This document shows, piece after piece, positions 1 to 64,000 of a stretch of DNA of 64,000 nt. Position 1 is the stretch's first letter. The number at the start of each line of letters is the position of its first letter. Source of the DNA: Clostridium sp. (GTDB lineage Bacteria; Bacillota; Clostridia; Clostridiales; Clostridiaceae). The notes under the pieces are model-generated. The model searched no databases and was not told the origin of the DNA. It saw nothing but the letters and a program-made list of their open reading frames with translations. The stretch is taken from positions 2,714-66,713 of the forward strand of contig NZ_JAJFUC010000089.1 of the NCBI RefSeq assembly GCF_021372645.1. Direction: 5' to 3'. The translations under genes and the position numbers were made by a program.

Positions 1-178
1 GGAAATTGTGATTTTTCTATTTTAACTCTTAGATCGCTTCCTCTTCTCATTATTTACTCCTAATTGTATTAATATTTTTTATTATATTTATTTATATTAT
101 TATTTTAGCCTTAAGAAAATAGAAGAATATAAAAATATTTTTATATTCTATCCTTTGTTCAATGGTTAATTAAAAAAG

Positions 179-619
179 TTAATTAATATTTAGTATCTTC
201 TTTGCAATAGTATTTTTTGCCTTACTCTTCTCCATTATTGGAGCATAAATGCAGTTTAAAATAAAATATATAATTCCACCTGCTAACACTGTTGCCCCTG
301 TTCCTTTTACAAACATATATCCGAATAACCTCAACACCATATCACATAATAATACTAAAACTGCAGAAGCTGCAACTAATAATGTTTGATCAAGAATAGT
401 GGCTAAAATTAACTTAGTACATGAATTTTCCTTCTCATCTTTGTCGTTATTCTCATCATTTATCAATTTTTCAATTTCAACATTTGTATTTCCTTCCATG
501 ATATTCTGATTTTCAGAATTTGTCTGAGTTTCAGTACTTTCCATATTTGAAGTTTGAACTTCAGTTTCTTCTACCTCACTCTTTATTTCGTTTTCTTTTA
601 TATTGTCTTTTCCCAACAA
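179..619 (-). CDS. Membrane protein with acidic disordered N-terminus and RDD-like C-terminal hydrophobic segments
   Basis: TTG-start ORF of 146 aa, 17 nt downstream of the lipoprotein gene. Two hydrophobic stretches (ILATILDQTLL...; IIYFILNCIYAP) and a C-terminal TIAKKIL resembling the RDD-family ending. Confidence 0.5.
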   Translation of the reverse strand: MLGKDNIKENEIKSEVEETEVQTSNMESTETQTNSENQNIMEGNTNVEIEKLINDENNDKDEKENSCTKLILATILDQTLLVAASAVLVLLCDMVLRLFGYMFVKGTGATVLAGGIIYFILNCIYAPIMEKSKAKNTIAKKILNIN

Positions 620-636
620 AGTTTCCCCCTTATAAT

Positions 637-1335
637 CTACTCCATACTCATTTCTGCATCTGCAAATTCATATTTTTTCGTAGATAATTTATATATAATA
701 CACGTTTGGGTGGCTATAATTTCTTCTTTTAAGCCATCTATTGTGTTATTTATCTCAACTTCTGTATCTCCTTTTTTTAATTTATCAATTATTTCTTTAT
801 TTATATTAGAATAATCTCTATTTTCTTGATCCGTAAATGCTTGTATGTACTTATTAAAGGATGTTTTTCCCAAATCAAAATTATTATTTTTTATAGCATT
901 TTTACTATCAAAATTCAAACTTAACTTTAAGCTTATGTCTCCACTTTCTAACTTTTCACCATATGTTTTCATTCCAAAATACATACTTTCAATTTTGTTT
1001 GCTTCTGGCTTCTCATTATCAAAGTATATTGAATTATCATTGATGGACTCATTGTCTTCTTTCCTTATTTTTTCATCCTTCGTATATTTTACCCCTAATT
1101 CTTTTGTTATACTCTCTATTTTGGATAATTTTCCTTTAAAAAGCTTTTGTGTTTCTTCTAGTGTATACTTTTTTGCCCATTTCCCTTCTAAATTTGCATC
1201 ATTCTTATCAGAATTATCTTCCGCTCCTGTTGCTGTTTCAGTTTTCTTTTCTACATTACTACCTAAACTTTTGCACCCTATTAATGAAGTTGCTATGATT
1301 AAACTCGTTACTATACTGATAATTTTCTTAGACAA
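637..1335 (-). CDS. Lipoprotein of unknown function
   Basis: TTG start with SD GGGGAGG. Basic N-terminus, hydrophobic core and lipobox LIGC. Confidence 0.75.
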   Translation of the reverse strand: MSKKIISIVTSLIIATSLIGCKSLGSNVEKKTETATGAEDNSDKNDANLEGKWAKKYTLEETQKLFKGKLSKIESITKELGVKYTKDEKIRKEDNESINDNSIYFDNEKPEANKIESMYFGMKTYGEKLESGDISLKLSLNFDSKNAIKNNNFDLGKTSFNKYIQAFTDQENRDYSNINKEIIDKLKKGDTEVEINNTIDGLKEEIIATQTCIIYKLSTKKYEFADAEMSME

Positions 1336-1784
1336 AAAATCCTCCCCTTTTTACAGATGTTATTTATATTTATTATAAATTGTTTAATAATATCTCATCC
1401 ATGTATAAATCTATTTAAAACATATATTATAACAATTAATTAATACATAACAAACTAATATAACAATCTTATCACTTTTGTATTACAACTATGTGTCAAT
1501 ATTATACTTTTGGGTTTGTTTACATATTTTTATAATCTTAGTAGTGATTTAAAGTTTATTTTATATAATTAAGTCACATGTATTTCTATTATATATTTTT
1601 TTATCATTCCGCGCAATTATAACCATTTTAATAATTCGAAATGTAGATACCCAGCTTTTTAACTAATTATTCTAAACTATTTAAAATGTCCTATGCTTAA
1701 AATCATATTTTAAGAAATGTTTATAAATAATAAATTCAAAGGCTTAAATGTAATATCAAAAAAGAATTAAAATAAATATTATTT

Positions 1785-2483
1785 TTAAGTTTCTATTTGT
1801 TCCTTTATTCTTTCAAACATCTTTTCGCCAATTCCAGTTACATTTTTTATATCTTCTTTTGATTTGAAGCCCCCATTTTGTTCTCTGTATTCAATTATGC
1901 TTTTAGCTTTTGAATCACCTATTCCATTTAATGTTTTCAGTTGTTCTATTGTTGCTGTGTTTATATTTACTATAGAATTGGTAACTCCTTGATTATTACT
2001 TGTATTTAATTCTGAATTTGTATTTCTGTCTTCTTTGGTTATATCACTTTTATTTGCAATATAAACCAACTCATGATTTTGTAACTTTTTTGCTCTATTT
2101 ATATTACTTAAATCTGCATTTTCAGTAAGTCCACCAGCTGCTTCTATAAGCTCTTTTATTATAGCATTTTCATTCAATGTATACACATCTGGTTTTTTTA
2201 CCTCACCTTTAATTTCTACCACTATGCTTTTATCCTTTATTGGAATAGTTACTTCTTTATTAGTTGTGCTAATACTATTATTGTTTGCTGTTCCTGCTGA
2301 TGTATCAGTATCTTCCATTTCGTCAACAAAAATACTTTCTGTATCATTTTTCTTTAATTCTTTAAATCCAGATTTTAAATATAAAGTTCCAAATGCAATT
2401 AATACAATAATTAATATAATAAACATGCCTATTTTTTTCTTATCCTTTAGCAATTTTTGTATCATTTTTTGTCTCCTTGGCAT
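1785..2483 (-). CDS. comEA: ComEA family DNA-binding protein (TM + SLBB + helix-hairpin-helix)
   Basis: IVVEIKGEVKKPDVY SLBB motif; VNINTAT..QLKTLNGIGDSKAKSIIEYREQNGGF HhH motif. Exact start uncertain. Confidence 0.9.
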   Translation of the reverse strand: MPRRQKMIQKLLKDKKKIGMFIILIIVLIAFGTLYLKSGFKELKKNDTESIFVDEMEDTDTSAGTANNNSISTTNKEVTIPIKDKSIVVEIKGEVKKPDVYTLNENAIIKELIEAAGGLTENADLSNINRAKKLQNHELVYIANKSDITKEDRNTNSELNTSNNQGVTNSIVNINTATIEQLKTLNGIGDSKAKSIIEYREQNGGFKSKEDIKNVTGIGEKMFERIKEQIET

Positions 2484-2728
2484 ACTATTTCTAGAAAACT
2501 TATATTTCTCTTTTACATATTGTTTCCATTTTTATTATACTTTAGACTATTATTGGAATTAATATTAACTTTTATATAGCATAATTCTAATTTTTTTGAT
2601 AGAATATATTTTAATGTAACTAAAATATTTAATATATATGTTGTATCAACGAATCAATATAAAAATATCTAATAATAACTCAATTTAGTTAAAATTCACA
2701 TTACAACATATATGGCATGGAGAATTTT

Positions 2729-3964
2729 ATGAGAAGAATTTTAAAAACACTTAATATAATATTTTTATTTCTATTTTTCCTTACGTATATTAATGTACAA
2801 GCAGAGACAACTTCCCTTCAAATTAATGCTGAAGGATGTGTCTTAATAGATGCGTCTACTGGTGAAGTATTATATGGTAAAAATGAAGAAAAAGTTTTAG
2901 AGCCTGCTTCAACAACTAAAGTAATAACTGCACTTATAACTTTAGAAAAGTGCAAACTAGATGATGAAGTTACAGTTCAGGAAGACTTTACAAAAATAGA
3001 TGGAACTACTATTGGACTATTAAAAGGCGATGTATTAACTGTGCGTGATTTACTTCTAGGTCTTCTTTTAGAATCTGGAAACGATTGTGCAAATGCTTTA
3101 GCTGATCATATATCCGGAAATATAACTGAGTTTTCTAAACTTATGAATGCTAAAGCAAAAGAACTTGGAGCCTTACATACAAACTTTAAAAATCCAAGTG
3201 GATTACCAGATCCAGAACATACAACAACAGCACATGATTTAGCATTGTTTTTAAAAGAAGCTATAAATAATAAAGATTATATTGATATTTCTACGACTCC
3301 ATTTTATACAATAACACTGAAAAATAATCCTGCAAAATCTATCATAATAAACAATAAAAACTATATGATTAATAAAAATTCTAGATATTATTATCCTTTT
3401 GCCATATGTGGTAAAAATGGATATACAACTAAATCAAATCAAACTTATGTGGCTGCTGCTGAAAAGGATGGCCATGTACTTGTAGCTGCCTTTTTAAATG
3501 CACTTAATAAGGATCAAAATTTTCATGACATGCAAACTGTTTTTAATTATGGCTTTGATAATTATTCTTTAGTACATCTTTATAAGAAAGGTGATCAAAT
3601 TTCAGAATATAAAATAAATAATGAACTTACAATACCCGTTATAAGTGCAAAGAATATAGATTATATTGTTCCTAAAGGAAAAGAGAATACAATATCTTCC
3701 AAGATTAAAATAGAAGATACTGATTTAAGTAAAAAATCTTTTAATAAAGGTGATCCTATATTAAAAGGAACAGTTTATGTAAATGATAAAGAATACATAA
3801 CTGTTGATTTAGAAGCTGGAGTTTCTAGATCTTATGAACCTCTAATTTCAGTTAAAGCTTTATCTCAAAAATATAACATTCCAATTTATATTGGATCTAG
3901 TGTTGCTATTTTAGCTGGATTATTTGGTTTAATAAGATTTATAAATAATAAATTTTTAAAATAA
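2729..3964 (+). CDS. Serine D-alanyl-D-alanine carboxypeptidase (peptidase S11), C-terminal membrane anchor
   Basis: SxxK (ASTTK), SxN (SGN), third motif KNG. Start moved from 2717 to ATG 2729 because GGAG (2719-2722) is then a properly spaced SD. Confidence 0.88.
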   Translation: MRRILKTLNIIFLFLFFLTYINVQAETTSLQINAEGCVLIDASTGEVLYGKNEEKVLEPASTTKVITALITLEKCKLDDEVTVQEDFTKIDGTTIGLLKGDVLTVRDLLLGLLLESGNDCANALADHISGNITEFSKLMNAKAKELGALHTNFKNPSGLPDPEHTTTAHDLALFLKEAINNKDYIDISTTPFYTITLKNNPAKSIIINNKNYMINKNSRYYYPFAICGKNGYTTKSNQTYVAAAEKDGHVLVAAFLNALNKDQNFHDMQTVFNYGFDNYSLVHLYKKGDQISEYKINNELTIPVISAKNIDYIVPKGKENTISSKIKIEDTDLSKKSFNKGDPILKGTVYVNDKEYITVDLEAGVSRSYEPLISVKALSQKYNIPIYIGSSVAILAGLFGLIRFINNKFLK

Positions 3965-3998
3965 CCGAGCTATTTTAAAGTGAATTAATTGCTTTAAA

Positions 3999-4901
3999 TT
4001 ATTTTAATTTATTTATTAATTCCTTCATATCTTGTGGAAGTTCTGATTTAAGTGAAAGCATTTCTCCAGTTCTTGGAGATTTAAAATTTAGTGCATAAGC
4101 ATGTAGTGCTTGCCTCTTTATTAATTCTTCTTCCTCTTCTCCATGTCCATATAAAGTATCCCCATAAATCGGATGGCCAATGCTACTTAAATGTACTCTA
4201 ATTTGATGTGTTCTTCCTGTTTCAAGCTTACATTCAACTAAACTTGCATTTTCAAAATTTTCAATAACCTTATAATGAGTTATACTTCTTTGACCTCTTT
4301 CATCTATTATTCTCCTAATTCCATTTTCAATTCCTTCTGGCTTGTATATTGGTAAATCAATGGTTCCAGAATCTTTTTCTAAATTATCATGAACTATTGC
4401 TAAATACCTTTTCTCAACTTTATTTTCGCTCATTTCCTTTGATAGTGTTCCATGTGCGAATTGATTTTTAGCAATTATAATAAGTCCTGACGTGTTCATA
4501 TCCAATCTAGAGACTAATCTAACTATACAGTTTTGATTACTTTCCATAAAGTAATTTATTAGTCCATTAGCAAGAGTTCCACTTTGATAATTTTTAGTTG
4601 GATGAACTACCATAAAAGGTTTTTTATTAACTACTAATATATCTTCATCTTCATAAATTCTATCTATATCCATCTTTTCTGGAGCTATATCTTGACTTTC
4701 ATCTTTTGCTAAATCAATTTTTATAATTTCTCCAGCATTTAATATATGATTCATTTTTACCACTTCACCATTAACAAATATCCTTTTATCAATGGAAGCA
4801 CTTCGTATTAATCTTGTTGATAATCCAAGCTCAGTTTTTAAATATTCTCTTATTTTAGTTCCTTCTTCTATCTTAATAATCTTTTTTTCTAAAATACTCA
4901 T
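3999..4901 (-). CDS. RluA/RluD family pseudouridine synthase
   Basis: N-terminal S4-like domain, VVNKKPFMVVHP, catalytic SRLDMNTSG, TGRTHQIRVHL. Confidence 0.93.
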   Translation of the reverse strand: MSILEKKIIKIEEGTKIREYLKTELGLSTRLIRSASIDKRIFVNGEVVKMNHILNAGEIIKIDLAKDESQDIAPEKMDIDRIYEDEDILVVNKKPFMVVHPTKNYQSGTLANGLINYFMESNQNCIVRLVSRLDMNTSGLIIIAKNQFAHGTLSKEMSENKVEKRYLAIVHDNLEKDSGTIDLPIYKPEGIENGIRRIIDERGQRSITHYKVIENFENASLVECKLETGRTHQIRVHLSSIGHPIYGDTLYGHGEEEEELIKRQALHAYALNFKSPRTGEMLSLKSELPQDMKELINKLK

Positions 4902-4949
4902 TTAATTTATCTACTCCTCATGTAACTGAATGATGAATGGATATTTTAC

Positions 4950-6245
4950 TTATTCACCAAATGTTTTAAAATCTTTACCTAAAATTATGATTACATCATA
5001 CTCATTATATTCTTGCTTATTATCTTTTTTATCACTATCTTTAATATTTAAATCTTGTTTAATAGTTTTTAATTTATCACTGTCATTAGCAAGTATTATA
5101 CTCTTATCACTAATCTCAGTATTTCCTGTATCAATCTTTGTATATCCAGCATCATTCAATTCTTTTGTTACTTTAGCTGCTAATCCATTAATTTTAGTTG
5201 CATTTAATATTTTAATTCTAATATCATCTTTTGATGTATTTACAGATATATTTTTAGAAACAGAAGCTGAACTAAGTGATGATATTATATCTTTATTTAC
5301 ATTTTTATCAAATATTAAAAATGATTCTCCATTTATAGTCTTTGGTATTCCTGCTACTGTTAGCATTACTATATTTTCTTTTTTTATGTTCATGAATTTT
5401 AATCCATAACTTAAAATTTTAGTAGATGATATATTAGTTTCTATATTATTCCCTAAGGCTGACATTATACTCGGAACTCTAAATAATATAAAAGGACTTG
5501 TACACTTGTCAACAACTTTTGATATAAACTTTTGTTGATTTTCTATTCTATCTAAATCCCCATTAGCAAATCCACTTCCATCATTATTTTTTCTCCACCT
5601 AAAAAATTCTTCAGCTTTTTTACCATCTAAAGTTACAGTTTCTCCAGCTTTAAAATTAATATGAAGATTTTGACCTTCATCATCATAAATCATATTTCTT
5701 TCAATTTTCATTTCAATCCCCCCAATAGCATCAACAATTTCTCGGAAGGCATTATAATCTATTTTAACTATATAATTTATTTTTATATTCAACAAACTTT
5801 CAGCTTGCGATTTTATTTTAGGATATCCACCAATTGCGTAAGCTGCATTTATCTTAACATTTCTATCATTAAGATTTATTAATGTATCTCTTGGAATTGA
5901 TATAATATTTAATTTCTTGTTTGTAGGATTATAATTTATCACCATTATTGTATCTGTTCTTTTAATTGATTCATTATCAACTTGCTTTGGATCTCCTATA
6001 TCCATCCCAAGTAATAAAATATTTACTGGTTCATTTAATGATACATCTATGCCGCTTGGCATTGATTTACTTTCTATCTTCATTAAAGCAGAAATTCCTG
6101 ATACCATTGAAATTATAATAAATGTTATTACAAGAGCTATTAATCCTAGAACTAATTTTTCGGGTATTATAGTAGAATTATCATTTTTTCTGAAAATTTT
6201 TGAAAATATTTTTTGCTTCCTTCTATTATCTGTTCTTCTCCCCAT
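4950..6245 (-). CDS. LCP (LytR-CpsA-Psr) family wall-polymer transferase with LytR C-terminal domain
   Basis: RTDTIMV, SIPRDT, KINAAY and DLDRIENQQ motifs; C-terminal ILNAT..NGLA LytR_C motif. Confidence 0.92.
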   Translation of the reverse strand: MGRRTDNRRKQKIFSKIFRKNDNSTIIPEKLVLGLIALVITFIIISMVSGISALMKIESKSMPSGIDVSLNEPVNILLLGMDIGDPKQVDNESIKRTDTIMVINYNPTNKKLNIISIPRDTLINLNDRNVKINAAYAIGGYPKIKSQAESLLNIKINYIVKIDYNAFREIVDAIGGIEMKIERNMIYDDEGQNLHINFKAGETVTLDGKKAEEFFRWRKNNDGSGFANGDLDRIENQQKFISKVVDKCTSPFILFRVPSIMSALGNNIETNISSTKILSYGLKFMNIKKENIVMLTVAGIPKTINGESFLIFDKNVNKDIISSLSSASVSKNISVNTSKDDIRIKILNATKINGLAAKVTKELNDAGYTKIDTGNTEISDKSIILANDSDKLKTIKQDLNIKDSDKKDNKQEYNEYDVIIILGKDFKTFGE

Positions 6246-6344
6246 GTATCCACCCTCTTATATCTTGAGATCAGTTAATATATTTCACTAGAAATTATTT
6301 AACTTTATTCTAATTCAATGTAATTAACTACATTTTTTTAAAAA

Positions 6345-6923
6345 TTATCCTTTAAATTTAGGATCAAATAAAAAATAATTCCTGGCTCTAATAGTGTTTT
6401 CATCAATTAGTAAATTCTTAGTTAATAAAAATTTTATACTATAAGTCAATCCATAATATACTCCCATGTCTAGACTTTCAAATGTAACTTTTCTTATGGA
6501 TTCAACTCCCTCAAAGTTTCTGCTTGGTTCTACCATATCTGCAATATATATAATCTTCGTTAGAATAGACATATTTTCTTTTCCTGTAGTATGCCATCTT
6601 ATTGCATCCAATATTTCTTCATCCTCAATCCCAAGTTTATCCTTAGCCTCTATATGTCCAATAATACTGTGCCATAAGTTTGCATTATTTTCTTCTACCT
6701 CTGAAAGAACAATGTTATGTTCTTTCATAATTTCTTTCATTTTATATTTAGATAAATTTTTGGCTACATCATGTGCAAGACCTGCAATTTCAGCTTTTTC
6801 TTCTACAACTCCATTTAACTTAGCTAATATTTTAGCTGTTTCTGCAACACCTAAAATATGTATATAACGTTTTTCTGTTAAATTTGCTTTAAGATATAAT
6901 TTCATTTCTTCAATAGATAACAA
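6345..6923 (-). CDS. yqeK: YqeK HD-domain symmetric Ap4A hydrolase
   Basis: RYIH, AGLAHD, HTTG, IYIADMVEPSRNF; TTG start with AGGAGG; directly after nadD. Confidence 0.92.
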   Translation of the reverse strand: MLSIEEMKLYLKANLTEKRYIHILGVAETAKILAKLNGVVEEKAEIAGLAHDVAKNLSKYKMKEIMKEHNIVLSEVEENNANLWHSIIGHIEAKDKLGIEDEEILDAIRWHTTGKENMSILTKIIYIADMVEPSRNFEGVESIRKVTFESLDMGVYYGLTYSIKFLLTKNLLIDENTIRARNYFLFDPKFKG

Positions 6924-6940
6924 AATTGTTCCTCCTTGTA

Positions 6941-7558
6941 TTAGTCATTATATAATCCATTTTTATAAATAATATCCATAACTTTTAATGGTACAAAAAA
7001 GTCTATTTTTTTATTTTGATTTACTCTCTCCCTTATATCTGTTGAAGATATTTCAAGTTCTTTTAAATCTAAAATAATTATTTTCCCATTGTATTTTTTT
7101 TCTATTATTTGCTTCTTCTTTAGCATTTCTTCTTTGCTGATTCCACCTCTTGCAAAAACTACCAGGGTAGCTAATGAAAAAATCTTTTGAACATCTTTCC
7201 ATTCTTCTAGACTAATTAAACAATCTGCTCCTGTTATAAAAAATAATTCTTTTTCTTGATTTTGAGCATCGTTTTTACCTTTAAAATATTGTAATGTCTC
7301 ATGAGTAAAGCTAATACCTCCTTTTTCTATTTCATAACTTGAAATAGAAAATCCATCAAAGGGCTCTATTGCACTTTTAACCATTTCATATCTTAATTTA
7401 GAATCTGTTACTATATTGTTAGTTTTAAATGGTTGCTTTGCTGCGGGTATAAAAATCACTTTATCTAAACCTAATTGTTCTTTAGCTTCATAAGCTATAT
7501 ATAAATGTGCATTATGAATAGGATCAAATGTACCTCCTATTATACCATACCGTTTCAT
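6941..7558 (-). CDS. nadD: Nicotinate-nucleotide adenylyltransferase
   Basis: GIIGGTFDPIHNAH, FITGAD, ISSTDIRER. Confidence 0.95.
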   Translation of the reverse strand: MKRYGIIGGTFDPIHNAHLYIAYEAKEQLGLDKVIFIPAAKQPFKTNNIVTDSKLRYEMVKSAIEPFDGFSISSYEIEKGGISFTHETLQYFKGKNDAQNQEKELFFITGADCLISLEEWKDVQKIFSLATLVVFARGGISKEEMLKKKQIIEKKYNGKIIILDLKELEISSTDIRERVNQNKKIDFFVPLKVMDIIYKNGLYND

Positions 7559-7669
7559 TAGCTTCCTCCTAAAGTAAAAATCACTATTTAAATATTATAT
7601 CACGAAGTAATCTTAAATATTAAGCATATGAAAGAATATGCCTTATTTTAAATATATTAAGTTTTACAA

Positions 7670-7710
7670 AAAAGAAGTTGCTTCAAAATAATTTTTAAAC
7701 AACTTCTTTT
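7670..7710 (-). terminator. Probable intrinsic terminator after yhbY
   Basis: Inverted repeat AAAAGAAGTTG (7670-7680) / CAACTTCTTTT (7700-7710). Confidence 0.65.
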
Positions 7711-7754
7711 TATATACTAAAATTCTAAATTAAACTTACACTTTGAATATCTAT

Positions 7755-8051
7755 TTATTTAGTTGGCAATTCTATCTTGGGCTTATTCTTTGATTGTTTA
7801 TATAAAACTATCTTATTTCCAATTGCTTGAACTCCTTCACATTTAACAGCCTTACATATCATATCTGAAGTTTCTCTAGATTCTAATCCACTGTTTTCTA
7901 AAACCTTTATTTTAATTAATTCTCTAGCTTCTAATGCTTGAGAAACTTGTATTAAAAAGTTTTCTTCAACACCATTTTTGCCAATTTGAAATATTGGTGA
8001 AAGTTGATTAGCTAAGCCTCTTAAATAAGCTCTTTGTTTTCCTGTTATCAT
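7755..8051 (-). CDS. yhbY: Ribosome assembly RNA-binding protein YhbY (CRM domain)
   Basis: KQRAYLRGLAN, QIGKNG, ELIKIKVL, QAIG. Confidence 0.95.
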   Translation of the reverse strand: MITGKQRAYLRGLANQLSPIFQIGKNGVEENFLIQVSQALEARELIKIKVLENSGLESRETSDMICKAVKCEGVQAIGNKIVLYKQSKNKPKIELPTK

Positions 8052-8125
8052 TATATTTTCCTCCTAAAATTTGTTTCAACATATATTTGTTGTATTAATT
8101 ATCCTGGGGGGCTTTTTTAAATTCA

Positions 8126-9448
<1,323 letters not shown>

Positions 9449-9625
9449 TTATCTGATATCTAGCAGCTCTAAAGCGCCCATATCCTTATATAGGAGTTTA
9501 CTTAATAAGTATAATTTTTCTAAAGCATAATATAAATTATTATTCCCTAGAAAATCTCATCTTATTATATCATATTTGATTTAATATTTAATCTGAACTA
9601 AAAATTCTATTTTTTACTTATATTT

Positions 9626-9658
9626 AAAAAAGCACTCTTAAACTAAGAGTGCTTTTTT
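9626..9658 (-). terminator. Intrinsic terminator after rpmA
   Basis: Perfect 15-bp arms AAAAAAGCACTCTTA / TAAGAGTGCTTTTTT with a 3-nt loop. Confidence 0.9.
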
Positions 9659-9668
9659 TCTAAAGTAA

Positions 9669-9968
9669 TTATTCAGCTATTGCTTCAACGTTTATTGGGT
9701 AAACACTTGCTTTTTTCTTATCTCTACCAAGTCTTTCGAATTTAACAACTCCATCAACTTTAGCAAATAAAGTATCATCTTTACCTCTTCCAACATTTTC
9801 ACCTGGGTGGATTTTAGTTCCTCTTTGTCTATAAAGAATGTTTCCAGCAAGAACAAATTCTCCATCAGCAGCTTTAGCTCCTAATCTTTGTGCTGCAGAG
9901 TCTCTACCATTCTTAGAACTACCAACTCCCTTTTTATGAGCGAATAATTGAAGGTTCATAATTAGCAT
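9669..9968 (-). CDS. rpmA: 50S ribosomal protein L27 with cleavable N-terminal extension
   Basis: [24 protein letters not shown]: Prp-cleaved leader followed by the canonical L27 core. Confidence 0.98.
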
Positions 9969-9972
9969 GTGA

Positions 9973-10359
9973 CTACACCTCCTCTTTTATTAAAATTATA
10001 TATTCTCTACGTTTCTTTTCCCCTACTATTTGATCAAATCCTAAAATTACACTTTCCAAGCTTTTTTCAAAAGTTTTTAACAACACTTGAGCTTGGTTTA
10101 GTTCTTCTAAATTAAAATCTTGAAGATCTAATTTTAAGTATCCATCTTTGATTTCGTAAGTTGAATTAAGTTTTAAAACTTCATCCAATCCAATGATTAC
10201 ACTTTGAGACAACACTGCAACAGAATTACATATTAAATCAAATGCTTCTCCTACTAAAGCAGGATCAGTTGAAAAATTCCTGTCATCACACAACGCATGA
10301 CCATTCATTACAAATCCAACAATATTATTATTATGTTGTTTGATTTTTACTTTAACCAT
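9973..10359 (-). CDS. prp: Ribosomal-processing cysteine protease Prp (YsxB/DUF464)
   Basis: Located between rplU and rpmA; GH21A ... DLIC44 catalytic His/Cys pair. Confidence 0.88.
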
Positions 10360-10366
10360 AATTTTA

Positions 10367-10678
10367 TTAAGCTTCGATCTTTTCGATTACTAGCTTAGTG
10401 TAAGGTTGTCTGTGTCCATTCTTTCTTCTATAGTCCTTTTTAGACTTATATTTGAAAACTATAACCTTTTTTGCCTTACCTTGTGCTGCAACCTTAGCTA
10501 CAACTTTAGCTCCTTCAACTACTGGTGCACCAATTTTGATACCTTCGTCAGTTCCTACAGCTAAAACTTCGTTTAATTCAACTGTTGAGTCAACATCAGC
10601 GATAAGTTTTTCAACGTATATTACGTCTCCTTCTTGAACTCTGTATTGTTTTCCTCCTGTTGCTAATACTGCGTACAT
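10367..10678 (-). CDS. rplU: 50S ribosomal protein L21
   Basis: [14 protein letters not shown] ... GHRQPYT. Confidence 0.98.
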
Positions 10679-10691
10679 TAAAACACCTCCT

Positions 10692-10763
10692 CATAACGGT
10701 CTCGCCACTTTTGGTACAAAGATTTAACTTTGTTTTATTTAAACCTTACGTGCGCGGTCTACA
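10692..10763 (-). ncRNA. Ribosomal protein L21 leader (cis-regulatory RNA)
   Basis: 5' UTR of rplU reads GUAGACCGCGCACGUAAGG...ACAAAG-UUAAAU-CUUUGU-ACC..GUGGCGAGACC, matching the Firmicute L21 leader pattern as recalled. Boundaries approximate. Confidence 0.75.
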
Positions 10764-10769
10764 AAAGCC

Positions 10770-10798
10770 ATTTTACCACAATATTCTCGTCTTGTAAA
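10770..10798 (-). promoter_or_regulatory. SigA promoter of rplU-prp-rpmA
   Basis: TTTACA-N17-TAAAAT with extended -10 TG, just upstream of the L21 leader. Confidence 0.8.
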
Positions 10799-10802
10799 GG
10801 AT

Positions 10803-10920
10803 AAAATTAAAAATTAATGAATAATTTATTGATTAATGATGAATAATTTCTGAATGAAATTCCTACGAAATTTCTATATTTCTAGTTTATATGATTTTTA
10901 ATTCTTAACTATTCATGATT
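10803..10920. repeat. Degenerate AT-rich intergenic element related to the 12386-12529 element
   Basis: Central hairpin gaaattcctacgaaatttc (10856-10874) matches 15/19 nt of 12404-12422. The left end on the reverse strand (ttcattaatttttaatt) resembles ttcattaattgtcaatt. Confidence 0.4.
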
Positions 10921-12369
10921 TTAACATTTTTCTATAGCTATAACTTTATAGTCTTTTAAATTATCCTTCTGTCCTTGAAATATAAGTGGTTCGATTTTGT
11001 AGCCTTCTATCCCATCTACATAGTTTAAGTATATTTCTTTATCTAAAGCTTCTATCTCTTTTATAAAATCGAAAATATCTTCTTTGATTCTATCCTTATA
11101 AACACTATCTATTTGTATATGGAAACAATTTATTGAGTTTTCTTCTTGCATTCTTATTATTTCATTTTTTATAAGACCTTCAATATATGATAATTTTAAG
11201 AGTATTCCTTTCCCTTTGCATATAATACATTCTTCTTCCATGTACTCATATATGCTCTTCCCTTGCCTTTTTCTAGAAATTTGAACTAAATCTAACTGAG
11301 TGAATGGAAATATTTTTACGTTACCTTTATCTAATTTCAAGCTTTCTTTTAGAGCATCCATTACAATCTCTTTTTGACTCTTATCTCTCATATCAATAAA
11401 ATCTATAACTATAATCCCACTTAAATTTCTAAGCCTTATTTGTTTTCCTATTTCTTTGGCTGCTTCTAAATTAGTTTCTAAAATGGTTTTATCGAAACTC
11501 TTTTCTTTTATATTTTTCCCACTATTAACATCAACAACATACATTGCTTCTGTTTTATCTATTACTATGTAACCACCACATGGCAAATTAACTTTATTAT
11601 GTCTTAGTTTTAATAATTCTTTTTCCAATCCATAAAAATCAAAAAGGCCTCTATAACCTTCATATTTTTCTAATTTAAAGTTCTCTTCACCTTTGATAAA
11701 GTGAGATATTTTTTCAAAATCCATGTCATTGTTCACATAAACTTTTGTAACTTCTTCTCCAATAGAATTTATTAAAAGCTTAGATAAACTTAAATCTTCA
11801 CCATAAAGTTTTTTCAAACCTAATGAATATCTCATCTTTTTGTCTATATTTTCAAACTCACCATAAAGTTTATTTATTTCATTTTTAAGAATTTCTAAAC
11901 TTACATTAGCGCCTTCTGTTCTTATTGTGATGCACACATCTTTTAGGGGTTCAACATTCTCTAAAATTTCTTTTTTCTTTTCTTTATTCTCTATTCTTTT
12001 AGAAAATTCTATTCCTTCCTTATAACAATTTAAGACAATATATTTCCCAGGAATTGAAACTTTAGAAGTCAATTTAGCACCCTTATCATTAAGAGGCTCT
12101 TTTATAACTTCCACTAATATTTCCTCACCCTTTTTTATGCCTTTTGCCTTAAGTTCATCGCTGTAATACATATACCCTTCTTTATCTAATCCTAGCTCAA
12201 CAAATATGGAATTTATAGCTGGAAGAATATTTTTAATTCTTCCTTTATAAATTTCTCCTGTTATAGGTTCATTTTTCTTTTCTTCTACAATACTTTCTAT
12301 TAATTCATTATTAGATTTAACAGCTATCCTTAAAAGCTTTTCTCTTCTCTCAATAAAAATCTCTTTCAT
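10921..12369 (-). CDS. rng: RNase E/G family endoribonuclease
   Basis: S1 domain (GEIYKGRIKNI), EAMYVVDVNSGK, LRNLSGIIVIDFIDM, CxxC of the Zn link. Start placed at ATG 12369 with SD GAGGTG at 12377-12382. Confidence 0.93.
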   Translation of the reverse strand: MKEIFIERREKLLRIAVKSNNELIESIVEEKKNEPITGEIYKGRIKNILPAINSIFVELGLDKEGYMYYSDELKAKGIKKGEEILVEVIKEPLNDKGAKLTSKVSIPGKYIVLNCYKEGIEFSKRIENKEKKKEILENVEPLKDVCITIRTEGANVSLEILKNEINKLYGEFENIDKKMRYSLGLKKLYGEDLSLSKLLINSIGEEVTKVYVNNDMDFEKISHFIKGEENFKLEKYEGYRGLFDFYGLEKELLKLRHNKVNLPCGGYIVIDKTEAMYVVDVNSGKNIKEKSFDKTILETNLEAAKEIGKQIRLRNLSGIIVIDFIDMRDKSQKEIVMDALKESLKLDKGNVKIFPFTQLDLVQISRKRQGKSIYEYMEEECIICKGKGILLKLSYIEGLIKNEIIRMQEENSINCFHIQIDSVYKDRIKEDIFDFIKEIEALDKEIYLNYVDGIEGYKIEPLIFQGQKDNLKDYKVIAIEKC

Positions 12370-12385
12370 ATCAACACACCTCATT

Positions 12386-12529
12386 CAATTGACAATTAAC
12401 GCTGAAATTACTCCGTAACTTCTCTAATTAATCTGAATTTATCTATTATTTCTACTAAATCTCTAAAAGAGATTTACATAAAATATAATTTTGAAAAAAC
12501 ATTGTTTTTTCTTCATTAATTGTCAATTG
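12386..12529. mobile_element. MITE-like 144-bp element with perfect 14-bp terminal inverted repeats
   Basis: CAATTGACAATTAA (12386-12399) / TTAATTGTCAATTG (12516-12529), flanked by TCATT and TCATA (near target duplication). Three internal hairpins; no ORF. Confidence 0.65.
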
Positions 12530-13231
12530 TCATATACACTTATATAGTGGCACAAGTTTTTCGTTAATGTAAAAATACATTTCTTCTCTTTTTATATTAA
12601 CGAAGGCATCTAAGAGTACATTTGAAGTTTTTTCTTGAATATAGCTAACTAGTAAATCTGCACTTAAATGTTCTCTGCTTCCTGTACTTATTAATACATT
12701 AAGTATCAAAAATTCATCCTTAATCCAAAAGTTAAATTCCTTAATTAAAGTTTTTAAATTAACTTCTCTCTCACCTTTTTTACTTTTCTTTATAGTAGTC
12801 CAAGCATCAGCTTCTAAAAGATTAGTCATTTCTTCTTCTAATTCCGAAACATCAAAATATTTCATTTTTATTGTATATCTCGCTGCATCAATCAATGCCA
12901 TAGCTTGAGGAACTTTTTTGTCGCCTGGAGTATAAGGAATTGCAAGTGCACTTATGTATTTTATCCCACTTGGGGCAGTTGCATTCAATTTATCCACAAT
13001 TTCTTGTTCATTCATCTCAGTTGTTAACACCATATCCATATATTCACCATTTGAACATACTCCAACAGATAAAGGTTGTGCTATTGATGTATTCATATGT
13101 GGATTAAATCCTTGTGAAAATTCTACTGGAAGTCCTGCTCTTCTAATATTTTTTTGAATAGTTTTAAGTACATCTAAATGAGATATGAACTTAATATTTT
13201 CTTCTTTTGTAAATTTAGTTAAGTATCGCAC
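12530..13231 (-). CDS. Radical SAM-linked protein (TIGR03936/DUF2344 type)
   Basis: KFISHLD...GFNPH...S.AQPLSVG motif. Start placed at GTG 13231, overlapping the upstream stop, with GGGGAG upstream. Confidence 0.88.
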   Translation of the reverse strand: MRYLTKFTKEENIKFISHLDVLKTIQKNIRRAGLPVEFSQGFNPHMNTSIAQPLSVGVCSNGEYMDMVLTTEMNEQEIVDKLNATAPSGIKYISALAIPYTPGDKKVPQAMALIDAARYTIKMKYFDVSELEEEMTNLLEADAWTTIKKSKKGEREVNLKTLIKEFNFWIKDEFLILNVLISTGSREHLSADLLVSYIQEKTSNVLLDAFVNIKREEMYFYINEKLVPLYKCI

Positions 13232-15071
13232 CTTCAAAACACTCCCCATCTTTAAAGTTTGCATTAATCCCACATCCTGTACATCCTTTTCTACAGTTTT
13301 GAGTTAATTCTGCTTTCTTTGCTTTTTCGCTTTCTACTTCTAAATATTTTCTATTTACTCCAATATCAATGAAATCCCATGGTAATACTTCATCATAAGT
13401 TCTTTCTCTATATGCATAAAAATCTACATCTAAATTGCATTCTTCCATAGATTCCATCCATATTCTATAGTTAAAATATTGACCCCATCCATCAAATTTA
13501 GCCCCTTTTTCAAATGCCTTAATTAAAACATCACATAATCTTCTGTCACCTCTTGCAAACACAGATTCCATAATAGATGTCTTTTGTTCATGGTAATTAT
13601 AAACTATACATTTTGATTTAATTGCACCCTTAACAGCATTAATCTTTTCATTTACATCTTGAAGTCTTGCCATAGGAGCCCATTGGAATGGTGTAAATGG
13701 CTTAGGGATAAGTATTGATGTACTTACTGTAAGTCTCAACCCCTTGTAATCACCTTTTTTCTTAGGAACTGCTTTATATTCATCAACAATTTTTTCTGCG
13801 AGTTCTCCGATTCCTATACAATCTTCAAGTTCTTCATAAGGAAGCCCAACCATAAAGTAAAGCTTAAGAGTCTTCCAGCCTGCTTCAAAAGCATCTCTAG
13901 CTGCATCTAAAATTTTATCTTCTGTAAGTCCCTTATTTATTATATCTCTCATTCTTTGAGATCCTGCTTCTGGCGCAAAAGTTAATCCACTCTTTCTTAC
14001 CTTTTGTATATCCTTAAGTAAATCAACTGAAAAAGCATCAACTCTAATTGAAGGAAGCGCAATTCCAACTCTATTTTCTTCATGTTCTTCCATTAAATCT
14101 GTAATTAATCCCTTTATATCAGAATAATCACATGTGCTTAATGAAGAAAGAGAAATTTCTTCATATCCTGTATTCTTAACTAATTCTCTAGCTAACTCTA
14201 CAAGATCTTCTTTTTTCTTCTCTCTAACTGGCCTATAAAGCATTCCAGCTTGACAAAATCTACATCCATTTGTGCATCCTCTAAATACTTCTAAAACTAT
14301 TCTGTCATGAACAATTTCTGAATAAGGAACTATAATATTTGTTGGAAAATCAACCTTTGTATAGTTATTTATGATTCTCTTTTTAATAGTTTTAGGAACA
14401 TCATCATACTTTGGTTTAAATTCTTTTATGGTATTATCTTCATTATAAATAACATCATATAATGAAGGTACATATATTCCTTGAATCTTAGATATTTCTC
14501 TTAAGAATTCTTTCTTTTTTCCTTTTCCTTTATACTTTTTATAAACATCCAAAACATCATTCATCATTTCTTCGCCTTCACCAATTTCAAAGAAATCAAC
14601 TATATCATATAGTGGCTCTGGATTATATGCACAAGGACCTCCTGCCATAACTATAGGTTCATCTTCGCCTCTTTCAGATGCTCTTATAGTAATATCAGAC
14701 ATATCTAACATATTTAAAATATTTGTAAAACTCATTTCATATTGAAGAGTAAAGCCTAAAATATGAAATTCCTTTAAAGAATCTTTAGTCTCCAACGTGA
14801 ATAATGGAATATCATTCTTTCTAAGTTGCACTTCCATATCTGGCCATGGTGCAAATGCTCTTTCGCAATATGTATCTTGTCTTGCATTTAAAGTATGATA
14901 AAGAATTCTACTTCCTAAATGAGACATACCAACTTCATAAACATCAGGAAAACAAAATGCAAATCTTATGTCAACTTCACTAAGACTCTTAACAATTTCA
15001 TTTAATTCCCCACCAGTATATCTACTTGGTTTTTCAACCTTATATAAAATATCATCTGAAATTTTATTCAT
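13215..15071 (-). CDS. B12-binding-domain radical SAM protein (TIGR03960 type)
   Basis: VEKPSRYTGGE, FPDVYEVGMSHLG, CxxxCxxC (CTNGCRFC), LPWDFID and C-terminal CRKGCTGCG. Confidence 0.92.
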   Translation of the reverse strand: MNKISDDILYKVEKPSRYTGGELNEIVKSLSEVDIRFAFCFPDVYEVGMSHLGSRILYHTLNARQDTYCERAFAPWPDMEVQLRKNDIPLFTLETKDSLKEFHILGFTLQYEMSFTNILNMLDMSDITIRASERGEDEPIVMAGGPCAYNPEPLYDIVDFFEIGEGEEMMNDVLDVYKKYKGKGKKKEFLREISKIQGIYVPSLYDVIYNEDNTIKEFKPKYDDVPKTIKKRIINNYTKVDFPTNIIVPYSEIVHDRIVLEVFRGCTNGCRFCQAGMLYRPVREKKKEDLVELARELVKNTGYEEISLSSLSTCDYSDIKGLITDLMEEHEENRVGIALPSIRVDAFSVDLLKDIQKVRKSGLTFAPEAGSQRMRDIINKGLTEDKILDAARDAFEAGWKTLKLYFMVGLPYEELEDCIGIGELAEKIVDEYKAVPKKKGDYKGLRLTVSTSILIPKPFTPFQWAPMARLQDVNEKINAVKGAIKSKCIVYNYHEQKTSIMESVFARGDRRLCDVLIKAFEKGAKFDGWGQYFNYRIWMESMEECNLDVDFYAYRERTYDEVLPWDFIDIGVNRKYLEVESEKAKKAELTQNCRKGCTGCGINANFKDGECFEGAILN

Positions 15072-15414
15072 TAATATATTTCCTCCTTAAAAGCACATTT
15101 CTTATGTGCTAATCTCTACCTAAACATTTTTCTTTAAATTTGGATAAAATTTAAAGAAATTAAATTGTTAATAATTTACTAAATACAAAAATAATAGAAG
15201 GGCTCATTATCCTAATTAAAGAATAACTATACCTTCTATTGTTTTCTCATTTATATTATAGCAAATTTTTATTTTAACGTCTATTATTCTTAATTAAATT
15301 ATACGCAATTGCGGCCACTTCAGCATTACTTGCAATATATAATGCAAATAATAATCATATTGCACAGATCTTAATCTCTTTAAATCTTTTATCTAAATTT
15401 AGATTTTGCTAATA

Positions 15415-16290
15415 TTAAGTATATTTATCGCCTTTATTATCTATTTCTCGTATTTGCATATATTCCTCCAATGTCATATTTCCATAATACTTCAATGCTT
15501 TTAAAAGTTCATCCTCATGAATTATTCCAATGAGATCCATATCATCATTAAGAACATAAAAACTATTAAATTTATTTTTGTCAACCAAGGTTAATACATT
15601 AACTAAACCCTTTTTATAATACACAGAAATAGCTTTATTTTCTATGTATTTATATTTTTTTAACTTTCTTACCTTCCTAATCATATCTCCCATTATTATA
15701 TACATAATTTTTTCTCTTTCTAAAATTGTTGTATATGTGATTAATACGACTGCAAGAAATAAACTTATGTTTACTTTATGTAATAATAGCATTATACTAA
15801 ATACTAATAATAGTGTTCCTGAAATAATAAAACTAAATATTTCTGTTATTTTCTTTGCTTTTTTATATAAAAATCTTTTTGATAATAATATTTCACATAC
15901 CCTTGAGCCATCTAATGGATATGCAGGGATTAAATTAAATATACCTAAACATAAATTAATGCTTACACTACTTTCAATAAATTCCCATCTAAAATAATCA
16001 TAAAAAATACATATAACCCCAGCCATAAAAAGATTAAATAATGGTCCAGCTAAATATAAAATTAATTTCTTTCCTTCAGTTAATTCATCAATATCACTTA
16101 ATTCAGCTTTAGCTCCTAATATACTAATATTAAAATTATTAAATTTGCACTCAAATTTACTTGCAACTATTATATGTGCAAATTCATGTAGTATTACCCA
16201 TAGAAAACTAATAACAACATAGCTTTTAAAATCTCCAAGCCACATCAATATTGATAATTCTACAATCAATACTATATACCACTTTTTCAT
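15415..16290 (-). CDS. spoIVFB: SpoIVFB-like M50 intramembrane metalloprotease with C-terminal CBS-like domain
   Basis: HEFAH (HExxH), AGPLFN, FNLIPAYPLDG. Position between the min/rodA block and rplU as in Firmicutes. Confidence 0.85.
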   Translation of the reverse strand: MKKWYIVLIVELSILMWLGDFKSYVVISFLWVILHEFAHIIVASKFECKFNNFNISILGAKAELSDIDELTEGKKLILYLAGPLFNLFMAGVICIFYDYFRWEFIESSVSINLCLGIFNLIPAYPLDGSRVCEILLSKRFLYKKAKKITEIFSFIISGTLLLVFSIMLLLHKVNISLFLAVVLITYTTILEREKIMYIIMGDMIRKVRKLKKYKYIENKAISVYYKKGLVNVLTLVDKNKFNSFYVLNDDMDLIGIIHEDELLKALKYYGNMTLEEYMQIREIDNKGDKYT

Positions 16291-16375
16291 TTCCGACTCC
16301 TATAATATTGCTATTCCAAGAAAATTTGCAATGTATAAGTTATAAACTAATTCTTAGCTTCAAATGGAGTTTGCT

Positions 16376-16846
16376 TTATTGTAAATTATTATTGCTTTTT
16401 AAATATTCCATAAAATTCGATGCTTTTATCTTTAAATTATCTATTTTCAAATCTTCCGTAGTAAAATTACCTATCTTTAAATCTTTTCCTTGTATGTTTC
16501 CTATTTGAATTGTATTAAATGCATCTATAGACTCATTATAATTAAAATTCTGTTCTAATGTTTCCTTACATTTACTATGCATTTCTTTGACTTGAGTTGA
16601 TGGAATATATTTTAATCCAACAAAAAATAATAATAAAACTGTAGCTCCTGTTAGTTCTCTAATTATTCTTTTAATAACAATATTTATCATGGTATCATTA
16701 TCTTTTATATTAATCCCATATTTTGAGCTAATAGAATTATCAGCTTTTTTACCTAGCTTAAAATATTTATTGTTATCTTTCTTTCCATTAGCTGTATTAT
16801 TTATGTTCTTATAATAATTTTCATAAGCTGACCTATAGCTACTCAT
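16376..16846 (-). CDS. Single-TM protein in the spoIVFA position, lacking an M23/LytM domain
   Basis: Start placed at ATG 16846 with SD AAGGAG; one TM segment (LTGATVLLLFFVGL); 156 aa, directly upstream of spoIVFB. Confidence 0.65.
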   Translation of the reverse strand: MSSYRSAYENYYKNINNTANGKKDNNKYFKLGKKADNSISSKYGINIKDNDTMINIVIKRIIRELTGATVLLLFFVGLKYIPSTQVKEMHSKCKETLEQNFNYNESIDAFNTIQIGNIQGKDLKIGNFTTEDLKIDNLKIKASNFMEYLKSNNNLQ

Positions 16847-17032
16847 AATACACTCCTTTAAATTCATTATCATTAAATTATATTAAATAACAAATAAAAT
16901 TATGAGAATAAAATAGAAACAAAAATAATAATTACGAAGAAAACTCTAGAAATTATATTTGGGAGTTTTTTATAATCTTACGTATAAATCATCAATTCTA
17001 TTTTTATTAAGGCATATAAATTCCTTAATATT

Positions 17033-18166
17033 TTAAAAATATATCTTCTTCCTTCTCATTCCTACATTTATCACTAATCCTACTGAAATTACTGTTGTAA
17101 GTAGTGAACTCCCTCCATAACTTATGAGTGGCAATGTTATTCCTGTAATTGGCAGTAACCCTATTGTCATTCCTATATTTTGAAGTATAGCAAACAAGAA
17201 ATATGAAACTATTCCAACACATATAACTGACCCGAATATATCTTTTGAAGTTCGCGCTATTGAAATCATTTTATAAATTAAAAATCCATATAAAGTTAAT
17301 AATACAATAGCTCCTAAAAAACCCCACTGATCCGCTATTGCAGAAAAAATAAAATCTGTTCGGACTTCTGGCACATTTTGTGCTGAATAACTAGAACTCC
17401 CATCATTGCTTAAAGACGGCCTACTTCCAAGTATACCTCCTGAACCTATTCCAATTAAAGATTGTGTTAAATGATATCCTGTTTTAGCATCATCGGCTGC
17501 TGGGTTTAAAAATCCTGTAAATCTTGCCTTTTGATATGATTCTATCAATCCCGAATTCCAAACTATTACTATTGCAAGAATTAATGACATTAATCCTCCA
17601 CCAATAATTTTAATATCTAAACCTATTGCATAGAAAATTCCAAGAACTATGAAAAAGCAAACCATACTCATTCCCATATCAGGTTGTGTAATAATAAATA
17701 CAACTGGTACCGCCGCATAAAAACCTAAAATAAAAAAGTTCTTAATTTCATTTATTTTACCTTCCATGTCATCTAGCTTTTTAGCGAGCATAAGTATAAT
17801 TCCAATCTTAGCAAATTCTGATGGTTGAATTTGACCTATTCCAATATTAATCCATCCCCTAGCACCATTGACAACAACTCCGATTCCTGGAATCTTAGTT
17901 AATATAAGAAGAATTACCACGCTCCAATAAAAAATAGGTACATAATTAAATATTATTGTATAGTCAACTGCTATAAATATATACAATGCTAACATAGATA
18001 CTACAAACCAAAAGGCTTGCTTTTCAACATAAGACAAACCGTATTCTCCTTTTGTACATAAATATATATTTAATGTCCCATATAAAATTAAAAGAATTAA
18101 AGAAATTACTATAGTTTTATCAATTTCTTTAATCAATCTCATATCTAATTTAAAACTTTTAAACAA
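17033..18166 (-). CDS. rodA: SEDS peptidoglycan glycosyltransferase RodA
   Basis: GARGWI, IQPSEFAKI, QPDMG, PEVRTDFIF, GITLPLISYGGSS; TTG start with GGAGGTG. Confidence 0.94.
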   Translation of the reverse strand: MFKSFKLDMRLIKEIDKTIVISLILLILYGTLNIYLCTKGEYGLSYVEKQAFWFVVSMLALYIFIAVDYTIIFNYVPIFYWSVVILLILTKIPGIGVVVNGARGWINIGIGQIQPSEFAKIGIILMLAKKLDDMEGKINEIKNFFILGFYAAVPVVFIITQPDMGMSMVCFFIVLGIFYAIGLDIKIIGGGLMSLILAIVIVWNSGLIESYQKARFTGFLNPAADDAKTGYHLTQSLIGIGSGGILGSRPSLSNDGSSSYSAQNVPEVRTDFIFSAIADQWGFLGAIVLLTLYGFLIYKMISIARTSKDIFGSVICVGIVSYFLFAILQNIGMTIGLLPITGITLPLISYGGSSLLTTVISVGLVINVGMRRKKIYF

Positions 18167-18537
18167 TACTTCACCTCCTGCTTAAGTATACATACCTTTA
18201 ATAAAATGTATATATACTCAATTACTTTTAATTATACATTATTATTACTTCATTCTCTATAATAATTATGTTCATCTGATAAAACATAATAATTTTGTAA
18301 TAATTCAAACAAATTTTTTATAACTTTCATTATTTATCCTAATTGTTTCAACTCCCTTCTGGAAAAAGTGATAATCCAAAAGTAAGCATTAAAATTTTAT
18401 ATTTGGAACCTCAAACTTTTCATCTGTGAACTTGTTTCTTAATTACCCATAATGTACCCTGAAAGGCATGAATTGTGCATTGTTAACATTATATATCTCT
18501 CTAAAAAAACACAAAAATATAAGAAATATTACGTGAT

Positions 18538-18559
18538 AGAAACTAATCTTATAGTTTCT
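18538..18559 (-). terminator. Possible terminator downstream of minCDE and the repeat array
   Basis: AGAAACTA-N6-TAGTTTCT inverted repeat. Confidence 0.4.
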
Positions 18560-18585
18560 TAAAACAAATATCTCTTATATCCTAA

Positions 18586-18738
18586 GTTCTTGGTTGTGCT
18601 TCGCACTTTTTTATATAGGTGAAATGCTCTTAGTTGTGCTTCGCACTTTTTTTATAGGTGAAATGTTCTTGGTTGTGCTTCGCACTTTTTTTATAGGTGA
18701 AATGTTCTTGGTTGTGCTTCGCACTTTTTTTATAGGTG
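18586..18738. repeat. Tandem array of four 39-40 bp units, each with a GTGC-TTC-GCAC hairpin
   Basis: Units at 18586-18625, 18626-18664, 18665-18703 and 18704-18738 (partial). Consensus GTTCTTGGTTGTGCTTCGCACTTTTTTTATAGGTGAAAT; no spacers. Confidence 0.95.
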
Positions 18739-18766
18739 CATAAATTATTTCAAACAATCTCTTGTC

Positions 18767-19036
18767 TTATCTTCCTCTTATATTTTTAATTGGAATATTT
18801 GCTATTAATGCAGAAGCATTTTCCCCTTCTTCATCGCCACTTCTATTTACAGATATTTCAACATCGTCTACTTGTATATCAATATACTTAGAAATTACTT
18901 GTAATATTTCTTCTCTTATTTTATCTATAATATCTGGAGCGATTTCCCCTCTATCATGTATAAGAATCAATTTCAATCTATCTTTTGCAACTTCTTTAGG
19001 CGTTGGTTTGTTACTTAAATTTTTAAAAAAACCCAT
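18767..19036 (-). CDS. minE: Cell division topological specificity factor MinE
   Basis: AKDRLKLILIHDR ... LIANIPI. Confidence 0.96.
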   Translation of the reverse strand: MGFFKNLSNKPTPKEVAKDRLKLILIHDRGEIAPDIIDKIREEILQVISKYIDIQVDDVEISVNRSGDEEGENASALIANIPIKNIRGR

Positions 19037-19051
19037 TTTTCTCTTCCTCCC

Positions 19052-19852
19052 TTAATTACGCTTAAATAGCTTTTTTAAGGAGCCAAAAAATCCTTGATGA
19101 TCTTCTATATGTAAATTCATAAGTGGAACTTCTTCTCCTGTAATTCTTCTTGCAATATTTTTAAATGCTTGTCCAGCGAACGACCTTTCTTCTAATACAA
19201 TAGGTTCTCCTTTGTTTGTTGAAATTGTTATATTCTTATCATCAGGGACAACTCCTAATAATTCTATTGAAAGAGTTTCTATAATATCAGCCACATCAAG
19301 CATATCACCATTTTTAGTCATTTCATAATTTAATTTGTTTATAATTACTGAATGATCCTCTAATCCCTTTGAATCAAGTTTTCCAATAACTCTATCTGCA
19401 TCTCTAACAGATGTAATTTCAGGATTTACAACTACAATTGCTCTTTCTGCACCTATAACTGCATTTTCAAATCCTTGCTCAATACCTGCTGGCGAATCTA
19501 TTAATACATAATCAAATTCTTCTTTTAATTCATTCACTATTTTTAGCATATCTTGCGCACTTATATCATCTTTGTCTTTTGTTTGCGCAGTAGGTAACAA
19601 GCATAGATTTGGAAGCCTTTTATCTTTTATAAGTCCTTGCTTTAATCTACACCTTCCTTCTATAACATCTATTATTGTATATACTATTCTATTTTCTAAT
19701 CCTAGTAATACGTCTAAATTTCTAAGTCCTGTATCACCATCTATAACAACTACTTTCTTTCCAATTGATGCTAAAGCAGTTCCTATATTAGCTGTGGTTG
19801 TTGTTTTCCCAACCCCACCTTTACCTGAAGTTATTACAATAGATACTCCCAT
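19052..19852 (-). CDS. minD: Septum site-determining ATPase MinD
   Basis: SGKGGVGKTT, DTGLRNLD, DSPAGIEQGF, C-terminal amphipathic helix. Confidence 0.98.
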   Translation of the reverse strand: MGVSIVITSGKGGVGKTTTTANIGTALASIGKKVVVIDGDTGLRNLDVLLGLENRIVYTIIDVIEGRCRLKQGLIKDKRLPNLCLLPTAQTKDKDDISAQDMLKIVNELKEEFDYVLIDSPAGIEQGFENAVIGAERAIVVVNPEITSVRDADRVIGKLDSKGLEDHSVIINKLNYEMTKNGDMLDVADIIETLSIELLGVVPDDKNITISTNKGEPIVLEERSFAGQAFKNIARRITGEEVPLMNLHIEDHQGFFGSLKKLFKRN

Positions 19853-19872
19853 TTACAAAATCCTCCGATATT

Positions 19873-20532
19873 CTAATATATATATTTGTTTGGTAAATAT
19901 GGTTCAACTATTATTGACCCATCCTTAATCCTTGCTAGTTCTGGATAACTTGGTTTTTCAACATCATCTGGAGACATTGCTATGACATCTGCAATTTTTA
20001 AAATTTCTGGTTGCAATAAAAATGCAGCGATTACTGCCTTTGTATTTCCATTTGTTCCTGCACTTACTTTACCTTTTATAGCCCCTAAAACAATTACATT
20101 TCCGGCTGCATAGATTTCTGATCCACTATTTATATCACCAATTATAACTATATTACCTTGGTAACTTATAGATTGTCCCCCTCTAATTGTTTTTCTTATA
20201 AATTTAGTTTTTCCTTCATATACACCAGAAAATATTCTAGTCTCTTTTTCATTTACTTGTTCAATTTCTTTTTCAATATCTTCCAAAACAATATCCTTTA
20301 TTTCTATTTTAGTTAATAACACTTCCTTAAGGATTCCAAGTTCTTTCTTATTAATCAATTTTAAATCTATTTTCAAAATTAACGTTGTTCCTTTATAAAA
20401 ATGCTTTCCTTTAGAAAGTTTTTTTATTAACATTTCAAGCATCTCTTCAAAACAAGTAAATCTATTCATCTGAATAGTTGTATTTATTCCATCTTTATTC
20501 CCTTTTATTAAAATACCATCATTATTATACAT
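19873..20532 (-). CDS. minC: Septum site-determining protein MinC
   Basis: TIRGGQ, GDINSGSEIYAAGNVIVLGAIKG motifs. Confidence 0.95.
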   Translation of the reverse strand: MYNNDGILIKGNKDGINTTIQMNRFTCFEEMLEMLIKKLSKGKHFYKGTTLILKIDLKLINKKELGILKEVLLTKIEIKDIVLEDIEKEIEQVNEKETRIFSGVYEGKTKFIRKTIRGGQSISYQGNIVIIGDINSGSEIYAAGNVIVLGAIKGKVSAGTNGNTKAVIAAFLLQPEILKIADVIAMSPDDVEKPSYPELARIKDGSIIVEPYLPNKYIY

Positions 20533-20737
20533 TCATTCCCTCCAATGAATTTGCAGGTTAAAATATTTAAATTCTTTTCAAATGACAACCTCTCTACGAT
20601 TATATCATTATAACAACTATTTTTGTATATATCTTTCAATATTTTCAATTAATTTTTACTAAAACATAATATAGATTTAGCTCAAGCATGTAATTTGAGC
20701 TTAAAAGTTTTAATTTAGGTATATGAAAAAAATATCC

Positions 20738-20774
20738 CTATAGGTATACAACTTTGGTTCTTGTATACCTATAG
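20738..20774 (-). terminator. Probable terminator after the PBP2 gene
   Basis: Perfect 14-bp inverted repeat CTATAGGTATACAA / TTGTATACCTATAG. Confidence 0.7.
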
Positions 20775-20864
20775 AAATATTTATAATAATTGTTTTTATT
20801 ATTGTTAATTTTCCTTATCTATTTGTATTGTTATTTACCTTTACGTTCTGTGTATTAATAGTAC

Positions 20865-23741
20865 TTACTTGTGATATGGATTATCAACAACATACTTCTT
20901 AAAAGATGCTGATTGCGAAGCATAATTGGGATTATCTTTTAATAATTCATCCTTAAAATATGCGTCATAAACTGCTCTAACTGCTGATGCAATATTACCT
21001 CCATGCCCTCCATCAAATACTACTGCAACTACAGCTATTTGTGGATCATCTGCTGGGGCATAACTTACATAAGTCGCATAAGGTTTTCTTCCTTTTTCTC
21101 TTTGATCAGAGGCAAAATCGGCCGTACCAGTTTTACCAGCTGTTGGTATCGGAAATCCACTAAATGCAGTTGCTGCTGTACCTTCTTGACTATTATTAAC
21201 TGCTTTCATACCGTCTTTAACTGCCTTTTGAGTACTCTTTGATATTGATACTGTATTTAATACTTCCGGTTTAAATTCTTGTACTATATTACCATCATTA
21301 TCAGTAATCTTATCAACCAAATGAAGCTTATATCTTGTTCCACCATTAGCAAGGGTTGAAATATATGATACTAACTGCATTGGAGTAAAATTATTCATAC
21401 CCTGACCTATTGATGCATTAACAATTTGAGCTGGAGTTCTTATTTCTCCAGGTTCATTATTAATTGTAAATTGAGCTATAGCTTCTGCTATACTTGTAGC
21501 TTGATTATCTAAATTTACTTGCTTCCCTGCAATTCTATTCTTATATATATCAGAATATTCCATTATATTCTTAATATCATTTTTAACATCCTTTGCAAAA
21601 TTATCATGGCTCATCATTGATGTTTCATCAACGCCGACCTTATTTAAACTTTCTGTAACTTTATCCTTTATAGCTTTTTTGGAATTTTTAACTTGGTCAT
21701 TATCATCATCTAAAGCACGTATATCAAATGGAATGAAAGTTTTTCCATTATAATTTCCGTTTTCTAATGCGTCAACTAAGTTAAATTTAGCATATGCTAT
21801 TTGATTTTCTTTCCATGATGTAAAGTTATATGTTTGCCCAAAGTTTTCTCCTATTTCTATCCCTGTTGTAGCTTTTTGCTTGCTGCTCGGATCATTAGGA
21901 TCAACACCTAAACCAAATTGCCAAGCATATTTTGCAATAGAATCTAAAGCCTCAATTTTACTTTCTCCTTGCTCTAGCTTTTGAATATACATTCTATATG
22001 CTGTTTCATAGAAGTAATAGTTAATTGATTGTCCTATAGCTGTAGTTAAATTTATTGGTCCCATTGCAGCTTCTAGTCCTGATGGATTAAAACCAGTACC
22101 AAAAGTTTCTGGATGTATATTAAATTTACCTGTATCATTTATAATTGTATCAGGGCTTATTGCACCAGATTCTAAACCTGCAACAGCTGTAAGTGGCTTA
22201 AATGTAGACCCTGGTGGATTTAATGACATAGTAGCATAATTATAAGTTGGTCTTGGATACAAATCATATTTATCTGTTCTGTATCCATCAGTTCCTATTG
22301 GGAATAGATCATCAACAGTTTTATTTAAACCCATTCTTTGTATTAATTGTTTTCCAAATGTTTCGTAGTCAGGATTAAAATATTGTTTGTTTTCTTCCGC
22401 TGTTAATTGTCCTGGAACTGCAAATAAATTAGGATTAAAATTAGGATAACTTGCTAGTGATAAAATTCTTCCTGTTTTAACCTCAACTGCAACTAACGCT
22501 CCTCTTGTTGCATTTGGGAATGTAGTTCCATCAGTATCGAATACATTCTTTTGTAAATTCTCCATTGCATCAGTCAAGCCTTGTTCTGCTGCATATTGAA
22601 TATCATTGTCTATGGTAAGATGAACATCATTTCCAGGATAAGATTCAAGTTTAAATAATTCTTGAGTAACTCTACCTTGTGAGTTAACCTTAACAGTAGT
22701 TCCACCCTTAACACCCTTTAATTGTTCTTCAAAAGCTGATTCTATACCAAACGTACCAATTAAGTCTGATGAAACATCATACCCCTTAAGTTCATATTTT
22801 TCTTTTTGAGTATCATTAATTGAAGATACATAACCTAAAACTGAAGATGCTAAATTATTATATGGATAATACCTTATTGGTGCTAAACTAACATCTATTC
22901 CTGGTAAGTCAGTAAGTTTTTGACGAACTATTAAAGATGTATCTCTATTAATATTTCCTGCAATAGTTGTCGATCTATAGCCTTTGAAACTTTGCATTTT
23001 TATAGCATCTTTTATAACCATAAATCTTCTAATATCATTCAAAGAATATCCTTTTTCTAAAATTACATTAGTCAAATCTTTATCTGACATTTTGGAATAT
23101 ATTTTGATTTTATCCTTTGTCTTATAATCTGGGTCTACAAGTTCAATCAAGTTATAAGATCTAACTAAAGCATAAAAAGCGTCTTCAGGTGTTATCTTTA
23201 AAAGAGCTTCATCTAATTGTGAACTTTGTACATCAGATAACTCTTCAACATCTTTAAACATTGTATTTTTTAAAGTATCATTTAACCCTCTATCTTTTTT
23301 AAATCTTAATTCCTCATTGTTTTGAGACTCTTTCTCACTACTTTTATACTCAAAATATATATTATTATCACTGTCTATTTTCAATGGCAATGTATCTTGA
23401 GTTTTTTCTTCATTTTCATCTAATATTTTAAAAAGTTCCTCCATTGTTGTATAAAATTGTTTCTCTGCATCATCTGTCTTAGTATATGTAAGTGTATATG
23501 TTTGCTTATTAGTTGCTAAAACATTACCTTTTTGATCATATATCTTTCCTCTTGGAGCTTTATCTGATACAAACCGTGTTGATGTAACATCTGCTTTATC
23601 CTTATATTCTTGATAACTAAATACTTGAATATACAATAATTTCAAAATAATAGTTCCAAATATAAACCCCATGATAATGCACAAAACAGTATACCTGGAG
23701 GTTTCTTTTTTCTTTTTGTTTGTTGGTTTATTTAATATCAT
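20865..23741 (-). CDS. mrdA: Class B penicillin-binding protein (PBP2/MrdA)
   Basis: APRGKIYD, RYYPY, GIESAFE, SxxK (STFK), SxN (SIN), KTG; follows mreD. Confidence 0.92.
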   Translation of the reverse strand: MILNKPTNKKKKETSRYTVLCIIMGFIFGTIILKLLYIQVFSYQEYKDKADVTSTRFVSDKAPRGKIYDQKGNVLATNKQTYTLTYTKTDDAEKQFYTTMEELFKILDENEEKTQDTLPLKIDSDNNIYFEYKSSEKESQNNEELRFKKDRGLNDTLKNTMFKDVEELSDVQSSQLDEALLKITPEDAFYALVRSYNLIELVDPDYKTKDKIKIYSKMSDKDLTNVILEKGYSLNDIRRFMVIKDAIKMQSFKGYRSTTIAGNINRDTSLIVRQKLTDLPGIDVSLAPIRYYPYNNLASSVLGYVSSINDTQKEKYELKGYDVSSDLIGTFGIESAFEEQLKGVKGGTTVKVNSQGRVTQELFKLESYPGNDVHLTIDNDIQYAAEQGLTDAMENLQKNVFDTDGTTFPNATRGALVAVEVKTGRILSLASYPNFNPNLFAVPGQLTAEENKQYFNPDYETFGKQLIQRMGLNKTVDDLFPIGTDGYRTDKYDLYPRPTYNYATMSLNPPGSTFKPLTAVAGLESGAISPDTIINDTGKFNIHPETFGTGFNPSGLEAAMGPINLTTAIGQSINYYFYETAYRMYIQKLEQGESKIEALDSIAKYAWQFGLGVDPNDPSSKQKATTGIEIGENFGQTYNFTSWKENQIAYAKFNLVDALENGNYNGKTFIPFDIRALDDDNDQVKNSKKAIKDKVTESLNKVGVDETSMMSHDNFAKDVKNDIKNIMEYSDIYKNRIAGKQVNLDNQATSIAEAIAQFTINNEPGEIRTPAQIVNASIGQGMNNFTPMQLVSYISTLANGGTRYKLHLVDKITDNDGNIVQEFKPEVLNTVSISKSTQKAVKDGMKAVNNSQEGTAATAFSGFPIPTAGKTGTADFASDQREKGRKPYATYVSYAPADDPQIAVVAVVFDGGHGGNIASAVRAVYDAYFKDELLKDNPNYASQSASFKKYVVDNPYHK

Positions 23742-24229
23742 TTAAACCTCCACCTTTGTTTCGTATATTCATCATCATAAACATTCATTACTATTTTATA
23801 TGCAAAGAACATTACTACTCCGTTATATATTCCCATAATAATACTTTTTGAAAGTTGTATATCAATATGTGACAAATAAAATATTACAAAAACTCCCATG
23901 TACTTTATTATTGTAATAAAAAAAATTGAAACTACAGGTATTAATCTCTTATTTTTTATAATTCCATTTCCAATGAAGCTTGCTAAAAGACATAATAATA
24001 AATTCAATAAAGAATTCACTCCAAATCCATGAAAAAAGAAAATATCTTGCAATACACCACTAACAGTACCTACAAATGTGGCCTTTTCTTTCCCATTTAT
24101 TATTGAATAAGCAATAGCAAATGTAAATAATAGACTAGGATAAGCCCCTTTTATTGAAAAAAATGGAACTAATGAATTGTCTAATATAACTAAACCTATA
24201 GAAACTAAAATAATAATTAATTTTTCCAT
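23738..24229 (-). CDS. mreD: Rod shape-determining protein MreD
   Basis: Polytopic membrane protein with GVLQDIFF motif, between mreC and PBP2. Confidence 0.9.
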   Translation of the reverse strand: MEKLIIILVSIGLVILDNSLVPFFSIKGAYPSLLFTFAIAYSIINGKEKATFVGTVSGVLQDIFFFHGFGVNSLLNLLLCLLASFIGNGIIKNKRLIPVVSIFFITIIKYMGVFVIFYLSHIDIQLSKSIIMGIYNGVVMFFAYKIVMNVYDDEYTKQRWRFK

Positions 24230-24239
24230 TTACGAACCC

Positions 24240-25088
24240 CTAATTATATTTAACTTCTCTCGTATCCTTCGGAGAGACAATAAATAATTCTTCTAATTTA
24301 TTAAAATCTACATATGGTTTTACAACTGCGCTTTTCATTACTTTTACATTATCTTCTTCAACTGAAATTACTTCTCCAATTCTAATTTCCTTTGGGTAAA
24401 GCATCCCTACTCCAGATGTCATTATTACATCGCCTTCTTTAACTTCAGAATCCATTGGAAGATCATATACTTTAGCTAAATTTCTATTTTGTCTATCCTT
24501 AAATCCTTTTATATATCCAGTAGTATCTCTAGTACTCTGAACCATAACACTTACAGCTATATTTTCGTTAACCAATGATTGGATTATACACCAATTGCTA
24601 TCTACACTCGTTACTTGACCTACTAGTCCTTGAGCTGCTATAACAATCATGCCTTTTTGAATATTATCATTTTTACCTTTATTAACTATATAGCCATCTA
24701 AAAAATTTCCTCCACTATACCCTATAATGTCACATGCTATATAATTATAATTATTTCTTTCTTCTGCAAAATTCAATATTTCTCTTAATCTATCATTTTC
24801 TCCTTTTAAATCTGAATAAGTGCTCAATTTATTTTCAAGCTCTTGGTTTTTATTAATCAATTCTTTATTTTGTGCTTTTACTTCTGAAAAATTCAAGAAA
24901 AAGTCTAAAGTTTCTTTAATTTTATCAGTTCCTTTATACACAAGATTTTGTACAGGATTTAAAGTACTACCGGCACCACTTTCAATAATACTTCTATTTT
25001 CTTTCTTAACAGTATAAACTATTAATCCTAAAAAGCTAACTGACAGTACTATAATAGTTACTGCCAGTTTATTTCTAAGAAGCTTCAT
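24240..25088 (-). CDS. mreC: Rod shape-determining protein MreC
   Basis: TM segment, coiled coil (ENDRLREIL), NKGKNDNI, GLVGQV, GDVIMTSG, PYVDFNKLE. Confidence 0.95.
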   Translation of the reverse strand: MKLLRNKLAVTIIVLSVSFLGLIVYTVKKENRSIIESGAGSTLNPVQNLVYKGTDKIKETLDFFLNFSEVKAQNKELINKNQELENKLSTYSDLKGENDRLREILNFAEERNNYNYIACDIIGYSGGNFLDGYIVNKGKNDNIQKGMIVIAAQGLVGQVTSVDSNWCIIQSLVNENIAVSVMVQSTRDTTGYIKGFKDRQNRNLAKVYDLPMDSEVKEGDVIMTSGVGMLYPKEIRIGEVISVEEDNVKVMKSAVVKPYVDFNKLEELFIVSPKDTREVKYN

Positions 25089-25091
25089 ATA

Positions 25092-26108
25092 TTAACCTCT
25101 TTGATCCCTACTAATTTTATCAAAATCTTCTAGTGCCTTCCCTGCTCCAAGTACTACACAATCAAGAGGTGCCTCTGCAATATGTACAGGCATGTTTGTT
25201 TCTTTATTTATCAATACATCTAAGCCTTTTAAATAAGCTCCACCGCCAGCAAGCATTATTCCTTTTTCTATAATATCTGCTGCAAGCTCTGGTGGTGTTT
25301 TTTCTAATGTGGTCTTAATTGCCTCTATAATAGCATATATAGGTTCTTTTAATGCTTCTCTTACTTGAGTTTCTGAAATTTGAACTGTCTTTGGAAGACC
25401 CGAAATCAAATCTCTTCCTTTTATGTCCATTACCATTTCTTCATCTTCAACTTTATAAGCTGATCCTATTTCCATTTTGACTTGTTCAGCAGTTCTTTCT
25501 CCAACCATTAAGTTAAATTCTTTTTTAATATAAGATATTATTGATTGATCTAATTCATCCCCTGCTTTTCTAAGAGATTTACTAGTTACTATTCCACCTA
25601 AAGAAATAATAGCTACTTCTGTAGTACCTCCACCAATATCAACTATCATACTTCCTGTTGGCTCACTTACTGGAAGCCCTGCTCCAATTGCTGCTGCCAT
25701 AGGTTCTTCCATTAAAATAACATCTCTAGCTCCTGAAAGCTTTGTTGCTTCTTCAATCGCTCTCTTTTCAACTTCAGTAATACCTGATGGATAACAAACT
25801 ATTATTCTTGGGTTCTTAAATGCATTCTTTGTTGATACCTTTTCTATTAAGCTTTTCATCATTGTTTGAGCTATATCAAAATCTGCTATTACCCCATCTT
25901 TTAATGGTCTTATAGCTACTATATTCCCTGGAGTTCTACCTATCATCAGTTTAGCTTCTGATCCAACTGCTAATGTCTTTCTAGTCAATGTATTCACAGC
26001 AACAACAGATGGCTCTCTTAAAACAATTCCTTTACCTTTTACAAATACTAATGTATTTGCAGTTCCTAAATCTATCCCCATATCTTTTCCTGATCCAAAA
26101 AATCCCAT
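25092..26108 (-). CDS. mreB: Actin-like MreB
   Basis: [34 protein letters not shown]. Confidence 0.98.
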
Positions 26109-26129
26109 TTATTTTTTCCCCTTCCGATT

Positions 26130-26819
26130 CTATATTAGTCCTCTCTCTTTGAGGCTAACAAATTTATTATTTCCTATTATAATATGGTCTACTAATTGAA
26201 TTCCTAGTATATTTCCACATTCTTTAATTCTTAATGTAATGTTTATATCTTCCTTACTAGGCGTTGGATCGCCTGATGGATGATTATGACATATAATTAT
26301 TGACGCACTATTTTTATCTATTGCTTGCTTAAATATCTCCCTTGGATGAACTACAGATGTATTTAAGCTGCCTTTGAAAACATCTTTTGTTCCAATAATT
26401 ATATTTTTTGTACTTAATAATATTACCTTTAAAATTTCTTGATTTAATTCGTTCATTTCACCCATAAGAAGATCCGCTAAATCTTTTGGCGAACTGATCT
26501 TAATATCTTTTTTCATTGCTTTTAATGTTCTAAATCTTCTAAAAAGCTCACACAATGCCAAAATCTGAGATGCTTTTCCTTCTTTAATACCTTTTATAGA
26601 TGTTATGTCATTAAAGCTTGCACTCAAAACTCCATCTAACCCCTCTAATTCTGATAAAAGTCTACTACTCAATTGGAGTACATTTTCTCCTTGAGTTCCA
26701 GTTCTGAGTATAATTGCTAATAGTTCTGAATTACTTAAACTCTCAGCTCCATAGGTCAATAATTTTTCTTTAGGTCTTTCATTTTGTGGTATATCCTTAA
26801 TTTTAAGGCTGCTGTCCAT
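26130..26819 (-). CDS. radC: RadC family JAB-domain protein
   Basis: ERPKEKL, LSNSELLAI, HPREIF, HNHPSGDPTPS..D, DHII. Start placed at ATG 26819 with SD GGAGG. Confidence 0.94.
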   Translation of the reverse strand: MDSSLKIKDIPQNERPKEKLLTYGAESLSNSELLAIILRTGTQGENVLQLSSRLLSELEGLDGVLSASFNDITSIKGIKEGKASQILALCELFRRFRTLKAMKKDIKISSPKDLADLLMGEMNELNQEILKVILLSTKNIIIGTKDVFKGSLNTSVVHPREIFKQAIDKNSASIIICHNHPSGDPTPSKEDINITLRIKECGNILGIQLVDHIIIGNNKFVSLKERGLI

Positions 26820-26865
26820 TAATATATTACCTCCACATATATGATCCCCTTCTAATTCCCTCAAA

Positions 26866-27432
26866 TTATTGTATTTCTTCTAGCATAAATTTTAATTTAT
26901 TTAACGGAAGTCCAACAACATTATAATAACATCCTTTTATTTCCTTAACAAATATTCCACCTATGCCTTGAATTCCATAAGCTCCAGCTTTGTCTAAAGG
27001 TTCACCAGTTTTTATGTATTCTAGTATTTCATCATCACTTATTTCAGAAAAAGTAACCTCTGTAGCTAAACTTTCTTGTTTAATTAAATTTGTAGCAGTA
27101 TTAATAACAACAATACCTGAATAAACTAAATGTTTTCTGCCTTGAAGTGATTTTAAAATATTAAAAGCATCTTCTTCATCCTTTGGTTTTACAAGTATTT
27201 TATCTTCTAATGTAACTATAGTATCCGCTGATATTATTATTGCATCACCATTTAGCTTGTTTTTAACATGCAACGCTTTCCCTAAAGCTACATTTTTAAC
27301 ATATCTATCTATACATCCTTCAAAGAGAACTTTACTTTCATCAAAATCACTGGCTATTATATCAAAATCTTTAATTAATCTACTTAAAAGTTCTTGACGT
27401 CTCTCTGAAGCAGAAGCTAATACTATTTTCAT
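26866..27432 (-). CDS. maf: Maf/YhdE nucleoside triphosphate pyrophosphatase
   Basis: LASASERRQELL, SADTIV, DKAGAYGIQG, NVVGLP. Confidence 0.95.
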   Translation of the reverse strand: MKIVLASASERRQELLSRLIKDFDIIASDFDESKVLFEGCIDRYVKNVALGKALHVKNKLNGDAIIISADTIVTLEDKILVKPKDEEDAFNILKSLQGRKHLVYSGIVVINTATNLIKQESLATEVTFSEISDDEILEYIKTGEPLDKAGAYGIQGIGGIFVKEIKGCYYNVVGLPLNKLKFMLEEIQ

Positions 27433-27672
27433 ATATTCACATCCTAAATAAAGAATCTAATGTATACTATTGACAAATAATATGCATTATAGACATGTTA
27501 ATTATTTAACTAAATTAATTTTTTAACGTATAGAAATGATATGTATTCCTATAAACCATTTCTACATCCTATAGTTTATCATTTAAGATGTTCTTAAACA
27601 AGTCTGTTATATTAAGTTATGACTTTTTTTATATAAATTTAATTTTGTTGTAATAAATATTCTTCATTTTTT

Positions 27673-28347
27673 TTAGTTTTTAAGCAATTTGTATAATTCC
27701 GGTATATTTATATTGCTATTTTCTTTATTTATTTCATCTGGCAAATTTTTCACATAACTACTTAAATCATTTATTTTTTTAGATTTTGCAATACTATCAT
27801 CCGTTATAATTTTATCAGTCCATTCTTTAAATTCTGTTGTTTTTATACTTTTAACTCCATTATCTTCAAGTTTATTAGTAATTGTTAAAAATCCATCTAT
27901 AACCTCTATTATTTTTTTACTTTCTATATTATCACTTGAAATATTTAAATTAACCTTCGCAACATCAATATTATTTGCTTTAAATTGTTCTATTTTTTTT
28001 AGCCCATCCTCTTCTTTATATATTCCAGCTAATACCCTATATTTACCATCCTCTTCTACTATAAAAGGCTCACAATATTTTGATATTGCAGTTAATAATT
28101 CTTTTGCATTTTCTTCTTTAGAATAATATCCACATTGCAATGCTATAAGGCTCGGAACTTTACCTTTACCATTTCCCTCAATTGAATATCTTGAATTATT
28201 ACTATTGTTATCTTGAATCTGTTTTCCATTAAAAATAAATTTACTAATAAATAATCCACCACCTATAGATATCAAAGCAATAACTGCAACACTACATAAA
28301 AACTTTATCTTATTCGATTTTCTATATTCATATCTTGTGTACCTCAT
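27673..28347 (-). CDS. Membrane-anchored SPOR-domain protein
   Basis: N-terminal TM segment; ALQCGYYSKEENA...YRVLAG SPOR-like motif. Start placed at ATG 28347 with AAGGAGG. Confidence 0.7.
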   Translation of the reverse strand: MRYTRYEYRKSNKIKFLCSVAVIALISIGGGLFISKFIFNGKQIQDNNSNNSRYSIEGNGKGKVPSLIALQCGYYSKEENAKELLTAISKYCEPFIVEEDGKYRVLAGIYKEEDGLKKIEQFKANNIDVAKVNLNISSDNIESKKIIEVIDGFLTITNKLEDNGVKSIKTTEFKEWTDKIITDDSIAKSKKINDLSSYVKNLPDEINKENSNINIPELYKLLKN

Positions 28348-28478
28348 AATATCCCTCCTTTTTTTCATATACTATATTTATTCTATAGGTCACACATATA
28401 TGAGTTATGTTAAATATAAAATACATTATTCTATACTTAACTTTTGCAGATATCCTACACAAAAAAGTATTGAGTAGC

Positions 28479-28527
28479 AAAAAACGTATTATTCACTTTT
28501 TTAGTTTTATTGAATAATACGTTTTTT
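28479..28527 (-). terminator. Intrinsic terminator after the NlpC/P60 gene
   Basis: Perfect 17-bp inverted repeat AAAAAACGTATTATTCA / TGAATAATACGTTTTTT. Confidence 0.85.
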
Positions 28528-28621
28528 TAATTTATTATTTAATTTTATCAATTCATAATGTATGTATTCTCTTTTGAGGGGTATTGCCGCATTATAAGTA
28601 TTACACAATACTTATAATTTC

Positions 28622-29212
28622 TTAGTTAAATATTCTTCTTGCAGTTGCGTATCTTTTTGAATAATATTCATCATATAAGGAACTTATCATTACTGGTTTT
28701 CCTGCTCTTGGTGCATGAATAAATTCTCCATCCCCAATATAAATACCAACGTGACTTATTGAACCTTCTGTATTAAAGAACACTAAATCTCCTGCTCTTA
28801 AATCACTTCTTTTTGCGTCAGTTCCTTGCCCTACTTGAGTATATGTAGTACGTGATAGACCTACTCCAAATTTATTATATACATATTGTGTTAGTCCTGA
28901 GCAATCAAAAGCATTTGGACCAGCTGCACCATAAACATATGGTTTTCCTAAAAATTTATATGCATAATTAACAACTTCATTTCCTTTGCTAACAGTACCC
29001 CTTGAAGCTTTATTTCCGCCATCTGTTGTTTCTGTATCTGAAGGTGCTTTAATTACTTTAGTTGCTTTAAGTTCACTAGTTTTAAGTGTAATCCCCTTAT
29101 TAGGTATTAGTATAGTATCAGCTTCAGCATTTTGAGTATTAATAAAGCAAGCTCCTGAAAAAACTAAAACTGTAATTATGCATTTTATAAGCATTTTTAT
29201 TTTATTTTTCAT
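28622..29212 (-). CDS. Secreted NlpC/P60 (C40) peptidoglycan endopeptidase
   Basis: Signal peptide; GKPYVYG, FDCSG (Cys), HVGIY (His), IHA (His). Confidence 0.93.
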   Translation of the reverse strand: MKNKIKMLIKCIITVLVFSGACFINTQNAEADTILIPNKGITLKTSELKATKVIKAPSDTETTDGGNKASRGTVSKGNEVVNYAYKFLGKPYVYGAAGPNAFDCSGLTQYVYNKFGVGLSRTTYTQVGQGTDAKRSDLRAGDLVFFNTEGSISHVGIYIGDGEFIHAPRAGKPVMISSLYDEYYSKRYATARRIFN

Positions 29213-29369
29213 CTATATTCCCTCTTCATTACCTAATTTATATTATTATAGAAAACATTTTCATTTTTGTTTACATTGTCTTCTATTTTTCATACATTAA
29301 TTAGTATATTCACAAATTTACTATTGGTCAAACTATTAACATTTTTATATATTTCTATTAATAAATTTA

Positions 29370-30827
29370 TTAATCTCTTATTTCCTTAAGAACTTCTAAT
29401 AAGTATTTAAAGCATCTACGAGTAGAAGATATACTCATATGTTCTACAGGAGTATGTATATCGATTATGTCTGGTCCAAAGCTAATCATATCTAAATCTC
29501 CAAGCTTTTCCCTTAATATTCCACATTCTACACCTGCATGCATAGCAAAAATATCAGCTTCTTTGCCATACATTTTAGAATATACTTTTTTGCATATCTC
29601 TCTTATTTTTGAATCAGTTTTATATGACCACGCTGGATATCCTGCATTAGTTGTAAATGTTCCACCTAAAATTTCTGTTATACATTTATTTCTTTCAACT
29701 ATTTCTTCTCTTAATGAAAATACAGAGCTTCTCACTGCACTGTCATATTCCACCTCATTTTGATTAGTTGTTACCACTCCAAGGTTTGTTGAACTTTCTG
29801 TTAATCCTTCTATATCTGAACTCATTGTATTTACTCCATTTGGGTACATATACAATAAATTAATTGTTTTGGTTGTAGTATCATCTGAAAATACCTTTCC
29901 TACACTATTTTCACATTCTAGTAAATATATTCCTAAATTTGAATCCTTTTTACTAAATTCTTTTTTTAAATTTTCACATACTTTTGTCTTTAAATCCATC
30001 AAATTTTTTTCATCAGTTGAATTAATTGATACAACTGCTGTAGCTTCTCTTGGAATTGCATTATTTTTTGAACCTCCATTTAATGAAACTAAATTTAATT
30101 TTATTTTATTTGTGATTTCCTTTAATAATCTTCCCATTAATTTATTAGAATTTCCTTTTCCTAAATTAATATCTGTTCCTGAGTGTCCTCCCTTTAATCC
30201 TTTGATTATAAGGGTATATTCTTTTGTGTTTTCCTTTTTATCTATCCATTCAATAGGAAGAGTAGATTTTGTTCTAATACCTCCTGCACAGCTAACTAAA
30301 AGCTTTCCTTCTTCTTCCGAATCTATATTTAAAACAATTTTGCCATTAATATAATCAGCTTGAACTGCTAAAGCACCACTCATTCCAGCCTCTTCATCAG
30401 TTGTTATTAATACTTCAAGAGCTGGATGCTCTATAGTATTATCTTCTAATATAGCCATTGCATAAGCAAGTGCAATCCCATCATCTCCTCCAAGGGTAGT
30501 TTTATCAGCATATATATAATCACCCTTAACAATTAATTTAATAGGATCTTTTGTAAAATCATGTTCTTTATCACTGTTTTTTTCACATACCATATCCATA
30601 TGGCCTTGAATTATAACTACTGGAGCTTTTTCATAACCCTTTGATGCTGGTTTTTTAATTATCACATTTAAAGCTACATCTTGAATACAATCTAATCCTA
30701 AATTTCTTCCAAAATTAAGTAAGTAATCGCTGATTTGTTTTTCATTACCGGACCCTCTTGGTATTTTACTTATCTCTTTAAAATGATAAAAAATTCTTTC
30801 GTCTGTGATATTTTTAAAATTTTTCAT
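29370..30827 (-). CDS. pepD: Aminoacyl-histidine dipeptidase (M20)
   Basis: QGHMDMVCEK, LGGDDG, DEEAG, GLKGGHSG, HAGVECG, DIHTP. Confidence 0.94.
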   Translation of the reverse strand: MKNFKNITDERIFYHFKEISKIPRGSGNEKQISDYLLNFGRNLGLDCIQDVALNVIIKKPASKGYEKAPVVIIQGHMDMVCEKNSDKEHDFTKDPIKLIVKGDYIYADKTTLGGDDGIALAYAMAILEDNTIEHPALEVLITTDEEAGMSGALAVQADYINGKIVLNIDSEEEGKLLVSCAGGIRTKSTLPIEWIDKKENTKEYTLIIKGLKGGHSGTDINLGKGNSNKLMGRLLKEITNKIKLNLVSLNGGSKNNAIPREATAVVSINSTDEKNLMDLKTKVCENLKKEFSKKDSNLGIYLLECENSVGKVFSDDTTTKTINLLYMYPNGVNTMSSDIEGLTESSTNLGVVTTNQNEVEYDSAVRSSVFSLREEIVERNKCITEILGGTFTTNAGYPAWSYKTDSKIREICKKVYSKMYGKEADIFAMHAGVECGILREKLGDLDMISFGPDIIDIHTPVEHMSISSTRRCFKYLLEVLKEIRD

Positions 30828-30990
30828 ACTTTACTCTTCCTTCCGCTAATTACGTGATAAAATATCAATATGTATATCTTTTTTAGTTTATCATAAAATA
30901 TTGTTATATGATGTATATATTTTTATTTTATGATTTATTATCTTACACACTATAAACATAATGTATAAAATTTTAATGTGAGGTGTTTGC

Positions 30991-32409
30991 ATGCAAAAAA
31001 CAAAAATGATTTTTACTATTGGTCCAGCAAGTGATAATGAAGAAACTTTAAGAAAATTTATTGAAATTGGAATGAGTGCCGCAAGATTAAACTTTTCTCA
31101 TGGTACACATGAATCACATAAAGAGAAAATTGAATTAATCCAACGTATAAGCAAAGATATGGATTCTGCAACAGCTATTGTACTAGATATAAAGGGCCCT
31201 AAAATTAGAACTCATAACTTCATTAATGATGGTGTAATTCTTACTGAAGGAAATGATTTTGCTTTTGTTTGTGGAGAAGAAATCCTTGGGAATGAAAAAA
31301 GATGTTCAGTTTCATATGACATACTTTATCAAGATATAAAAGTCGGAGGAAAAATTCTTGTTGATGATGGTCTTTTAAAGTTCAAAGTTATTGGCGTTGA
31401 AGGTAAAACAATCCATACTAAAGTTATAGTTGGTGGAGAAATTAAAAATCACAAAGGTGTTAATGTTCCTGATGCAGTTATTAATTTACCATCAATTACT
31501 GAAAAAGATATAGAAGATATTAAATTTGGTTGCAAAATGGGAGTTGACTTTATAGCTGCTTCTTTCATAAGAAAAGCTGATGATGTTCTAGATGTAAAGA
31601 AAGTTTTAAAAGAAAATCATTGTGAACACATTAAGGTAATAGCTAAAATAGAAAATCAAGAAGGTGTAGATAATATAGATTCTATCATCAAAGTAACTGA
31701 TTCTGTAATGATTGCCAGAGGAGATATGGGTGTTGAAATCCCAATTGAAAAAGTTCCCATAAATCAAAAGATGATAATCAAAAAATGTAATGAAGCAGGT
31801 AAAATTGTTATAACAGCAACTCAAATGCTTGATTCAATGATTAGAAATTCACTTCCAACTAGAGCTGAAGCAAGTGATATTTGTAATGCTATTTTTGATG
31901 GAACTGATGCAATCATGTTAAGTGGTGAAAGTGCTTCTGGTCTTTTCCCTATAGAAGCTGCAACGACAATGTCCAAAATAGCTCAAGAAGTTGAAGAATA
32001 TTTAGATTATAACGATTTAACTGCAAGACTTAGAGAACCTTCTCTTAATGATTACGCTTCTGCAATAAGTTACTCTGCTTGTAGAACTGCAAATCTTTTG
32101 AATGCTAAGGCTATTGTTGCTGCAACAAAGAGTGGTGCTACAGCTAGAATACTTTCAAGATATAGATCAAAAGCTCCAATTATAGCTATAACTCCTTATG
32201 ATCAAGTAAGAAGAACATTAAGCTTAAATTTTGGTATATGTCCTATGAAATGTTCTATATTTCATACAACAGATCAAATTTTAACTGAAGCTAAAAATGT
32301 AGTGCATAAATTAGGCATAACTAAGCCTGGAGATGACATAATAGTTGCTGCTGGAATGCCAATAACTCATACTGGTGGAACTAACATGTTAAAGATAGAA
32401 AAAATTTAA
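30991..32409 (+). CDS. pyk: Pyruvate kinase
   Basis: TIGPAS, RLNFSHG, KIENQEG, ARGDMGVE, TQMLDSM, PTRAE, MLSGE. Confidence 0.98.
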   Translation: MQKTKMIFTIGPASDNEETLRKFIEIGMSAARLNFSHGTHESHKEKIELIQRISKDMDSATAIVLDIKGPKIRTHNFINDGVILTEGNDFAFVCGEEILGNEKRCSVSYDILYQDIKVGGKILVDDGLLKFKVIGVEGKTIHTKVIVGGEIKNHKGVNVPDAVINLPSITEKDIEDIKFGCKMGVDFIAASFIRKADDVLDVKKVLKENHCEHIKVIAKIENQEGVDNIDSIIKVTDSVMIARGDMGVEIPIEKVPINQKMIIKKCNEAGKIVITATQMLDSMIRNSLPTRAEASDICNAIFDGTDAIMLSGESASGLFPIEAATTMSKIAQEVEEYLDYNDLTARLREPSLNDYASAISYSACRTANLLNAKAIVAATKSGATARILSRYRSKAPIIAITPYDQVRRTLSLNFGICPMKCSIFHTTDQILTEAKNVVHKLGITKPGDDIIVAAGMPITHTGGTNMLKIEKI

Positions 32410-32417
32410 CATATTTA

Positions 32418-32565
32418 CAATTCACAGTTCCAGATAGATAATTACGGTACAATTTCTATTGGAAATTGACTAATAAAAAAGACCCACTAATCAAATCGTA
32501 GCTTTGATTAGTGAGTCTTTTTTATTTCAAATCCAATTAGAGATTTGTTCATTTATTGTCAATTG
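32418..32565. mobile_element. Degenerate ~148-bp relative of the 12386-12529 element, enclosing the pyk/rpsA terminator
   Basis: Right end ttcatttattgtcaattg vs ttcattaattgtcaattg (17/18). Left end caattcacagt vs caattgacaat (9/11). Shared aaatc...gagattt submotif. Confidence 0.5.
32472..32526. terminator. Bidirectional terminator between convergent pyk and rpsA
   Basis: 24-bp arms with one mismatch (AATAAAAAAGACCCACTAATCAAA / TTTGATTAGTGAGTCTTTTTTATT); A- and T-tracts on both sides. Confidence 0.9.
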
Positions 32566-32574
32566 ATTTAAATT

Positions 32575-33729
32575 CTACTCAAATTTAAACCCTTTAAGTA
32601 AATCACCTAAAGATGTTCCTTCTTCTTCATCAGTATCAACATAATTAAGATACTCTTTATTGCTTTCTGTTGCACCTTTAATACTTAAAGCTATTTTCTT
32701 ATCTTCTTTATTAAAAGTTAATACCTTTACTTTTACTTTTTGATTAACTTCTAATATATCTGAAGGTTTTGCAATATGTTCATCTGTAATTTCTGATATA
32801 TGTACTAATCCTTCTATACCATCAAATAATTCAATAAATGCTCCAAATGTAGTAAGACGTACAACTTTACCTTCTAGCAAATCCCCTTCTTTAATGTCTT
32901 CACTATGAACTGTCCATGGTTCTTTAGTTACATCTTTTAATATTAGCGATAATCTTTCCTTTTCCTTATCTACATTTCCTATGAATACTTCGACTTTGTC
33001 GCCTTCTTTAACTACATCTTCTGGCCTATTTACTCTTTCCCATGATAGATCTGAGATATGAATTAACCCCTCTACTCCACCAATATCTACAAATGCACCA
33101 AATTTAACTAGTTTTTTAACAACACCATTTCTTTTTTCGCCTTCAATCAAACTATCCCATATACTTTTTTTGTTTTTGTTGTATTCTTCTTCTTCAATAA
33201 CTCTTCTCGATCCTACAACTTTTTTATTTCTAAAATCTAATTCTGTAATTCTAATTTCTAATTCTTTTCCTACCAAAGTGCTAAGCTCAATTCTTTCTCT
33301 GCTTGCAAGTGAACCTGGAATAAAGACTCTTACATTGCCATAATAAGCAATTACACCACCTTTAGTTTCTTCTTTGACTTTAACAGTAATATTTTTTTGT
33401 TCTTTAAAAGATTTCTCTATTTCTTCCTTTTCTTTTATTTCTAATACTCTTACTAATGAAAGCTCAACATATCCTTCTCCATCGTTTGGAGATATAACAT
33501 ATACATCAATTTCATCATCTTTACTAACTACTTCCCTAGGATCTTTTTCATCTGATGATAATTCCTCTTTAGATATTAATCCATCAAAAGCATAGTTTAT
33601 ATTAACTGAAACCTCTTTATCATTTACATCTATTACTTTGCCTTTTAAAATGTCTCCCCTATTCAATCTCTTCACATCATACTCATTTAAAAGTTCACTC
33701 ATACTGCTCATTGTTTCTTCATTAGACAT
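32575..33729 (-). CDS. rpsA: 30S ribosomal protein S1-like protein (four S1 domains)
   Basis: Repeated S1 motifs (GVVKKLVKFGAFVDIGGVEGLIHISDLSW; GKVVRLTTFGAFIEL..GIEGLVHISEI); acidic C-tail with TSLGDLL. Confidence 0.88.
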   Translation of the reverse strand: MSNEETMSSMSELLNEYDVKRLNRGDILKGKVIDVNDKEVSVNINYAFDGLISKEELSSDEKDPREVVSKDDEIDVYVISPNDGEGYVELSLVRVLEIKEKEEIEKSFKEQKNITVKVKEETKGGVIAYYGNVRVFIPGSLASRERIELSTLVGKELEIRITELDFRNKKVVGSRRVIEEEEYNKNKKSIWDSLIEGEKRNGVVKKLVKFGAFVDIGGVEGLIHISDLSWERVNRPEDVVKEGDKVEVFIGNVDKEKERLSLILKDVTKEPWTVHSEDIKEGDLLEGKVVRLTTFGAFIELFDGIEGLVHISEITDEHIAKPSDILEVNQKVKVKVLTFNKEDKKIALSIKGATESNKEYLNYVDTDEEEGTSLGDLLKGFKFE

Positions 33730-34096
33730 TAATCCTCACTCCTTAATTGTTTTATTTTTATTCTACTTATAATATTAATCTAATAAAAACGTTTATACAA
33801 GTTTATGTTAATGTACTCTGAATGTACTTATTGATATAATTAAATAAAAGCCTTTATACATAAACGTATATTTTTTTCTTTATTGTAAGTATTCTTAGTT
33901 TTAAAATATATATAAAACTTTATCAAGTAGTATTATATACTATTTAAAACTATAAATATTTCTATTATAAGTAAGATATTTAAACCTATAACTGTGATAT
34001 TTAATTGTAGTTATCTTTTTTAGCATTTTTTCGTTGTTTTTCCATATTGTATATAAGTAATCTTTTTTATATAATAAATACATAATCTTTTAAGGG

Positions 34097-34744
34097 GTGA
34101 TCACTATTCATAAGATTAATAAAAAATATGTTCTAGCTATACTTTTAACATTTATATTTACATTTTCAAGTTTACCCTTAGATGCATTATCATTTACAAG
34201 TATAAGTCCATCAGATAGCACAACAGCTTTTGCTAAATCTAGTGGTAGTAAGTCAAGCTCTAGCAGTTCAACGTCAAAAAGTGGATTTAGTTCAGGCTCT
34301 GTTAGCAGTTCATCGAGCAAATCTTCTACTAGTACCAGTAACAATTCAACTAGTTCAAAGAGTGCTGAAGGATTTAAATCAGGTGATTTTTCAAGTGGCA
34401 GTAGTGATTCTAAGGCTAGTACTGATTCAAGTACCTCTTCAAAAAGTGATGGTGCTACGCAGGGTTTTAAGAGTGGTTCATATTCTACAACTGATAAAAA
34501 TAAAAATGAAGATTCTTCAAGTTCTTCTAATACAAATAATAATAAAAGCAATAATACTCAGACCTATAGTAATGGATCTAACAGGAGCTCCTTCTTTCCA
34601 TTCTTTGGTGGAGGCGGTGGTTTTTACAGACCATTTTATTTTGGCTCAACTTCGAGTTCAATAGTTAATGCTTTAGCTTTAGCTGTAATATTCATATTAG
34701 CTATAATATTAATAAAAATATACTTAAATAAAAAAAGAAAATAA
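34097..34744 (+). CDS. Ser-rich exported/membrane protein, first gene of the pspA operon
   Basis: N-terminal hydrophobic segment, long Ser-rich tract with three GF(K/S)SG motifs, Gly/Phe-rich patch and C-terminal TM + KKRK. No in-frame ATG; start is GTG 34097 or ATT 34106. Confidence 0.75.
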   Translation: MITIHKINKKYVLAILLTFIFTFSSLPLDALSFTSISPSDSTTAFAKSSGSKSSSSSSTSKSGFSSGSVSSSSSKSSTSTSNNSTSSKSAEGFKSGDFSSGSSDSKASTDSSTSSKSDGATQGFKSGSYSTTDKNKNEDSSSSSNTNNNKSNNTQTYSNGSNRSSFFPFFGGGGGFYRPFYFGSTSSSIVNALALAVIFILAIILIKIYLNKKRK

Positions 34745-34765
34745 TAAATATTAGGAGGTATTAAC

Positions 34766-35416
34766 ATGGGAATTTTTACAAGAATGTCAAATATGATTAA
34801 AGGAAAGGTAAATTCTACATTAGATAATATGGAAAATCCAGTTGAATTATTAGATCAAAAATTAAGAGATATGGACGAGCAATTTAATAAAGCTAAGTTA
34901 AGTTCAGCTCAAATTTTAGGTAATGTTCATGAAATAGAAAAGAAGCTAATTGCTGCAAAAAAAGAAACTGAAGATTATGAGCAAAAGGTAAAATTAGCTT
35001 TAAGTAAAGGAAATGAAGAATTAGCTAAAAGGGCTTTAGCTAAAAAAATTGAAACAGATAAAAAGATCTCTTCATTACAAGCAAGCTATGATAATTCAAA
35101 AATTCAAGCAGATACATTAAAAGCAAATCTTCGTGCTTTAGAAGAAGAAATCACAAAAACTAGAAACTACAGAGACGAAGCTGCTGCAAGATACGCAAAT
35201 GCTGAAGCATCTCAAAAAGTTAATGAAATACTTGCTAATGTACAAACTAAAAGTGATTCAATCAAAATTGATAGTATAGAAAGAAACATTCAAAGAAAAG
35301 AATCCCTTGCTCAAGGCTTAGGAGAATTAAGAGACTTAGACAATTTTGACAGTGAATTTGAAAAATTGGATGAGGTTGACTTAGACCTTGAATTAGCAAA
35401 ATATAAAACTAACTAG
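34766..35416 (+). CDS. pspA: PspA/IM30 (ESCRT-III-like) family protein
   Basis: MGIFTRMSNMIKG, ENPVELLDQKLRDM, GNEELAKRAL, coiled coil, C-terminal LDLELAKYK. Confidence 0.92.
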   Translation: MGIFTRMSNMIKGKVNSTLDNMENPVELLDQKLRDMDEQFNKAKLSSAQILGNVHEIEKKLIAAKKETEDYEQKVKLALSKGNEELAKRALAKKIETDKKISSLQASYDNSKIQADTLKANLRALEEEITKTRNYRDEAAARYANAEASQKVNEILANVQTKSDSIKIDSIERNIQRKESLAQGLGELRDLDNFDSEFEKLDEVDLDLELAKYKTN

Positions 35417-35424
35417 GAGATAAT

Positions 35425-36084
35425 ATGGATATTGGTAAAGATATTGATTTTATAAATGAAGAAAGAAGACATTGGGGAAAGGTTTATACTGATGTAGCTT
35501 ATGCTATAAGCGAAATATCCCCCTTTGTCTCGGAAAGAGATTTAACTATAAGAAAATATTTTACTAAGGCATCACTACTTCAAGAATACACTAAACTTTT
35601 AGATTCTGCTGAAGCTGACTGCAAAAAGAAATCTTTATTTTCAATGTTTAAATCTAATTCAAGCATTACCCTAATTAAAGACTTTAAGGCTAAAAATAAA
35701 GATAATTTTAAGCAATTGGAGAAATGCTCTAATTGTGAATGCTTAAACTGTACTTTTGAATGTAATTTCAAAAAATGTTCAAGCTGTAGAAGTGGATCTA
35801 TGATTTGCTCTTGTGATAAAGAAAGAGTTAATGTAAGAAAATTTGAAAATTTCACATTAGATCTTACTAACAATGATACTGGAAGATCTTCAAAATATAA
35901 AACTTTAGCTGTTGTTGAAGATTGTACATTAGATAATTTATACATTTTACTAGAAAATATAACTAATTCCAGTGATAAATTAGTGCTATACTATTATCCA
36001 GGAATTAAGGAAGACTCTTATGGTGAAATAACAGATGCTACTGAATTTGATTTTGTAGTTGAAACTTATCAAAGTGCAGAATAA
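35425..36084 (+). CDS. Cys-rich protein with DUF1292-like C-terminal domain
   Basis: 9 Cys in 30 residues (35725-35814). C-terminal GEITDATEFDFVVETY resembles the DUF1292 ending. 8 nt after pspA. Confidence 0.7.
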   Translation: MDIGKDIDFINEERRHWGKVYTDVAYAISEISPFVSERDLTIRKYFTKASLLQEYTKLLDSAEADCKKKSLFSMFKSNSSITLIKDFKAKNKDNFKQLEKCSNCECLNCTFECNFKKCSSCRSGSMICSCDKERVNVRKFENFTLDLTNNDTGRSSKYKTLAVVEDCTLDNLYILLENITNSSDKLVLYYYPGIKEDSYGEITDATEFDFVVETYQSAE

Positions 36085-36147
36085 TTGATTCTCTAAATAT
36101 AGGTATTGTGGAATATCGATGTCCAAGCTTATACGTATAACCTACTA

Positions 36148-36197
36148 AAATAAAGGATACTCTAATGTAACATGGAACAAAAGAGTATCCTTTATTT
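36148..36197. terminator. Terminator between the pspA operon and the convergent CBS gene
   Basis: Perfect 16-bp inverted repeat AAATAAAGGATACTCT / AGAGTATCCTTTATTT. Confidence 0.85.
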
Positions 36198-36350
36198 CTG
36201 GTATTATTTATATTAAAGGTATAAGTGCAATTTATAAACTAGATACATATAGTGCACCTTAAATTTACACTAATCAATAGTAACCTTAAAGTTTTAATAT
36301 TACTGCAAGTATTTTTATATTTCATGATACATATATTAGTGAAAGTTATC

Positions 36351-36800
36351 TTACCCTTCATCATACATGGAAAAATGTTGTATTTCTAAAGCTTTCCTCT
36401 TTTCCATTTCATTGAAACAATAATGTATTATATCACTTCTTTTTATTATTCCTATAAAGGTTCCATTATCATCAGTTACTGGCACAAAATTTTGGTTCAC
36501 TGCTAATGATATTAGGCTTTCTATATTAGAAGTTATAGACACAGATTTGTGTGTTATTCTCTTAGGTATATCTTTAACTTTTACAGATTCAGTATTCTTA
36601 AAATCTAAATTATGAGTATCTTTTAATTTCCATAGTAAGTCCCCTTCTGTTAATGTTCCCACATATTTTCCTTCTTTATCTATAATTGGTATTGCTGTAT
36701 AACTGTATTTCTCCATTTTCTCTATAACTTGTTTCATTGTTGCATCTTGATTTTCGCATATTACTTCATTTTTAGGTGTAAGAAAAAAGGCTATATTCAT
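36351..36800 (-). CDS. Tandem CBS-domain protein (YkuL-like)
   Basis: MNIAFFLTPK, YTAIPII...GKYVGTLTEGDLLW, FVPVTDDNGTFIGIIKRSDII. Confidence 0.9.
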   Translation of the reverse strand: MNIAFFLTPKNEVICENQDATMKQVIEKMEKYSYTAIPIIDKEGKYVGTLTEGDLLWKLKDTHNLDFKNTESVKVKDIPKRITHKSVSITSNIESLISLAVNQNFVPVTDDNGTFIGIIKRSDIIHYCFNEMEKRKALEIQHFSMYDEG

Positions 36801-36924
36801 AAATAAAATCCTTTCCTTAATGTATTTATTTTATTTTTGTTTACAAATGTATTTTACCACATTTTAAGTCGAAATCCTTTAAAAAAATTATTACTTATCC
36901 ATGAATATTTATTAAAATTGATTT

Positions 36925-37830
36925 TTAATCACCATATTTCTCTAATTTGTAAATGTAATTCAAATATGTTTCATTTTTTAGAATACTATTAACTTCACTA
37001 TACCCTTCTTCTCCTTGAAGAGTTTTCTTCACTATAACTTCACACAAAACATTACTTTTACATTTAGGGCATGTACCAACTGCTGCGAATCTCCAATTTA
37101 AAAGTTTTATTGGCGTTTCTAGTTCAACTTTCTTTCCGCATTTAGGGCACTTTAACATTAATTTCTCTTCATCAATTTTCACATTTTCAAGATTTGATAC
37201 ATGTATTGCCGGCATATTATATATATCTTTAACTAAATAATTACCAATCGCTCTAGAATTGTATACCCTTCTAAATACCTCTACTGTGTATTTAGCATCA
37301 TTTAATGCATCATGTAATTTTGTATCATCTACCTTAATTTTCAGTTCATCTAAAGCTGATTTAAGCCCTAATGCTTTCTTATGAGCTAAAACTTTAGTTG
37401 CATATTCTTGAATATCTAAATATTCATCTAACCAACTTAAATCCGTATAATTATATTCATTAGCATTTATAATCAATTCTACCACATCATCTTTTGCCCA
37501 TGAGCAAAGGACATCACCTTCTTCAAACATATCTTTAAGTTTGTTTATAGCTTCCTCAAAAGGTATTCCCTTTTCACTCAGTATATCCATGTCTATTTTA
37601 GTAATTTCAGTTACTATAGGATTAATTACAGGAAACACTGAAGGTTTTACATATTCTCTAATTTCGCTTATAGGTTTCATATATTTATCTACTTTTACAG
37701 CTCCTATTTCTATAATCTCATTTTCTAACCCTACTGAAGCAAAATCTCCATGTGTTTCAAAAAAATCCTTGTAATAATTAGTTATGTTTTTTAAATTGTT
37801 AAACTCTAAATCAATAATAATGTACCCCAT
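36925..37830 (-). CDS. DEDDh 3'-5' exonuclease with C-terminal zinc ribbon
   Basis: DLEFN (Exo I), WAKDD (Exo II), HDALNDA (Exo III); CPKC...CPKC. Confidence 0.88.
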   Translation of the reverse strand: MGYIIIDLEFNNLKNITNYYKDFFETHGDFASVGLENEIIEIGAVKVDKYMKPISEIREYVKPSVFPVINPIVTEITKIDMDILSEKGIPFEEAINKLKDMFEEGDVLCSWAKDDVVELIINANEYNYTDLSWLDEYLDIQEYATKVLAHKKALGLKSALDELKIKVDDTKLHDALNDAKYTVEVFRRVYNSRAIGNYLVKDIYNMPAIHVSNLENVKIDEEKLMLKCPKCGKKVELETPIKLLNWRFAAVGTCPKCKSNVLCEVIVKKTLQGEEGYSEVNSILKNETYLNYIYKLEKYGD

Positions 37831-37848
37831 ATCTATCCCTTTCTAAAG

Positions 37849-39639
37849 TTAAATTTCTATCCCTGCAAGCTTCATTAAATGAATTGCATTTTGTGTCTCA
37901 CTCTTTCCATTTCTTAATATATAATCAAATTTAATTTTATCATTTTTATAGAACTCTCTAAAGCTATAATTTATTATACTTCTGTTTTCTTTTTCTAAAT
38001 CACATAATTCTAAATCATGAGTAGATACAAGCCCTACTCCTCCATATTGAATTAATTGTTTAATTAGTACTCTAGCTCCAATATGCCTATCCATAGAATT
38101 AGTTCCTTTAAATATTTCATCCAAAAGAAAAAATATCTTTTCCCCTCTTTTACATGCTTCTATTAATATTTTTATTCTTAAAATTTCTGCATAAAATGAT
38201 GAAATACTTTCTTCTAAATTATCTTTTGTTCTCATGCAAGTATAAATATTCATGATTCCACAAGAGAATTTATCTGCACATACTGGCGCTCCTATATAAC
38301 TAAGAAGTAAATTTACACCTAAGGTTCTTAAGAATGTACTTTTGCCAGACATATTAGAACCTGTAATTAGTGATACCTTTTTTTCTCCTTTTAATGAAAA
38401 TGTGTTTCTAACTGCTTTCTTTCCAAGCAGCGGATGACCTATATTACTTCCTTGTATTTCATTTTCATTTAAAATGACGGGATAAGTCCAATTTTCGTTT
38501 TCAAAAGAAAGAATACTTATACTACTTAATGCATCAATCTCATGCATTACTGCAAGCCATTCTTCAAGTTTCTCACCATTTCTTTCTCTCCATTTTTCTA
38601 AACTTCTTATTAAAAATACATCTGAAAATAAAAATACATTTAATATTAAATAATATGCATTATATGCACTATTACCTGCCCAATCTAATATATTTGAGAA
38701 TTTTTTCATTTCTTCTTTACAGCTTAACTTTTCATTTTTTAATTTATTATTTAAATTTTTTAAATATAAACAATCAAATTTTTCCTCTTCTATTAAACAT
38801 AAAATTTTACTATATCCCTCTACACTATTTTTTATGGATTCAAACAATCTAAGTTCTTTTCCCATACTCTTCGACAACATCTTTACAACAATAAAATTCA
38901 CCATAAAGTCTAAAATTAAAAATGACTCTGGTATTATTCCTTTAATTGCTAAATATATTGAAAAAATAGTAGCTAGCATAAAAGTACAAGCAATTGCTAC
39001 TCTTAAAGGACTTGAAGATTCTTTGTCCTTGCTCCATTTAATTAAAGTATTTAAATCCATATCTTTTGATTTCTTTAAGCTACCTTCAACAATTATTTTT
39101 TGTCTCCATGCAGCTTTTTTTCCCAGCTCTCTTGTAGCTTCTTGCCTTTCTTTTATCTCATTATCACTTAAAGCCTTTTCTCTTTTTAATAATTTTGCTA
39201 ATTCCGCTCTTCCACCTTTAGTAATTGTAGTATTAATGTATTGAAAAATCGAATTATTACCAAACACATCTAAATCATTTATAAATGAATGTTCATTATC
39301 TAAATATTCTGATCCATTATCTTTAAAATTTTTAAACTCTCCAACTAGTCTTTTAAGCCCCGTTTCATTAATATTTATTAGCAAATCAACTCTTTTTTTA
39401 TATTCAAATATATTATTATGATAAAATACTAAAACTAAAAAAATGATTATAAAAAATATGGTTACAACCAAAATCAATGTTATTTTATTTTGTCTATATA
39501 AAAAATAATCAACTAACACACATAATATTACTACAACTAATCTACTCCATCCAACTATACTTACTTTAGTACTTATAGCACTACTTTCTTGACTATTGTT
39601 TTCTATATTATTTTTATAAAATTCTTCTGCTAAACTCAT
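37849..39639 (-). CDS. Membrane-anchored MutS-like ATPase (domain V, no mismatch-binding domain)
   Basis: Several hydrophobic segments in the N-terminal half; Walker A GSNMSGKST, SSFYAE, Walker B LDEIFKGTN, STHD. Confidence 0.87.
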   Translation of the reverse strand: MSLAEEFYKNNIENNSQESSAISTKVSIVGWSRLVVVILCVLVDYFLYRQNKITLILVVTIFFIIIFLVLVFYHNNIFEYKKRVDLLININETGLKRLVGEFKNFKDNGSEYLDNEHSFINDLDVFGNNSIFQYINTTITKGGRAELAKLLKREKALSDNEIKERQEATRELGKKAAWRQKIIVEGSLKKSKDMDLNTLIKWSKDKESSSPLRVAIACTFMLATIFSIYLAIKGIIPESFLILDFMVNFIVVKMLSKSMGKELRLFESIKNSVEGYSKILCLIEEEKFDCLYLKNLNNKLKNEKLSCKEEMKKFSNILDWAGNSAYNAYYLILNVFLFSDVFLIRSLEKWRERNGEKLEEWLAVMHEIDALSSISILSFENENWTYPVILNENEIQGSNIGHPLLGKKAVRNTFSLKGEKKVSLITGSNMSGKSTFLRTLGVNLLLSYIGAPVCADKFSCGIMNIYTCMRTKDNLEESISSFYAEILRIKILIEACKRGEKIFFLLDEIFKGTNSMDRHIGARVLIKQLIQYGGVGLVSTHDLELCDLEKENRSIINYSFREFYKNDKIKFDYILRNGKSETQNAIHLMKLAGIEI

Positions 39640-39966
39640 AAGTCCTCCTATATTACTTTATTCTTATTATTAACATCAAGTTTTACATTATCTATTATTA
39701 TTAACTCTTACTATTCTATTTTACGTTATTAGAAAAATGTGTCAATTACTTACCTTACAATTATTAATTTTATTTTTAGCAATAAAGCAGATTACTCAAT
39801 TGTATTTAATGTCCTCGGATACATAAAAAATACCCGTAGAACATTTTACTGTCCCACAGGTATTATAATAATCCTGTTGCCTATTGGCCCAGCACTACGA
39901 ATTAAGACACATGTAATAATGAAACTAATCTATTTTGCATCATATGCCTATTTATCATTATTGCAA

Positions 39967-40863
39967 TTACTCTTTTGATAGACAACTATATATTTCATCT
40001 AAGTTATATCTCATAGCTTGTAGATAATCCTTATCATCTTCTTTAGATTCTAATGTTAATATTGGTACAACTTCTGCTTTAACTTCTTTTGCCAAAGTTT
40101 CTGAAACTTTAGGACTTGCTAGTGATTCTGAAAACACAGTCTTTATGTTATTTTCCTTGCAAAAATTAACTAAATCTTCTAATTGTTTTGGAGTTGGCTC
40201 TCCTTCAGCAAATAGATTTTCTACTGATTTTTGTGTTAATCCAAAATCTCTACATAAATATCCAAAGGCAACATGACCTGTTATAAAATTCTTTTTATTT
40301 AATGTATCAAATTTAGGTTTATACTCGTTATATAAATTTTCTAGTTCTTCTTTAAATTTCTTATAATTCTCTTCATAGTAATCTTTATTTTTTTCATCTA
40401 TTTTAACAAAAGTATTTTTTATATTTTCAGATTGTATTTCTGCATTTTTTAAGCTTAACCAAATATGAGGATCAATAGCATTTTCTTCTTTTCTACTTTC
40501 AATGCCTGCACTTGAGTCAAGGATGACTACATCTTTACCTTTAATAACTTCATTAACTTGATCTACCCATGACTCAATACCTAATCCATTATAAATGAAG
40601 GCCTTACTCTTAGTTAAATCTTCAAAATCTCTAGTTTTAGGTTCATAATCATGCGGTTCCATATTTTCTGGCACCAAACAAGTAACCTCTACTTTATCTC
40701 CACCAATTTTCTCTGCGAATTCTTTCAATGGATATATTGAAACAGTAATCTTTAACTTATTATTTGTTGTGTTTTGTGTTGTAGTTCCTGTCTTAGCTCC
40801 ACACCCTATTAGCATTACCCCCATTAATATAGCTAACGTACCTGAAACGATTTTCTTTATCAT
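39967..40863 (-). CDS. Metal (Zn/Mn) ABC transporter substrate-binding lipoprotein, ZnuA/AdcA-like
   Basis: Lipobox LIGC; EPHDYEP, DPHIWL, GHVAFGY, EGEPTP. Confidence 0.92.
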   Translation of the reverse strand: MIKKIVSGTLAILMGVMLIGCGAKTGTTTQNTTNNKLKITVSIYPLKEFAEKIGGDKVEVTCLVPENMEPHDYEPKTRDFEDLTKSKAFIYNGLGIESWVDQVNEVIKGKDVVILDSSAGIESRKEENAIDPHIWLSLKNAEIQSENIKNTFVKIDEKNKDYYEENYKKFKEELENLYNEYKPKFDTLNKKNFITGHVAFGYLCRDFGLTQKSVENLFAEGEPTPKQLEDLVNFCKENNIKTVFSESLASPKVSETLAKEVKAEVVPILTLESKEDDKDYLQAMRYNLDEIYSCLSKE

Positions 40864-40878
40864 ATTATACCTCCGTTT

Positions 40879-40900
40879 TGCATCTGATTTGCATTTGCAA
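40879..40900. promoter_or_regulatory. Candidate metalloregulator operator (TGCA-N7-TGCA plus a third TGCA)
   Basis: TGCA at 40879, 40890 and 40896, between the promoter and the SD of the Zn-binding lipoprotein gene. Confidence 0.4.
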
Positions 40901-40911
40901 CTCTGTTTATC

Positions 40912-40940
40912 ATATTACTGCTAAAGTTTAAATATGTCAA
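40912..40940 (-). promoter_or_regulatory. SigA-type promoter of the metal-binding lipoprotein gene
   Basis: TTGACA-N17-TAATAT. Confidence 0.55.
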
Positions 40941-41048
40941 GATAAGCTAAATTTTAATAATACTGATTATTTTATTCATATCCTTTTATATTGCACTTAC
41001 AATAAGGAATATAAAAAAATAAATTAAAGATGCAATATATATTATGCC

Positions 41049-43784
41049 TTAATTTAAATTAATTAAGTTATATACATAAGAATCATTATCTAAAATTGAC
41101 TTTTCTATTTCTTGGCAAGTAAAGAAAATTATTTGAGCAAAATCTTCCTTAATTAAAAGTTTTAATGCCTTTTTTCTTCGTTCATCATCATATTGAACAA
41201 AAGCATCATCTAAAAATAGTGGAACTTCTTTATTTTTAAATAACATGTTTATAAAAGAAAGTCTTAAAGCTAAATACAGCTGATCTTTAGCACCATTGCT
41301 TAATATATCTCCATCAAACAATATCCCATTATTTCTTATCTTAAGCTTATAATCTTCTGATATTTTAGCTTCTTCATAGCCTCCATCTGTTAATAAATTA
41401 AAGTTCCTTACAACTTTATCATTTAAATCTGGACCTACATTTTTCCTGATTTCATCAAATGATTCTTGAAATATATCACTTGCTAATTCTAGGGCTTTAA
41501 ATTCTTTTTCTAACCTTATAATTTTTTCCTTATTAATTAATATGTCTTCTTCTATTTCTGGAATTTCTCTCTTTCCCAAATATCTTTTTTCTATAAGATG
41601 CTCTAAGTCCTTTATTTCTTTTTCTGCTTTTAACAATTCATTTGATTGTCTTCTAATTTCAACATCTATTTCTTCTTCTGATTCATAAGAATAATTTATG
41701 TCTTGGCTTATTATCTGTCTCATTTCTTCCTCTATTTCATCTATATTCCTATCTTTTAGTAAAACCTTATAAGTTTCTTCTACATTTTGAAGTGCATTTT
41801 GAATTTCTTTCATCTTATTCATTTTATCTTTATATTCTTTTAACGTAATATGTAAATCTACGATTTCTACATTTTGTAATCCAAGTATAGAAACTTTTTT
41901 TCTTATCTCATCTTCTTTATCAACTAATTGTTCATTAATATTTTCCATTTCTTGCTTAATTCCATTAATTTCATATTCACGTCTATTTATATCTGCCTTT
42001 AATTCCTCATAAAATTCCACTTGTTCTAATACTTGATCCAATGACTCACATGACAATACACTATATAACGAAGCTATTACCCCTTTGTTTCTATTATAAT
42101 TCGATTTTAGATCAGTAATACCATATTTATTAATCTCATTCTCTTTGTTTTTAATAACTAAAGTTATACTATCTTTATATCTTTTATACTTATCATATTG
42201 AGTAAGTTTATTAATAAACTCTTCATAAGTTGCAGAATTAGTTTCATTAATATACAAATTCAATTTGTCTTCATATTCTATAATTCTTTCTTTTAGATTC
42301 TCAACTGATTGATTATTCTTTTTAATAAAATCAATATTCTTTATTGCTATAGAATATTTTAAGTATAATCTGATCAATACAATAAATAGAGGTATACATG
42401 TAAGAACAGCAGGGATTACTTGATTTATTACTGCATAAATAAACATACAAATACTAATAATTCCAATTAGATAAACAAACTTTATTTTTTTATGAGAATT
42501 CTTTAAATTTTCTTGTGGTTTACTATAACTTTCATTTTCTATTTTATATTTTAATTCCTTAAGTCCTTGCTTATAAAAATGAAGTAATTCTTCTATTTCA
42601 TCTCTGTGTTTTTCTATAAATTCTAAATTCCCAATACTAGTAGCTTGCTTACTTATATCCATTTTAAATTTAGAAATTGAATTTTGAATATTAACAATAT
42701 CATTAAACTTTTCTTCTAGACTCTTTTGTTCGAGCTTTAAAATATATATTTTTTCTTTTATGTTATTTCCTATTGAAGAAAATACACTATAGTTTTTCAT
42801 GTTTTCATTTTTTCCCTTTAATTCCTCTTGTAACTCATAAAGTTTATTTAGTTTTTCTTGTTTTACATCTAATAAACTTAAATACCTTGAACATTTTTCA
42901 TTAATTTCATCTAAGATCTCAAATGTTATATACTCATCACCCTTTTTAAGTTCTTCACTTATAGCTTCTTGTTTTCTTTTTAGCTCTTCTCCTTTTATGA
43001 AATAGTTACTTATCTCTTTATAATCTTTTTGAAGCTTTATCTTCTTAATATATTTTTTATATAAGTCTAATTTCTGAATTTGTTCTTTTATATTAACTTT
43101 ATATTGTTTCTTTTTTAATAAAATTTCCTCATTATCAACATTTTCTTCTCCTAATTTATAAGCTTCCCATAATTCTGTTTTAAGAGAATTATCATTTTCC
43201 TTCAATAAATCTAATTCTCCACCTTTTCTACTTGCCACCAATTGTTTTTTTCTCTTTTCTAATTTTTCAATAATTTTCCTTACAGAAGTATTTTCGTCTC
43301 CAGTATTATATATGTTAGTTATTTTCTCCATTATTTCTTCTTCTTTATCTTTTGAAATTATAATGCCTAACTGACTTATGAATAAAGTTTTTACAAAAGT
43401 AGCTAAATTTATATTAAAGAAATCTTTTCCCGGCTCATTGTTATGCTCAAGTTCTATGGTTTCACCAGTTATTTCATCTAAAATTTCACAAGTATCTTCT
43501 TTTTTAGTTATTCCAAAACTTCGTTTTATAATATAACCTTTCCCTTTATAATCTACTATTAATTCACCTGAAATTTTTTCTCCAGTTAAAGGTAAATATT
43601 TTTTTCTATCATTAAACTTTCCTCTAGAGCTATCAATTCCATATAACAATATTTTAATAAAATTTTCTATTGAGCTTTTTCCTTGTTCATTCTTTCCATA
43701 AATTAAATTAAACCCTTTTGTGAAATCTAAACTTTTCGCCTTAAGCCCTGCAAAAAATTCAATATTAACTTTTTTAATTATCAA
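41049..43784 (-). CDS. YhaN/SbcC-like SMC-type AAA ATPase with central TM hairpin
   Basis: Walker A GKNEQGKSS, long coiled coils, signature LSNG, Walker B/D-loop LDDAFVQYD. Start placed at TTG 43784 with SD AGAGGTG. Confidence 0.87.
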   Translation of the reverse strand: MIIKKVNIEFFAGLKAKSLDFTKGFNLIYGKNEQGKSSIENFIKILLYGIDSSRGKFNDRKKYLPLTGEKISGELIVDYKGKGYIIKRSFGITKKEDTCEILDEITGETIELEHNNEPGKDFFNINLATFVKTLFISQLGIIISKDKEEEIMEKITNIYNTGDENTSVRKIIEKLEKRKKQLVASRKGGELDLLKENDNSLKTELWEAYKLGEENVDNEEILLKKKQYKVNIKEQIQKLDLYKKYIKKIKLQKDYKEISNYFIKGEELKRKQEAISEELKKGDEYITFEILDEINEKCSRYLSLLDVKQEKLNKLYELQEELKGKNENMKNYSVFSSIGNNIKEKIYILKLEQKSLEEKFNDIVNIQNSISKFKMDISKQATSIGNLEFIEKHRDEIEELLHFYKQGLKELKYKIENESYSKPQENLKNSHKKIKFVYLIGIISICMFIYAVINQVIPAVLTCIPLFIVLIRLYLKYSIAIKNIDFIKKNNQSVENLKERIIEYEDKLNLYINETNSATYEEFINKLTQYDKYKRYKDSITLVIKNKENEINKYGITDLKSNYNRNKGVIASLYSVLSCESLDQVLEQVEFYEELKADINRREYEINGIKQEMENINEQLVDKEDEIRKKVSILGLQNVEIVDLHITLKEYKDKMNKMKEIQNALQNVEETYKVLLKDRNIDEIEEEMRQIISQDINYSYESEEEIDVEIRRQSNELLKAEKEIKDLEHLIEKRYLGKREIPEIEEDILINKEKIIRLEKEFKALELASDIFQESFDEIRKNVGPDLNDKVVRNFNLLTDGGYEEAKISEDYKLKIRNNGILFDGDILSNGAKDQLYLALRLSFINMLFKNKEVPLFLDDAFVQYDDERRKKALKLLIKEDFAQIIFFTCQEIEKSILDNDSYVYNLINLN

Positions 43785-43891
43785 GAATATCACCTCTTTT
43801 ATGGAATAAGATTACCCTGTGTTTGTATTCATCTTTACTCTTATTTCTATCTAATTTAAATTTATAAATTATAAATCTATTCTTAATTAAT

Positions 43892-45025
43892 TTATCCTTC
43901 ATAAATCTTTACCTCTTCCCCTGAAATACTTTGAAGTCCTATCTTTAGTGCTAAAGTTATATTTTCTCTTTCTTCTTCTGTTTCTGCATTTTGTAATCTT
44001 TCGTATATTTTTTTAGCAAATATACTCTTTAATGAATATCCCTTAATTAATTGATCTATATCTAATTTAATTTCACTTTTATCTATAACTTTTATAAAAT
44101 GAAATTCATCCTTAAGTGATTCTTGCAAAAATTCTTCATTTAATGTAAATTCTTCACATACCTCTCCTATTAAAATTATCTTATAAAAGTTATTTTTTCT
44201 TTCATGGTCTGGAACTTCATTAATAATCTTATTTTTAACTTCACTATATCCAAAGCACCCTTGAATATTTATTTCTTTTTCATAATAATTTCTAATTGAT
44301 GTTCTAATAAACTTACTTTCTATAAATTTTTCTTTAAACTCTATTAAAATTATTCCCTTATCTTCAAGCTCATCAAATCCTCTGCCTTGAGGGCAACCAC
44401 TATAACTATAATAAGTATTCCCTATTTTTTTAACTTCTGAAAACTTATGTCTATGTCCTAGCGCTACATAATCCATATTACTTCTAGCTATCTCTTCTTC
44501 AGTAATGGGATTATAGTCATTTCCATCTTTAGTAGTCGTGATTTCACCATGAAGAACCATTATATTATTATATTTATCTACTCTTTCAACTTCTTTTAAT
44601 AATGATTTATTAACATGAGAAGTATTAAAACCAGCACCCCAAACCACAGTATTCAAATCTTCCAAAATGACACTTTCCATGTTACCTTTAAAAATATGAA
44701 CGTTATCAGGCCAATCTACAATGCTATAAAAAGATTTTTCGTTAAATGGATCATGATTTCCTGGACTTATAAAAACCTTAACTTTGCTTATATTTTCAAA
44801 ACAGTTTTTAATAAAATAAAGCGTAGTTTTATTTACAGATAAATTATCAAATATATCACCTGCAATTAAAAGAATATCTATTTCTTTTTCCAAAGTCATT
44901 TTTATTATATTTTCAAACACCTGTTTCAATTCTTCTTTATTTTTCAAAGCTTGTTTGGGAGTCATCCCACTAAATGGAGTATCAAAATGTATATCTGCAC
45001 TATGTAAAACTTTAATTTTTTTCAT
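43892..45025 (-). CDS. YhaO/SbcD (Mre11-like) metallophosphoesterase nuclease
   Basis: HSADIHFD, AGDIFD, GNHD, LHG, YVALGHRH, GCPQGRGFDE. Start placed at ATG 45025. Confidence 0.9.
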   Translation of the reverse strand: MKKIKVLHSADIHFDTPFSGMTPKQALKNKEELKQVFENIIKMTLEKEIDILLIAGDIFDNLSVNKTTLYFIKNCFENISKVKVFISPGNHDPFNEKSFYSIVDWPDNVHIFKGNMESVILEDLNTVVWGAGFNTSHVNKSLLKEVERVDKYNNIMVLHGEITTTKDGNDYNPITEEEIARSNMDYVALGHRHKFSEVKKIGNTYYSYSGCPQGRGFDELEDKGIILIEFKEKFIESKFIRTSIRNYYEKEINIQGCFGYSEVKNKIINEVPDHERKNNFYKIILIGEVCEEFTLNEEFLQESLKDEFHFIKVIDKSEIKLDIDQLIKGYSLKSIFAKKIYERLQNAETEEERENITLALKIGLQSISGEEVKIYEG

Positions 45026-45168
45026 ATAATCACCTATAATCAATTTTTATTGCGAACCTTTGTTCTATTTTATCACGAAATTTAAAAAGAGTCCAAAATC
45101 ATTATTAATTTTTTTAATATTAATATGCTACATGCTGACATTATTATTTTTTTTAATAACAAAAAGAA

Positions 45169-45198
45169 GAGATACATTACATCTTTGTAATGTATCTC
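45169..45198 (-). terminator. Terminator after the SASP gene
   Basis: Perfect 13-bp inverted repeat GAGATACATTACA / TGTAATGTATCTC with a 4-nt loop. Confidence 0.8.
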
Positions 45199-45273
45199 CT
45201 TGTTTTAGAATATGATTATGTTATTTTTAACATACGCATTTTTTAAATATAATTTAGAAACTATGATTCTTAA

Positions 45274-45459
45274 TTATATCCTATGCTCATATTCCTCCAC
45301 CATTCTTTTTACCATTTCTCCGCCTACTGAACCACATTGTCTTGAACTTAAGTCTCCATTATATTCTTTAAATGGTACTCCAAGTTCTTGTGCTACTTCG
45401 TTCTTGAATCTTGCCAAACCTTGCTTTGCTTCTGGAACTAATGTATTACTCCTTGACAT
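45274..45459 (-). CDS. Alpha/beta-type small acid-soluble spore protein
   Basis: FKNEVAQELG and SRQCGSVGGEMVKRMV motifs. Start placed at ATG 45459 with GAGGAGG; 61 aa. Confidence 0.95.
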   Translation of the reverse strand: MSRSNTLVPEAKQGLARFKNEVAQELGVPFKEYNGDLSSRQCGSVGGEMVKRMVEEYEHRI

Positions 45460-45714
45460 ATACAATCCCTCCTCGGTTAATTTGGTATTTATCAGTAGAA
45501 AAAATTTTATCAACTTCTCCTGCCGACAATAGTATTTTAACCCTTAAAATATTTTTTATCCTTATTAATATAAGGAACATATTCAAAATCTATCCTTATA
45601 TTGAATTAAAAAGAAGTGTTTCAAAATTAGTTGGCTTGAATTGAATTCTTTATGTCAAATTCATACATTATGATTTTGATATAATCCCTTTTATATTGTT
45701 TTAGTTTATATTTA

Positions 45715-46725
45715 TTAAACAACTATACTTTTTAAAGTAGCTTCTATATCTCTTTCTATATCTACAAAAGCATTGTTTTTTTCTCTTATAAAATGATTTA
45801 ATAAATCAATTGTTATTAAATTCATTTCATTAATATCTTTATCTGTAATTAAGTTATTATCTTTAATCTTCTTTAAATATTTATTCATATCTTTAAAAAA
45901 ATTAAATATATAATCCTTAATTAAATCTTTTGATTCTATTTCTTGGCTTATACTTAATAATCTTTTTTTAAGATCTATTACTTTAATTGGAAATAATAAA
46001 CACATATTTTTTTCAAATAACTGTTTAAAATCACATTTCCAACTCTTAATCACATTAACTTTACAATCTATATTTTGCCCCTCAGAATTTGATTTAAATT
46101 CATATACATCAGGGACTTGAATATTTGAATTTATCATTATTAAATATCTTGTATAGTTCTCATTTATGCTTTCACTTACATTATCTTTTTCATATTCTCT
46201 TCTTTTCTTTGTAAGACTTATTATATTATCATAATTATTATTGAAATCTATCTTGCTCATCATTATTGCTATATTTTCATCATCTTTAGTTTGAAACTGT
46301 ATTTGATATTCAAACTTTCTATATTCATCTTCTGCCAAAATTCTAACATTATAGTTAGCACTTCTTGAAATTAGCACTTGATTACTGTTTATAATATCTT
46401 TATTTTTAATATATTCAATTCTAGTATTTTCACTTAAGTCATCATTATATATTGAATTAAAAAGCTCTATTAATAAAATCTTATTATCTAATGAAAAAAT
46501 TCTTTTCAGAATTCCATTTAATCTTTTTTCACATTTAGTATAATTGCTTTTTCCACAATTTAAATCCATAAAATTTTCTTCATTCTGAAAAAATTCAAAT
46601 TTCTCTTTAAATTTAAGATATAAGCTATTAGAGTCTTCTTGTACACTTTTATTTTTATTGAATTCTAATGATTTATCTTTGTTTCTTCCTTTTCTTACTT
46701 CACTTAGTAAAACCAATTTATTCAT
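45715..46725 (-). CDS. Rpn/PD-(D/E)XK-like protein with degenerate catalytic motif (tentative)
   Basis: LLIELFNSIY, YQIQFQTKDD..IAIMM, VPDVYE and KVNVIK.W...LFPIKVIDLKK resemble clostridial Rpn-like proteins as recalled. Start placed at ATG 46725 with GAGGTG. Confidence 0.5.
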   Translation of the reverse strand: MNKLVLLSEVRKGRNKDKSLEFNKNKSVQEDSNSLYLKFKEKFEFFQNEENFMDLNCGKSNYTKCEKRLNGILKRIFSLDNKILLIELFNSIYNDDLSENTRIEYIKNKDIINSNQVLISRSANYNVRILAEDEYRKFEYQIQFQTKDDENIAIMMSKIDFNNNYDNIISLTKKRREYEKDNVSESINENYTRYLIMINSNIQVPDVYEFKSNSEGQNIDCKVNVIKSWKCDFKQLFEKNMCLLFPIKVIDLKKRLLSISQEIESKDLIKDYIFNFFKDMNKYLKKIKDNNLITDKDINEMNLITIDLLNHFIREKNNAFVDIERDIEATLKSIVV

Positions 46726-47000
46726 ACTGTATTCCACCTCATAATGGATTATTACCATAATATGCTTATACTATACTAATATTGAATTAATTTCAATGGA
46801 ATATAATTGAATTACGACATGAAATTACATATAATGGAATTGTGATTTTTTGTTTTTTGAACATCTTATATTAAATTAATAAAATATAACCTTTGTTTAA
46901 AATAATCTCAACATTTTTTCGTGTTAATTTTTGCATATTATAAAAATTTATTTTTAAAGGTATTACTTATAGGTTTAAAAACATATCATTGTTTACAGAC

Positions 47001-47879
47001 TTAGTATTTATATTTTAAATTTAAATTTAAACTCCTGTAAATCGCTTTAGCAACTCCAGCATTATCATTTGTGTCTGTTATATATTTTGCTGCTTCTCTT
47101 ATATGTGGGACTGCGTTTCCCATAGCAAAAGATTCTGTAAATTGAGTAAACATAGAATAATCATTAAAGCTATCACCAATAACCATAACTTCGTCTCTTT
47201 TTATCCCCATTTTTTCCGCAACCTTGGTTAATATTAGTCCCTTTTGTGCTTGCTTATTATTTATCTCTATATTTTTAGTAAAAGTTGAAGAAATAGCAAT
47301 ACCACCTATAGATTCTAATTTTCTTTTTACATTTAATGTAGTTTCTTCATCATTATAAAAGGCAACAAATTTTCCTATTTTAGTATCACTATTTAAAAAT
47401 TGATCAATATCTTTAATATATTTTAAATTCACAAAATGTGGATGCATTTCAGCTAATTTTATAGCATCTTCAAAACTCGTTTCTGGATCATAAGCCATAA
47501 TTCTATATGTAACTTCTGTCAACATTTCTTCCTTAGTATTAATAGTATACAGTCCTTTATTTGTATAAATTTCAGCTACAATACTTTCTTTTATTACAAT
47601 ATCTATAATTTCACTCGCTTGCTCTCTTTCTATATAAATTCCTTCTAATACTTTTCCTTCTTCGTCTATATATTCTCCACCATTTAAAACTATACATTGA
47701 CATTTTAAGTCATATTCATCAAGCAGTGGTTTAACATCTTCATACATTCTACCTGTTGCAATTGTAAATTTTATTCCCATTTCCTCAGCTTTTTTTATAG
47801 CTTCTGTATTTTCTTTTGATATTTTATGTTCATTATTAAGTAATGTTCCATCCATATCTGATGCTATAAGTTTTATCAT
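47001..47879 (-). CDS. Cof-type HAD-IIB hydrolase
   Basis: ASDMDGTLL, ATGR, NGGE, KG, GDSFND, MGNA. Confidence 0.95.
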   Translation of the reverse strand: MIKLIASDMDGTLLNNEHKISKENTEAIKKAEEMGIKFTIATGRMYEDVKPLLDEYDLKCQCIVLNGGEYIDEEGKVLEGIYIEREQASEIIDIVIKESIVAEIYTNKGLYTINTKEEMLTEVTYRIMAYDPETSFEDAIKLAEMHPHFVNLKYIKDIDQFLNSDTKIGKFVAFYNDEETTLNVKRKLESIGGIAISSTFTKNIEINNKQAQKGLILTKVAEKMGIKRDEVMVIGDSFNDYSMFTQFTESFAMGNAVPHIREAAKYITDTNDNAGVAKAIYRSLNLNLKYKY

Positions 47880-47966
47880 AATTTTAATTCCTCCATATTC
47901 ACTCTCTATATTTCCTCATTTGTTGTCGAATATTTTGTGGCAACTTCTTTAAAATTTATGCGTATA

Positions 47967-50369
47967 TTAAATCTCCTCAAAAACACAATAAGTGTCTTTG
48001 CCCTTGTTTTTAGCCAAATATACTGCTTTATCTGCATTTATAAAAAGCTCTTTAAATGAATCACCATGCTGTGGATACTTAGCAATTCCTATGCTCCCTG
48101 ATACTTTGTAATCTTCTGTTTCCCCTGCAAAATTTGTTCTAAATCTCATTACTAAATCCTCAGCTTTTTTACATATTAATTCTTCTGAATCTATATTCTT
48201 TAAAAATACAATAAATTCATCTCCACCTATCCTCCCTACAATAGAATTTTCTTTAAATACTTCTGAAAGCATTAAAGAAATACTAGTCAAGGTATAGTCT
48301 CCAGCTAAATGTCCTAAATTATCATTAATAGCCTTAAAATTATCAACATCTATTACAAATAATGCGCCCTTAGCCTTTAGCCCTTCATTCTCCATATATT
48401 CTTCAATCATGCTTTGTGCAATTCCTTTGTTATATAAGCCAGTTAAAATATCTCTTTGAGCTTTAAATAAAAGTTCTTCTGTTTCTTTTTTTTCTTTATC
48501 TATATCAATTATTATACCCATAGCCTTAATTATATTTCCATTTTCATCAAACATAGCAGTCATTCTTATTTTGAACCAAATATATTTATGATTATTTTCT
48601 CTAAGTCTGATTTCAGTTTCTTGATATGTGTCTCCATATATAATATTATTTATAAATTTTTCAAATTTTTCAATATCATCTTTATAAATCATCTTAGTTT
48701 TATATATCTTCTTGCTAATGTCCACTACAGTTAGCTCATAATTAAATCTATTTTTCCAGTTCTCTGAAAAACATAAAGTATCCGCCTTAATATTCCATTC
48801 AAAAATTATATCTTCTGTTTGAGACATAATTATACGATAGCGTTCTTCACTGCGCCTAAGTTCCTCTTCTGTTATTTTAGATTCAGTTATGTTTATCATT
48901 ACACTATAACTAAATGATCTTCCATCTTTATTTTTCACTACTTGCCCATTATCTATCACCCATATGAAACTTCCATCATTTCGCTTAACCCTATATTGTA
49001 GAGTATATTTATTAGATTTGCTTAATTGTTCTGTAATTTCACTAGCGACTCTTTGACGATCTAGCTCATAAACTAAATCAATTAATTTTTTATCAAAAAC
49101 TTTTTTAAATTCATGGTTTTCATATCCTAAAAGATTTAAGCAACCACCACTTACAAAATCTAAAAAGAATTCTCCATTTTCTATTCTACAACGATGAACT
49201 CCACCTGGTATATTGGATGCTAGAGACTGTATATCTCTATTCTTATCTTCTATATGTTTTTTATTTTTTTCTACAGTATCTATTAAATCATTAAAGGCTA
49301 TGGCTATTTCTCCAAATTCATTGTTTTTATCATATATAAATCTATCTTTAGTATCTCCTTGCTTTATTTTTCTTATAACTTCTAACAACTTATACACAGG
49401 TTTTGAAAAATGATTAATTATAAATGCATAAGACGCTATTATAAGTATCAAAATAAATATTACAACTGTAATTATACTAACTATATTTTTATAAATAGAA
49501 GCCTTAAATTCATCCCATTCAACTCCACATAATACTATCCATCCAGTATTCTTAATTCTTGAGTAATATCCTATTTTCTCACTTCCATTTGTCTCATACT
49601 GTATTAATCCATTTGGATTAATATCAAAATCTATTTTTTCCCACTGTTCAGATAAATTATTAGGGGCATTAATATTCTTAATACTCTCTTCCAAATTCTC
49701 ACCACTATTGCTAGCTACAACCTTTTGGTTCGAATCCATTATTGTCACTTTTTCACGTTCAAAAAAATGTATATTACCCATAATATTTTTAAAATATTCC
49801 ATGTTTATTACATTAATCATAGATCCTTGATACCTATCTCTAAAAAATATTGGGTTTGCTATTATTGCACTTTTAATTCCACTATTAAAATCTTCTCTTT
49901 CTATAATATTTGTCACAACTACTTCATTATGTGCAAGTCTTCCTAATTCTTCACTAGAAAGTATAACTTTTGTATCTATATATTCATTATTACTAGATGA
50001 AATTATAATTCCATCCTTATTAATAAGAAATTCTGTATTCAAATAAAATTGTTCATTTACTCTTCTACTAAAAATTTCATTTAATATTTTTCTATTGCTT
50101 TTTTCGTTTTCAATATTTATTTTATTATTTGAATCAATTAATAAGTCTTTAACTACTGGTATACTTGCAGTAATCTTAAGATCATTAACATTTTGATTAA
50201 AGAAGGATTCTAAGTTCGTTGACTGATCATGAGATGATATTATAACATTTTGCTTAATCATTTCTATGATTTTATCATTAAAGTTTGTAATACATATACT
50301 TGTCGAAATAATTACAGGCACTATAGCCAATATAATCGAAAAAATTACAAATTTCTTTCTTATATTCAT
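47967..50369 (-). CDS. Membrane sensor diguanylate cyclase (TM-Cache-TM-HAMP-PAS-PAS-GGDEF)
   Basis: Two TM segments flanking a ~260-aa sensor, NEFGEIAIAFN HAMP, two PAS/PAC, DILTGLYN, DVDNFKAIND..GH..GD, RIGGDEF. Confidence 0.92.
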   Translation of the reverse strand: MNIRKKFVIFSIILAIVPVIISTSICITNFNDKIIEMIKQNVIISSHDQSTNLESFFNQNVNDLKITASIPVVKDLLIDSNNKINIENEKSNRKILNEIFSRRVNEQFYLNTEFLINKDGIIISSSNNEYIDTKVILSSEELGRLAHNEVVVTNIIEREDFNSGIKSAIIANPIFFRDRYQGSMINVINMEYFKNIMGNIHFFEREKVTIMDSNQKVVASNSGENLEESIKNINAPNNLSEQWEKIDFDINPNGLIQYETNGSEKIGYYSRIKNTGWIVLCGVEWDEFKASIYKNIVSIITVVIFILILIIASYAFIINHFSKPVYKLLEVIRKIKQGDTKDRFIYDKNNEFGEIAIAFNDLIDTVEKNKKHIEDKNRDIQSLASNIPGGVHRCRIENGEFFLDFVSGGCLNLLGYENHEFKKVFDKKLIDLVYELDRQRVASEITEQLSKSNKYTLQYRVKRNDGSFIWVIDNGQVVKNKDGRSFSYSVMINITESKITEEELRRSEERYRIIMSQTEDIIFEWNIKADTLCFSENWKNRFNYELTVVDISKKIYKTKMIYKDDIEKFEKFINNIIYGDTYQETEIRLRENNHKYIWFKIRMTAMFDENGNIIKAMGIIIDIDKEKKETEELLFKAQRDILTGLYNKGIAQSMIEEYMENEGLKAKGALFVIDVDNFKAINDNLGHLAGDYTLTSISLMLSEVFKENSIVGRIGGDEFIVFLKNIDSEELICKKAEDLVMRFRTNFAGETEDYKVSGSIGIAKYPQHGDSFKELFINADKAVYLAKNKGKDTYCVFEEI

Positions 50370-50638
50370 TTTTTCCTCCTACAATCATTAATATACAAAT
50401 TATACACTAATTTTATCAAACTTTTAAATTATTTTATATATATTCTTTATAATTAAAGTAAAAAATTTGTAATTAATTTTTCATAAGTAGAAAACCCAAA
50501 ATCAAGAATAAAAAAAATACTATAATTTCCTTGTATACATAAAAAAAATGTTAAATAAGCTATTCCAAAATAACTTATCTAACACTTCTATTTTAATTTA
50601 CTTATATTCAAAAAATAACAAGTCAGTATACCTTAATA

Positions 50639-51613
50639 TTATTCAACTTCTAGAATATTGAGTACATCTTCTGGCTCTTCTTCTGGTGCTTTTGCTACAA
50701 AATAAACCCCACCTATAACCATTATACTACATACAATTGTTTTTAAACTTATTTCACGTCCATTGATTAATATATCAAATACAATTGACCAAACAACATA
50801 TGTTATATTTAATCCCATAGCTCTTGTTGCACCAATTTTATAAATTGCATTGTAATAAAATAAATATGATATTGTTCCTGCAAGTGCAGTTGCTCCAATC
50901 CACCAAGCTACGCTTGTCCTTAGAATTTCAAAACTAAGTCCTATTCCACCAACAACTGGAATTATTAGAACTCCATATACAATTGCTGATGTTAATTGTC
51001 TTATTTGAAGTGCAAATTCTGAAGATACTTCATCACCCTTCATTCCATATGCACATATAACACATTCACTACCCCATCCAAATACACACAATAAGGCACA
51101 TAAAAATCCTACAATACTAACTCCAGCTTCACCTGGTGTATATAAAATTATTGATACACCTATAATTGCAAATATTAATCCAAGCCATGCTTTTTTGTTC
51201 ATCTTTTCTTTTAATATAAAATAAGCTAAAATTGCTCCAACTGCTGGGTATAATGATGAAATTATGGCAGTATAAGATGGTCCAATAAGTTTAACTGCAA
51301 CTAAATATCCAGTCATCCCAACAGGGCCTCCCATAAGTGCTGCTAAAACAACGAATAATGCACTCTTAGTTTTCATGGATTTAAATAAATTTCCCAATTG
51401 TTTTTTAAACGCAAGATATATGAATGTCCATACAGTTGAAAAGGCATCATGTAAAAATGCTGTTATGAACGGTGCTAAAAATACTGCACCCTCTGGTAAA
51501 AATGGACTCATCCCAAGTATTATTGCCATTAAAACTGTGTCTAATCCCCAAGTTATTGCTGAAGTTATTCCACTCATTACACCTACTTTGTAATTACCTT
51601 TATTATTTTCCAT
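50639..51613 (-). CDS. licB: Choline permease LicB (DMT/EamA family)
   Basis: AFLHDAFS, ALMGGPVGM...VKLIG.S....SLYPA, GWGSECV motifs as in pneumococcal LicB (recalled); located in the lic locus. Confidence 0.82.
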   Translation of the reverse strand: MENNKGNYKVGVMSGITSAITWGLDTVLMAIILGMSPFLPEGAVFLAPFITAFLHDAFSTVWTFIYLAFKKQLGNLFKSMKTKSALFVVLAALMGGPVGMTGYLVAVKLIGPSYTAIISSLYPAVGAILAYFILKEKMNKKAWLGLIFAIIGVSIILYTPGEAGVSIVGFLCALLCVFGWGSECVICAYGMKGDEVSSEFALQIRQLTSAIVYGVLIIPVVGGIGLSFEILRTSVAWWIGATALAGTISYLFYYNAIYKIGATRAMGLNITYVVWSIVFDILINGREISLKTIVCSIMVIGGVYFVAKAPEEEPEDVLNILEVE

Positions 51614-51849
51614 TAAAAATCCCCCTTAAATATAATTACTTATTCTTATTGTAGATACACAAAAACACAAATCTATTTATTAATTGAAGTAACTCTCATG
51701 TAATCTAAGTTTTAATACTTTTCCAATTTTTATTGTGAATTATCTTTTCATAATTGCATAACTAAAACTTTTAGTCTTGGTTATCTATATTTTATACATA
51801 AAAATATTCGCTATACGTATATTGGGCATAACTTTGTTCATTTTTTTCC

Positions 51850-51887
51850 AGTTCATTTTGTGAACAATATTATATTATCATTGTTCA
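51850..51887. promoter_or_regulatory. Candidate operator complex and -10 box upstream of licB
   Basis: AGTTCATTTTGTGAACA (51850-51866; reverse TGTTCACAAAATGAACT). TGAACAAT-N11-ATTGTTCA (51861-51887) straddles a minus-strand TATAAT (51869-51874). No good -35. Confidence 0.6.
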
Positions 51888-51947
51888 ACGTTCATAACAA
51901 TATGTTCAGATAAAAAAATGATAATTTATTTGAAAATAAAAAATAAA

Positions 51948-51984
51948 CTATCTAAAATAGAAATATAATTCCTATTTTAGATAG
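51948..51984 (-). terminator. Probable terminator after the small choline-binding protein gene
   Basis: 13-bp inverted repeat CTATCTAAAATAG / CTATTTTAGATAG. Confidence 0.7.
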
Positions 51985-52091
51985 CCATAAATGCCAAGTT
52001 CTAAATTGCACTTATACTTTTATGAATATATATACTAAAAATGCATAACCTTGATTTCTATAGATTACATAAATAAGTGCTATTTTTAAAT

Positions 52092-52577
52092 TTAACCCCT
52101 TGCCATAGCTCCATCTTGATTAAAGTAATACCAACTATATCCATCATAATAAGAGCTTGTTCTCATAGTTCCATCATTATTAAAATAGTACCAATTATAT
52201 CCATCGTAATACCAGCCTGTCCTCATAGTCCCATCATTATTAAAATAATAGTAATAACCATTTTCGTAGTACCAGCCTGTTGTCATAACTCCATCAGTGT
52301 TAAAGTGATACCAACTATATCCAATGTTGTACCAACCTGTTCTCATGTATCCATAGTCATTGTAGTAATACCAATTGTATCCATCACTATACCAACCTGG
52401 ACCTTGATATCCATAATCATATCCATATCCTTGGTCATATCCATAATCATATCCATATCCTTGGTCATATCCATAGTCATAAGCATTTGCTTTTACAGAA
52501 GAAGATGCTCCTACTGCAAATATACTTGCAGCCATCATAATAGATATTATTGATTTTTTTAAAAACTTACTTTTCAT
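52092..52577 (-). CDS. Small secreted choline-binding-repeat protein with no catalytic domain
   Basis: Signal peptide ending ANA, YDYGYDQGYG repeats, five 20-aa TGWY..G..WYYFN.DG.M repeats. Confidence 0.88.
   Translation of the reverse strand: MKSKFLKKSIISIMMAASIFAVGASSSVKANAYDYGYDQGYGYDYGYDQGYGYDYGYQGPGWYSDGYNWYYYNDYGYMRTGWYNIGYSWYHFNTDGVMTTGWYYENGYYYYFNNDGTMRTGWYYDGYNWYYFNNDGTMRTSSYYDGYSWYYFNQDGAMARG
52407..52475. repeat. Perfect 30-bp intragenic tandem repeat (2.3 copies) encoding YDYGYDQGYG
   Basis: ATATCCATAATCATATCCATATCCTTGGTC repeated with period 30. Confidence 0.9.
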
Positions 52578-52927
52578 TAATATAAATTCCCCTTTAATTA
52601 TTATTTTTGTATGGTTTAGCTACAACATTCCCCTAAAATGTTTAATTATATAGCTATAGTCCTAGATTTTCTCATTGAAACACTATATTTTAAATGAGAT
52701 CATCTATATAATAAAAGTTAAACTTTTATGCTTCAATTATATCATGATATTTTTTATTTTTATATACCCATTTCGCTCATATTTTTATCTATATGACATA
52801 TTTTTCATATTTAATTCCATAAAACTTACGCTATTTTATATTATGATTAAATTTTCATTTGTAAATAACATCTTGTGTGGGGAGAATTATATAAAAGGCT
52901 TTCATTATAAAATCATTATATATTAGT

Positions 52928-54409
52928 TTAACTTGCCTTTTTAATCTTAAGCTTTATAAGTACTTTATAAAATAATTCAAAAAACACTGCATCTTTAGTA
53001 ATTACAAGTATACCCAAATAAACTAATCCACATATTAAAACTTCTATTACACAGGCAATAAGTATATTGGGTATAACAAATTTTATTCCAAATGTTATTG
53101 GAATAAATATTAATGAATAATAAAAATATTTAATGTTCTCATATGCAAATAAATGTATATCTAGTTTTATTACCTTTTTAACCATTCTATATTCTAGTGC
53201 TATTACAATTAAGTTAGCTATAAGGGTAGTTGTTATAGCACTTATCATATTAAAATTTCCTGTGAGAGTTAATGTTACATTGAATATTAAATTAATTACT
53301 CCACCAATCAAAACTAATATGGCATCCTGTTTTTCTTTTCCATGAAGATATATCATTTGATTAGCTATTACACCTTCAACCCCAATGCTTAACATATATA
53401 TTGAAAATACTATCATTACTGGAACTGCTGCTAAGAAAGCTGGTCCTCCAAAAATATATATTGCTTCTTTAGAAAGGCATAAGAGACCTATAGATGCTGG
53501 AAACAATAATAAGAAATATATCTTTATTACCTTTTTCAATAATATCAAATATTCTTCTTCAGAATTATTTCCCAAATAATTAGAAAGTCTTGGCATAGTA
53601 ACTTGAATTATTGTTAAGAGTAACGTATTTACTATTAGCATTATTCTTTGAGCCATATAATAATATCCAACAGCTGTAGTCCCACCAATACTATCCTTTA
53701 ACATTATCTTATCAAGCTGAGTATATAAAACTCCTGTGTTAGAAAGAATTACAACATAAAGCATTGGCTTAACATGTCTAAGAAATTGTAAATTAGAAAA
53801 ATCAAACTTTAATTTCTTCTTTACATATATAAAACTTATTATATTATTTATAAAATTAAAGCCTATAACTAAATATAAATAAAATAGGAAGTCTTTTTTT
53901 TCTCTCACAAATAATAAAATCAGTGCAGAATATATTATTCTAATCACCATGGTTTTAATAGCAATAAAATCGTAATTTTCTAATGCTTCATTAACCCATT
54001 CCACATAAAAAAGATTGAACACCAAATTAAAGCCCATAATTATGCATGTATAAAAATATGGTTCATTCTTATAAAAGATAGCCACAAATATCATATATGC
54101 AGCTGATGCAACAATATTAGTAAGACTTGTAAAAAGAAATAAACTTGTGAAAGTTTGCCTAAGTTTAGTTTTATCATCACGAACTTTACTTATTTCTCTT
54201 AAACCATATTGATAAATTCCAAAACTTCCAAATATCAAAAAGTATGCAGTTAAGGAATCTCCATATCCCATGTATCCATATAATTCGTCTCCAAAAGATC
54301 TACTAACTAAAGGCATTACTAATATAGGTAAAATTATATTAAATAGATTGAGCATTGCTTTGAAAATTGCATTTTTTGAAATTGATTTAGCCATTTGTTT
54401 AGCCTCCAT
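52928..54409 (-). CDS. tacF: TacF-like MOP/Wzx teichoic acid flippase
   Basis: KSISKNA..K..LNLFNIILP, YG..GYGDS...F..FG.YQYGLREISKVRDD resemble pneumococcal TacF (recalled); many TM segments; lic context. Confidence 0.75.
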   Translation of the reverse strand: MEAKQMAKSISKNAIFKAMLNLFNIILPILVMPLVSRSFGDELYGYMGYGDSLTAYFLIFGSFGIYQYGLREISKVRDDKTKLRQTFTSLFLFTSLTNIVASAAYMIFVAIFYKNEPYFYTCIIMGFNLVFNLFYVEWVNEALENYDFIAIKTMVIRIIYSALILLFVREKKDFLFYLYLVIGFNFINNIISFIYVKKKLKFDFSNLQFLRHVKPMLYVVILSNTGVLYTQLDKIMLKDSIGGTTAVGYYYMAQRIMLIVNTLLLTIIQVTMPRLSNYLGNNSEEEYLILLKKVIKIYFLLLFPASIGLLCLSKEAIYIFGGPAFLAAVPVMIVFSIYMLSIGVEGVIANQMIYLHGKEKQDAILVLIGGVINLIFNVTLTLTGNFNMISAITTTLIANLIVIALEYRMVKKVIKLDIHLFAYENIKYFYYSLIFIPITFGIKFVIPNILIACVIEVLICGLVYLGILVITKDAVFFELFYKVLIKLKIKKAS

Positions 54410-54469
54410 AAATATAAGGATATTTTAAATTACCTATCCTCTTATCTTTTTTACTTTTTTACTTTTTCA

Positions 54470-54498
54470 ATTGTACATTCTACGCTATTTATTGTCAA
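54470..54498 (-). promoter_or_regulatory. SigA promoter of tacF
   Basis: TTGACA-N17-TACAAT. Confidence 0.75.
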
Positions 54499-54562
54499 TT
54501 TGCATTTTAATTTTGTATATTTTTATAAATTTACATAACTATGGTTAAAACAAATACATATA

Positions 54563-54609
54563 GAAATAAAGGTCATGCTTTTGTGTAAAAAATGCATGGC
54601 CTTTATTTC
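54563..54609 (-). terminator. Terminator after licC
   Basis: GAAATAAAGGTCATGC / GCATGGCCTTTATTTC inverted repeat with one mismatch. Confidence 0.8.
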
Positions 54610-54620
54610 AACAGGTATGT

Positions 54621-55316
54621 CTATAATTTAAGTGTTCTTTTTAGGTATTCTAAATCTTCAAGTGAGTCTATTTCAAATATGTCGTTTGACTCTATTTTTT
54701 TAATATATACATTCATATCTTTAAGATTATCTACAGCAATATTATCCCAATATAGATCCCTAAAATATCCTTTGTTTACTACTTCTTCAACCTTTTTTGC
54801 TATAAGTCTCCCATCTTTCTCTGTCCAAAAAGATGCTCCAGACATTATGTAGTTAGGTTTATCTCCTTCTTTTCCAATATCAACACCAAATATTTTTTGA
54901 TCATTATCATATTTTAAAATCCACTCGCCTACTAAGTTTTCCTTGCAAGCTGAATAATATAATGATGTATTTGGTTTAGTCTTTGGTAAAAAGTTTCTTG
55001 TAATATAATTATCTGCATCTATAACAAATGCATCTTCAAGATATTCTCTAACTAAATACATAGTATAGATATTATTATAAATATCATATTTGTCATTAAT
55101 TACTTTGATTAAATTATATTTTTTAACCAGGTCATCAAATTTTTCATGTAAATAACCTGTTAATACAATAATTTCATCAATTCCAACTTCTTTTAAATTC
55201 ATTATTTGTCTTTCAAGCAGAGACATTCCATTAACCTCTATTAAAGACTTTGGAATCGTTAAAGTTAAAGGTCTAAGTCTAGTACCCATGCCTGCTGCCA
55301 TTAAAATTGCTCTCAT
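54621..55316 (-). CDS. licC: CTP:phosphocholine cytidylyltransferase LicC
   Basis: ILMAAGMGTRLRPLT...PK, NDKY..YNN, VIDADNY, EW, SG.SFW, LYWDN, EIDS. Confidence 0.93.
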   Translation of the reverse strand: MRAILMAAGMGTRLRPLTLTIPKSLIEVNGMSLLERQIMNLKEVGIDEIIVLTGYLHEKFDDLVKKYNLIKVINDKYDIYNNIYTMYLVREYLEDAFVIDADNYITRNFLPKTKPNTSLYYSACKENLVGEWILKYDNDQKIFGVDIGKEGDKPNYIMSGASFWTEKDGRLIAKKVEEVVNKGYFRDLYWDNIAVDNLKDMNVYIKKIESNDIFEIDSLEDLEYLKRTLKL

Positions 55317-55331
55317 TTATTACCTTCTCCT

Positions 55332-57182
55332 CTAAAGCTTCTTTAAATATTCTTTAGCTCTATTATATCTATCTATTCCGTAAGTACCAAAATCATCGCC
55401 TTCTGCTTCTTTAATCAATGTCCAAACTGACCATAAGGTATCTTGGCATATTTGATGGATTAATAGCCTTCTTCTTGAATCTTTATCTGCTTCTTTTCCA
55501 TTAAAGTACAATCTAAACATTAGTTCAATATCATCTTCTGAAAATTCATTTTCTAAAGAAAGTGCTGCTAAATCCCACATATCATCATTGATTCCACTAT
55601 ATTCCCAATCAATTAAGTAAATTCTACCTTCTGTATCCTTAACTAAATTTTCAGAAACTAAATCATTATGTGATGGTACAAATACTCGTTTGCAAACTTT
55701 TAATTCTTCTTCAAGAGCCATTACTTTTTCTCTTACTTCATCATAGTCCTCAAAAAAGTCTCCTCTATTTTTTCTTAAAATATCCTCATATTTTTCAAGT
55801 TCTCTAAACATATTAAACTCATTATCCATATGGAAATCAGTTGACTCATGTAAGTTTCTTAAAATGCCAGTAACTTGTTTCAGGTTTTCTTCTTTTTTTA
55901 TACTTCTATGAGTTAAAGTTTCTGCATTTTCTATATATTTAGATATTTTAACTCCAGTTTCGAGACTAAAGTAAGGAACCTCTACATTATATCCTTTTTC
56001 TGAAGCAATTGCAGAATTAAACATCTCTGTATTTCTATTGATCATTTGCTCTGTACCAGTTCCTGCAACTCTTAAAATATATCTACTACCTTTAACACAT
56101 ATTCTGTAATTTTTATTTGTCATTCCACCTGCTGGCTCAACTTCTGTAATATCATCATCTTTGACTTTTAAGGACTCACGAATAATATTCTTTATATTAT
56201 TTATTTCATAACTAAGTTCTCTTCTTCTTATGGTTGGATAAAGATAATTTTTAATCTTTTCATATTCTTTATTACTATCTGCATCTCCCCAAGCAAGGTC
56301 ATCTATCTTAACAAATCCAATGTTATAATTTCTAGCTACATCTAACAGTACATACTCATAATTTAAATAAGGATTAACGTTTCCTTTAAATTCTTGAAGC
56401 ATCATTGTGTATAACTTATAAGAAATCTTAGTAAGTCCAATCATTTCTCCATCAATTCTATTAAATTGGTGAATATCCTTAGACATCTTAAATAGGTGGT
56501 TATCTCTTATTTCAACAAAAGCTTCATCTCCAGAACCACTTTCATTAGTGAAAAGTATACAATCACGATTTCCACTTTCCGCCAATTCCTTGATAGCCTT
56601 TCTTTCAAAAATCAAGTCATTTTCAACAAGTAAAAAGTCATCATCAATATAATCTTTAGCTAAAGATAAAGAATGCATAGTTCCAGTCCATTTATAAGTA
56701 TCATTCTTTACTAAAATTATATTTTGGCTATTTTTGAAACACTCTTCATAATACTGACTTTCATAACCTGTTATAATAACAATCTTAGTTATTCCATTTT
56801 CTTTTAAAATATTTAAAGTTCTATTAATTAACTTAAAATCTTCAATTTCAAGCATCCCTACCGGTTTTCCAAATTCTTCTGATTTGCCTGCTGCAAGTAT
56901 TACTGCTTGTTTTACTATCTTCTTTTCTTCTTCATGAAGTTTTAATCTAGTACTTTTTGCAGATGCAATATTTTCCTCTAAAAATTTCATTCCTTTTTCT
57001 GTTACCTTATATAAGGTTCCTCTATTATTAGTAATTCTATCTATGAATCCATCAATAGTAAACTCCTTCAAGACAGCATTAACCTTTCCAAGAGACATAT
57101 TTGTCTTTTTAGCTAATTCCCTTTGATTAATGTTAAAATTATCATTTAATGCTTTTAAAATTTCTAATTTATCCTCTAACAT
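55332..57182 (-). CDS. licA: Fusion: winged HTH + degenerate cytidylyltransferase-like domain + choline kinase LicA
   Basis: NQRELAKKTNMSLGKVN (wHTH); VILAAGKSEEFGKPV (altered NTase signature); GGMTNKNY, HNDLVSEN, LIDWEYSG (intact choline kinase motifs). Confidence 0.88.
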   Translation of the reverse strand: MLEDKLEILKALNDNFNINQRELAKKTNMSLGKVNAVLKEFTIDGFIDRITNNRGTLYKVTEKGMKFLEENIASAKSTRLKLHEEEKKIVKQAVILAAGKSEEFGKPVGMLEIEDFKLINRTLNILKENGITKIVIITGYESQYYEECFKNSQNIILVKNDTYKWTGTMHSLSLAKDYIDDDFLLVENDLIFERKAIKELAESGNRDCILFTNESGSGDEAFVEIRDNHLFKMSKDIHQFNRIDGEMIGLTKISYKLYTMMLQEFKGNVNPYLNYEYVLLDVARNYNIGFVKIDDLAWGDADSNKEYEKIKNYLYPTIRRRELSYEINNIKNIIRESLKVKDDDITEVEPAGGMTNKNYRICVKGSRYILRVAGTGTEQMINRNTEMFNSAIASEKGYNVEVPYFSLETGVKISKYIENAETLTHRSIKKEENLKQVTGILRNLHESTDFHMDNEFNMFRELEKYEDILRKNRGDFFEDYDEVREKVMALEEELKVCKRVFVPSHNDLVSENLVKDTEGRIYLIDWEYSGINDDMWDLAALSLENEFSEDDIELMFRLYFNGKEADKDSRRRLLIHQICQDTLWSVWTLIKEAEGDDFGTYGIDRYNRAKEYLKKL

Positions 57183-57272
57183 AATAGCCCTCCATCATTT
57201 TTATTCACAATAACAAATTAACAATCCACAGTTTTTCAGATATAATTATTAATAAATTTCTACATATTCTAT

Positions 57273-57289
57273 TGTTCGGAATTTGAACT
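57273..57289. promoter_or_regulatory. Candidate operator TGTTCGGAATTTGAACT at the predicted transcription start of the wHTH-licA fusion
   Basis: Palindromic GTTC-N7-GAAC; 13/17 identical to the licB upstream site; 7 nt downstream of the -10 box. Confidence 0.62.
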
Positions 57290-57296
57290 ACAATTT

Positions 57297-57325
57297 ATTA
57301 TATTACCTAAAATTCTGGATGTCAA
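57297..57325 (-). promoter_or_regulatory. Perfect-consensus SigA promoter of the wHTH-licA / licC operon
   Basis: TTGACA (57320-57325)-N17-TATAAT (57297-57302). Confidence 0.88.
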
Positions 57326-57349
57326 TTGCATTTTCCAATTAATATACCT

Positions 57350-57565
57350 TTAGGATACCCTATGAGCAATTGAGGATGAGTCCCAAAGCAAAAGTTCTGT
57401 CAACCAAATACAAAAGGCTCACAAAAATAAAGTTCGAGAGCCCATAAAAGAAACCCAGCTCACAGACTTTCGCTGTGGAAGTTCAAGTATCCAATTATAA
57501 AATTGAGACTTTCACTTCAAATTTTGGTTCTCCCTTTTGGACTCTCACTTTTGGAGCATCACTTA
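57350..57565. repeat. GC-enriched, structured non-coding element (possible dispersed repeat, MITE or ncRNA)
   Basis: 77 of 200 bases are G+C in 57361-57560 (hand count), in otherwise very AT-rich intergenic DNA. Nested inverted repeats and a CACAGC-GAAA-G(T)CTGTG hairpin; boundaries approximate. Confidence 0.5.
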
Positions 57566-57620
57566 TTCTTAATATTTTTTTAATTTTATAGGAATTTGTT
57601 CCCTCATTGTAAATTATACT

Positions 57621-60602
57621 TTAATATATACTTCCATCTTGTGCAAAGTTATATACTTTATCGTCAACAAACATACTTTGATTTGTTACCAGTTCTCCTT
57701 CTGGAGTGAAATAGTACCATTTTCCATTTAAGTATAACCATGCTTTATGCATTACACCATTCAATCCCAAATAGTACCACTTATTATTTTGATTCATCCA
57801 ACCAGTCTTTAATTGCCCAGTAGTCGGGTCTAAATAATATGATTTACCTCCTACATCTTTTCTCCAACCGCTTGTTTTATATCCTTTTGAATTTAAGTAA
57901 TACCAATTACCTTTAGTATTTATCCATTGGTCTTTAACTTGTCTACCTTTATTGTTAAAGTAAATGTCTTTTCCGTTTACTTTACCCCATTCTTCATACT
58001 TGCTTGTATCTACCCAACAATCGTCAATATCATCATAAAATACATCATTTTCATTTGTATTATTATCATTATCTAACGGACTATCTGTTCTATAAATTTC
58101 AAAACTATAAGTTTTGCTATTACTTCCATCTTCTGATATTACTACTATCTCCATGTCAGTTTCTTGTGACCCATTAAGATCTACTGTTATTGGAGTACCA
58201 CTGAATTTTTCTCCATTTACAGTAACCTTAGATTTAGAATTTTCTGGAACTGGTGAAACCTTAAGTGTATTTATAGCTTGATCTACACGTATTTTATTTG
58301 GATCTGCTTCAGAATCAAAAGTAAAATCTCCATTATCTGTTATCACATCTTTTAACAGTGCACTAGCACTTCTTGTGTCATTGTTAACAGTAATATTATA
58401 TGTTTTACTAGTAATTCCATCTTGCGCTGTAATAACTATTTTAATATTAGTTTGCCCAGTACTATTTAAAGGAAAATCAAAACCCTCTCCCGAAGTTAAA
58501 CCATATTCATCTCCAGTTTCAACAATAGTTGCTGAAATATCCTTAACATTACTCTTTGTTGTTACAGTGATTTTTGATGATGTATCAGCCTTAGGAACTG
58601 TAACAGTATAATTAGCTTTATCACTTGAAAATCCACTAGTTCCATCAGTAGCTTTTATATTTCCATTGCCAGCTATTATATTACTTAATGAAGCATCACT
58701 AGAAGTTGCAACACTACCACTATCTGGTGTGCCTGCATTCTTTGCTATATAAAATGTGTATTTTTGACCTATAGGATATGGGGTTATGCTCTCTACTTCA
58801 GATGTAATAGTACCATCTGTATCCTTTTTATATACAATTTGATCATAATAAGCTTGCAGTAATATTTTTTTATAGTTAGTTATATCAATATTAGCTGTAG
58901 CATCTTTACCTAAATCAGTAATTTCTGTTACATTATCACTTTGTACACTAGTGCCACCCCAAGCTTTTATATATTCTCTTCTATTATTATCTATATCATA
59001 TGTCACTGGCTTATCCAGAGTAACTGATACATTATTACTTCCATCTTGCTTAAAATATAAATCATAGGTACGCCTATTGGGATCAAAGTCTATTCCATCA
59101 GATGTAGTTCTACCTGGTTGAGTTAAAATTGAATCAGGGAATAGAAAATTTACTATTGAATCACTACTACCGATCACATTAACCTTTAATTTATATATTG
59201 CTAAAGGCACTGCTCCTGTTGCATTTCCATCTTTACCTGGATATACCTCCAGCCATATTTCATTATTAGTACTTCCTTTAGCAAAGTTTACATATTGTTT
59301 CCCATTTATGAGCTTGGATCCTTCAATTCCTCCACCGCTATCATAGTGGTTTGTTATTTTGTATGCAGTCTCACTTGCTTGTCTTCCAATAATAGGCTGC
59401 ATGTTTATCATTCCAGCTCTCTTATCTAGTGTTATTGTTCCATTATAAGTTATTACATTATTATCATATGTTACATCAAATTTTTTATCAATATATGCTT
59501 CAACAGTACTATCTGCATCATAGTTTAACTTTGTTATTCCCGGATTTCTTAAAGTATAATCATTTGAAGATGATAAAGTCGTATATTTAAGTTGTATAGC
59601 ATACGTCTTAACAACATTTGTCTGATTATCACGTATCTTAGCTACAATCAAATCCGATGACCCTAAATTTGTTAAATAACCAGATATAGAGTTGTTTGAA
59701 GCATCTATTCCTATATTACTGGTATCATCAACTCCATTTTTTATCACTTTAGTATCACCTATATTTATGCCGTTAAATATCATTGTATATTTTAGTGTTT
59801 GAATTGCATCAGATACATTAAAATTATATCTAAGAGGACATATTGGATCAAATTCTTGTGATTTTGAAAATAAAAAAGGAACTTTGTTGTCTTTAGAATC
59901 TTTAGTTGCATTATAGACAGCAATAGTGTCACCAGCATAAGCATCAAAAACCATCGGACTTATTTTTCCTTGAACAAATCCATTTGCATGTTGAATAATT
60001 ATTTCCTGGGTAGTTGCAGAAGAAGGGAAATAATTTACTACTTCAGGTTGTAAATCATCTACTATTGTAGTCTTTCCAGTAGCATCAGTAACTGTCTTTC
60101 CTTTATTAAATATTGTTGTCTCCTTTATTTGATATTCAACCTTATTAACACCAAAAGGCAATGATGTTATTGTTGCACCAATTTTCTTATTACCACTATT
60201 ATCAGTATATAGTATATCACCATCACTGATTGAACATCCAATCTCAGCTAATTTTGCATTGTTAGCACTTAAATCTACTCCATCTAGTTTAATCCCATCA
60301 ATTGCTTTGATTATAACTTCTTGAGCCATTACCCCTGTTTGTCCAATACTTATATTATTAATATTATCTATTATTTTATCATCAACAGATAATGTAAAGT
60401 TTTCATATGGTTGTTGCGTTATATATTCTCCATTGGTAATAGTAACATTATCTCCAGTTAGTGTAGGTTTTCCACTTACTTGTATTTGTGTTGTAATGGC
60501 ATTAGCAGCTTGTCCGTTTAAGCCTAATTTTATTGGCAAAAATGATATTATACTTACAAATATTACAACTAATGCTACAAATCTTTTTCCCATTCTATTC
60601 AT
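57621..60602 (-). CDS. Large surface protein with cadherin-like beta-sandwich domains and C-terminal choline-binding repeats
   Basis: Signal peptide; SSDASLSNI...F......YTVTVP and ALLKDV...FTF cadherin-like modules; 5-6 W..YY repeats. Start placed at ATG 60602 with AGGAGG. Confidence 0.85.
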   Translation of the reverse strand: MNRMGKRFVALVVIFVSIISFLPIKLGLNGQAANAITTQIQVSGKPTLTGDNVTITNGEYITQQPYENFTLSVDDKIIDNINNISIGQTGVMAQEVIIKAIDGIKLDGVDLSANNAKLAEIGCSISDGDILYTDNSGNKKIGATITSLPFGVNKVEYQIKETTIFNKGKTVTDATGKTTIVDDLQPEVVNYFPSSATTQEIIIQHANGFVQGKISPMVFDAYAGDTIAVYNATKDSKDNKVPFLFSKSQEFDPICPLRYNFNVSDAIQTLKYTMIFNGINIGDTKVIKNGVDDTSNIGIDASNNSISGYLTNLGSSDLIVAKIRDNQTNVVKTYAIQLKYTTLSSSNDYTLRNPGITKLNYDADSTVEAYIDKKFDVTYDNNVITYNGTITLDKRAGMINMQPIIGRQASETAYKITNHYDSGGGIEGSKLINGKQYVNFAKGSTNNEIWLEVYPGKDGNATGAVPLAIYKLKVNVIGSSDSIVNFLFPDSILTQPGRTTSDGIDFDPNRRTYDLYFKQDGSNNVSVTLDKPVTYDIDNNRREYIKAWGGTSVQSDNVTEITDLGKDATANIDITNYKKILLQAYYDQIVYKKDTDGTITSEVESITPYPIGQKYTFYIAKNAGTPDSGSVATSSDASLSNIIAGNGNIKATDGTSGFSSDKANYTVTVPKADTSSKITVTTKSNVKDISATIVETGDEYGLTSGEGFDFPLNSTGQTNIKIVITAQDGITSKTYNITVNNDTRSASALLKDVITDNGDFTFDSEADPNKIRVDQAINTLKVSPVPENSKSKVTVNGEKFSGTPITVDLNGSQETDMEIVVISEDGSNSKTYSFEIYRTDSPLDNDNNTNENDVFYDDIDDCWVDTSKYEEWGKVNGKDIYFNNKGRQVKDQWINTKGNWYYLNSKGYKTSGWRKDVGGKSYYLDPTTGQLKTGWMNQNNKWYYLGLNGVMHKAWLYLNGKWYYFTPEGELVTNQSMFVDDKVYNFAQDGSIY

Positions 60603-60858
60603 TATTGTCACCCTCCTAAATTGCATGTTTAATTTTAAAACTTAACTGTAGTAATCGTTCGTTTCATTATATTTATTTTATCATATTAATGACTAATTTA
60701 AATATGACATATTATATATATCGAGCCATTTTATCTTATCTTTAGACGTTTAAACACATTCCATAAAGTTATTATATGTACTTCCAAATTTATATTTATT
60801 CATATGAAAGAAAAGAAAATACCTCCTTATTCTTAGCTTGGAATTTAAGTGCAAAAAA

Positions 60859-60897
60859 CCTTCCATAATATAATACATAGACTATTATTATGGAAGG
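60859..60897 (-). terminator. Terminator after the bifunctional autolysin
   Basis: CCTTCCATAATA / TATTATGGAAGG inverted repeat flanked by A/T tracts. Confidence 0.8.
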
Positions 60898-60928
60898 CCT
60901 TTTTATTCTATATTTTTGCTTTAGTTAA

Positions 60929-62998
60929 TTATATTGCTCCTGCAATTGCATCTGCAACTGCAGATGCTTCTATATCTTGATAATATGAATCTGCACACTT
61001 TTGAGCTTCACCTGGATTTGTTATAAATCCAAATTCAATTAATACTGATGGCATAGTCGTATTTCTAAGAACAAATAAGTTACCATCTTTTGCTCCTCTA
61101 TTTATTGCCCCAGTACTATTTGTAATAGATGATACAATGGATGATGCGAGATTCATACTTTTTGAAAGTCGGCTATCACTATATGCTCCACCAAAGCTAT
61201 CATCTTGTGCCCTTGAGCTATAATAAACTTCTACACCAGTTGCTGCTTCTGATGCTGAATTATGATGTAAACTTACGAATAAATCAGCACCAGCATTATT
61301 GGCAATATTTACTCTGTTGGTAAGACTTTCAGTTACATCTGCAGTTTCTCTATCAGATGCATTCCTAGTCATAATTACTTTATACCCTTGCGCTTCAAGT
61401 TTTGCCTTTAACTTAACTGCAATTTGCATGTTTAAGTCTCTTTCTACATATGTAATACCATTACTAGTTGCATAAGCACCATCATCTCCACCAAAGTTAT
61501 GACCTGGATCTATGACTATTACTTTACCAGAGGTGCTAGTTACAGTTTTATCTCCTCGTTTTCCATCAGGACCTATTTTCCAGCCATTTACAACTGTACC
61601 CTTAGCCATAATGCCTGAGCCCGGCTTAAAATAATAAGTATTGCCTCCATCTGTTATCCACCCTGTTGCCATACTACCACTGCTATTTAAGTAATAAGTA
61701 TTCCCTTCAAGATTAAGAAAACCTGTTGCCATCACTCCATTGGAATGTAAATAATACCAACTTCCATTTGGTTTAATCCAACCTGTTAGCATATTTCCAC
61801 CGGTATTAAAATAATACCACTGTCCACTAATTTGAAACCAACCTATTCTCATAGCTCCACTTATATCTAAGAAATATTTACTACCATCAATTAGCTTAAA
61901 TCCAGTTACCATGCTTCCATCGCCTTGAATGTAATACCACTTGCTACTATCTTTTAACCAACCAAGTTGCATTGCTCCACTTGATTTAAGATAATACCAC
62001 TTACCAGCATCTTTTAACCAACCCTTTGCCATAACGCCATCACTATATAAGTAATACCAATCACTGTCTGGTTTAATCCATCCTGTTGCTTTACTACCAT
62101 TTGATTTATAATAATACCATTGTCCACCCTCTAATTTCCATCCAATTGATGATGAAATATTCGTACTATTATCTGTTGTTGTTTTTATTGGCTCAGTTAC
62201 TTGTACTCCTGTTGGAGCTGTTGTGTTTGTTTGGTTCTTATCTGTTACTGACGTTGAACCTGTAGTTGTTGTGTTTGTACTTGAATTTGACCCCGTATTT
62301 GTTGTTGTGTTTGTGTTTGTGCTTGAATTTGTTGCTTCAGAAGTTTTACCAGTATTATCAGATACTTTAGAAGCATCAGTTTCAGTTTTTGGCTCAGACA
62401 CAATTCCTGCTGATATTAACAAATCATTATATGATTTATTAATTTCTTCACCATAGGTAAGACTTGGAGCCCACTTTCCACCTAAGTCATTTACTGTTAC
62501 TGCGTTACCTTTAATGGTAACAAAATGTCTTGGATCATATGTATTGCTCCTTGGATACCCAGTAGCACCTGCATAAAGTGCTAAATGATCTAGATGAGCT
62601 TGTACACCTTCATCCCATGTATTAAATCTTTGGTGAGCCTTTGGATCAGTATCAGCTCCACCTACAACTGTCTTCATTCCACATGGATTTTTATAGCTTT
62701 CATCTAAAACTCCACCAAAATTACCATACCCTGTTTCTTTAGCAGCTTGTATATATGCAATAGCTGGATTAACATTTCCATGTTCCGGTGCATATTTCCA
62801 ATACAATTCAGCTAATCCAATGAAAGTATCAGTTGCACCTTTAGATTTAGCCCATTGTTCAGCCTGTTTTGCTGTCACTTTTGTTTCTGATATTATTTTG
62901 ATATCAGTAATAGCTGCTTGTACATTAGTTGTTGGTATTAATACTAAAACTATTGCAAAAGCAAATAAAAATGTAGTCAATCTCTTAATAGCCTTCAA
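60929..62998 (-). CDS. Bifunctional autolysin: glucosaminidase-like domain + T/S/N linker + 9 choline-binding repeats + Amidase_3
   Basis: QAAKETGYG...NPCGMK; nine 20-aa repeats; DPGH, ERDLN, SLHHNS, LIEFGF Zn-amidase motifs; TTG start with GGAGG. Confidence 0.9.
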   Translation of the reverse strand: MKAIKRLTTFLFAFAIVLVLIPTTNVQAAITDIKIISETKVTAKQAEQWAKSKGATDTFIGLAELYWKYAPEHGNVNPAIAYIQAAKETGYGNFGGVLDESYKNPCGMKTVVGGADTDPKAHQRFNTWDEGVQAHLDHLALYAGATGYPRSNTYDPRHFVTIKGNAVTVNDLGGKWAPSLTYGEEINKSYNDLLISAGIVSEPKTETDASKVSDNTGKTSEATNSSTNTNTTTNTGSNSSTNTTTTGSTSVTDKNQTNTTAPTGVQVTEPIKTTTDNSTNISSSIGWKLEGGQWYYYKSNGSKATGWIKPDSDWYYLYSDGVMAKGWLKDAGKWYYLKSSGAMQLGWLKDSSKWYYIQGDGSMVTGFKLIDGSKYFLDISGAMRIGWFQISGQWYYFNTGGNMLTGWIKPNGSWYYLHSNGVMATGFLNLEGNTYYLNSSGSMATGWITDGGNTYYFKPGSGIMAKGTVVNGWKIGPDGKRGDKTVTSTSGKVIVIDPGHNFGGDDGAYATSNGITYVERDLNMQIAVKLKAKLEAQGYKVIMTRNASDRETADVTESLTNRVNIANNAGADLFVSLHHNSASEAATGVEVYYSSRAQDDSFGGAYSDSRLSKSMNLASSIVSSITNSTGAINRGAKDGNLFVLRNTTMPSVLIEFGFITNPGEAQKCADSYYQDIEASAVADAIAGAI

Positions 62999-63163
62999 AA
63001 CAGCTTTCCTCCGTTCTTTTTAGTTTTATCCCTAAAATAAAATATTTACCCTAGTATATAATACAACTACATTCTCTATTTTAGGTACCTTGTATAGCAA
63101 ATAATGACTTATTTTTTATAAGAAAATATTTCCACCATGCTATTTTGTAATAATTTCTACACC

Positions 63164-63210
63164 AAAAAAAGGTACTCCATTGTGCAGTGTTGCATCAGAG
63201 TACCCCTTCT
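63164..63210 (-). terminator. Probable terminator after the last amidase gene
   Basis: GGTACTC / GAGTACC with an inner TGCA/TGCA stem, followed by a T-tract on the minus strand. Confidence 0.65.
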
Positions 63211-63258
63211 TTCAGTAGAATATCACATAAGTATAACTTTCACCTTTGGTATCTATAT

Positions 63259-64000
63259 TTAAATGTTCGCTGAAATAACTTCTGCTATAGCTTCTGCTAC
63301 CTTTTGTTGACTAGCTGAATCTGAACATCTTATTGCTTCTTCTTTATTTGTTATAAACCCAGTTTCAACTAATACTGCTGGCATATTTGCATTTCTACAT
63401 ACAAATAAATTTTGACTTTGACCACCTCTATTATATAAATTAAGTTTATTTGCAATATTATTATTTATAAGAGTAGCCATTTCCTTACTTTTTTCAATTC
63501 TACTATTATCTAATTTACCACCAAAAGTATCATCTTGAGCCTGTGTACTATAAAGAGTTAATACACCTGTAGCTGTCTCACTTGCTGAATTATGATGTAT
63601 ACTTATAAAGAAATCTGCATTTGCATCATTAGCAACTTTAACTTTATGAGTAAGACTTGCTATTAATGAACCATATGATGGTTCTTCACCAGCATCTCTT
63701 GTCATTACTACATTATATCCCCTCTTTTCAAGCTCTGTTTTTAATTTCGCTGCAACTTGAATATTTAAAACTGATTCACTATACGTTACTCCATCAATAG
63801 TACTTTCCGCACCATAATCACTACCATAGTCATGACCTGCATCTACTGCAATTGTCTTTTGGCTATTTGAAGGATTATTATTTGTTGAATTATTAGTTCC
63901 CGAATTATATACATCTTCATCACTTTGGATATATGAAGATTGTTTCTTACCATCTGAACCAATCTTGCATCCATCTATTGTAGTGTTAGTAATGATTCTT
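63259..64000 (-). CDS. N-acetylmuramoyl-L-alanine amidase (Amidase_3), 5'-partial, runs off the window
   Basis: Open frame from 63999 (RIITNTTIDGCKIGSDG...) through DAGH, SESVLN, SIHHNS, LVETGF. The supplied ORF starts at an internal ATG. Confidence 0.9.
   Translation of the reverse strand, partial: RIITNTTIDGCKIGSDGKKQSSYIQSDEDVYNSGTNNSTNNNPSNSQKTIAVDAGHDYGSDYGAESTIDGVTYSESVLNIQVAAKLKTELEKRGYNVVMTRDAGEEPSYGSLIASLTHKVKVANDANADFFISIHHNSASETATGVLTLYSTQAQDDTFGGKLDNSRIEKSKEMATLINNNIANKLNLYNRGGQSQNLFVCRNANMPAVLVETGFITNKEEAIRCSDSASQQKVAEAIAEVISANI

What the first reader, a model, noticed from the sequence alone, without database searches (positions are those of the whole stretch)
55332..57182. Candidate choline-sensing trigger enzyme: DNA-binding domain + likely inactive cytidylyltransferase + active choline kinase in one polypeptide
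Seen: an N-terminal winged HTH (NQRELAKKTNMSLGKVN), a LicC-like domain, and a LicA kinase with intact GGMTN, HxDL..N and IDWEY motifs. In the middle domain the signature GxG(T/S)RL...PK is replaced by GKSEEF..KPV (about 56858-56910), losing the Arg and Lys. The stand-alone LicC encoded 15 nt downstream keeps GMGTRL...PK. Established: these basic residues bind the CTP phosphates in this nucleotidyltransferase fold, and LicA/LicC make CDP-choline. Inference: the middle domain is a ligand sensor (phosphocholine or CDP-choline) coupling pathway flux to transcription through the HTH. I know of no characterised regulator of lic genes with this architecture but cannot verify that.
Basis: partly seen in the sequence, partly recalled or inferred. 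Interest (0 to 1): 0.82.

Follow-up and report, generated by a model that had tools for sequence, protein, structure and literature searches.

The report
Choline-pathway repressor fused to choline kinase
This Clostridium gene encodes one protein that joins a DNA-binding domain, a catalytically dead cytidylyltransferase-like domain and a working choline kinase, and comparative genomics indicates it is the previously unrecognised repressor of the cell-wall phosphocholine (lic) genes in many Firmicutes.

Summary
ORF 55332..57182 (-) encodes 616 aa: a MarR-like winged HTH (1-77), a PntC/LicC-fold nucleotidyltransferase domain (90-322) and a LicA-type choline kinase (333-612).

In the middle domain the GxG(T/S)R...PK signature reads GKSEEF..PV. 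An intact licC starts 15 nt downstream.

The loss is conserved across a whole clade. In 54 representatives at 50% identity, the Arg position is Asp or Glu in 32 and the Lys position is Val, Ala or Ile in 38. The metal-binding and substrate-side pocket residues are kept, and the domain is as conserved as the kinase.

A 15-bp palindrome, GTTCA-N5-YGAAC, sits just after the -10 box of the gene's promoter in 76 of 81 loci, from Clostridium to the Bacillus cereus group. It recurs in front of licB where licB is a separate unit, including window 51851-51865. It is absent from four loci whose homolog lacks the HTH.

Relatives with the same HTH but an intact NTase carry the same half-sites 24 nt apart.

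Best reading: an autoregulatory enzyme-repressor, NadR- or RbkR-like in logic. The dead NTase domain is the dimerisation and sensing module. Its ligand is probably CDP-choline or phosphocholine, but this is untested.

I found no published description in the papers searched.

The parts
57320..57325 (-). -35 hexamer TTGACA of the operon promoter
   Evidence: 12/12 consensus promoter TTGACA-17-TATAAT. Conserved in 24 Clostridium orthologous upstream regions that are otherwise unalignable.
57297..57302 (-). -10 hexamer TATAAT of the operon promoter
   Evidence: It ends 8 nt before the palindrome, so the predicted transcription start is near 57290.
57274..57288 (-). Operator O1: palindrome GTTCAAATTCCGAAC (GTTCA-N5-YGAAC), overlapping the predicted transcription start
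   Evidence: One of only 2 GTTC-N7-GAAC sites in the window, against 0.27 expected. Invariant in 24 Clostridium loci. The relaxed form RTTCA-N5-YGAAY is present within 260 nt upstream of the gene in 76 of 81 loci.
55332..57182 (-). Gene for the 616-aa wHTH / pseudo-nucleotidyltransferase / choline kinase protein
   Evidence: The AF2 model has mean pLDDT 90.2.
56952..57182 (-). Residues 1-77: MarR-like winged helix-turn-helix (H2-14, H20-27, recognition helix H31-44, wing E47-60, helix 62-77)
   Evidence: Pfam HTH_24 4.8e-8. AF2 models. Foldseek top 50 hits are MarR-family regulators and the AspA-DNA complex. Most conserved positions are Q20, R21, S30, G32 and N35.
56217..56915 (-). Residues 90-322: PntC/LicC-fold nucleotidyltransferase domain, predicted catalytically dead
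   Evidence: 6PD1 3.5e-30. Foldseek rmsd 1.8-1.9 A over about 236 columns. Residue mapping.
56859..56888 (-). Residues 99-108, GKSEEFGKPV: degenerate signature loop. E103 replaces the PPi-site Arg and V108 replaces the catalytic Lys.
   Evidence: Alignments. Clade statistics. Experimental role of these residues in PMC6697681.
55347..56186 (-). Residues 333-612: LicA-type choline kinase with intact catalytic motifs
   Evidence: 4R77 6.7e-61. Foldseek 4R7B, TM 0.89 on the target. H505, D507, N512, D525, E527 and Y528 are nearly invariant.
54621..55316 (-). licC: canonical CTP:phosphocholine cytidylyltransferase (GMGTRL...PK), co-transcribed with the gene above
   Evidence: 1JYK 2e-58 over full length. 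A single 2579-nt RNA-derived contig spans 54612-57190.
54565..54605 (-). Probable terminator hairpin ending the two-gene operon
   Evidence: Inverted repeat AAAGGCCATGC...GCATGACCTTT followed by a T-rich run, read from the sequence. RNA contigs end at 54602-54620. The simple terminator scan did not call it.
51851..51865 (-). Operator O2: palindrome GTTCACAAAATGAAC, 3 nt after a TATAAT (51869-51874) and upstream of licB
   Evidence: The same arrangement sits in front of the split-off licB in about 15 related Clostridium loci.
51883..51907 (-). Three further conserved GAAC half-sites (51904-51907, 51890-51893, 51883-51886) over the -35 region of the licB promoter
   Evidence: The block GAAC-N10-GAAC-N3-GAAC-N17-GTTCA-N5-TGAAC is conserved in 16 loci while the flanks diverge. 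Its function is inferred.
50639..51613 (-). licB-like EamA choline transporter, second predicted regulon member
   Evidence: Pfam EamA 3.3e-24. Orthologs lie inside the operon in most other genera.

Best explanation
The protein is a one-component, autoregulatory enzyme-repressor of the phosphocholine (lic) pathway.

Proposed mechanism:
- As a dimer, its N-terminal MarR-like winged HTH binds the 15-bp palindrome GTTCA-N5-YGAAC.
- That palindrome overlaps the transcription start of its own operon (gene-licC) and of the licB transporter gene, so binding blocks transcription.
- The C-terminal domain is a working LicA choline kinase that makes phosphocholine.
- The separate LicC makes CDP-choline.
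- The middle domain is a dead cytidylyltransferase. It has lost the pyrophosphate-binding Arg loop and the catalytic Lys. It keeps the nucleoside-binding, metal-binding and phospho-amine pocket residues.
- This dead domain sets the dimer geometry. It most likely binds a pathway metabolite, CDP-choline or phosphocholine, and so changes DNA affinity.

Shown by computation: the architecture, conserved degeneracy under purifying selection, the conserved promoter-proximal palindrome, and its co-occurrence with the HTH.

Inferred: DNA binding by this protein, repression, ligand binding, ligand identity and the direction of control.
For: Architecture and folds.

Dead NTase domain:
- In 54 degenerate representatives the R15-equivalent is D (20), E (12) or N (4), and R in only 3. 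The K25-equivalent is V (22), A (8) or I (8), and K in only 1. All 13 intact relatives have both R and K.
- R15A and K25A reduce Tde-PntC activity to below 10% of wild type. K-to-A abolishes activity in FrbH and YgbP (PMC6697681).
- No position in the loop carries a conserved basic residue.
- An intact licC is in the same operon in nearly all loci. It is even fused in front of the dead domain in P0133.

Pocket kept and domain under selection:
- E104-equivalent is E in 42 of 54, D106 is D in 47, K153 is K in 48, Y195 is Y in 44 and E196 is E in 47.
- The middle domain is as conserved as the kinase: mean top-residue frequency is 0.54 for both, against 0.44 for the HTH.

Operator:
- It is the only conserved block, together with -35 and -10, in 24 diverged upstream regions.
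- The window has 2 sites against 0.27 expected, both at lic promoters.
- 54 of 75 exact sites in 1.01 Mb of loci lie within 250 nt upstream of the gene. The relaxed form is present in 76 of 81 loci. The -10 box ends 1-8 nt before it in 62 of 75.
- A second copy sits before licB wherever licB is a separate transcription unit.

Link between HTH and operator:
- HTH-less homolog loci L057, L084 and L085/L086 have no site.
- Stand-alone HTH+dead-NTase genes in L083 and L089 have the exact site after their -10.
- Three loci whose proteins have the same HTH fused to an intact NTase carry four GTTCA-N24-TGAAC sites, all at promoters.

Expression: the gene and licC are co-transcribed in environmental RNA.
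Against: - No experiment exists on any member, as far as the searchable literature shows.
- A trans-acting regulator encoded elsewhere could bind the palindrome.
- One full-length locus (L051, where the gene is third in a larger operon) and two short-form loci (L046, L082) lack the palindrome.
- The dead domain also occurs in HTH-less kinases (8-9 clusters). Its primary role may therefore be in the enzyme (allostery, scaffolding) and not in transcription.
- The same HTH is fused to intact NTases, so sensing does not require degeneracy.
- The loop often has non-conserved Lys or Arg at positions 100-102 (fractions 0.31-0.44), so residual chemistry cannot be excluded formally.
- The pocket residues are PntC-type (E/E/Y) and not LicC-type (D/D/W). 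In PntC this goes with a smaller pocket, so the ligand might be smaller than phosphocholine.
Confidence: 0.68

Rival explanations
1. The protein is a DNA-binding autorepressor and kinase, but the dead NTase domain is only a dimerisation scaffold or spacer and binds no metabolite. Any signal reaches the HTH from the kinase domain's substrate state, or the repression is constitutive or titrated.
For: - Operator half-site spacing tracks the NTase type: N5 with the degenerate domain and N24 with the intact one. The domain therefore sets dimer geometry.
- The domain occurs without the HTH.
Against: Residues that line the substrate and metal pocket in PntC (E104, D106, K153, Y195, E196) are kept in 42-48 of 54 representatives. 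They have no obvious structural role. The nucleoside-binding AAG and TGTMxSL motifs are invariant.
Confidence: 0.17
2. The dead domain's main job is allosteric control of the enzymes and not of transcription. For example, it could mediate feedback inhibition of the fused kinase or of LicC by CDP-choline, as the inactive paralogue GMPPA does for GMPPB. On this view the HTH is a later add-on. This reading is not mutually exclusive with the best explanation.
For: - HTH-less dead-NTase+kinase proteins are common.
- Paired genes occur: HTH+dead-NTase next to dead-NTase+kinase (L083), and a full-length gene next to an HTH-less paralogue (L025). These suggest dead-domain to dead-domain contacts.
- P0133 fuses LicC, the dead NTase and the kinase.
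Against: - Stand-alone HTH+dead-NTase proteins have no kinase yet carry the operator (L083, L089). This shows the pair works as a regulator on its own.
- The operator evidence stands regardless.
Confidence: 0.1
3. The middle domain is still an active nucleotidyltransferase that uses other residues, so the protein is a bifunctional LicC-LicA enzyme with an N-terminal HTH.
For: - The fold, the metal-binding Asp and the K153-equivalent are retained.
- Scattered Lys or Arg occur in the loop.
- Bifunctional NTase-kinase fusions with intact motifs exist.
Against: - Charge reversal at the Arg position and a hydrophobic residue at the Lys position across the clade.
- Mutating either residue cripples the closest enzyme.
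- A separate intact licC is almost always co-encoded.
Confidence: 0.04
4. The palindrome is the site of another regulator, or an RNA hairpin in the 5' leader. On this view the N-terminal winged helix does not bind DNA and serves, for example, as a protein or RNA contact like the RIO2 kinase wHTH.
For: - Profile hits to the wHTH include RIO2 and eS10, which are non-DNA-binding.
- A palindrome can always fold as RNA.
Against: - Presence of the site tracks presence of the HTH across architectures, and the half-site is shared by two HTH classes at different spacings.
- The window has sites only at lic promoters.
- The RNA hairpin is weak, at -2.7 and -3.2 kcal/mol with z-scores of -1.4 and -1.2. 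In about 19 loci, and at licB, the left half lies within 4 nt of the -10 box, so it is probably not transcribed.
- The top 50 structural matches are DNA-binding MarR or AspA proteins.
Confidence: 0.05

Closest known systems
NadR of enterobacteria (HTH + NMN adenylyltransferase + ribosylnicotinamide kinase)
   Same: The domain order and logic are the same: an N-terminal HTH repressor domain, a central nucleotidyltransferase-type domain and a C-terminal small-molecule kinase from one salvage pathway, regulating that pathway's genes. (Own knowledge; PMC7221760 and PMC12421817 were listed.)
   Different: - There is no homology. NadR's transferase is an HxGH Rossmann-type enzyme and its kinase is a P-loop kinase. 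No NadR family hit appeared.
- In NadR the transferase is active. Here it is predicted dead, and a separate LicC does the chemistry.
- The pathway, operator and taxa differ.
RbkR of Archaea (wHTH + CTP-dependent riboflavin kinase)
   Same: It is a winged HTH fused to a kinase of the regulated pathway. It is autoregulated with a transporter in the regulon and was first defined by comparative genomics of operators. [quoted passage not shown] The RbkR structure 3CTA/5TRD is a weak profile hit to this wHTH.
   Different: RbkR has two domains and no pseudoenzyme domain. Its kinase fold is unrelated, and it is archaeal.
NrtR (Nudix-related transcriptional regulators) and other pseudoenzyme-sensor regulators
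   Same: An enzyme-derived domain is fused to a wHTH and senses a nucleotide metabolite of the regulated pathway. In NrtR that domain is often catalytically inactive and the metabolite is ADP-ribose. (PMC6800001 was listed; the details are own knowledge.)
   Different: The sensor fold differs (Nudix versus GlmU/RmlA-type NTase). NrtR has no fused active enzyme, and it acts in a different pathway.
Tde-PntC (6PD1/6PD2) and S. pneumoniae LicC (1JYK)
   Same: - The middle domain has the same fold: 32% identity and rmsd about 1.9 A to PntC.
- The E-x-D metal and amine motif, the K153-equivalent and the Y-E pocket motif are shared.
   Different: The GxG(T/S)R pyrophosphate loop and the PK lysine are missing, so it is not expected to be an enzyme.
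GMPPA, the inactive paralogue regulating GDP-mannose pyrophosphorylase GMPPB
   Same: It is a catalytically inactive member of the same NTase superfamily that senses the pathway's nucleotide-activated product. (Own knowledge; GMPPB structures appear among the licC hits.)
   Different: GMPPA acts allosterically on an enzyme and not on DNA. It is eukaryotic and has no HTH.
GbsR-type MarR regulators of Bacillus (choline-responsive repressors of gbsAB/opuB)
   Same: They are MarR-like wHTH repressors in Firmicutes that respond to choline availability (own knowledge).
   Different: They are small stand-alone proteins that bind choline directly. They control osmoprotectant synthesis and not cell-wall phosphocholine, have no enzyme domains, and were not detected as homologs here.

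Membership tests
LicA-type choline kinase (Pfam PF01633; 4R77) | Full-length similarity to a characterised LicA | tested here: met
   4R77 at 6.7e-61 over residues 333-611. Foldseek 4R7B has TM 0.89 on the target.
LicA-type choline kinase (Pfam PF01633; 4R77) | Catalytic motifs: ATP loop GGxTN, Brenner motif HxDxxxxN, and choline kinase motif (I/L)DWEY | tested here: met
   GGMTN, H505, D507, N512, D525, E527 and Y528 are present and at least 90% conserved in 26 relatives.
LicA-type choline kinase (Pfam PF01633; 4R77) | Genomic association with licB and licC | tested here: met
   The operon order is gene-(licB)-licC in nearly all of 80 loci.
Active GlmU/RmlA/LicC/PntC-type nucleotidyltransferases | Fold | tested here: met
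   6PD1/6PD2 rmsd 1.8-1.9 A over about 236 columns.
Active GlmU/RmlA/LicC/PntC-type nucleotidyltransferases | GxG(T/S)R pyrophosphate-binding signature with conserved Arg | tested here: not met
   The loop is GKSEEF, with E103 at the Arg position. Across the clade this position is D or E in 32 of 54 and R in 3 of 54.
Active GlmU/RmlA/LicC/PntC-type nucleotidyltransferases | Catalytic Lys of the PK motif | tested here: not met
   V108 occupies this position. Across the clade it is V, A or I in 38 of 54 and K in 1 of 54. K-to-A abolishes or cripples related enzymes.
Active GlmU/RmlA/LicC/PntC-type nucleotidyltransferases | Metal-binding Asp and substrate-pocket residues | tested here: met
   D189, E187, K235, Y275 and E276 are kept in 42-48 of 54 representatives.
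Active GlmU/RmlA/LicC/PntC-type nucleotidyltransferases | Measured cytidylyltransferase activity | not testable with these tools
   This needs an enzyme assay.
MarR-like winged-HTH DNA-binding regulators | H1-H2-H3-wing topology with a recognition helix | tested here: met
   AF2 models with pLDDT 89-90. The Foldseek top 50 are MarR-family proteins and AspA, including DNA complexes 7EL3, 5YI3 and 5K5Q. Pfam HTH_24 is above its cut-off.
MarR-like winged-HTH DNA-binding regulators | MarR-type dimerisation helices flanking the wHTH | tested here: not met
   Only about 84 residues precede the NTase domain. The matches cover only the wHTH core of 135-150-aa MarR proteins, with TM on the target of about 0.45-0.5. 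Dimerisation must come from elsewhere.
MarR-like winged-HTH DNA-binding regulators | Palindromic operator at its own promoter | tested here: met
   This is comparative evidence and not a binding assay.
Bifunctional enzyme-repressors (trigger-enzyme logic: NadR, BirA, RbkR, PutA) | DNA-binding domain and active enzyme domain of the regulated pathway in one polypeptide | tested here: met
   wHTH plus an intact LicA kinase.
Bifunctional enzyme-repressors (trigger-enzyme logic: NadR, BirA, RbkR, PutA) | DNA binding modulated by a substrate or product of the pathway | not testable with these tools
   This needs EMSA or ITC with choline plus ATP, phosphocholine, CDP-choline and CTP.
NadR family (by homology) | Sequence homology to the NadR domains | tested here: not met
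   No NadR-related Pfam or NCBIfam family appears among the hits. The resemblance is in architecture only.

The most novel reading that the evidence does not exclude
A large, uncharacterised family of pseudoenzyme-based one-component regulators controls cell-wall phosphocholine decoration across Firmicutes, including Clostridium, Peptostreptococcaceae, the Bacillus cereus group, Neobacillus and Thermoactinomyces.

On this reading a cytidylyltransferase domain lost catalysis and was repurposed as the metabolite sensor (CDP-choline or phosphocholine) and dimerisation module of a wHTH repressor fused to the pathway's kinase. The type of NTase domain dictates operator geometry: GTTCA half-sites are 5 nt apart with the dead domain and 24 nt apart with the intact one.
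Probability: 0.5. Interest if true: 0.82.

Novelty: new variant of a known kind. Interest (0 to 1): 0.72.

Why it matters
Phosphocholine decoration of teichoic acids and polysaccharides anchors choline-binding autolysins and adhesins. It also shapes host recognition. The known controls of lic genes are phase variation (Haemophilus) or global regulators (pneumococcus).

A dedicated, pathway-encoded repressor with a defined 15-bp operator would give the first specific regulatory handle on lic operons. It would apply in solventogenic and gut clostridia and in the B. cereus group.

It would also add a clear case of a dead nucleotidyltransferase reused as a transcription-factor sensor, with convergent architecture to NadR. 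The predicted operator, regulon and candidate ligands make this directly testable with standard assays.

Tried and rejected
- Rfam scan of 50000-61000 at E up to 1 gave only a chance snoRNA hit, so there is no riboswitch or leader RNA.
- RNA-hairpin reading of the palindrome: the stems are weak and not better than shuffles, and the 5' leader is unstructured with z = +1.17.
- NCBIfam has no family at or near its cut-off for the whole protein, so no curated equivalog exists.
- Transcription-start mapping from public RNA runs failed. The expressing strains differ upstream of 57190, so contigs break there. Only co-transcription with licC could be read.
- The 290-nt stretch 57330-57620 upstream of the promoter was tested as a repeat or mobile element. 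It has no second copy in the window or in any locus.
- Covariation between the recognition region and operator bases: QR proteins go with G...C outer bases, and QK proteins (Bacillales) mostly with A/T. This follows phylogeny, so it is only suggestive.
- Known Firmicute operator types recalled from memory (LexA GAAC-N4-GTTC, Rex, ArgR, CodY, CtsR) differ in half-site orientation or spacing. They were not tested with matrices.
- Literature searches found no paper on this architecture or on a lic repressor of this type.
Full report
**1. Observation**

The minus-strand ORF 55332..57182 encodes 616 aa.

- Pfam finds HTH_24 (6-47, 4.8e-8), NTP_transf_3 (93-210, 7.8e-10) and Choline_kinase (352-544, 1.8e-21).
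- Against solved structures, residues 333-611 match pneumococcal LicA 4R77 (6.7e-61).
- Residues 90-322 match the T. denticola PntC domain of 6PD1 (3.5e-30). This is far better than LicC 1JYK (8e-7).
- The alignments pair GKSEEF with GLGTRL and PV with PK.
- The next gene, 54621..55316, starts 15 nt after the stop. It is a full-length LicC (1JYK 2e-58) with GMGTRL...PK.
- An AlphaFold2 model built on 26 relatives is confident (mean pLDDT 90.2). It shows a canonical winged helix (H2-14, H20-27, H31-44, two-strand wing 47-60), the NTase fold and the kinase fold, joined by long helices.
- Foldseek returns LicA (TM 0.89 on the target) and PntC (rmsd 1.8-1.9 A).

The one refinement is that the middle domain belongs to the PntC-like branch of the LicC fold.

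**2. Is the loss of Arg and Lys conserved, and does it matter?**

An exhaustive search of 1.84 billion representatives found 303 proteins at E up to 1e-30. I aligned the NTase domains of 67 representatives with PntC, LicC, IPCT and the window's own LicC.

Fifty-four form a degenerate clade with a short loop, AAGxxx(D/E)Fxx-P(V/A)xxL.

| PntC position | Role (PMC6697681) | Degenerate clade (54 reps) | Intact relatives (13) |
|---|---|---|---|
| R15 | PPi site | D 20, E 12, N 4, R 3 | all R |
| K25 | transition-state Lys | V 22, A 8, I 8, K 1 | all K |
| E104 | contacts substrate amine | E 42 | not tabulated here |
| D106 | metal binding | D 47 | all D |
| K153 | guides the phosphonate | K 48 | not tabulated here |
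| Y195 | pocket | Y 44 | not tabulated here |
| E196 | contacts substrate amine | E 47 | E in 12 of 13 |

The paper on the closest enzyme states that the first five residues of GXG(T/S)RX4-8PK form the pyrophosphate site. It reports that R15A, K25A and K153A leave less than 10% activity. It also reports that K-to-A abolishes activity in FrbH and YgbP (PMC6697681).

The residues on the other side of the pocket are retained, as the table shows. The AAG and TGTMxSL nucleoside-side motifs are invariant. The middle domain is as conserved as the kinase: mean top-residue frequency is 0.54 for each, against 0.44 for the HTH.

The domain is therefore not decaying. It has lost specifically the CTP-triphosphate and transition-state side and kept the rest. 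This is the pattern expected for a binding module and not for an enzyme.

**3. Genomic context**

Eighty loci were recovered from reference genomes. They come from Clostridium, Romboutsia, Terrisporobacter, Paraclostridium, Caloramator, the B. cereus group, Neobacillus, Niallia, Thermoactinomyces, a Lachnospiraceae MAG, Peptostreptococcus and Abiotrophia.

- The gene almost always leads an operon of the form gene-(licB/EamA)-licC, with choline-binding-repeat proteins nearby. The pathway therefore always has its own intact cytidylyltransferase.
- One representative, P0133, even fuses an intact LicC in front of the dead domain and kinase.
- In the window the operon is gene-licC. RNA-derived contigs from rice-paddy transcriptomes span both genes as one piece (54612-57190) and stop near the hairpin at about 54600.
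- The Wzx-like flippase, a small choline-binding protein and licB follow as separate units.

**4. The operator**

Upstream of the gene there is a perfect TTGACA-17-TATAAT promoter at 57325..57297. I aligned 24 Clostridium upstream regions. Everything has diverged except the -35 box, the -10 box and, 7-9 nt later, AGTTCA-N5-YGAAC. In the window this is 57288..57274.

- GTTC-N7-GAAC occurs only twice in the 64-kb window, against 0.27 expected. The second site, 51851-51865, lies 3 nt after a TATAAT in front of licB.
- Across 1.01 Mb of loci there are 75 exact sites. Fifty-four of them lie within 250 nt upstream of the gene, in 53 loci.
- Most of the remaining sites sit directly in front of licB, in the species where licB has been split from the operon.
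- Allowing R/Y at the outer bases, 76 of 81 loci have the site.
- TTCA and TGAA are invariant in all 75 usable sites.
- The -10 box ends 1-8 nt before the palindrome in 62 of 75 loci.
- The median distance from the palindrome to the start codon is 29 nt.

A palindrome overlapping the transcription start is the classical position for a repressor. The two half-site centres are 10 bp apart, which is one helical turn.

**5. Does this protein bind it?**

There are three independent lines of evidence.

(a) Loci whose homolog lacks the HTH have no site.
- L057 has none in 13.6 kb.
- L085/L086 have none, and there the HTH-less gene is the first in a gene-licB-licC operon.
- L084 has none near the gene.

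(b) Complete stand-alone genes for HTH+dead-NTase exist without a kinase.
- In L083 one lies directly upstream of an HTH-less dead-NTase+kinase gene and carries the exact GTTCAAAAAATGAAC after its promoter.
- In L089 one follows licD and wzx and precedes an ABC transporter. It has TTGACT-17-TACAAT, then 6 nt, then GTTCATAAAATGAAC.

(c) A second class of proteins has the same HTH signature (SQRxLA...SLGKxN) fused to an intact LicC-like NTase and a kinase. All three such loci I could fetch carry the same half-sites at a different spacing, GTTCA-N24-TGAAC. There are four sites, and each is at a promoter.

The HTH and the kinase are what the two classes share. The half-site goes with the HTH, and the spacing goes with the NTase type.

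On its own, the N-terminal domain models at pLDDT 89. Its 50 best structural matches are MarR-family regulators and the centromere-binding AspA, including DNA complexes. It lacks the MarR dimerisation helices, so dimerisation must come from the rest of the protein.

Exceptions:
- L051 is full length but third in a larger operon, and has no site.
- The short forms in L046 and L082 have no site.

**6. Mechanism**

Shown by computation:
- the three-domain architecture;
- conserved catalytic death of the middle domain under purifying selection;
- an intact kinase;
- a separate LicC;
- a deeply conserved promoter-proximal palindrome whose presence and geometry track the HTH and the NTase type.

Inferred: the protein dimerises through the NTase or kinase part. 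It binds GTTCA-N5-YGAAC and represses its own operon and licB. The dead pocket binds a pathway metabolite that alters DNA affinity.

Two observations point to CDP-choline, the end product, acting as co-repressor as NAD does for NadR. The nucleoside side and the phospho-amine side of the pocket are kept. Only the site for the beta and gamma phosphates of CTP is gone.

Phosphocholine made in cis by the fused kinase, acting as inducer, is equally compatible with the data. The direction of control cannot be decided computationally.

The pocket residues are PntC-type (E/E/Y) and not LicC-type (D/D/W). In PntC this goes with a smaller pocket. Some relatives sit next to EutH. A smaller amine ligand therefore remains possible.

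**7. Rivals**

- A scaffold-only middle domain is weakened by the conserved pocket residues.
- A primarily allosteric, GMPPA-like role is supported by HTH-less and paired forms. It is not exclusive with the best explanation, and stand-alone HTH+dead-NTase regulators argue that the pair works on DNA.
- Residual cytidylyltransferase activity is made unlikely by charge reversal at the Arg position, a hydrophobic residue at the Lys position, and the ever-present licC.
- A palindrome bound by another factor or acting as RNA is weakened by the HTH correlation, the weak hairpin (-2.7 and -3.2 kcal/mol, not better than shuffles), and left half-sites lying too close to the -10 box to be transcribed in many loci.

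**8. Comparison and novelty**

By logic the system is closest to three known types:
- NadR (HTH + nucleotidyltransferase + kinase);
- pseudoenzyme-sensor regulators such as NrtR.

It is not homologous to any of them. No NadR family hit appeared, and the RbkR wHTH is only a weak profile hit.

NCBIfam has no model that reaches its cut-off. Sources name the protein only generically: choline kinase, winged HTH regulator, or NTP transferase domain protein. Full-text searches, including a 2023 survey of Lic-1 genes, found no mention of this architecture or of such a regulator.

I class it as a new variant of a known kind (enzyme-fused repressors). It has a new sensor type and a newly defined operator and regulon. 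The literature library is incomplete, so prior description elsewhere cannot be excluded.

**9. Verdict**

Interest is 0.72. The regulator family is widespread, well defined and immediately testable, with a predicted operator. The general principle (enzyme plus HTH) is already known, and the ligand is unproven.

Noticed in passing
window 51830-51910 (minus strand); L001, L003-L006, L008, L009, L011, L016, L017, L019-L021, L024, L055: The licB promoter carries a conserved 60-nt block, GAAC-N10-GAAC-N3-GAAC-N17-GTTCA-N5-TGAAC, and often one more GAAC downstream. Half-site starts fall at 0, 14, 21 and 42. This suggests multi-site or cooperative binding at the transporter promoter.
   Followed up: partly
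L081 3956 and 7558; L087 231; L088 195: Proteins with the same wHTH fused to an intact LicC-like NTase and a kinase have GTTCA-N24-TGAAC at their promoters, where the degenerate class has the N5 palindrome. This is based on only three loci.
   Followed up: partly
L083 1404-4009; L025 6001-9446; L046 3550-4524; L089 3001-3999: Split and duplicated forms exist:
- a stand-alone wHTH+dead-NTase gene next to an HTH-less dead-NTase+kinase gene (L083);
- a full-length gene followed by an HTH-less paralogue (L025);
- short regulators next to rmlD-like (L046) or ABC-transporter genes (L089).
   Followed up: partly
HTH residue 21 versus operator outer bases, 75 loci: Proteins with Q20-R21 almost always have G...C outer bases. 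Bacillales proteins with Q-K mostly have A and/or T there. This may reflect an Arg-guanine contact, but it is confounded by phylogeny.
   Followed up: partly
window 52092-52577 (-): A small 161-aa secreted protein has a Tyr/Gly/Asp-rich repeat (YDYGYDQGYGYDYGY...) followed by choline-binding repeats. RNA contigs show an 18-nt length variant at 52417 in related strains.
   Followed up: no
window 57621-60626 (-) and 60929-62998 (-): Two large choline-binding-repeat surface proteins lie upstream of the operon. One has cadherin-like domains. The other combines glucosaminidase and Amidase_3 domains and is autolysin-like. They are likely clients of the phosphocholine decoration.
   Followed up: no
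window 47967-50369 (-): An 800-aa dCache-HAMP-PAS-PAS-GGDEF diguanylate cyclase lies immediately downstream of licB.
   Followed up: no
window 57330-57620: The roughly 290-nt stretch between the upstream surface-protein gene and the lic promoter reads as unusually G+C-rich for this genome (impression from the sequence; composition not computed). It has no counterpart in any of the 80 related loci and no second copy in the window. RNA contigs of related strains diverge from the window at 57190.
   Followed up: partly
window 45715-46758 (-): A 347-aa ORF has no Pfam match at E up to 1e-4.
   Followed up: no
L081 7624-9381 and 9368-; L083 4041-5318: EutH (ethanolamine permease family) genes follow NTase-kinase genes in some relatives. 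This hints that some family members handle ethanolamine-type amines and not choline.
   Followed up: no

Follow-up and report, generated by a model that had tools for sequence, protein, structure and literature searches.

A palindrome of the form (A/T)GTTCA-N5-(T/C)GAAC(A/T), present at two promoters of the 64,000-nt stretch of Clostridium sp. DNA analysed here (the window), is most likely the operator by which a 616-aa fusion protein represses its own gene and the genes for choline uptake, as an enzyme-repressor in the style of NadR, BirA and RbkR. A probability of about 75 % was assigned to this reading on the basis of sequence comparisons. One copy of the palindrome (O1) lies at the promoter of the fusion gene and the other (O2) at that of licB. 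The protein carries a DNA-binding winged helix-turn-helix (wHTH) and enzyme domains of the choline pathway in one 616-aa ORF, which is the composition of an enzyme-fused repressor, and the putative palindromic operator is found not only at the promoter of the fusion gene but also at other genes of this pathway.

Table 1. Position of the genes, protein domains, promoters and predicted operators in the window
Feature	Position	Strand	Remarks
Fusion gene, 616-aa wHTH / degenerate nucleotidyltransferase / choline kinase, proposed regulator	55332-57182	-	Pfam HTH_24, NTP_transf_3, Choline_kinase
N-terminal wHTH, residues 1-75	56958-57182	-	presumed recognition helix around SLGKVNAVLKEF
Central PntC/LicC-like domain, residues 90-322	56217-56915	-	alignment to 6pd1
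Signature loop of the central domain, AAGKSEEFGKPVGML	56850-56894	-	GXG(T/S)R and PK lysine absent
LicA-type choline kinase domain, residues 333-611	55350-56186	-	HNDLxxxN and IDWEYSG motifs intact
licC, canonical CTP:phosphocholine cytidylyltransferase	54621-55316	-	MAAGMGTRL...PK; starts 15 nt past the fusion gene
Sigma-70-type promoter of the fusion-licC operon	57297-57325	-	TTGACA 57325-57320, 17 nt, TATAAT 57302-57297
Operator O1	57273-57289	-	AGTTCAAATTCCGAACA; core GTTC-N7-GAAC 57274-57288; covers about +1 to +17 (predicted)
licB, EamA-family choline permease, proposed target at the second promoter	50639-51613	-	Pfam EamA
Whole licB-type promoter module	51836-51918	-	T tract, TGAAC repeats, -35, extended -10, O2
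Module: T tract	51912-51918	-	
Module: TGAAC half-site upstream of -35	51904-51908	-	
Module: -35 TTGTTA	51895-51900	-	
Module: TGAAC half-site within the -35/-10 spacer	51890-51894	-	
Module: TGAAC half-site within the -35/-10 spacer	51883-51887	-	
Module: extended -10 TGaTAATAT	51872-51880	-	
Operator O2	51850-51866	-	TGTTCACAAAATGAACT; core 51851-51865; 13/17 identical to the O1 + strand
Module: TGAAC half-site downstream of O2	51836-51840	-	

The - strand is the coding strand for all lic genes of the window, and on this strand TATAAT is followed by the 7-nt AAATTGT and then by AGTTCAAATTCCGAACA. The fusion promoter matched at 12 of 12 positions in a promoter scan, and was the sole perfect match within 50-58 kb; when the 26 class-A loci were aligned, both its -35 and its -10 motifs proved to be conserved. 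At the licB promoter, TTGTTA and TG-TAATAT are separated by 17 nt, the O2 17-mer lies 5 nt past the -10 motif and its GTTC core 6 nt past. Both promoters thus have the layout of classic steric repression, a sigma-70-type promoter with 17-nt spacing and a repeat over the predicted +1, and this layout is kept across loci. An Rfam scan of 45-64 kb with E values up to 1 gave no match to a known riboswitch or leader. Re-reading of the sequence agreed with the preliminary description of this DNA in that AGTTCAAATTCCGAACA lies 7 nt downstream of a perfect TTGACA-N17-TATAAT promoter and that the two 17-mers, identical at 13 of 17 positions, both contain TGTTC-N6-TGAACT. Its placing of the licB site just past a TATAAT was correct as to the downstream position, and the motif itself has to be replaced by the extended -10 TGaTAATAT seen across species. 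The two 17-mers are oppositely oriented with respect to their genes.

The pattern TGTTC-N6-TGAACT (searched as TGTTCNNNNNNTGAACT) had exactly two matches in the 64-kb window, in comparison to a mean of 0.08 in the shuffled window, and none of 100 shuffles contained two matches. When one mismatch was permitted, no extra site appeared in the 64 kb, and the symmetric core GTTC-N7-GAAC gave the same two matches only (0.27 expected). A weight matrix was prepared from the sites of other species, window sequences being excluded. O2 scored 20.7 bits, O1 20.2 bits and the next window position 6.9 bits, so, in agreement with the preliminary description, there is no operator site upstream of tacF, nor is there one upstream of any other window gene. 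Since 1 of 30 mononucleotide shuffles of the window gave a site of 19.8 bits, one site by itself is not significant; the case for the operator rests on position and conservation.

The comparison set comprised 39 loci, 29 of the Clostridium group and 10 of distant lineages with orthologues of approximately 35-50 % identity (from Bacillus, Neobacillus, Paraclostridium and Romboutsia, 9.5-14 kb per locus). In 35 of the 39 loci GTTC-N7-GAAC was present within the 300 nt preceding the fusion gene, in comparison to 0.05 expected in total, and RTTC-N7-GAAY in 38, the counts not being independent since the loci are phylogenetically related. Pooled over all loci, 61 matches to GTTC-N7-GAAC were found versus 4.5 in shuffles. 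The preliminary description had named a lack of conservation upstream of orthologues as a finding that would speak against the operator, and the motif proved to be conserved there. The core GTTC-N7-GAAC was used for the tally because RTTCA-N5-TGAAY is too strict for the C. beijerinckii group, in which the right half of the own-promoter sites is CGAAC.

A site equivalent to O1 occupied the same place in 28 of 29 Clostridium-group loci and in all 10 distant lineages. Its distance from the -10 motif is usually 6-8 nt, which places it over the expected +1; the flanks diverge, and the promoter-plus-operator block is kept although the leader length ranges from 35 to 174 nt. In each of the ten distant lineages the locus contained exactly one (A/G)TTCA-N5-TGAA(C/T), which invariably preceded the fusion gene; of the 9 distant loci examined for spacing, 8 had it about 8 nt after the -10 box. 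At the tenth locus, L104, the site is 13 nt after a -10 box, and at L103 it is located 246 nt upstream, where it adjoins a terminator-like hairpin and has no -10 motif before it. The licB site is kept in nearly all Clostridium loci with a separate licB. In the distant lineages licB lies within the fusion operon (fusion-licB-licC), and where licB has been relocated, e.g. in the C. beijerinckii group, it has an operator copy of its own.

No co-variation between the recognition helix and the half-site was seen: ATTCA occurs in two Bacillaceae lineages, but GTTCA is retained in a third one that has an identical helix. Both halves have changed together in Neobacillus (ATTCA...TGAAT), and B. timonensis has ATTCA...TGAAC. 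The site is also present at the locus of P0271, a wHTH protein with a duplicated degenerate domain. Two wHTH-less Bacteroidales loci had no site, but just about 0.1 is expected per locus, which makes them a weak negative control. According to the gene tables, the fusion gene is the only DNA-binding gene common to all compared loci. Since the operator position is kept and the fusion is the sole DNA-binding protein always present, autoregulation together with control of uptake is the best reading. The comparative part of the preliminary proposal, that the wHTH fusion represses its own expression and controls choline uptake, was therefore supported (site conserved at +1, fusion the sole constant DNA-binding protein), and from the observed sites, their position and their conservation we infer that the fusion binds there and that the effect is repressive.

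The licB promoter belongs to a module of about 75 nt in which the palindrome is accompanied by four more conserved TGAAC half-sites; the promoter of the fusion gene has none of these direct repeats. O2 is conserved in the module across 82 unique sequences, conservation of at least 90 % extends to bases that were no part of the search pattern, and the +1 palindrome is the best-conserved stretch. In many loci licB orthologues are located downstream of the module. Among 65 additional occurrences in metagenomes, the module was found upstream of a 186-aa SAM methyltransferase (21 cases), LicB/EamA permeases (15), UgpB-like binding proteins (15), TauC-like permeases with OpuAC/NMT1 binding proteins (6), a ProV-type ATPase with an OpuA-type permease (3) and an aminoethylphosphonate operon encoding PntC, PEP mutase and phosphonopyruvate decarboxylase (2). 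Judging from their predicted products, the genes led by the module together look like a choline-acquisition regulon that is larger than lic.

The wHTH of the fusion protein matched HTH_24 (E 3.6e-9) and also the HTH_45 and MarR profiles. With the isolated N-terminus, HTH_24 scored 36.5 bits and passed its cut-off of 21.9, whereas the MarR profile PF01047 with 23.8 bits remained under the cut-off of 24.6; there were also weak matches to MarR in the PDB (E 0.07) and to the wHTH of the riboflavin kinase RbkR. In MarR proteins, which have approximately 140-150 aa, dimerisation helices both precede and follow the wHTH. In the fusion the wHTH already begins at residue 3-6 and is succeeded at about residue 90 by the nucleotidyltransferase-like domain, which leaves no space for the N- and C-terminal helices of MarR, and with PF01047 below cut-off the assignment to the MarR family was rejected. 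The S-x-G-x-(V/I)-N motif of the wHTH is conserved in every lineage.

PDB matches to the enzymatic parts were LicA 4r77 (E 6.7e-61, 209 bits, residues 333-611) and PntC 6pd1 (E 6e-31). In the kinase domain SHNDLVSEN and LIDWEYSGINDDMWDLA align with the LicA motifs of 4r77 (Brenner HxDxxxxN and choline-kinase DWEY), and by these features the domain is classed as a LicA choline kinase. In the central domain, the translation of which was checked, AAG-----KSEEFGKPVG stands opposite GGLGSRLKDKTKTMPKG of 6pd1, and the equivalents of Arg15 and Lys25 of the GXG(T/S)RX4-8PK signature are missing in every orthologue. Both residues are required for the activity of PntC of Treponema denticola (PMC6697681). 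Since the signature loop has neither GXG(T/S)R nor the PK lysine, the central domain is probably non-catalytic. The canonical GXG(T/S)R...PK is kept in the neighbouring LicC and in a stand-alone paralogue. The gene should not be read as an active licA-licC fusion, as its LicC-like part is without the catalytic signature and a canonical licC is present separately.

The three-domain architecture was found in at least 30 clusters at 50 % identity, with orthologues throughout Firmicutes. About 12 separate 50 %-identity clusters have the wHTH and the central domain without the kinase, which suggests that this pair is a regulatory unit. The degenerate nucleotidyltransferase domain is also present in wHTH-less homologues (P0132, P0138, P0148, P0153, and also P0133, which has a LicC in front) and therefore is not a dedicated sensor for the DNA-binding domain.

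Public RNA data came from four rice-paddy metatranscriptome runs, the contigs being derived from relatives of 95-99 % identity with leaders diverging upstream of 57190. One contig covers 54612-57190, i.e. the fusion gene and licC together, and the two genes are probably co-transcribed. The contigs for tacF end at 54444-54467, near tacF's own promoter, and the contigs contained no 5' end for either of the two regulated promoters.

Among other explanations, a chance likeness of two AT-rich promoter-proximal sequences might be suggested by the post hoc definition of the motif and by the one shuffle in 30 with an equally high score, but it is refuted by the cross-species data (35-38 of 39 loci conserved versus 0.05-1 expected) and by two matches, both at +1, where 0.08 were expected, so its probability is negligible. 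It is also unlikely, though less so than a chance likeness, that the operator is real and bound by another trans-acting regulator encoded elsewhere, the wHTH of the fusion having another target or none. The link between protein and site is one of co-occurrence alone, the absence of helix/half-site co-variation fits such a regulator, and the window and the loci span just 10-64 kb per genome. Nevertheless, site and fusion gene occur together in 38 of 39 loci from two classes of Firmicutes, no second DNA-binding gene is common to the loci, a site at the promoter of the regulator gene itself usually indicates autoregulation, and the content of the regulon fits the enzymatic domain of the fusion.

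An improbable reading of similar weight is that the fusion binds the sites but activates licB-type promoters or has a dual effect on them; there the TGAAC repeats around the -35 motif would recruit RNA polymerase, e.g. with choline, and only the +1 palindrome would be repressive. Three direct TGAAC repeats do flank the -35 motif or sit in the -35/-10 spacer at these promoters and none at the regulator's own, and with TTGTnn the licB-type -35 is weaker than that of the fusion promoter (TTGACA). However, with 4-5 of 6 bases of the -35 motif, a 17-nt spacer and a TG-extended -10 the module should work unaided, two of the repeats are located in the spacer, so that a protein bound to them would stand in the way of polymerase, and it is the +1 palindrome that is conserved best. 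An action of the inverted repeat as RNA, with a 5'-terminal hairpin in the first 17 nt that stabilises the mRNA or modulates translation, appears very unlikely. The sites are located at predicted 5' ends, pairing is retained by the joint change of the Neobacillus halves, and folding is slightly better than that of shuffles (z -3.6 and -1.8), but the hairpins are weak (-2.5 and -3.2 kcal/mol, 4-5 pairs). Moreover, the arm sequence is near-invariant over about 40 loci with no arm swapped for another complementary sequence, the B. timonensis variant breaks the outer pair, and the same TGAAC half-sites are conserved upstream of the -10 motif, where they are not transcribed.

The operator was also compared with recognition sequences of known regulators. 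The LexA (Cheo) box of Firmicutes is CGAAC-N4-GTTCG; it was rejected because the operator has GTTC before GAAC with a 7-nt spacer, and not GAAC-N4-GTTC. The TnrA/GlnR box is TGTNA-N7-TNACA with conserved A5 and T13. The operator always has C at position 5 and G at position 13, its outer positions T1 and A17 vary (A/T and A/T/G), and the regulon is not one of nitrogen metabolism. The consensus sequences of Rex, CcpA (cre) and CodY were rejected for mismatches in orientation, spacing or invariant positions. TGAAC was not accepted as an ECF-sigma -35 motif, since the conserved -10 is of the TG-extended sigma-A type.

In the preferred model, that of the fusion protein as an enzyme-repressor, the N-terminal wHTH is combined with a PntC/LicC-like domain devoid of the catalytic signature and with a LicA-type choline kinase that is presumably active. 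The protein as a dimer would occupy about +1 to +17 of its own strong sigma-70 promoter, where the half-site centres are 11 bp apart, i.e. one helical turn, and would block RNA polymerase, leading to autoregulation of the fusion-licC operon. At licB, too, the palindrome would be bound over +1, and the four more TGAAC half-sites upstream of the -35 motif, in the spacer and downstream probably let several dimers bind cooperatively, giving tighter repression than at the protein's own promoter. Direct TGAAC repeats cannot all hold head-to-head dimers, and the model leaves the stoichiometry at licB-type promoters unexplained. In related genomes the same module of about 75 nt would drive other operons for choline or phosphocholine acquisition, and choline uptake and activation would thus be set as one regulon by the fusion protein.

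As NadR, BirA and RbkR suggest by analogy, the enzyme-like domains probably sense a metabolite of the pathway and adjust DNA binding accordingly, the preferred guess being phosphocholine or CDP-choline as co-repressor. A wider scheme, which is speculative and judged rather doubtful, would have the protein as a one-component enzyme-repressor, an analogue of NadR that arose independently, with a dead cytidylyltransferase domain sensing the end product, CDP-choline or phosphocholine, and an active kinase. The multi-half-site cassette might then govern a Firmicutes-wide choline-starvation regulon that comprises several importers, joined in some genomes by aminoethylphosphonate biosynthesis, so that the cell would switch between phosphocholine and phosphonate decoration of wall polymers according to the choline supply.

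Phosphocholine on teichoic acids anchors choline-binding proteins, e.g. autolysins and adhesins, and to our knowledge the regulation of this decoration outside pneumococcus is essentially unknown. The present analysis provides a candidate regulator, together with its putative operator, for the lic genes in clostridia, Peptostreptococcaceae and the Bacillus cereus group. The predicted regulon points to uncharacterised importers of choline or glycerophosphocholine, to a small methyltransferase and to a connection with phosphonate biosynthesis. The compact conserved module could serve as a choline-responsive expression part for solventogenic clostridia. Literature searches returned no description of this choline-kinase-fused regulator, which would be a further, independent example of the enzyme-plus-repressor design of NadR, BirA and RbkR, apparently with a pseudoenzyme domain.

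The target pathway (licA, licB, licC) is shared with two known systems that have no LicA-fused regulator: pneumococcal lic1 has a promoter dependent on CiaR, a two-component response regulator with direct TTTAAG repeats, and Haemophilus licA undergoes phase variation by repeat slippage. The kinase and middle domains are clearly homologous to S. pneumoniae LicA and LicC (PDB 4r77, 1jyk) and T. denticola PntC (6pd1), and the LicC-like then LicA-like order from N to C is that of LicC-LicA fusions such as P0169. Unlike these homologues, the protein described here has a wHTH and a middle domain without GXG(T/S)R...PK, and a separate canonical licC is kept. GbsR and OpcR of B. subtilis are choline-responsive MarR-type repressors of opuB, opuC and gbsAB (PMC7396694). 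They resemble the fusion, when compared by wHTH class, as Firmicutes wHTH proteins tied to choline import with operators overlapping promoters (predicted in the case of the fusion), but they are stand-alone, not enzyme-fused, serve osmoprotection through glycine betaine synthesis and have other operators.

NadR-type models were absent from the Pfam and NCBIfam matches of the fusion, and the two proteins are not homologous. NadR of enterobacteria combines an HTH with NMN adenylyltransferase and ribosylnicotinamide kinase, binds a palindromic operator and represses uptake and salvage genes, its enzyme part being the metabolite sensor. The fusion has the same order of a DNA-binding domain, a nucleotidyltransferase-type domain and a small-molecule kinase of the same salvage pathway. 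Its HTH, however, is HTH_24/MarR-like, its middle domain has a PntC/LicC-type (GT-A-like) fold without catalytic residues and its kinase an APH/choline-kinase fold; the operator sequence differs, and the pathway is choline activation for cell-wall decoration and not NAD synthesis. Archaeal RbkR (wHTH and CTP-dependent riboflavin kinase) and BirA (wHTH and biotin ligase) regulate their own expression as well as genes through which their substrate is taken up or synthesised. In the fusion, the wHTH matched the RbkR-type PRK14165 with E 2.7e-6, below cut-off, and PDB 3cta/5trd with E 0.2, the likeness being limited to a generic wHTH. The enzyme domains are unrelated and the fusion has three domains, one of them an apparent pseudoenzyme, but it shares with RbkR and BirA the proposed union of enzyme and repressor in one polypeptide.

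The palindrome at the promoter of the fusion gene recurs at that of licB, as the preliminary description had noted, in a region whose genes all lie on the minus strand. The pattern TGTTC-N6-TGAACT occurs exactly twice in the window in comparison to a mean of 0.08 after shuffling, and none of 100 shuffles reached two; allowing one mismatch revealed no additional site in the window. The symmetric core, GTTC-N7-GAAC, was also found only twice (0.27 expected). A weight matrix built from sites of other species only scored the two sites at 20.7 and 20.2 bits, and since the next best score in the 64 kb was only 6.9 bits, the window holds no further operator, including the position before tacF, where none had been seen earlier. 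An equal score occurred in 1 of 30 shuffles, so a single site alone is not significant. The promoter of the fusion gene, previously described as perfect, scored 12/12 in a promoter scan and was the sole one to do so in 50-58 kb. The LexA, TnrA/GlnR, Rex, cre and CodY boxes mismatch the palindrome in orientation, spacing or invariant positions.

Coordinates of genes and promoter elements of the lic cluster in the window
Feature	Position	Strand	Description
Fusion promoter	57325-57297	-	TTGACA (57325-57320), 17 nt, TATAAT (57302-57297)
Fusion-promoter operator	57289-57273	-	AGTTCAAATTCCGAACA, after AAATTGT 3' of TATAAT
Fusion gene	55332-57182	-	616 aa: HTH_24 wHTH, NTP_transf_3, Choline_kinase
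licC	54621-55316	-	231 aa
tacF promoter	54498-54470	-	TTGACA, 17 nt, TACAAT
tacF-like flippase	52928-54409	-	
Small choline-binding protein	52092-52577	-	
licB-type module, whole	51918-51836	-	
TGAAC 5' of -35	51904-51908	-	
licB -35	51895-51900	-	
Two TGAAC in -35/-10 spacer	51890-51894, 51883-51887	-	
licB extended -10	51872-51880	-	TG + TAATAT
licB operator	51866-51850	-	TGTTCACAAAATGAACT
TGAAC 3' of licB operator	51836-51840	-	
licB	50639-51613	-	EamA permease

Proteins from the C. beijerinckii group (C. gelidum, C. chromiireducens, C. saccharoperbutylacetonicum, C. saccharobutylicum, C. uliginosum, C. butyricum and C. neonatale) share 79-97 % identity with the fusion protein. Among 29 loci, with one genome per species scanned, GTTC-N7-GAAC precedes the fusion gene in 28, including 50 %-identity orthologues from C. 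sediminicola and C. grantii; in Terrisporobacter the variant GTTC-N7-GAAA is found. The aligned block reads TTGACa, N17, TATAAT, about 7 nt and AGTTCAaAnTnCGAACa; its surroundings are not conserved in these loci and its distance to the start codon varies from 35 to 174 nt. The full-length architecture was found in at least 30 clusters (50 % identity) at 28-46 % identity by a search of cluster representatives, and DNA was available for ten distant lineages: Bacillus toyonensis, B. pseudomycoides, B. timonensis, Neobacillus ginsengisoli, Paraclostridium bifermentans, Romboutsia maritimum, Clostridium amazonitimonense, two uncultured clostridia and an 861-aa form. Each of these loci (9.5-14 kb) contains exactly one (A/G)TTCA-N5-TGAA(C/T), always 5' of the fusion gene and about 8 nt 3' of a -10-like box in eight of the nine loci examined for spacing. 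In the locus of the 861-aa form (L104:820-3577), encoding a wHTH, two consecutive degenerate nucleotidyltransferase domains and then the kinase, the operator lies 13 nt 3' of TATAAT and forms the middle of a perfect inverted repeat (arms of about 25 nt), which takes in the -10 box as well.

When the 39 loci (689 kb) were pooled, GTTC-N7-GAAC matched 61 times versus 4.5 in shuffles; it was present within 300 nt 5' of the fusion gene in 35 loci (0.05 in total in shuffles), and the relaxed RTTC-N7-GAAY in 38 (1.0 in shuffles), although these counts are not independent trials because the loci are related. Between lineages the flanks have fully diverged and the operator is kept together with its placement after the -10 box. 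The conservation expected upstream of orthologues is thus confirmed, chance resemblance is excluded by the cross-species data, and we regard it as close to certain that the palindrome is a true, conserved cis-regulatory element.

In the C. beijerinckii group the licB operator is embedded in a strongly conserved block, T-tract ... TGAAC-nTA-TTGynn(-35)-TGAAC-an-TGAAC-aa followed directly by TGnTAaTAT(extended -10)-aAnnt-TGTTCA-nAAAA-TGAACt. The overlapping TATAAT initially taken for the licB -10 thus gives way to the conserved, TG-extended TAATAT. Half-sites lie 5' of the -35, twice within the spacer, in the palindrome over +1 and, in many cases, once more some 15 nt 3' of it, whereas the regulator's own promoter has the palindrome only. 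In the first 29 loci the module also precedes a second gene, encoding a UgpB-like binding protein, and the gene of a remotely related EamA permease, found in place of licB in three species. A 19-pair AT-rich hairpin with a T run after it (51946-51986, minus strand), the sole terminator-like site in 50-58 kb, separates the choline-binding protein gene from the licB module.

A search of metagenome contigs with the module core (26 specified bases) gave 65 further loci, and the upstream TGAAC and the -35, both outside the search pattern, were at least 90 % conserved among 82 unique modules. The first gene 3' of the module encodes a 186-aa class-I SAM methyltransferase in 21 loci and a LicB/EamA permease in 15. 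A further 15 loci have a UgpB-like binding protein with two sugar-type permeases after it, six a TauC-like permease with an NMT1/OpuAC binding protein, three a ProV-type ATPase (above the TIGR01186 cut-off) with a permease-OpuAC fusion and one a sugar-type permease. Two loci (L091:1-4104 and L086) carry aminoethylphosphonate biosynthesis genes, for a stand-alone canonical PntC-like nucleotidyltransferase, a CTP-transferase-like/PEP mutase and phosphonopyruvate decarboxylase. The methyltransferase gene, the commonest behind the module, is monocistronic and divergent genes come next (L031, L056, L062, L084 and 17 others). The predicted regulon is functionally coherent, serving the import of choline and related head-group compounds; the aminoethylphosphonate pathway, possibly an alternative route of decoration, apparently shares its control with choline uptake.

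A single metatranscriptome contig covers 54612-57190, consistent with a bicistronic fusion-licC transcript. In distant lineages the operon order is fusion-licB-licC and one operator therefore serves three genes; a separate licB promoter carrying an operator of its own characterises the C. beijerinckii group. Since the near-consensus tacF promoter has no operator-like site and tacF-covering metatranscriptome contigs end beside it, at 54444-54467, the flippase seems to be outside the regulon.

The kinase domain of the fusion protein is clearly homologous to LicA (4r77, E 7e-61) and carries the HNDLxxxN and DWEYSG motifs. The central domain most closely resembles Treponema denticola PntC (6pd1, E 6e-31), LicC (1jyk) being more distant. 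PntC has the consensus GXG(T/S)RX4-8PK, and its Arg15 and Lys25 alanine mutants retain less than 10 % activity (PMC6697681). PntC GGLGSRLKDKTKTMPKG aligns with AAG-----KSEEFGKPVG in the fusion protein, which has lost the GXG(T/S)R stretch with Arg15, by deletion or substitution, and has Val in place of Lys25. All wHTH orthologues that were examined, to as little as 50 % identity, show this degeneration, and the GXG(T/S)R...PK motif is kept in the neighbouring LicC and in the stand-alone paralogue. With the signature lost, the gene is not an active licA-licC fusion; the real licC is separate and downstream, and the protein is a wHTH followed by a probable pseudo-cytidylyltransferase and LicA.

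The wHTH is HTH_24/HTH_45-like, falls just short of the MarR cut-off, lacks the MarR dimerisation helices and is weakly similar to that of archaeal RbkR; some members are named "winged helix-turn-helix transcriptional regulator" or "choline kinase/predicted transcriptional regulator" in databases. About a dozen clusters (50 % identity) contain just the wHTH and the degenerate domain and no kinase, which favours a regulatory role of the pair. A caveat to reading the dead domain as a sensor is its presence in homologues without a wHTH, and in one with LicC in front, and the joining of a wHTH to canonical LicC-LicA in other lineages (cluster representatives P0225, P0236 and P0253). In C. amazonitimonense (L101:5001-8446) two tandem paralogues, one of 613 aa with the wHTH and one of 527 aa without it, precede licB and licC and may divide labour as regulator and enzyme. 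Apparent fusions, real or gene-calling artefacts, join the wHTH and degenerate domain to an ABC permease or a TacF-like flippase, or have canonical LicC replacing the wHTH (P0157, 874 aa; P0229, 796 aa; P0133, 758 aa). A fragment 92 % identical to the low-G+C Clostridium protein (coverage 0.78) on a 443-bp contig labelled Streptomyces sp. DH5 (L029) is almost certainly assembly contamination.

A distance of 11 bp separates the centres of the operator half-sites, as is usual for a wHTH dimer that touches consecutive major grooves on the same face. The operator begins 6-8 nt after the -10, over the predicted transcription start, where protein binding prevents open-complex formation or escape from the promoter, and because of this placement it is read as an autorepressor operator. 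We infer that a dimer of the fusion protein would bind the palindrome and repress its own promoter (probability about 0.75 for binding and repression together). The added TGAAC half-sites, two of them in the -35/-10 spacer, could allow cooperative occupancy and thereby shut off licB-type promoters more tightly than the regulator's own promoter, which would need to remain partly on. As the targets are scavenging importers, anabolic activation enzymes and an alternative (phosphonate) pathway, end-product co-repression by phosphocholine or CDP-choline is weakly favoured over induction by choline.

Binding of the operator by another trans-acting regulator is rather improbable, no other DNA-binding gene being common to the loci in the 10-64 kb covered per genome, and it is unlikely that the palindrome works as a hairpin at the 5' end of the RNA. 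The stems have 4-5 pairs (-2.5 and -3.2 kcal/mol), the arm sequence itself is conserved beyond mere complementarity, the outer pair is broken in one lineage and identical half-sites are conserved in untranscribed DNA. The sign of regulation could differ at licB-type promoters, where activation via the upstream direct repeats is possible.

The 295-nt intergenic stretch between the gene of a 1001-aa choline-binding protein and the fusion promoter (57326-57620), seemingly G+C-richer than the adjoining DNA as judged by eye, gave no Rfam hit and resembles neither any of the 106 fetched loci nor the remaining window; a metatranscriptome contig (57161-57700) passes through it. The small choline-binding protein (161 aa) is secreted, with tandem GYDYGYDQ repeats ahead of its choline-binding repeats; in one RNA contig from a close relative 18 nt are missing at 52417, a polymorphism in repeat number, and the opposite-strand 158-aa ORF (52077-52553) is a shadow of this gene. 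Another metatranscriptome contig (run X6) links 52020 to 54561, omitting 2540 nt with 17 other letters between, which suggests a relative with the choline-binding-protein and tacF segment replaced.

A full-text literature search of incomplete coverage found no paper on the operator, regulon or function of the fusion protein, which is absence of evidence only. The predicted repression would place the protein beside NadR, BirA and RbkR, pathway enzymes with their own DNA-binding domain that repress uptake and salvage genes. The domain order, HTH, nucleotidyltransferase and kinase, is the same as in NadR, but there is no homology between the two and the middle domain of the fusion protein is apparently a pseudoenzyme.
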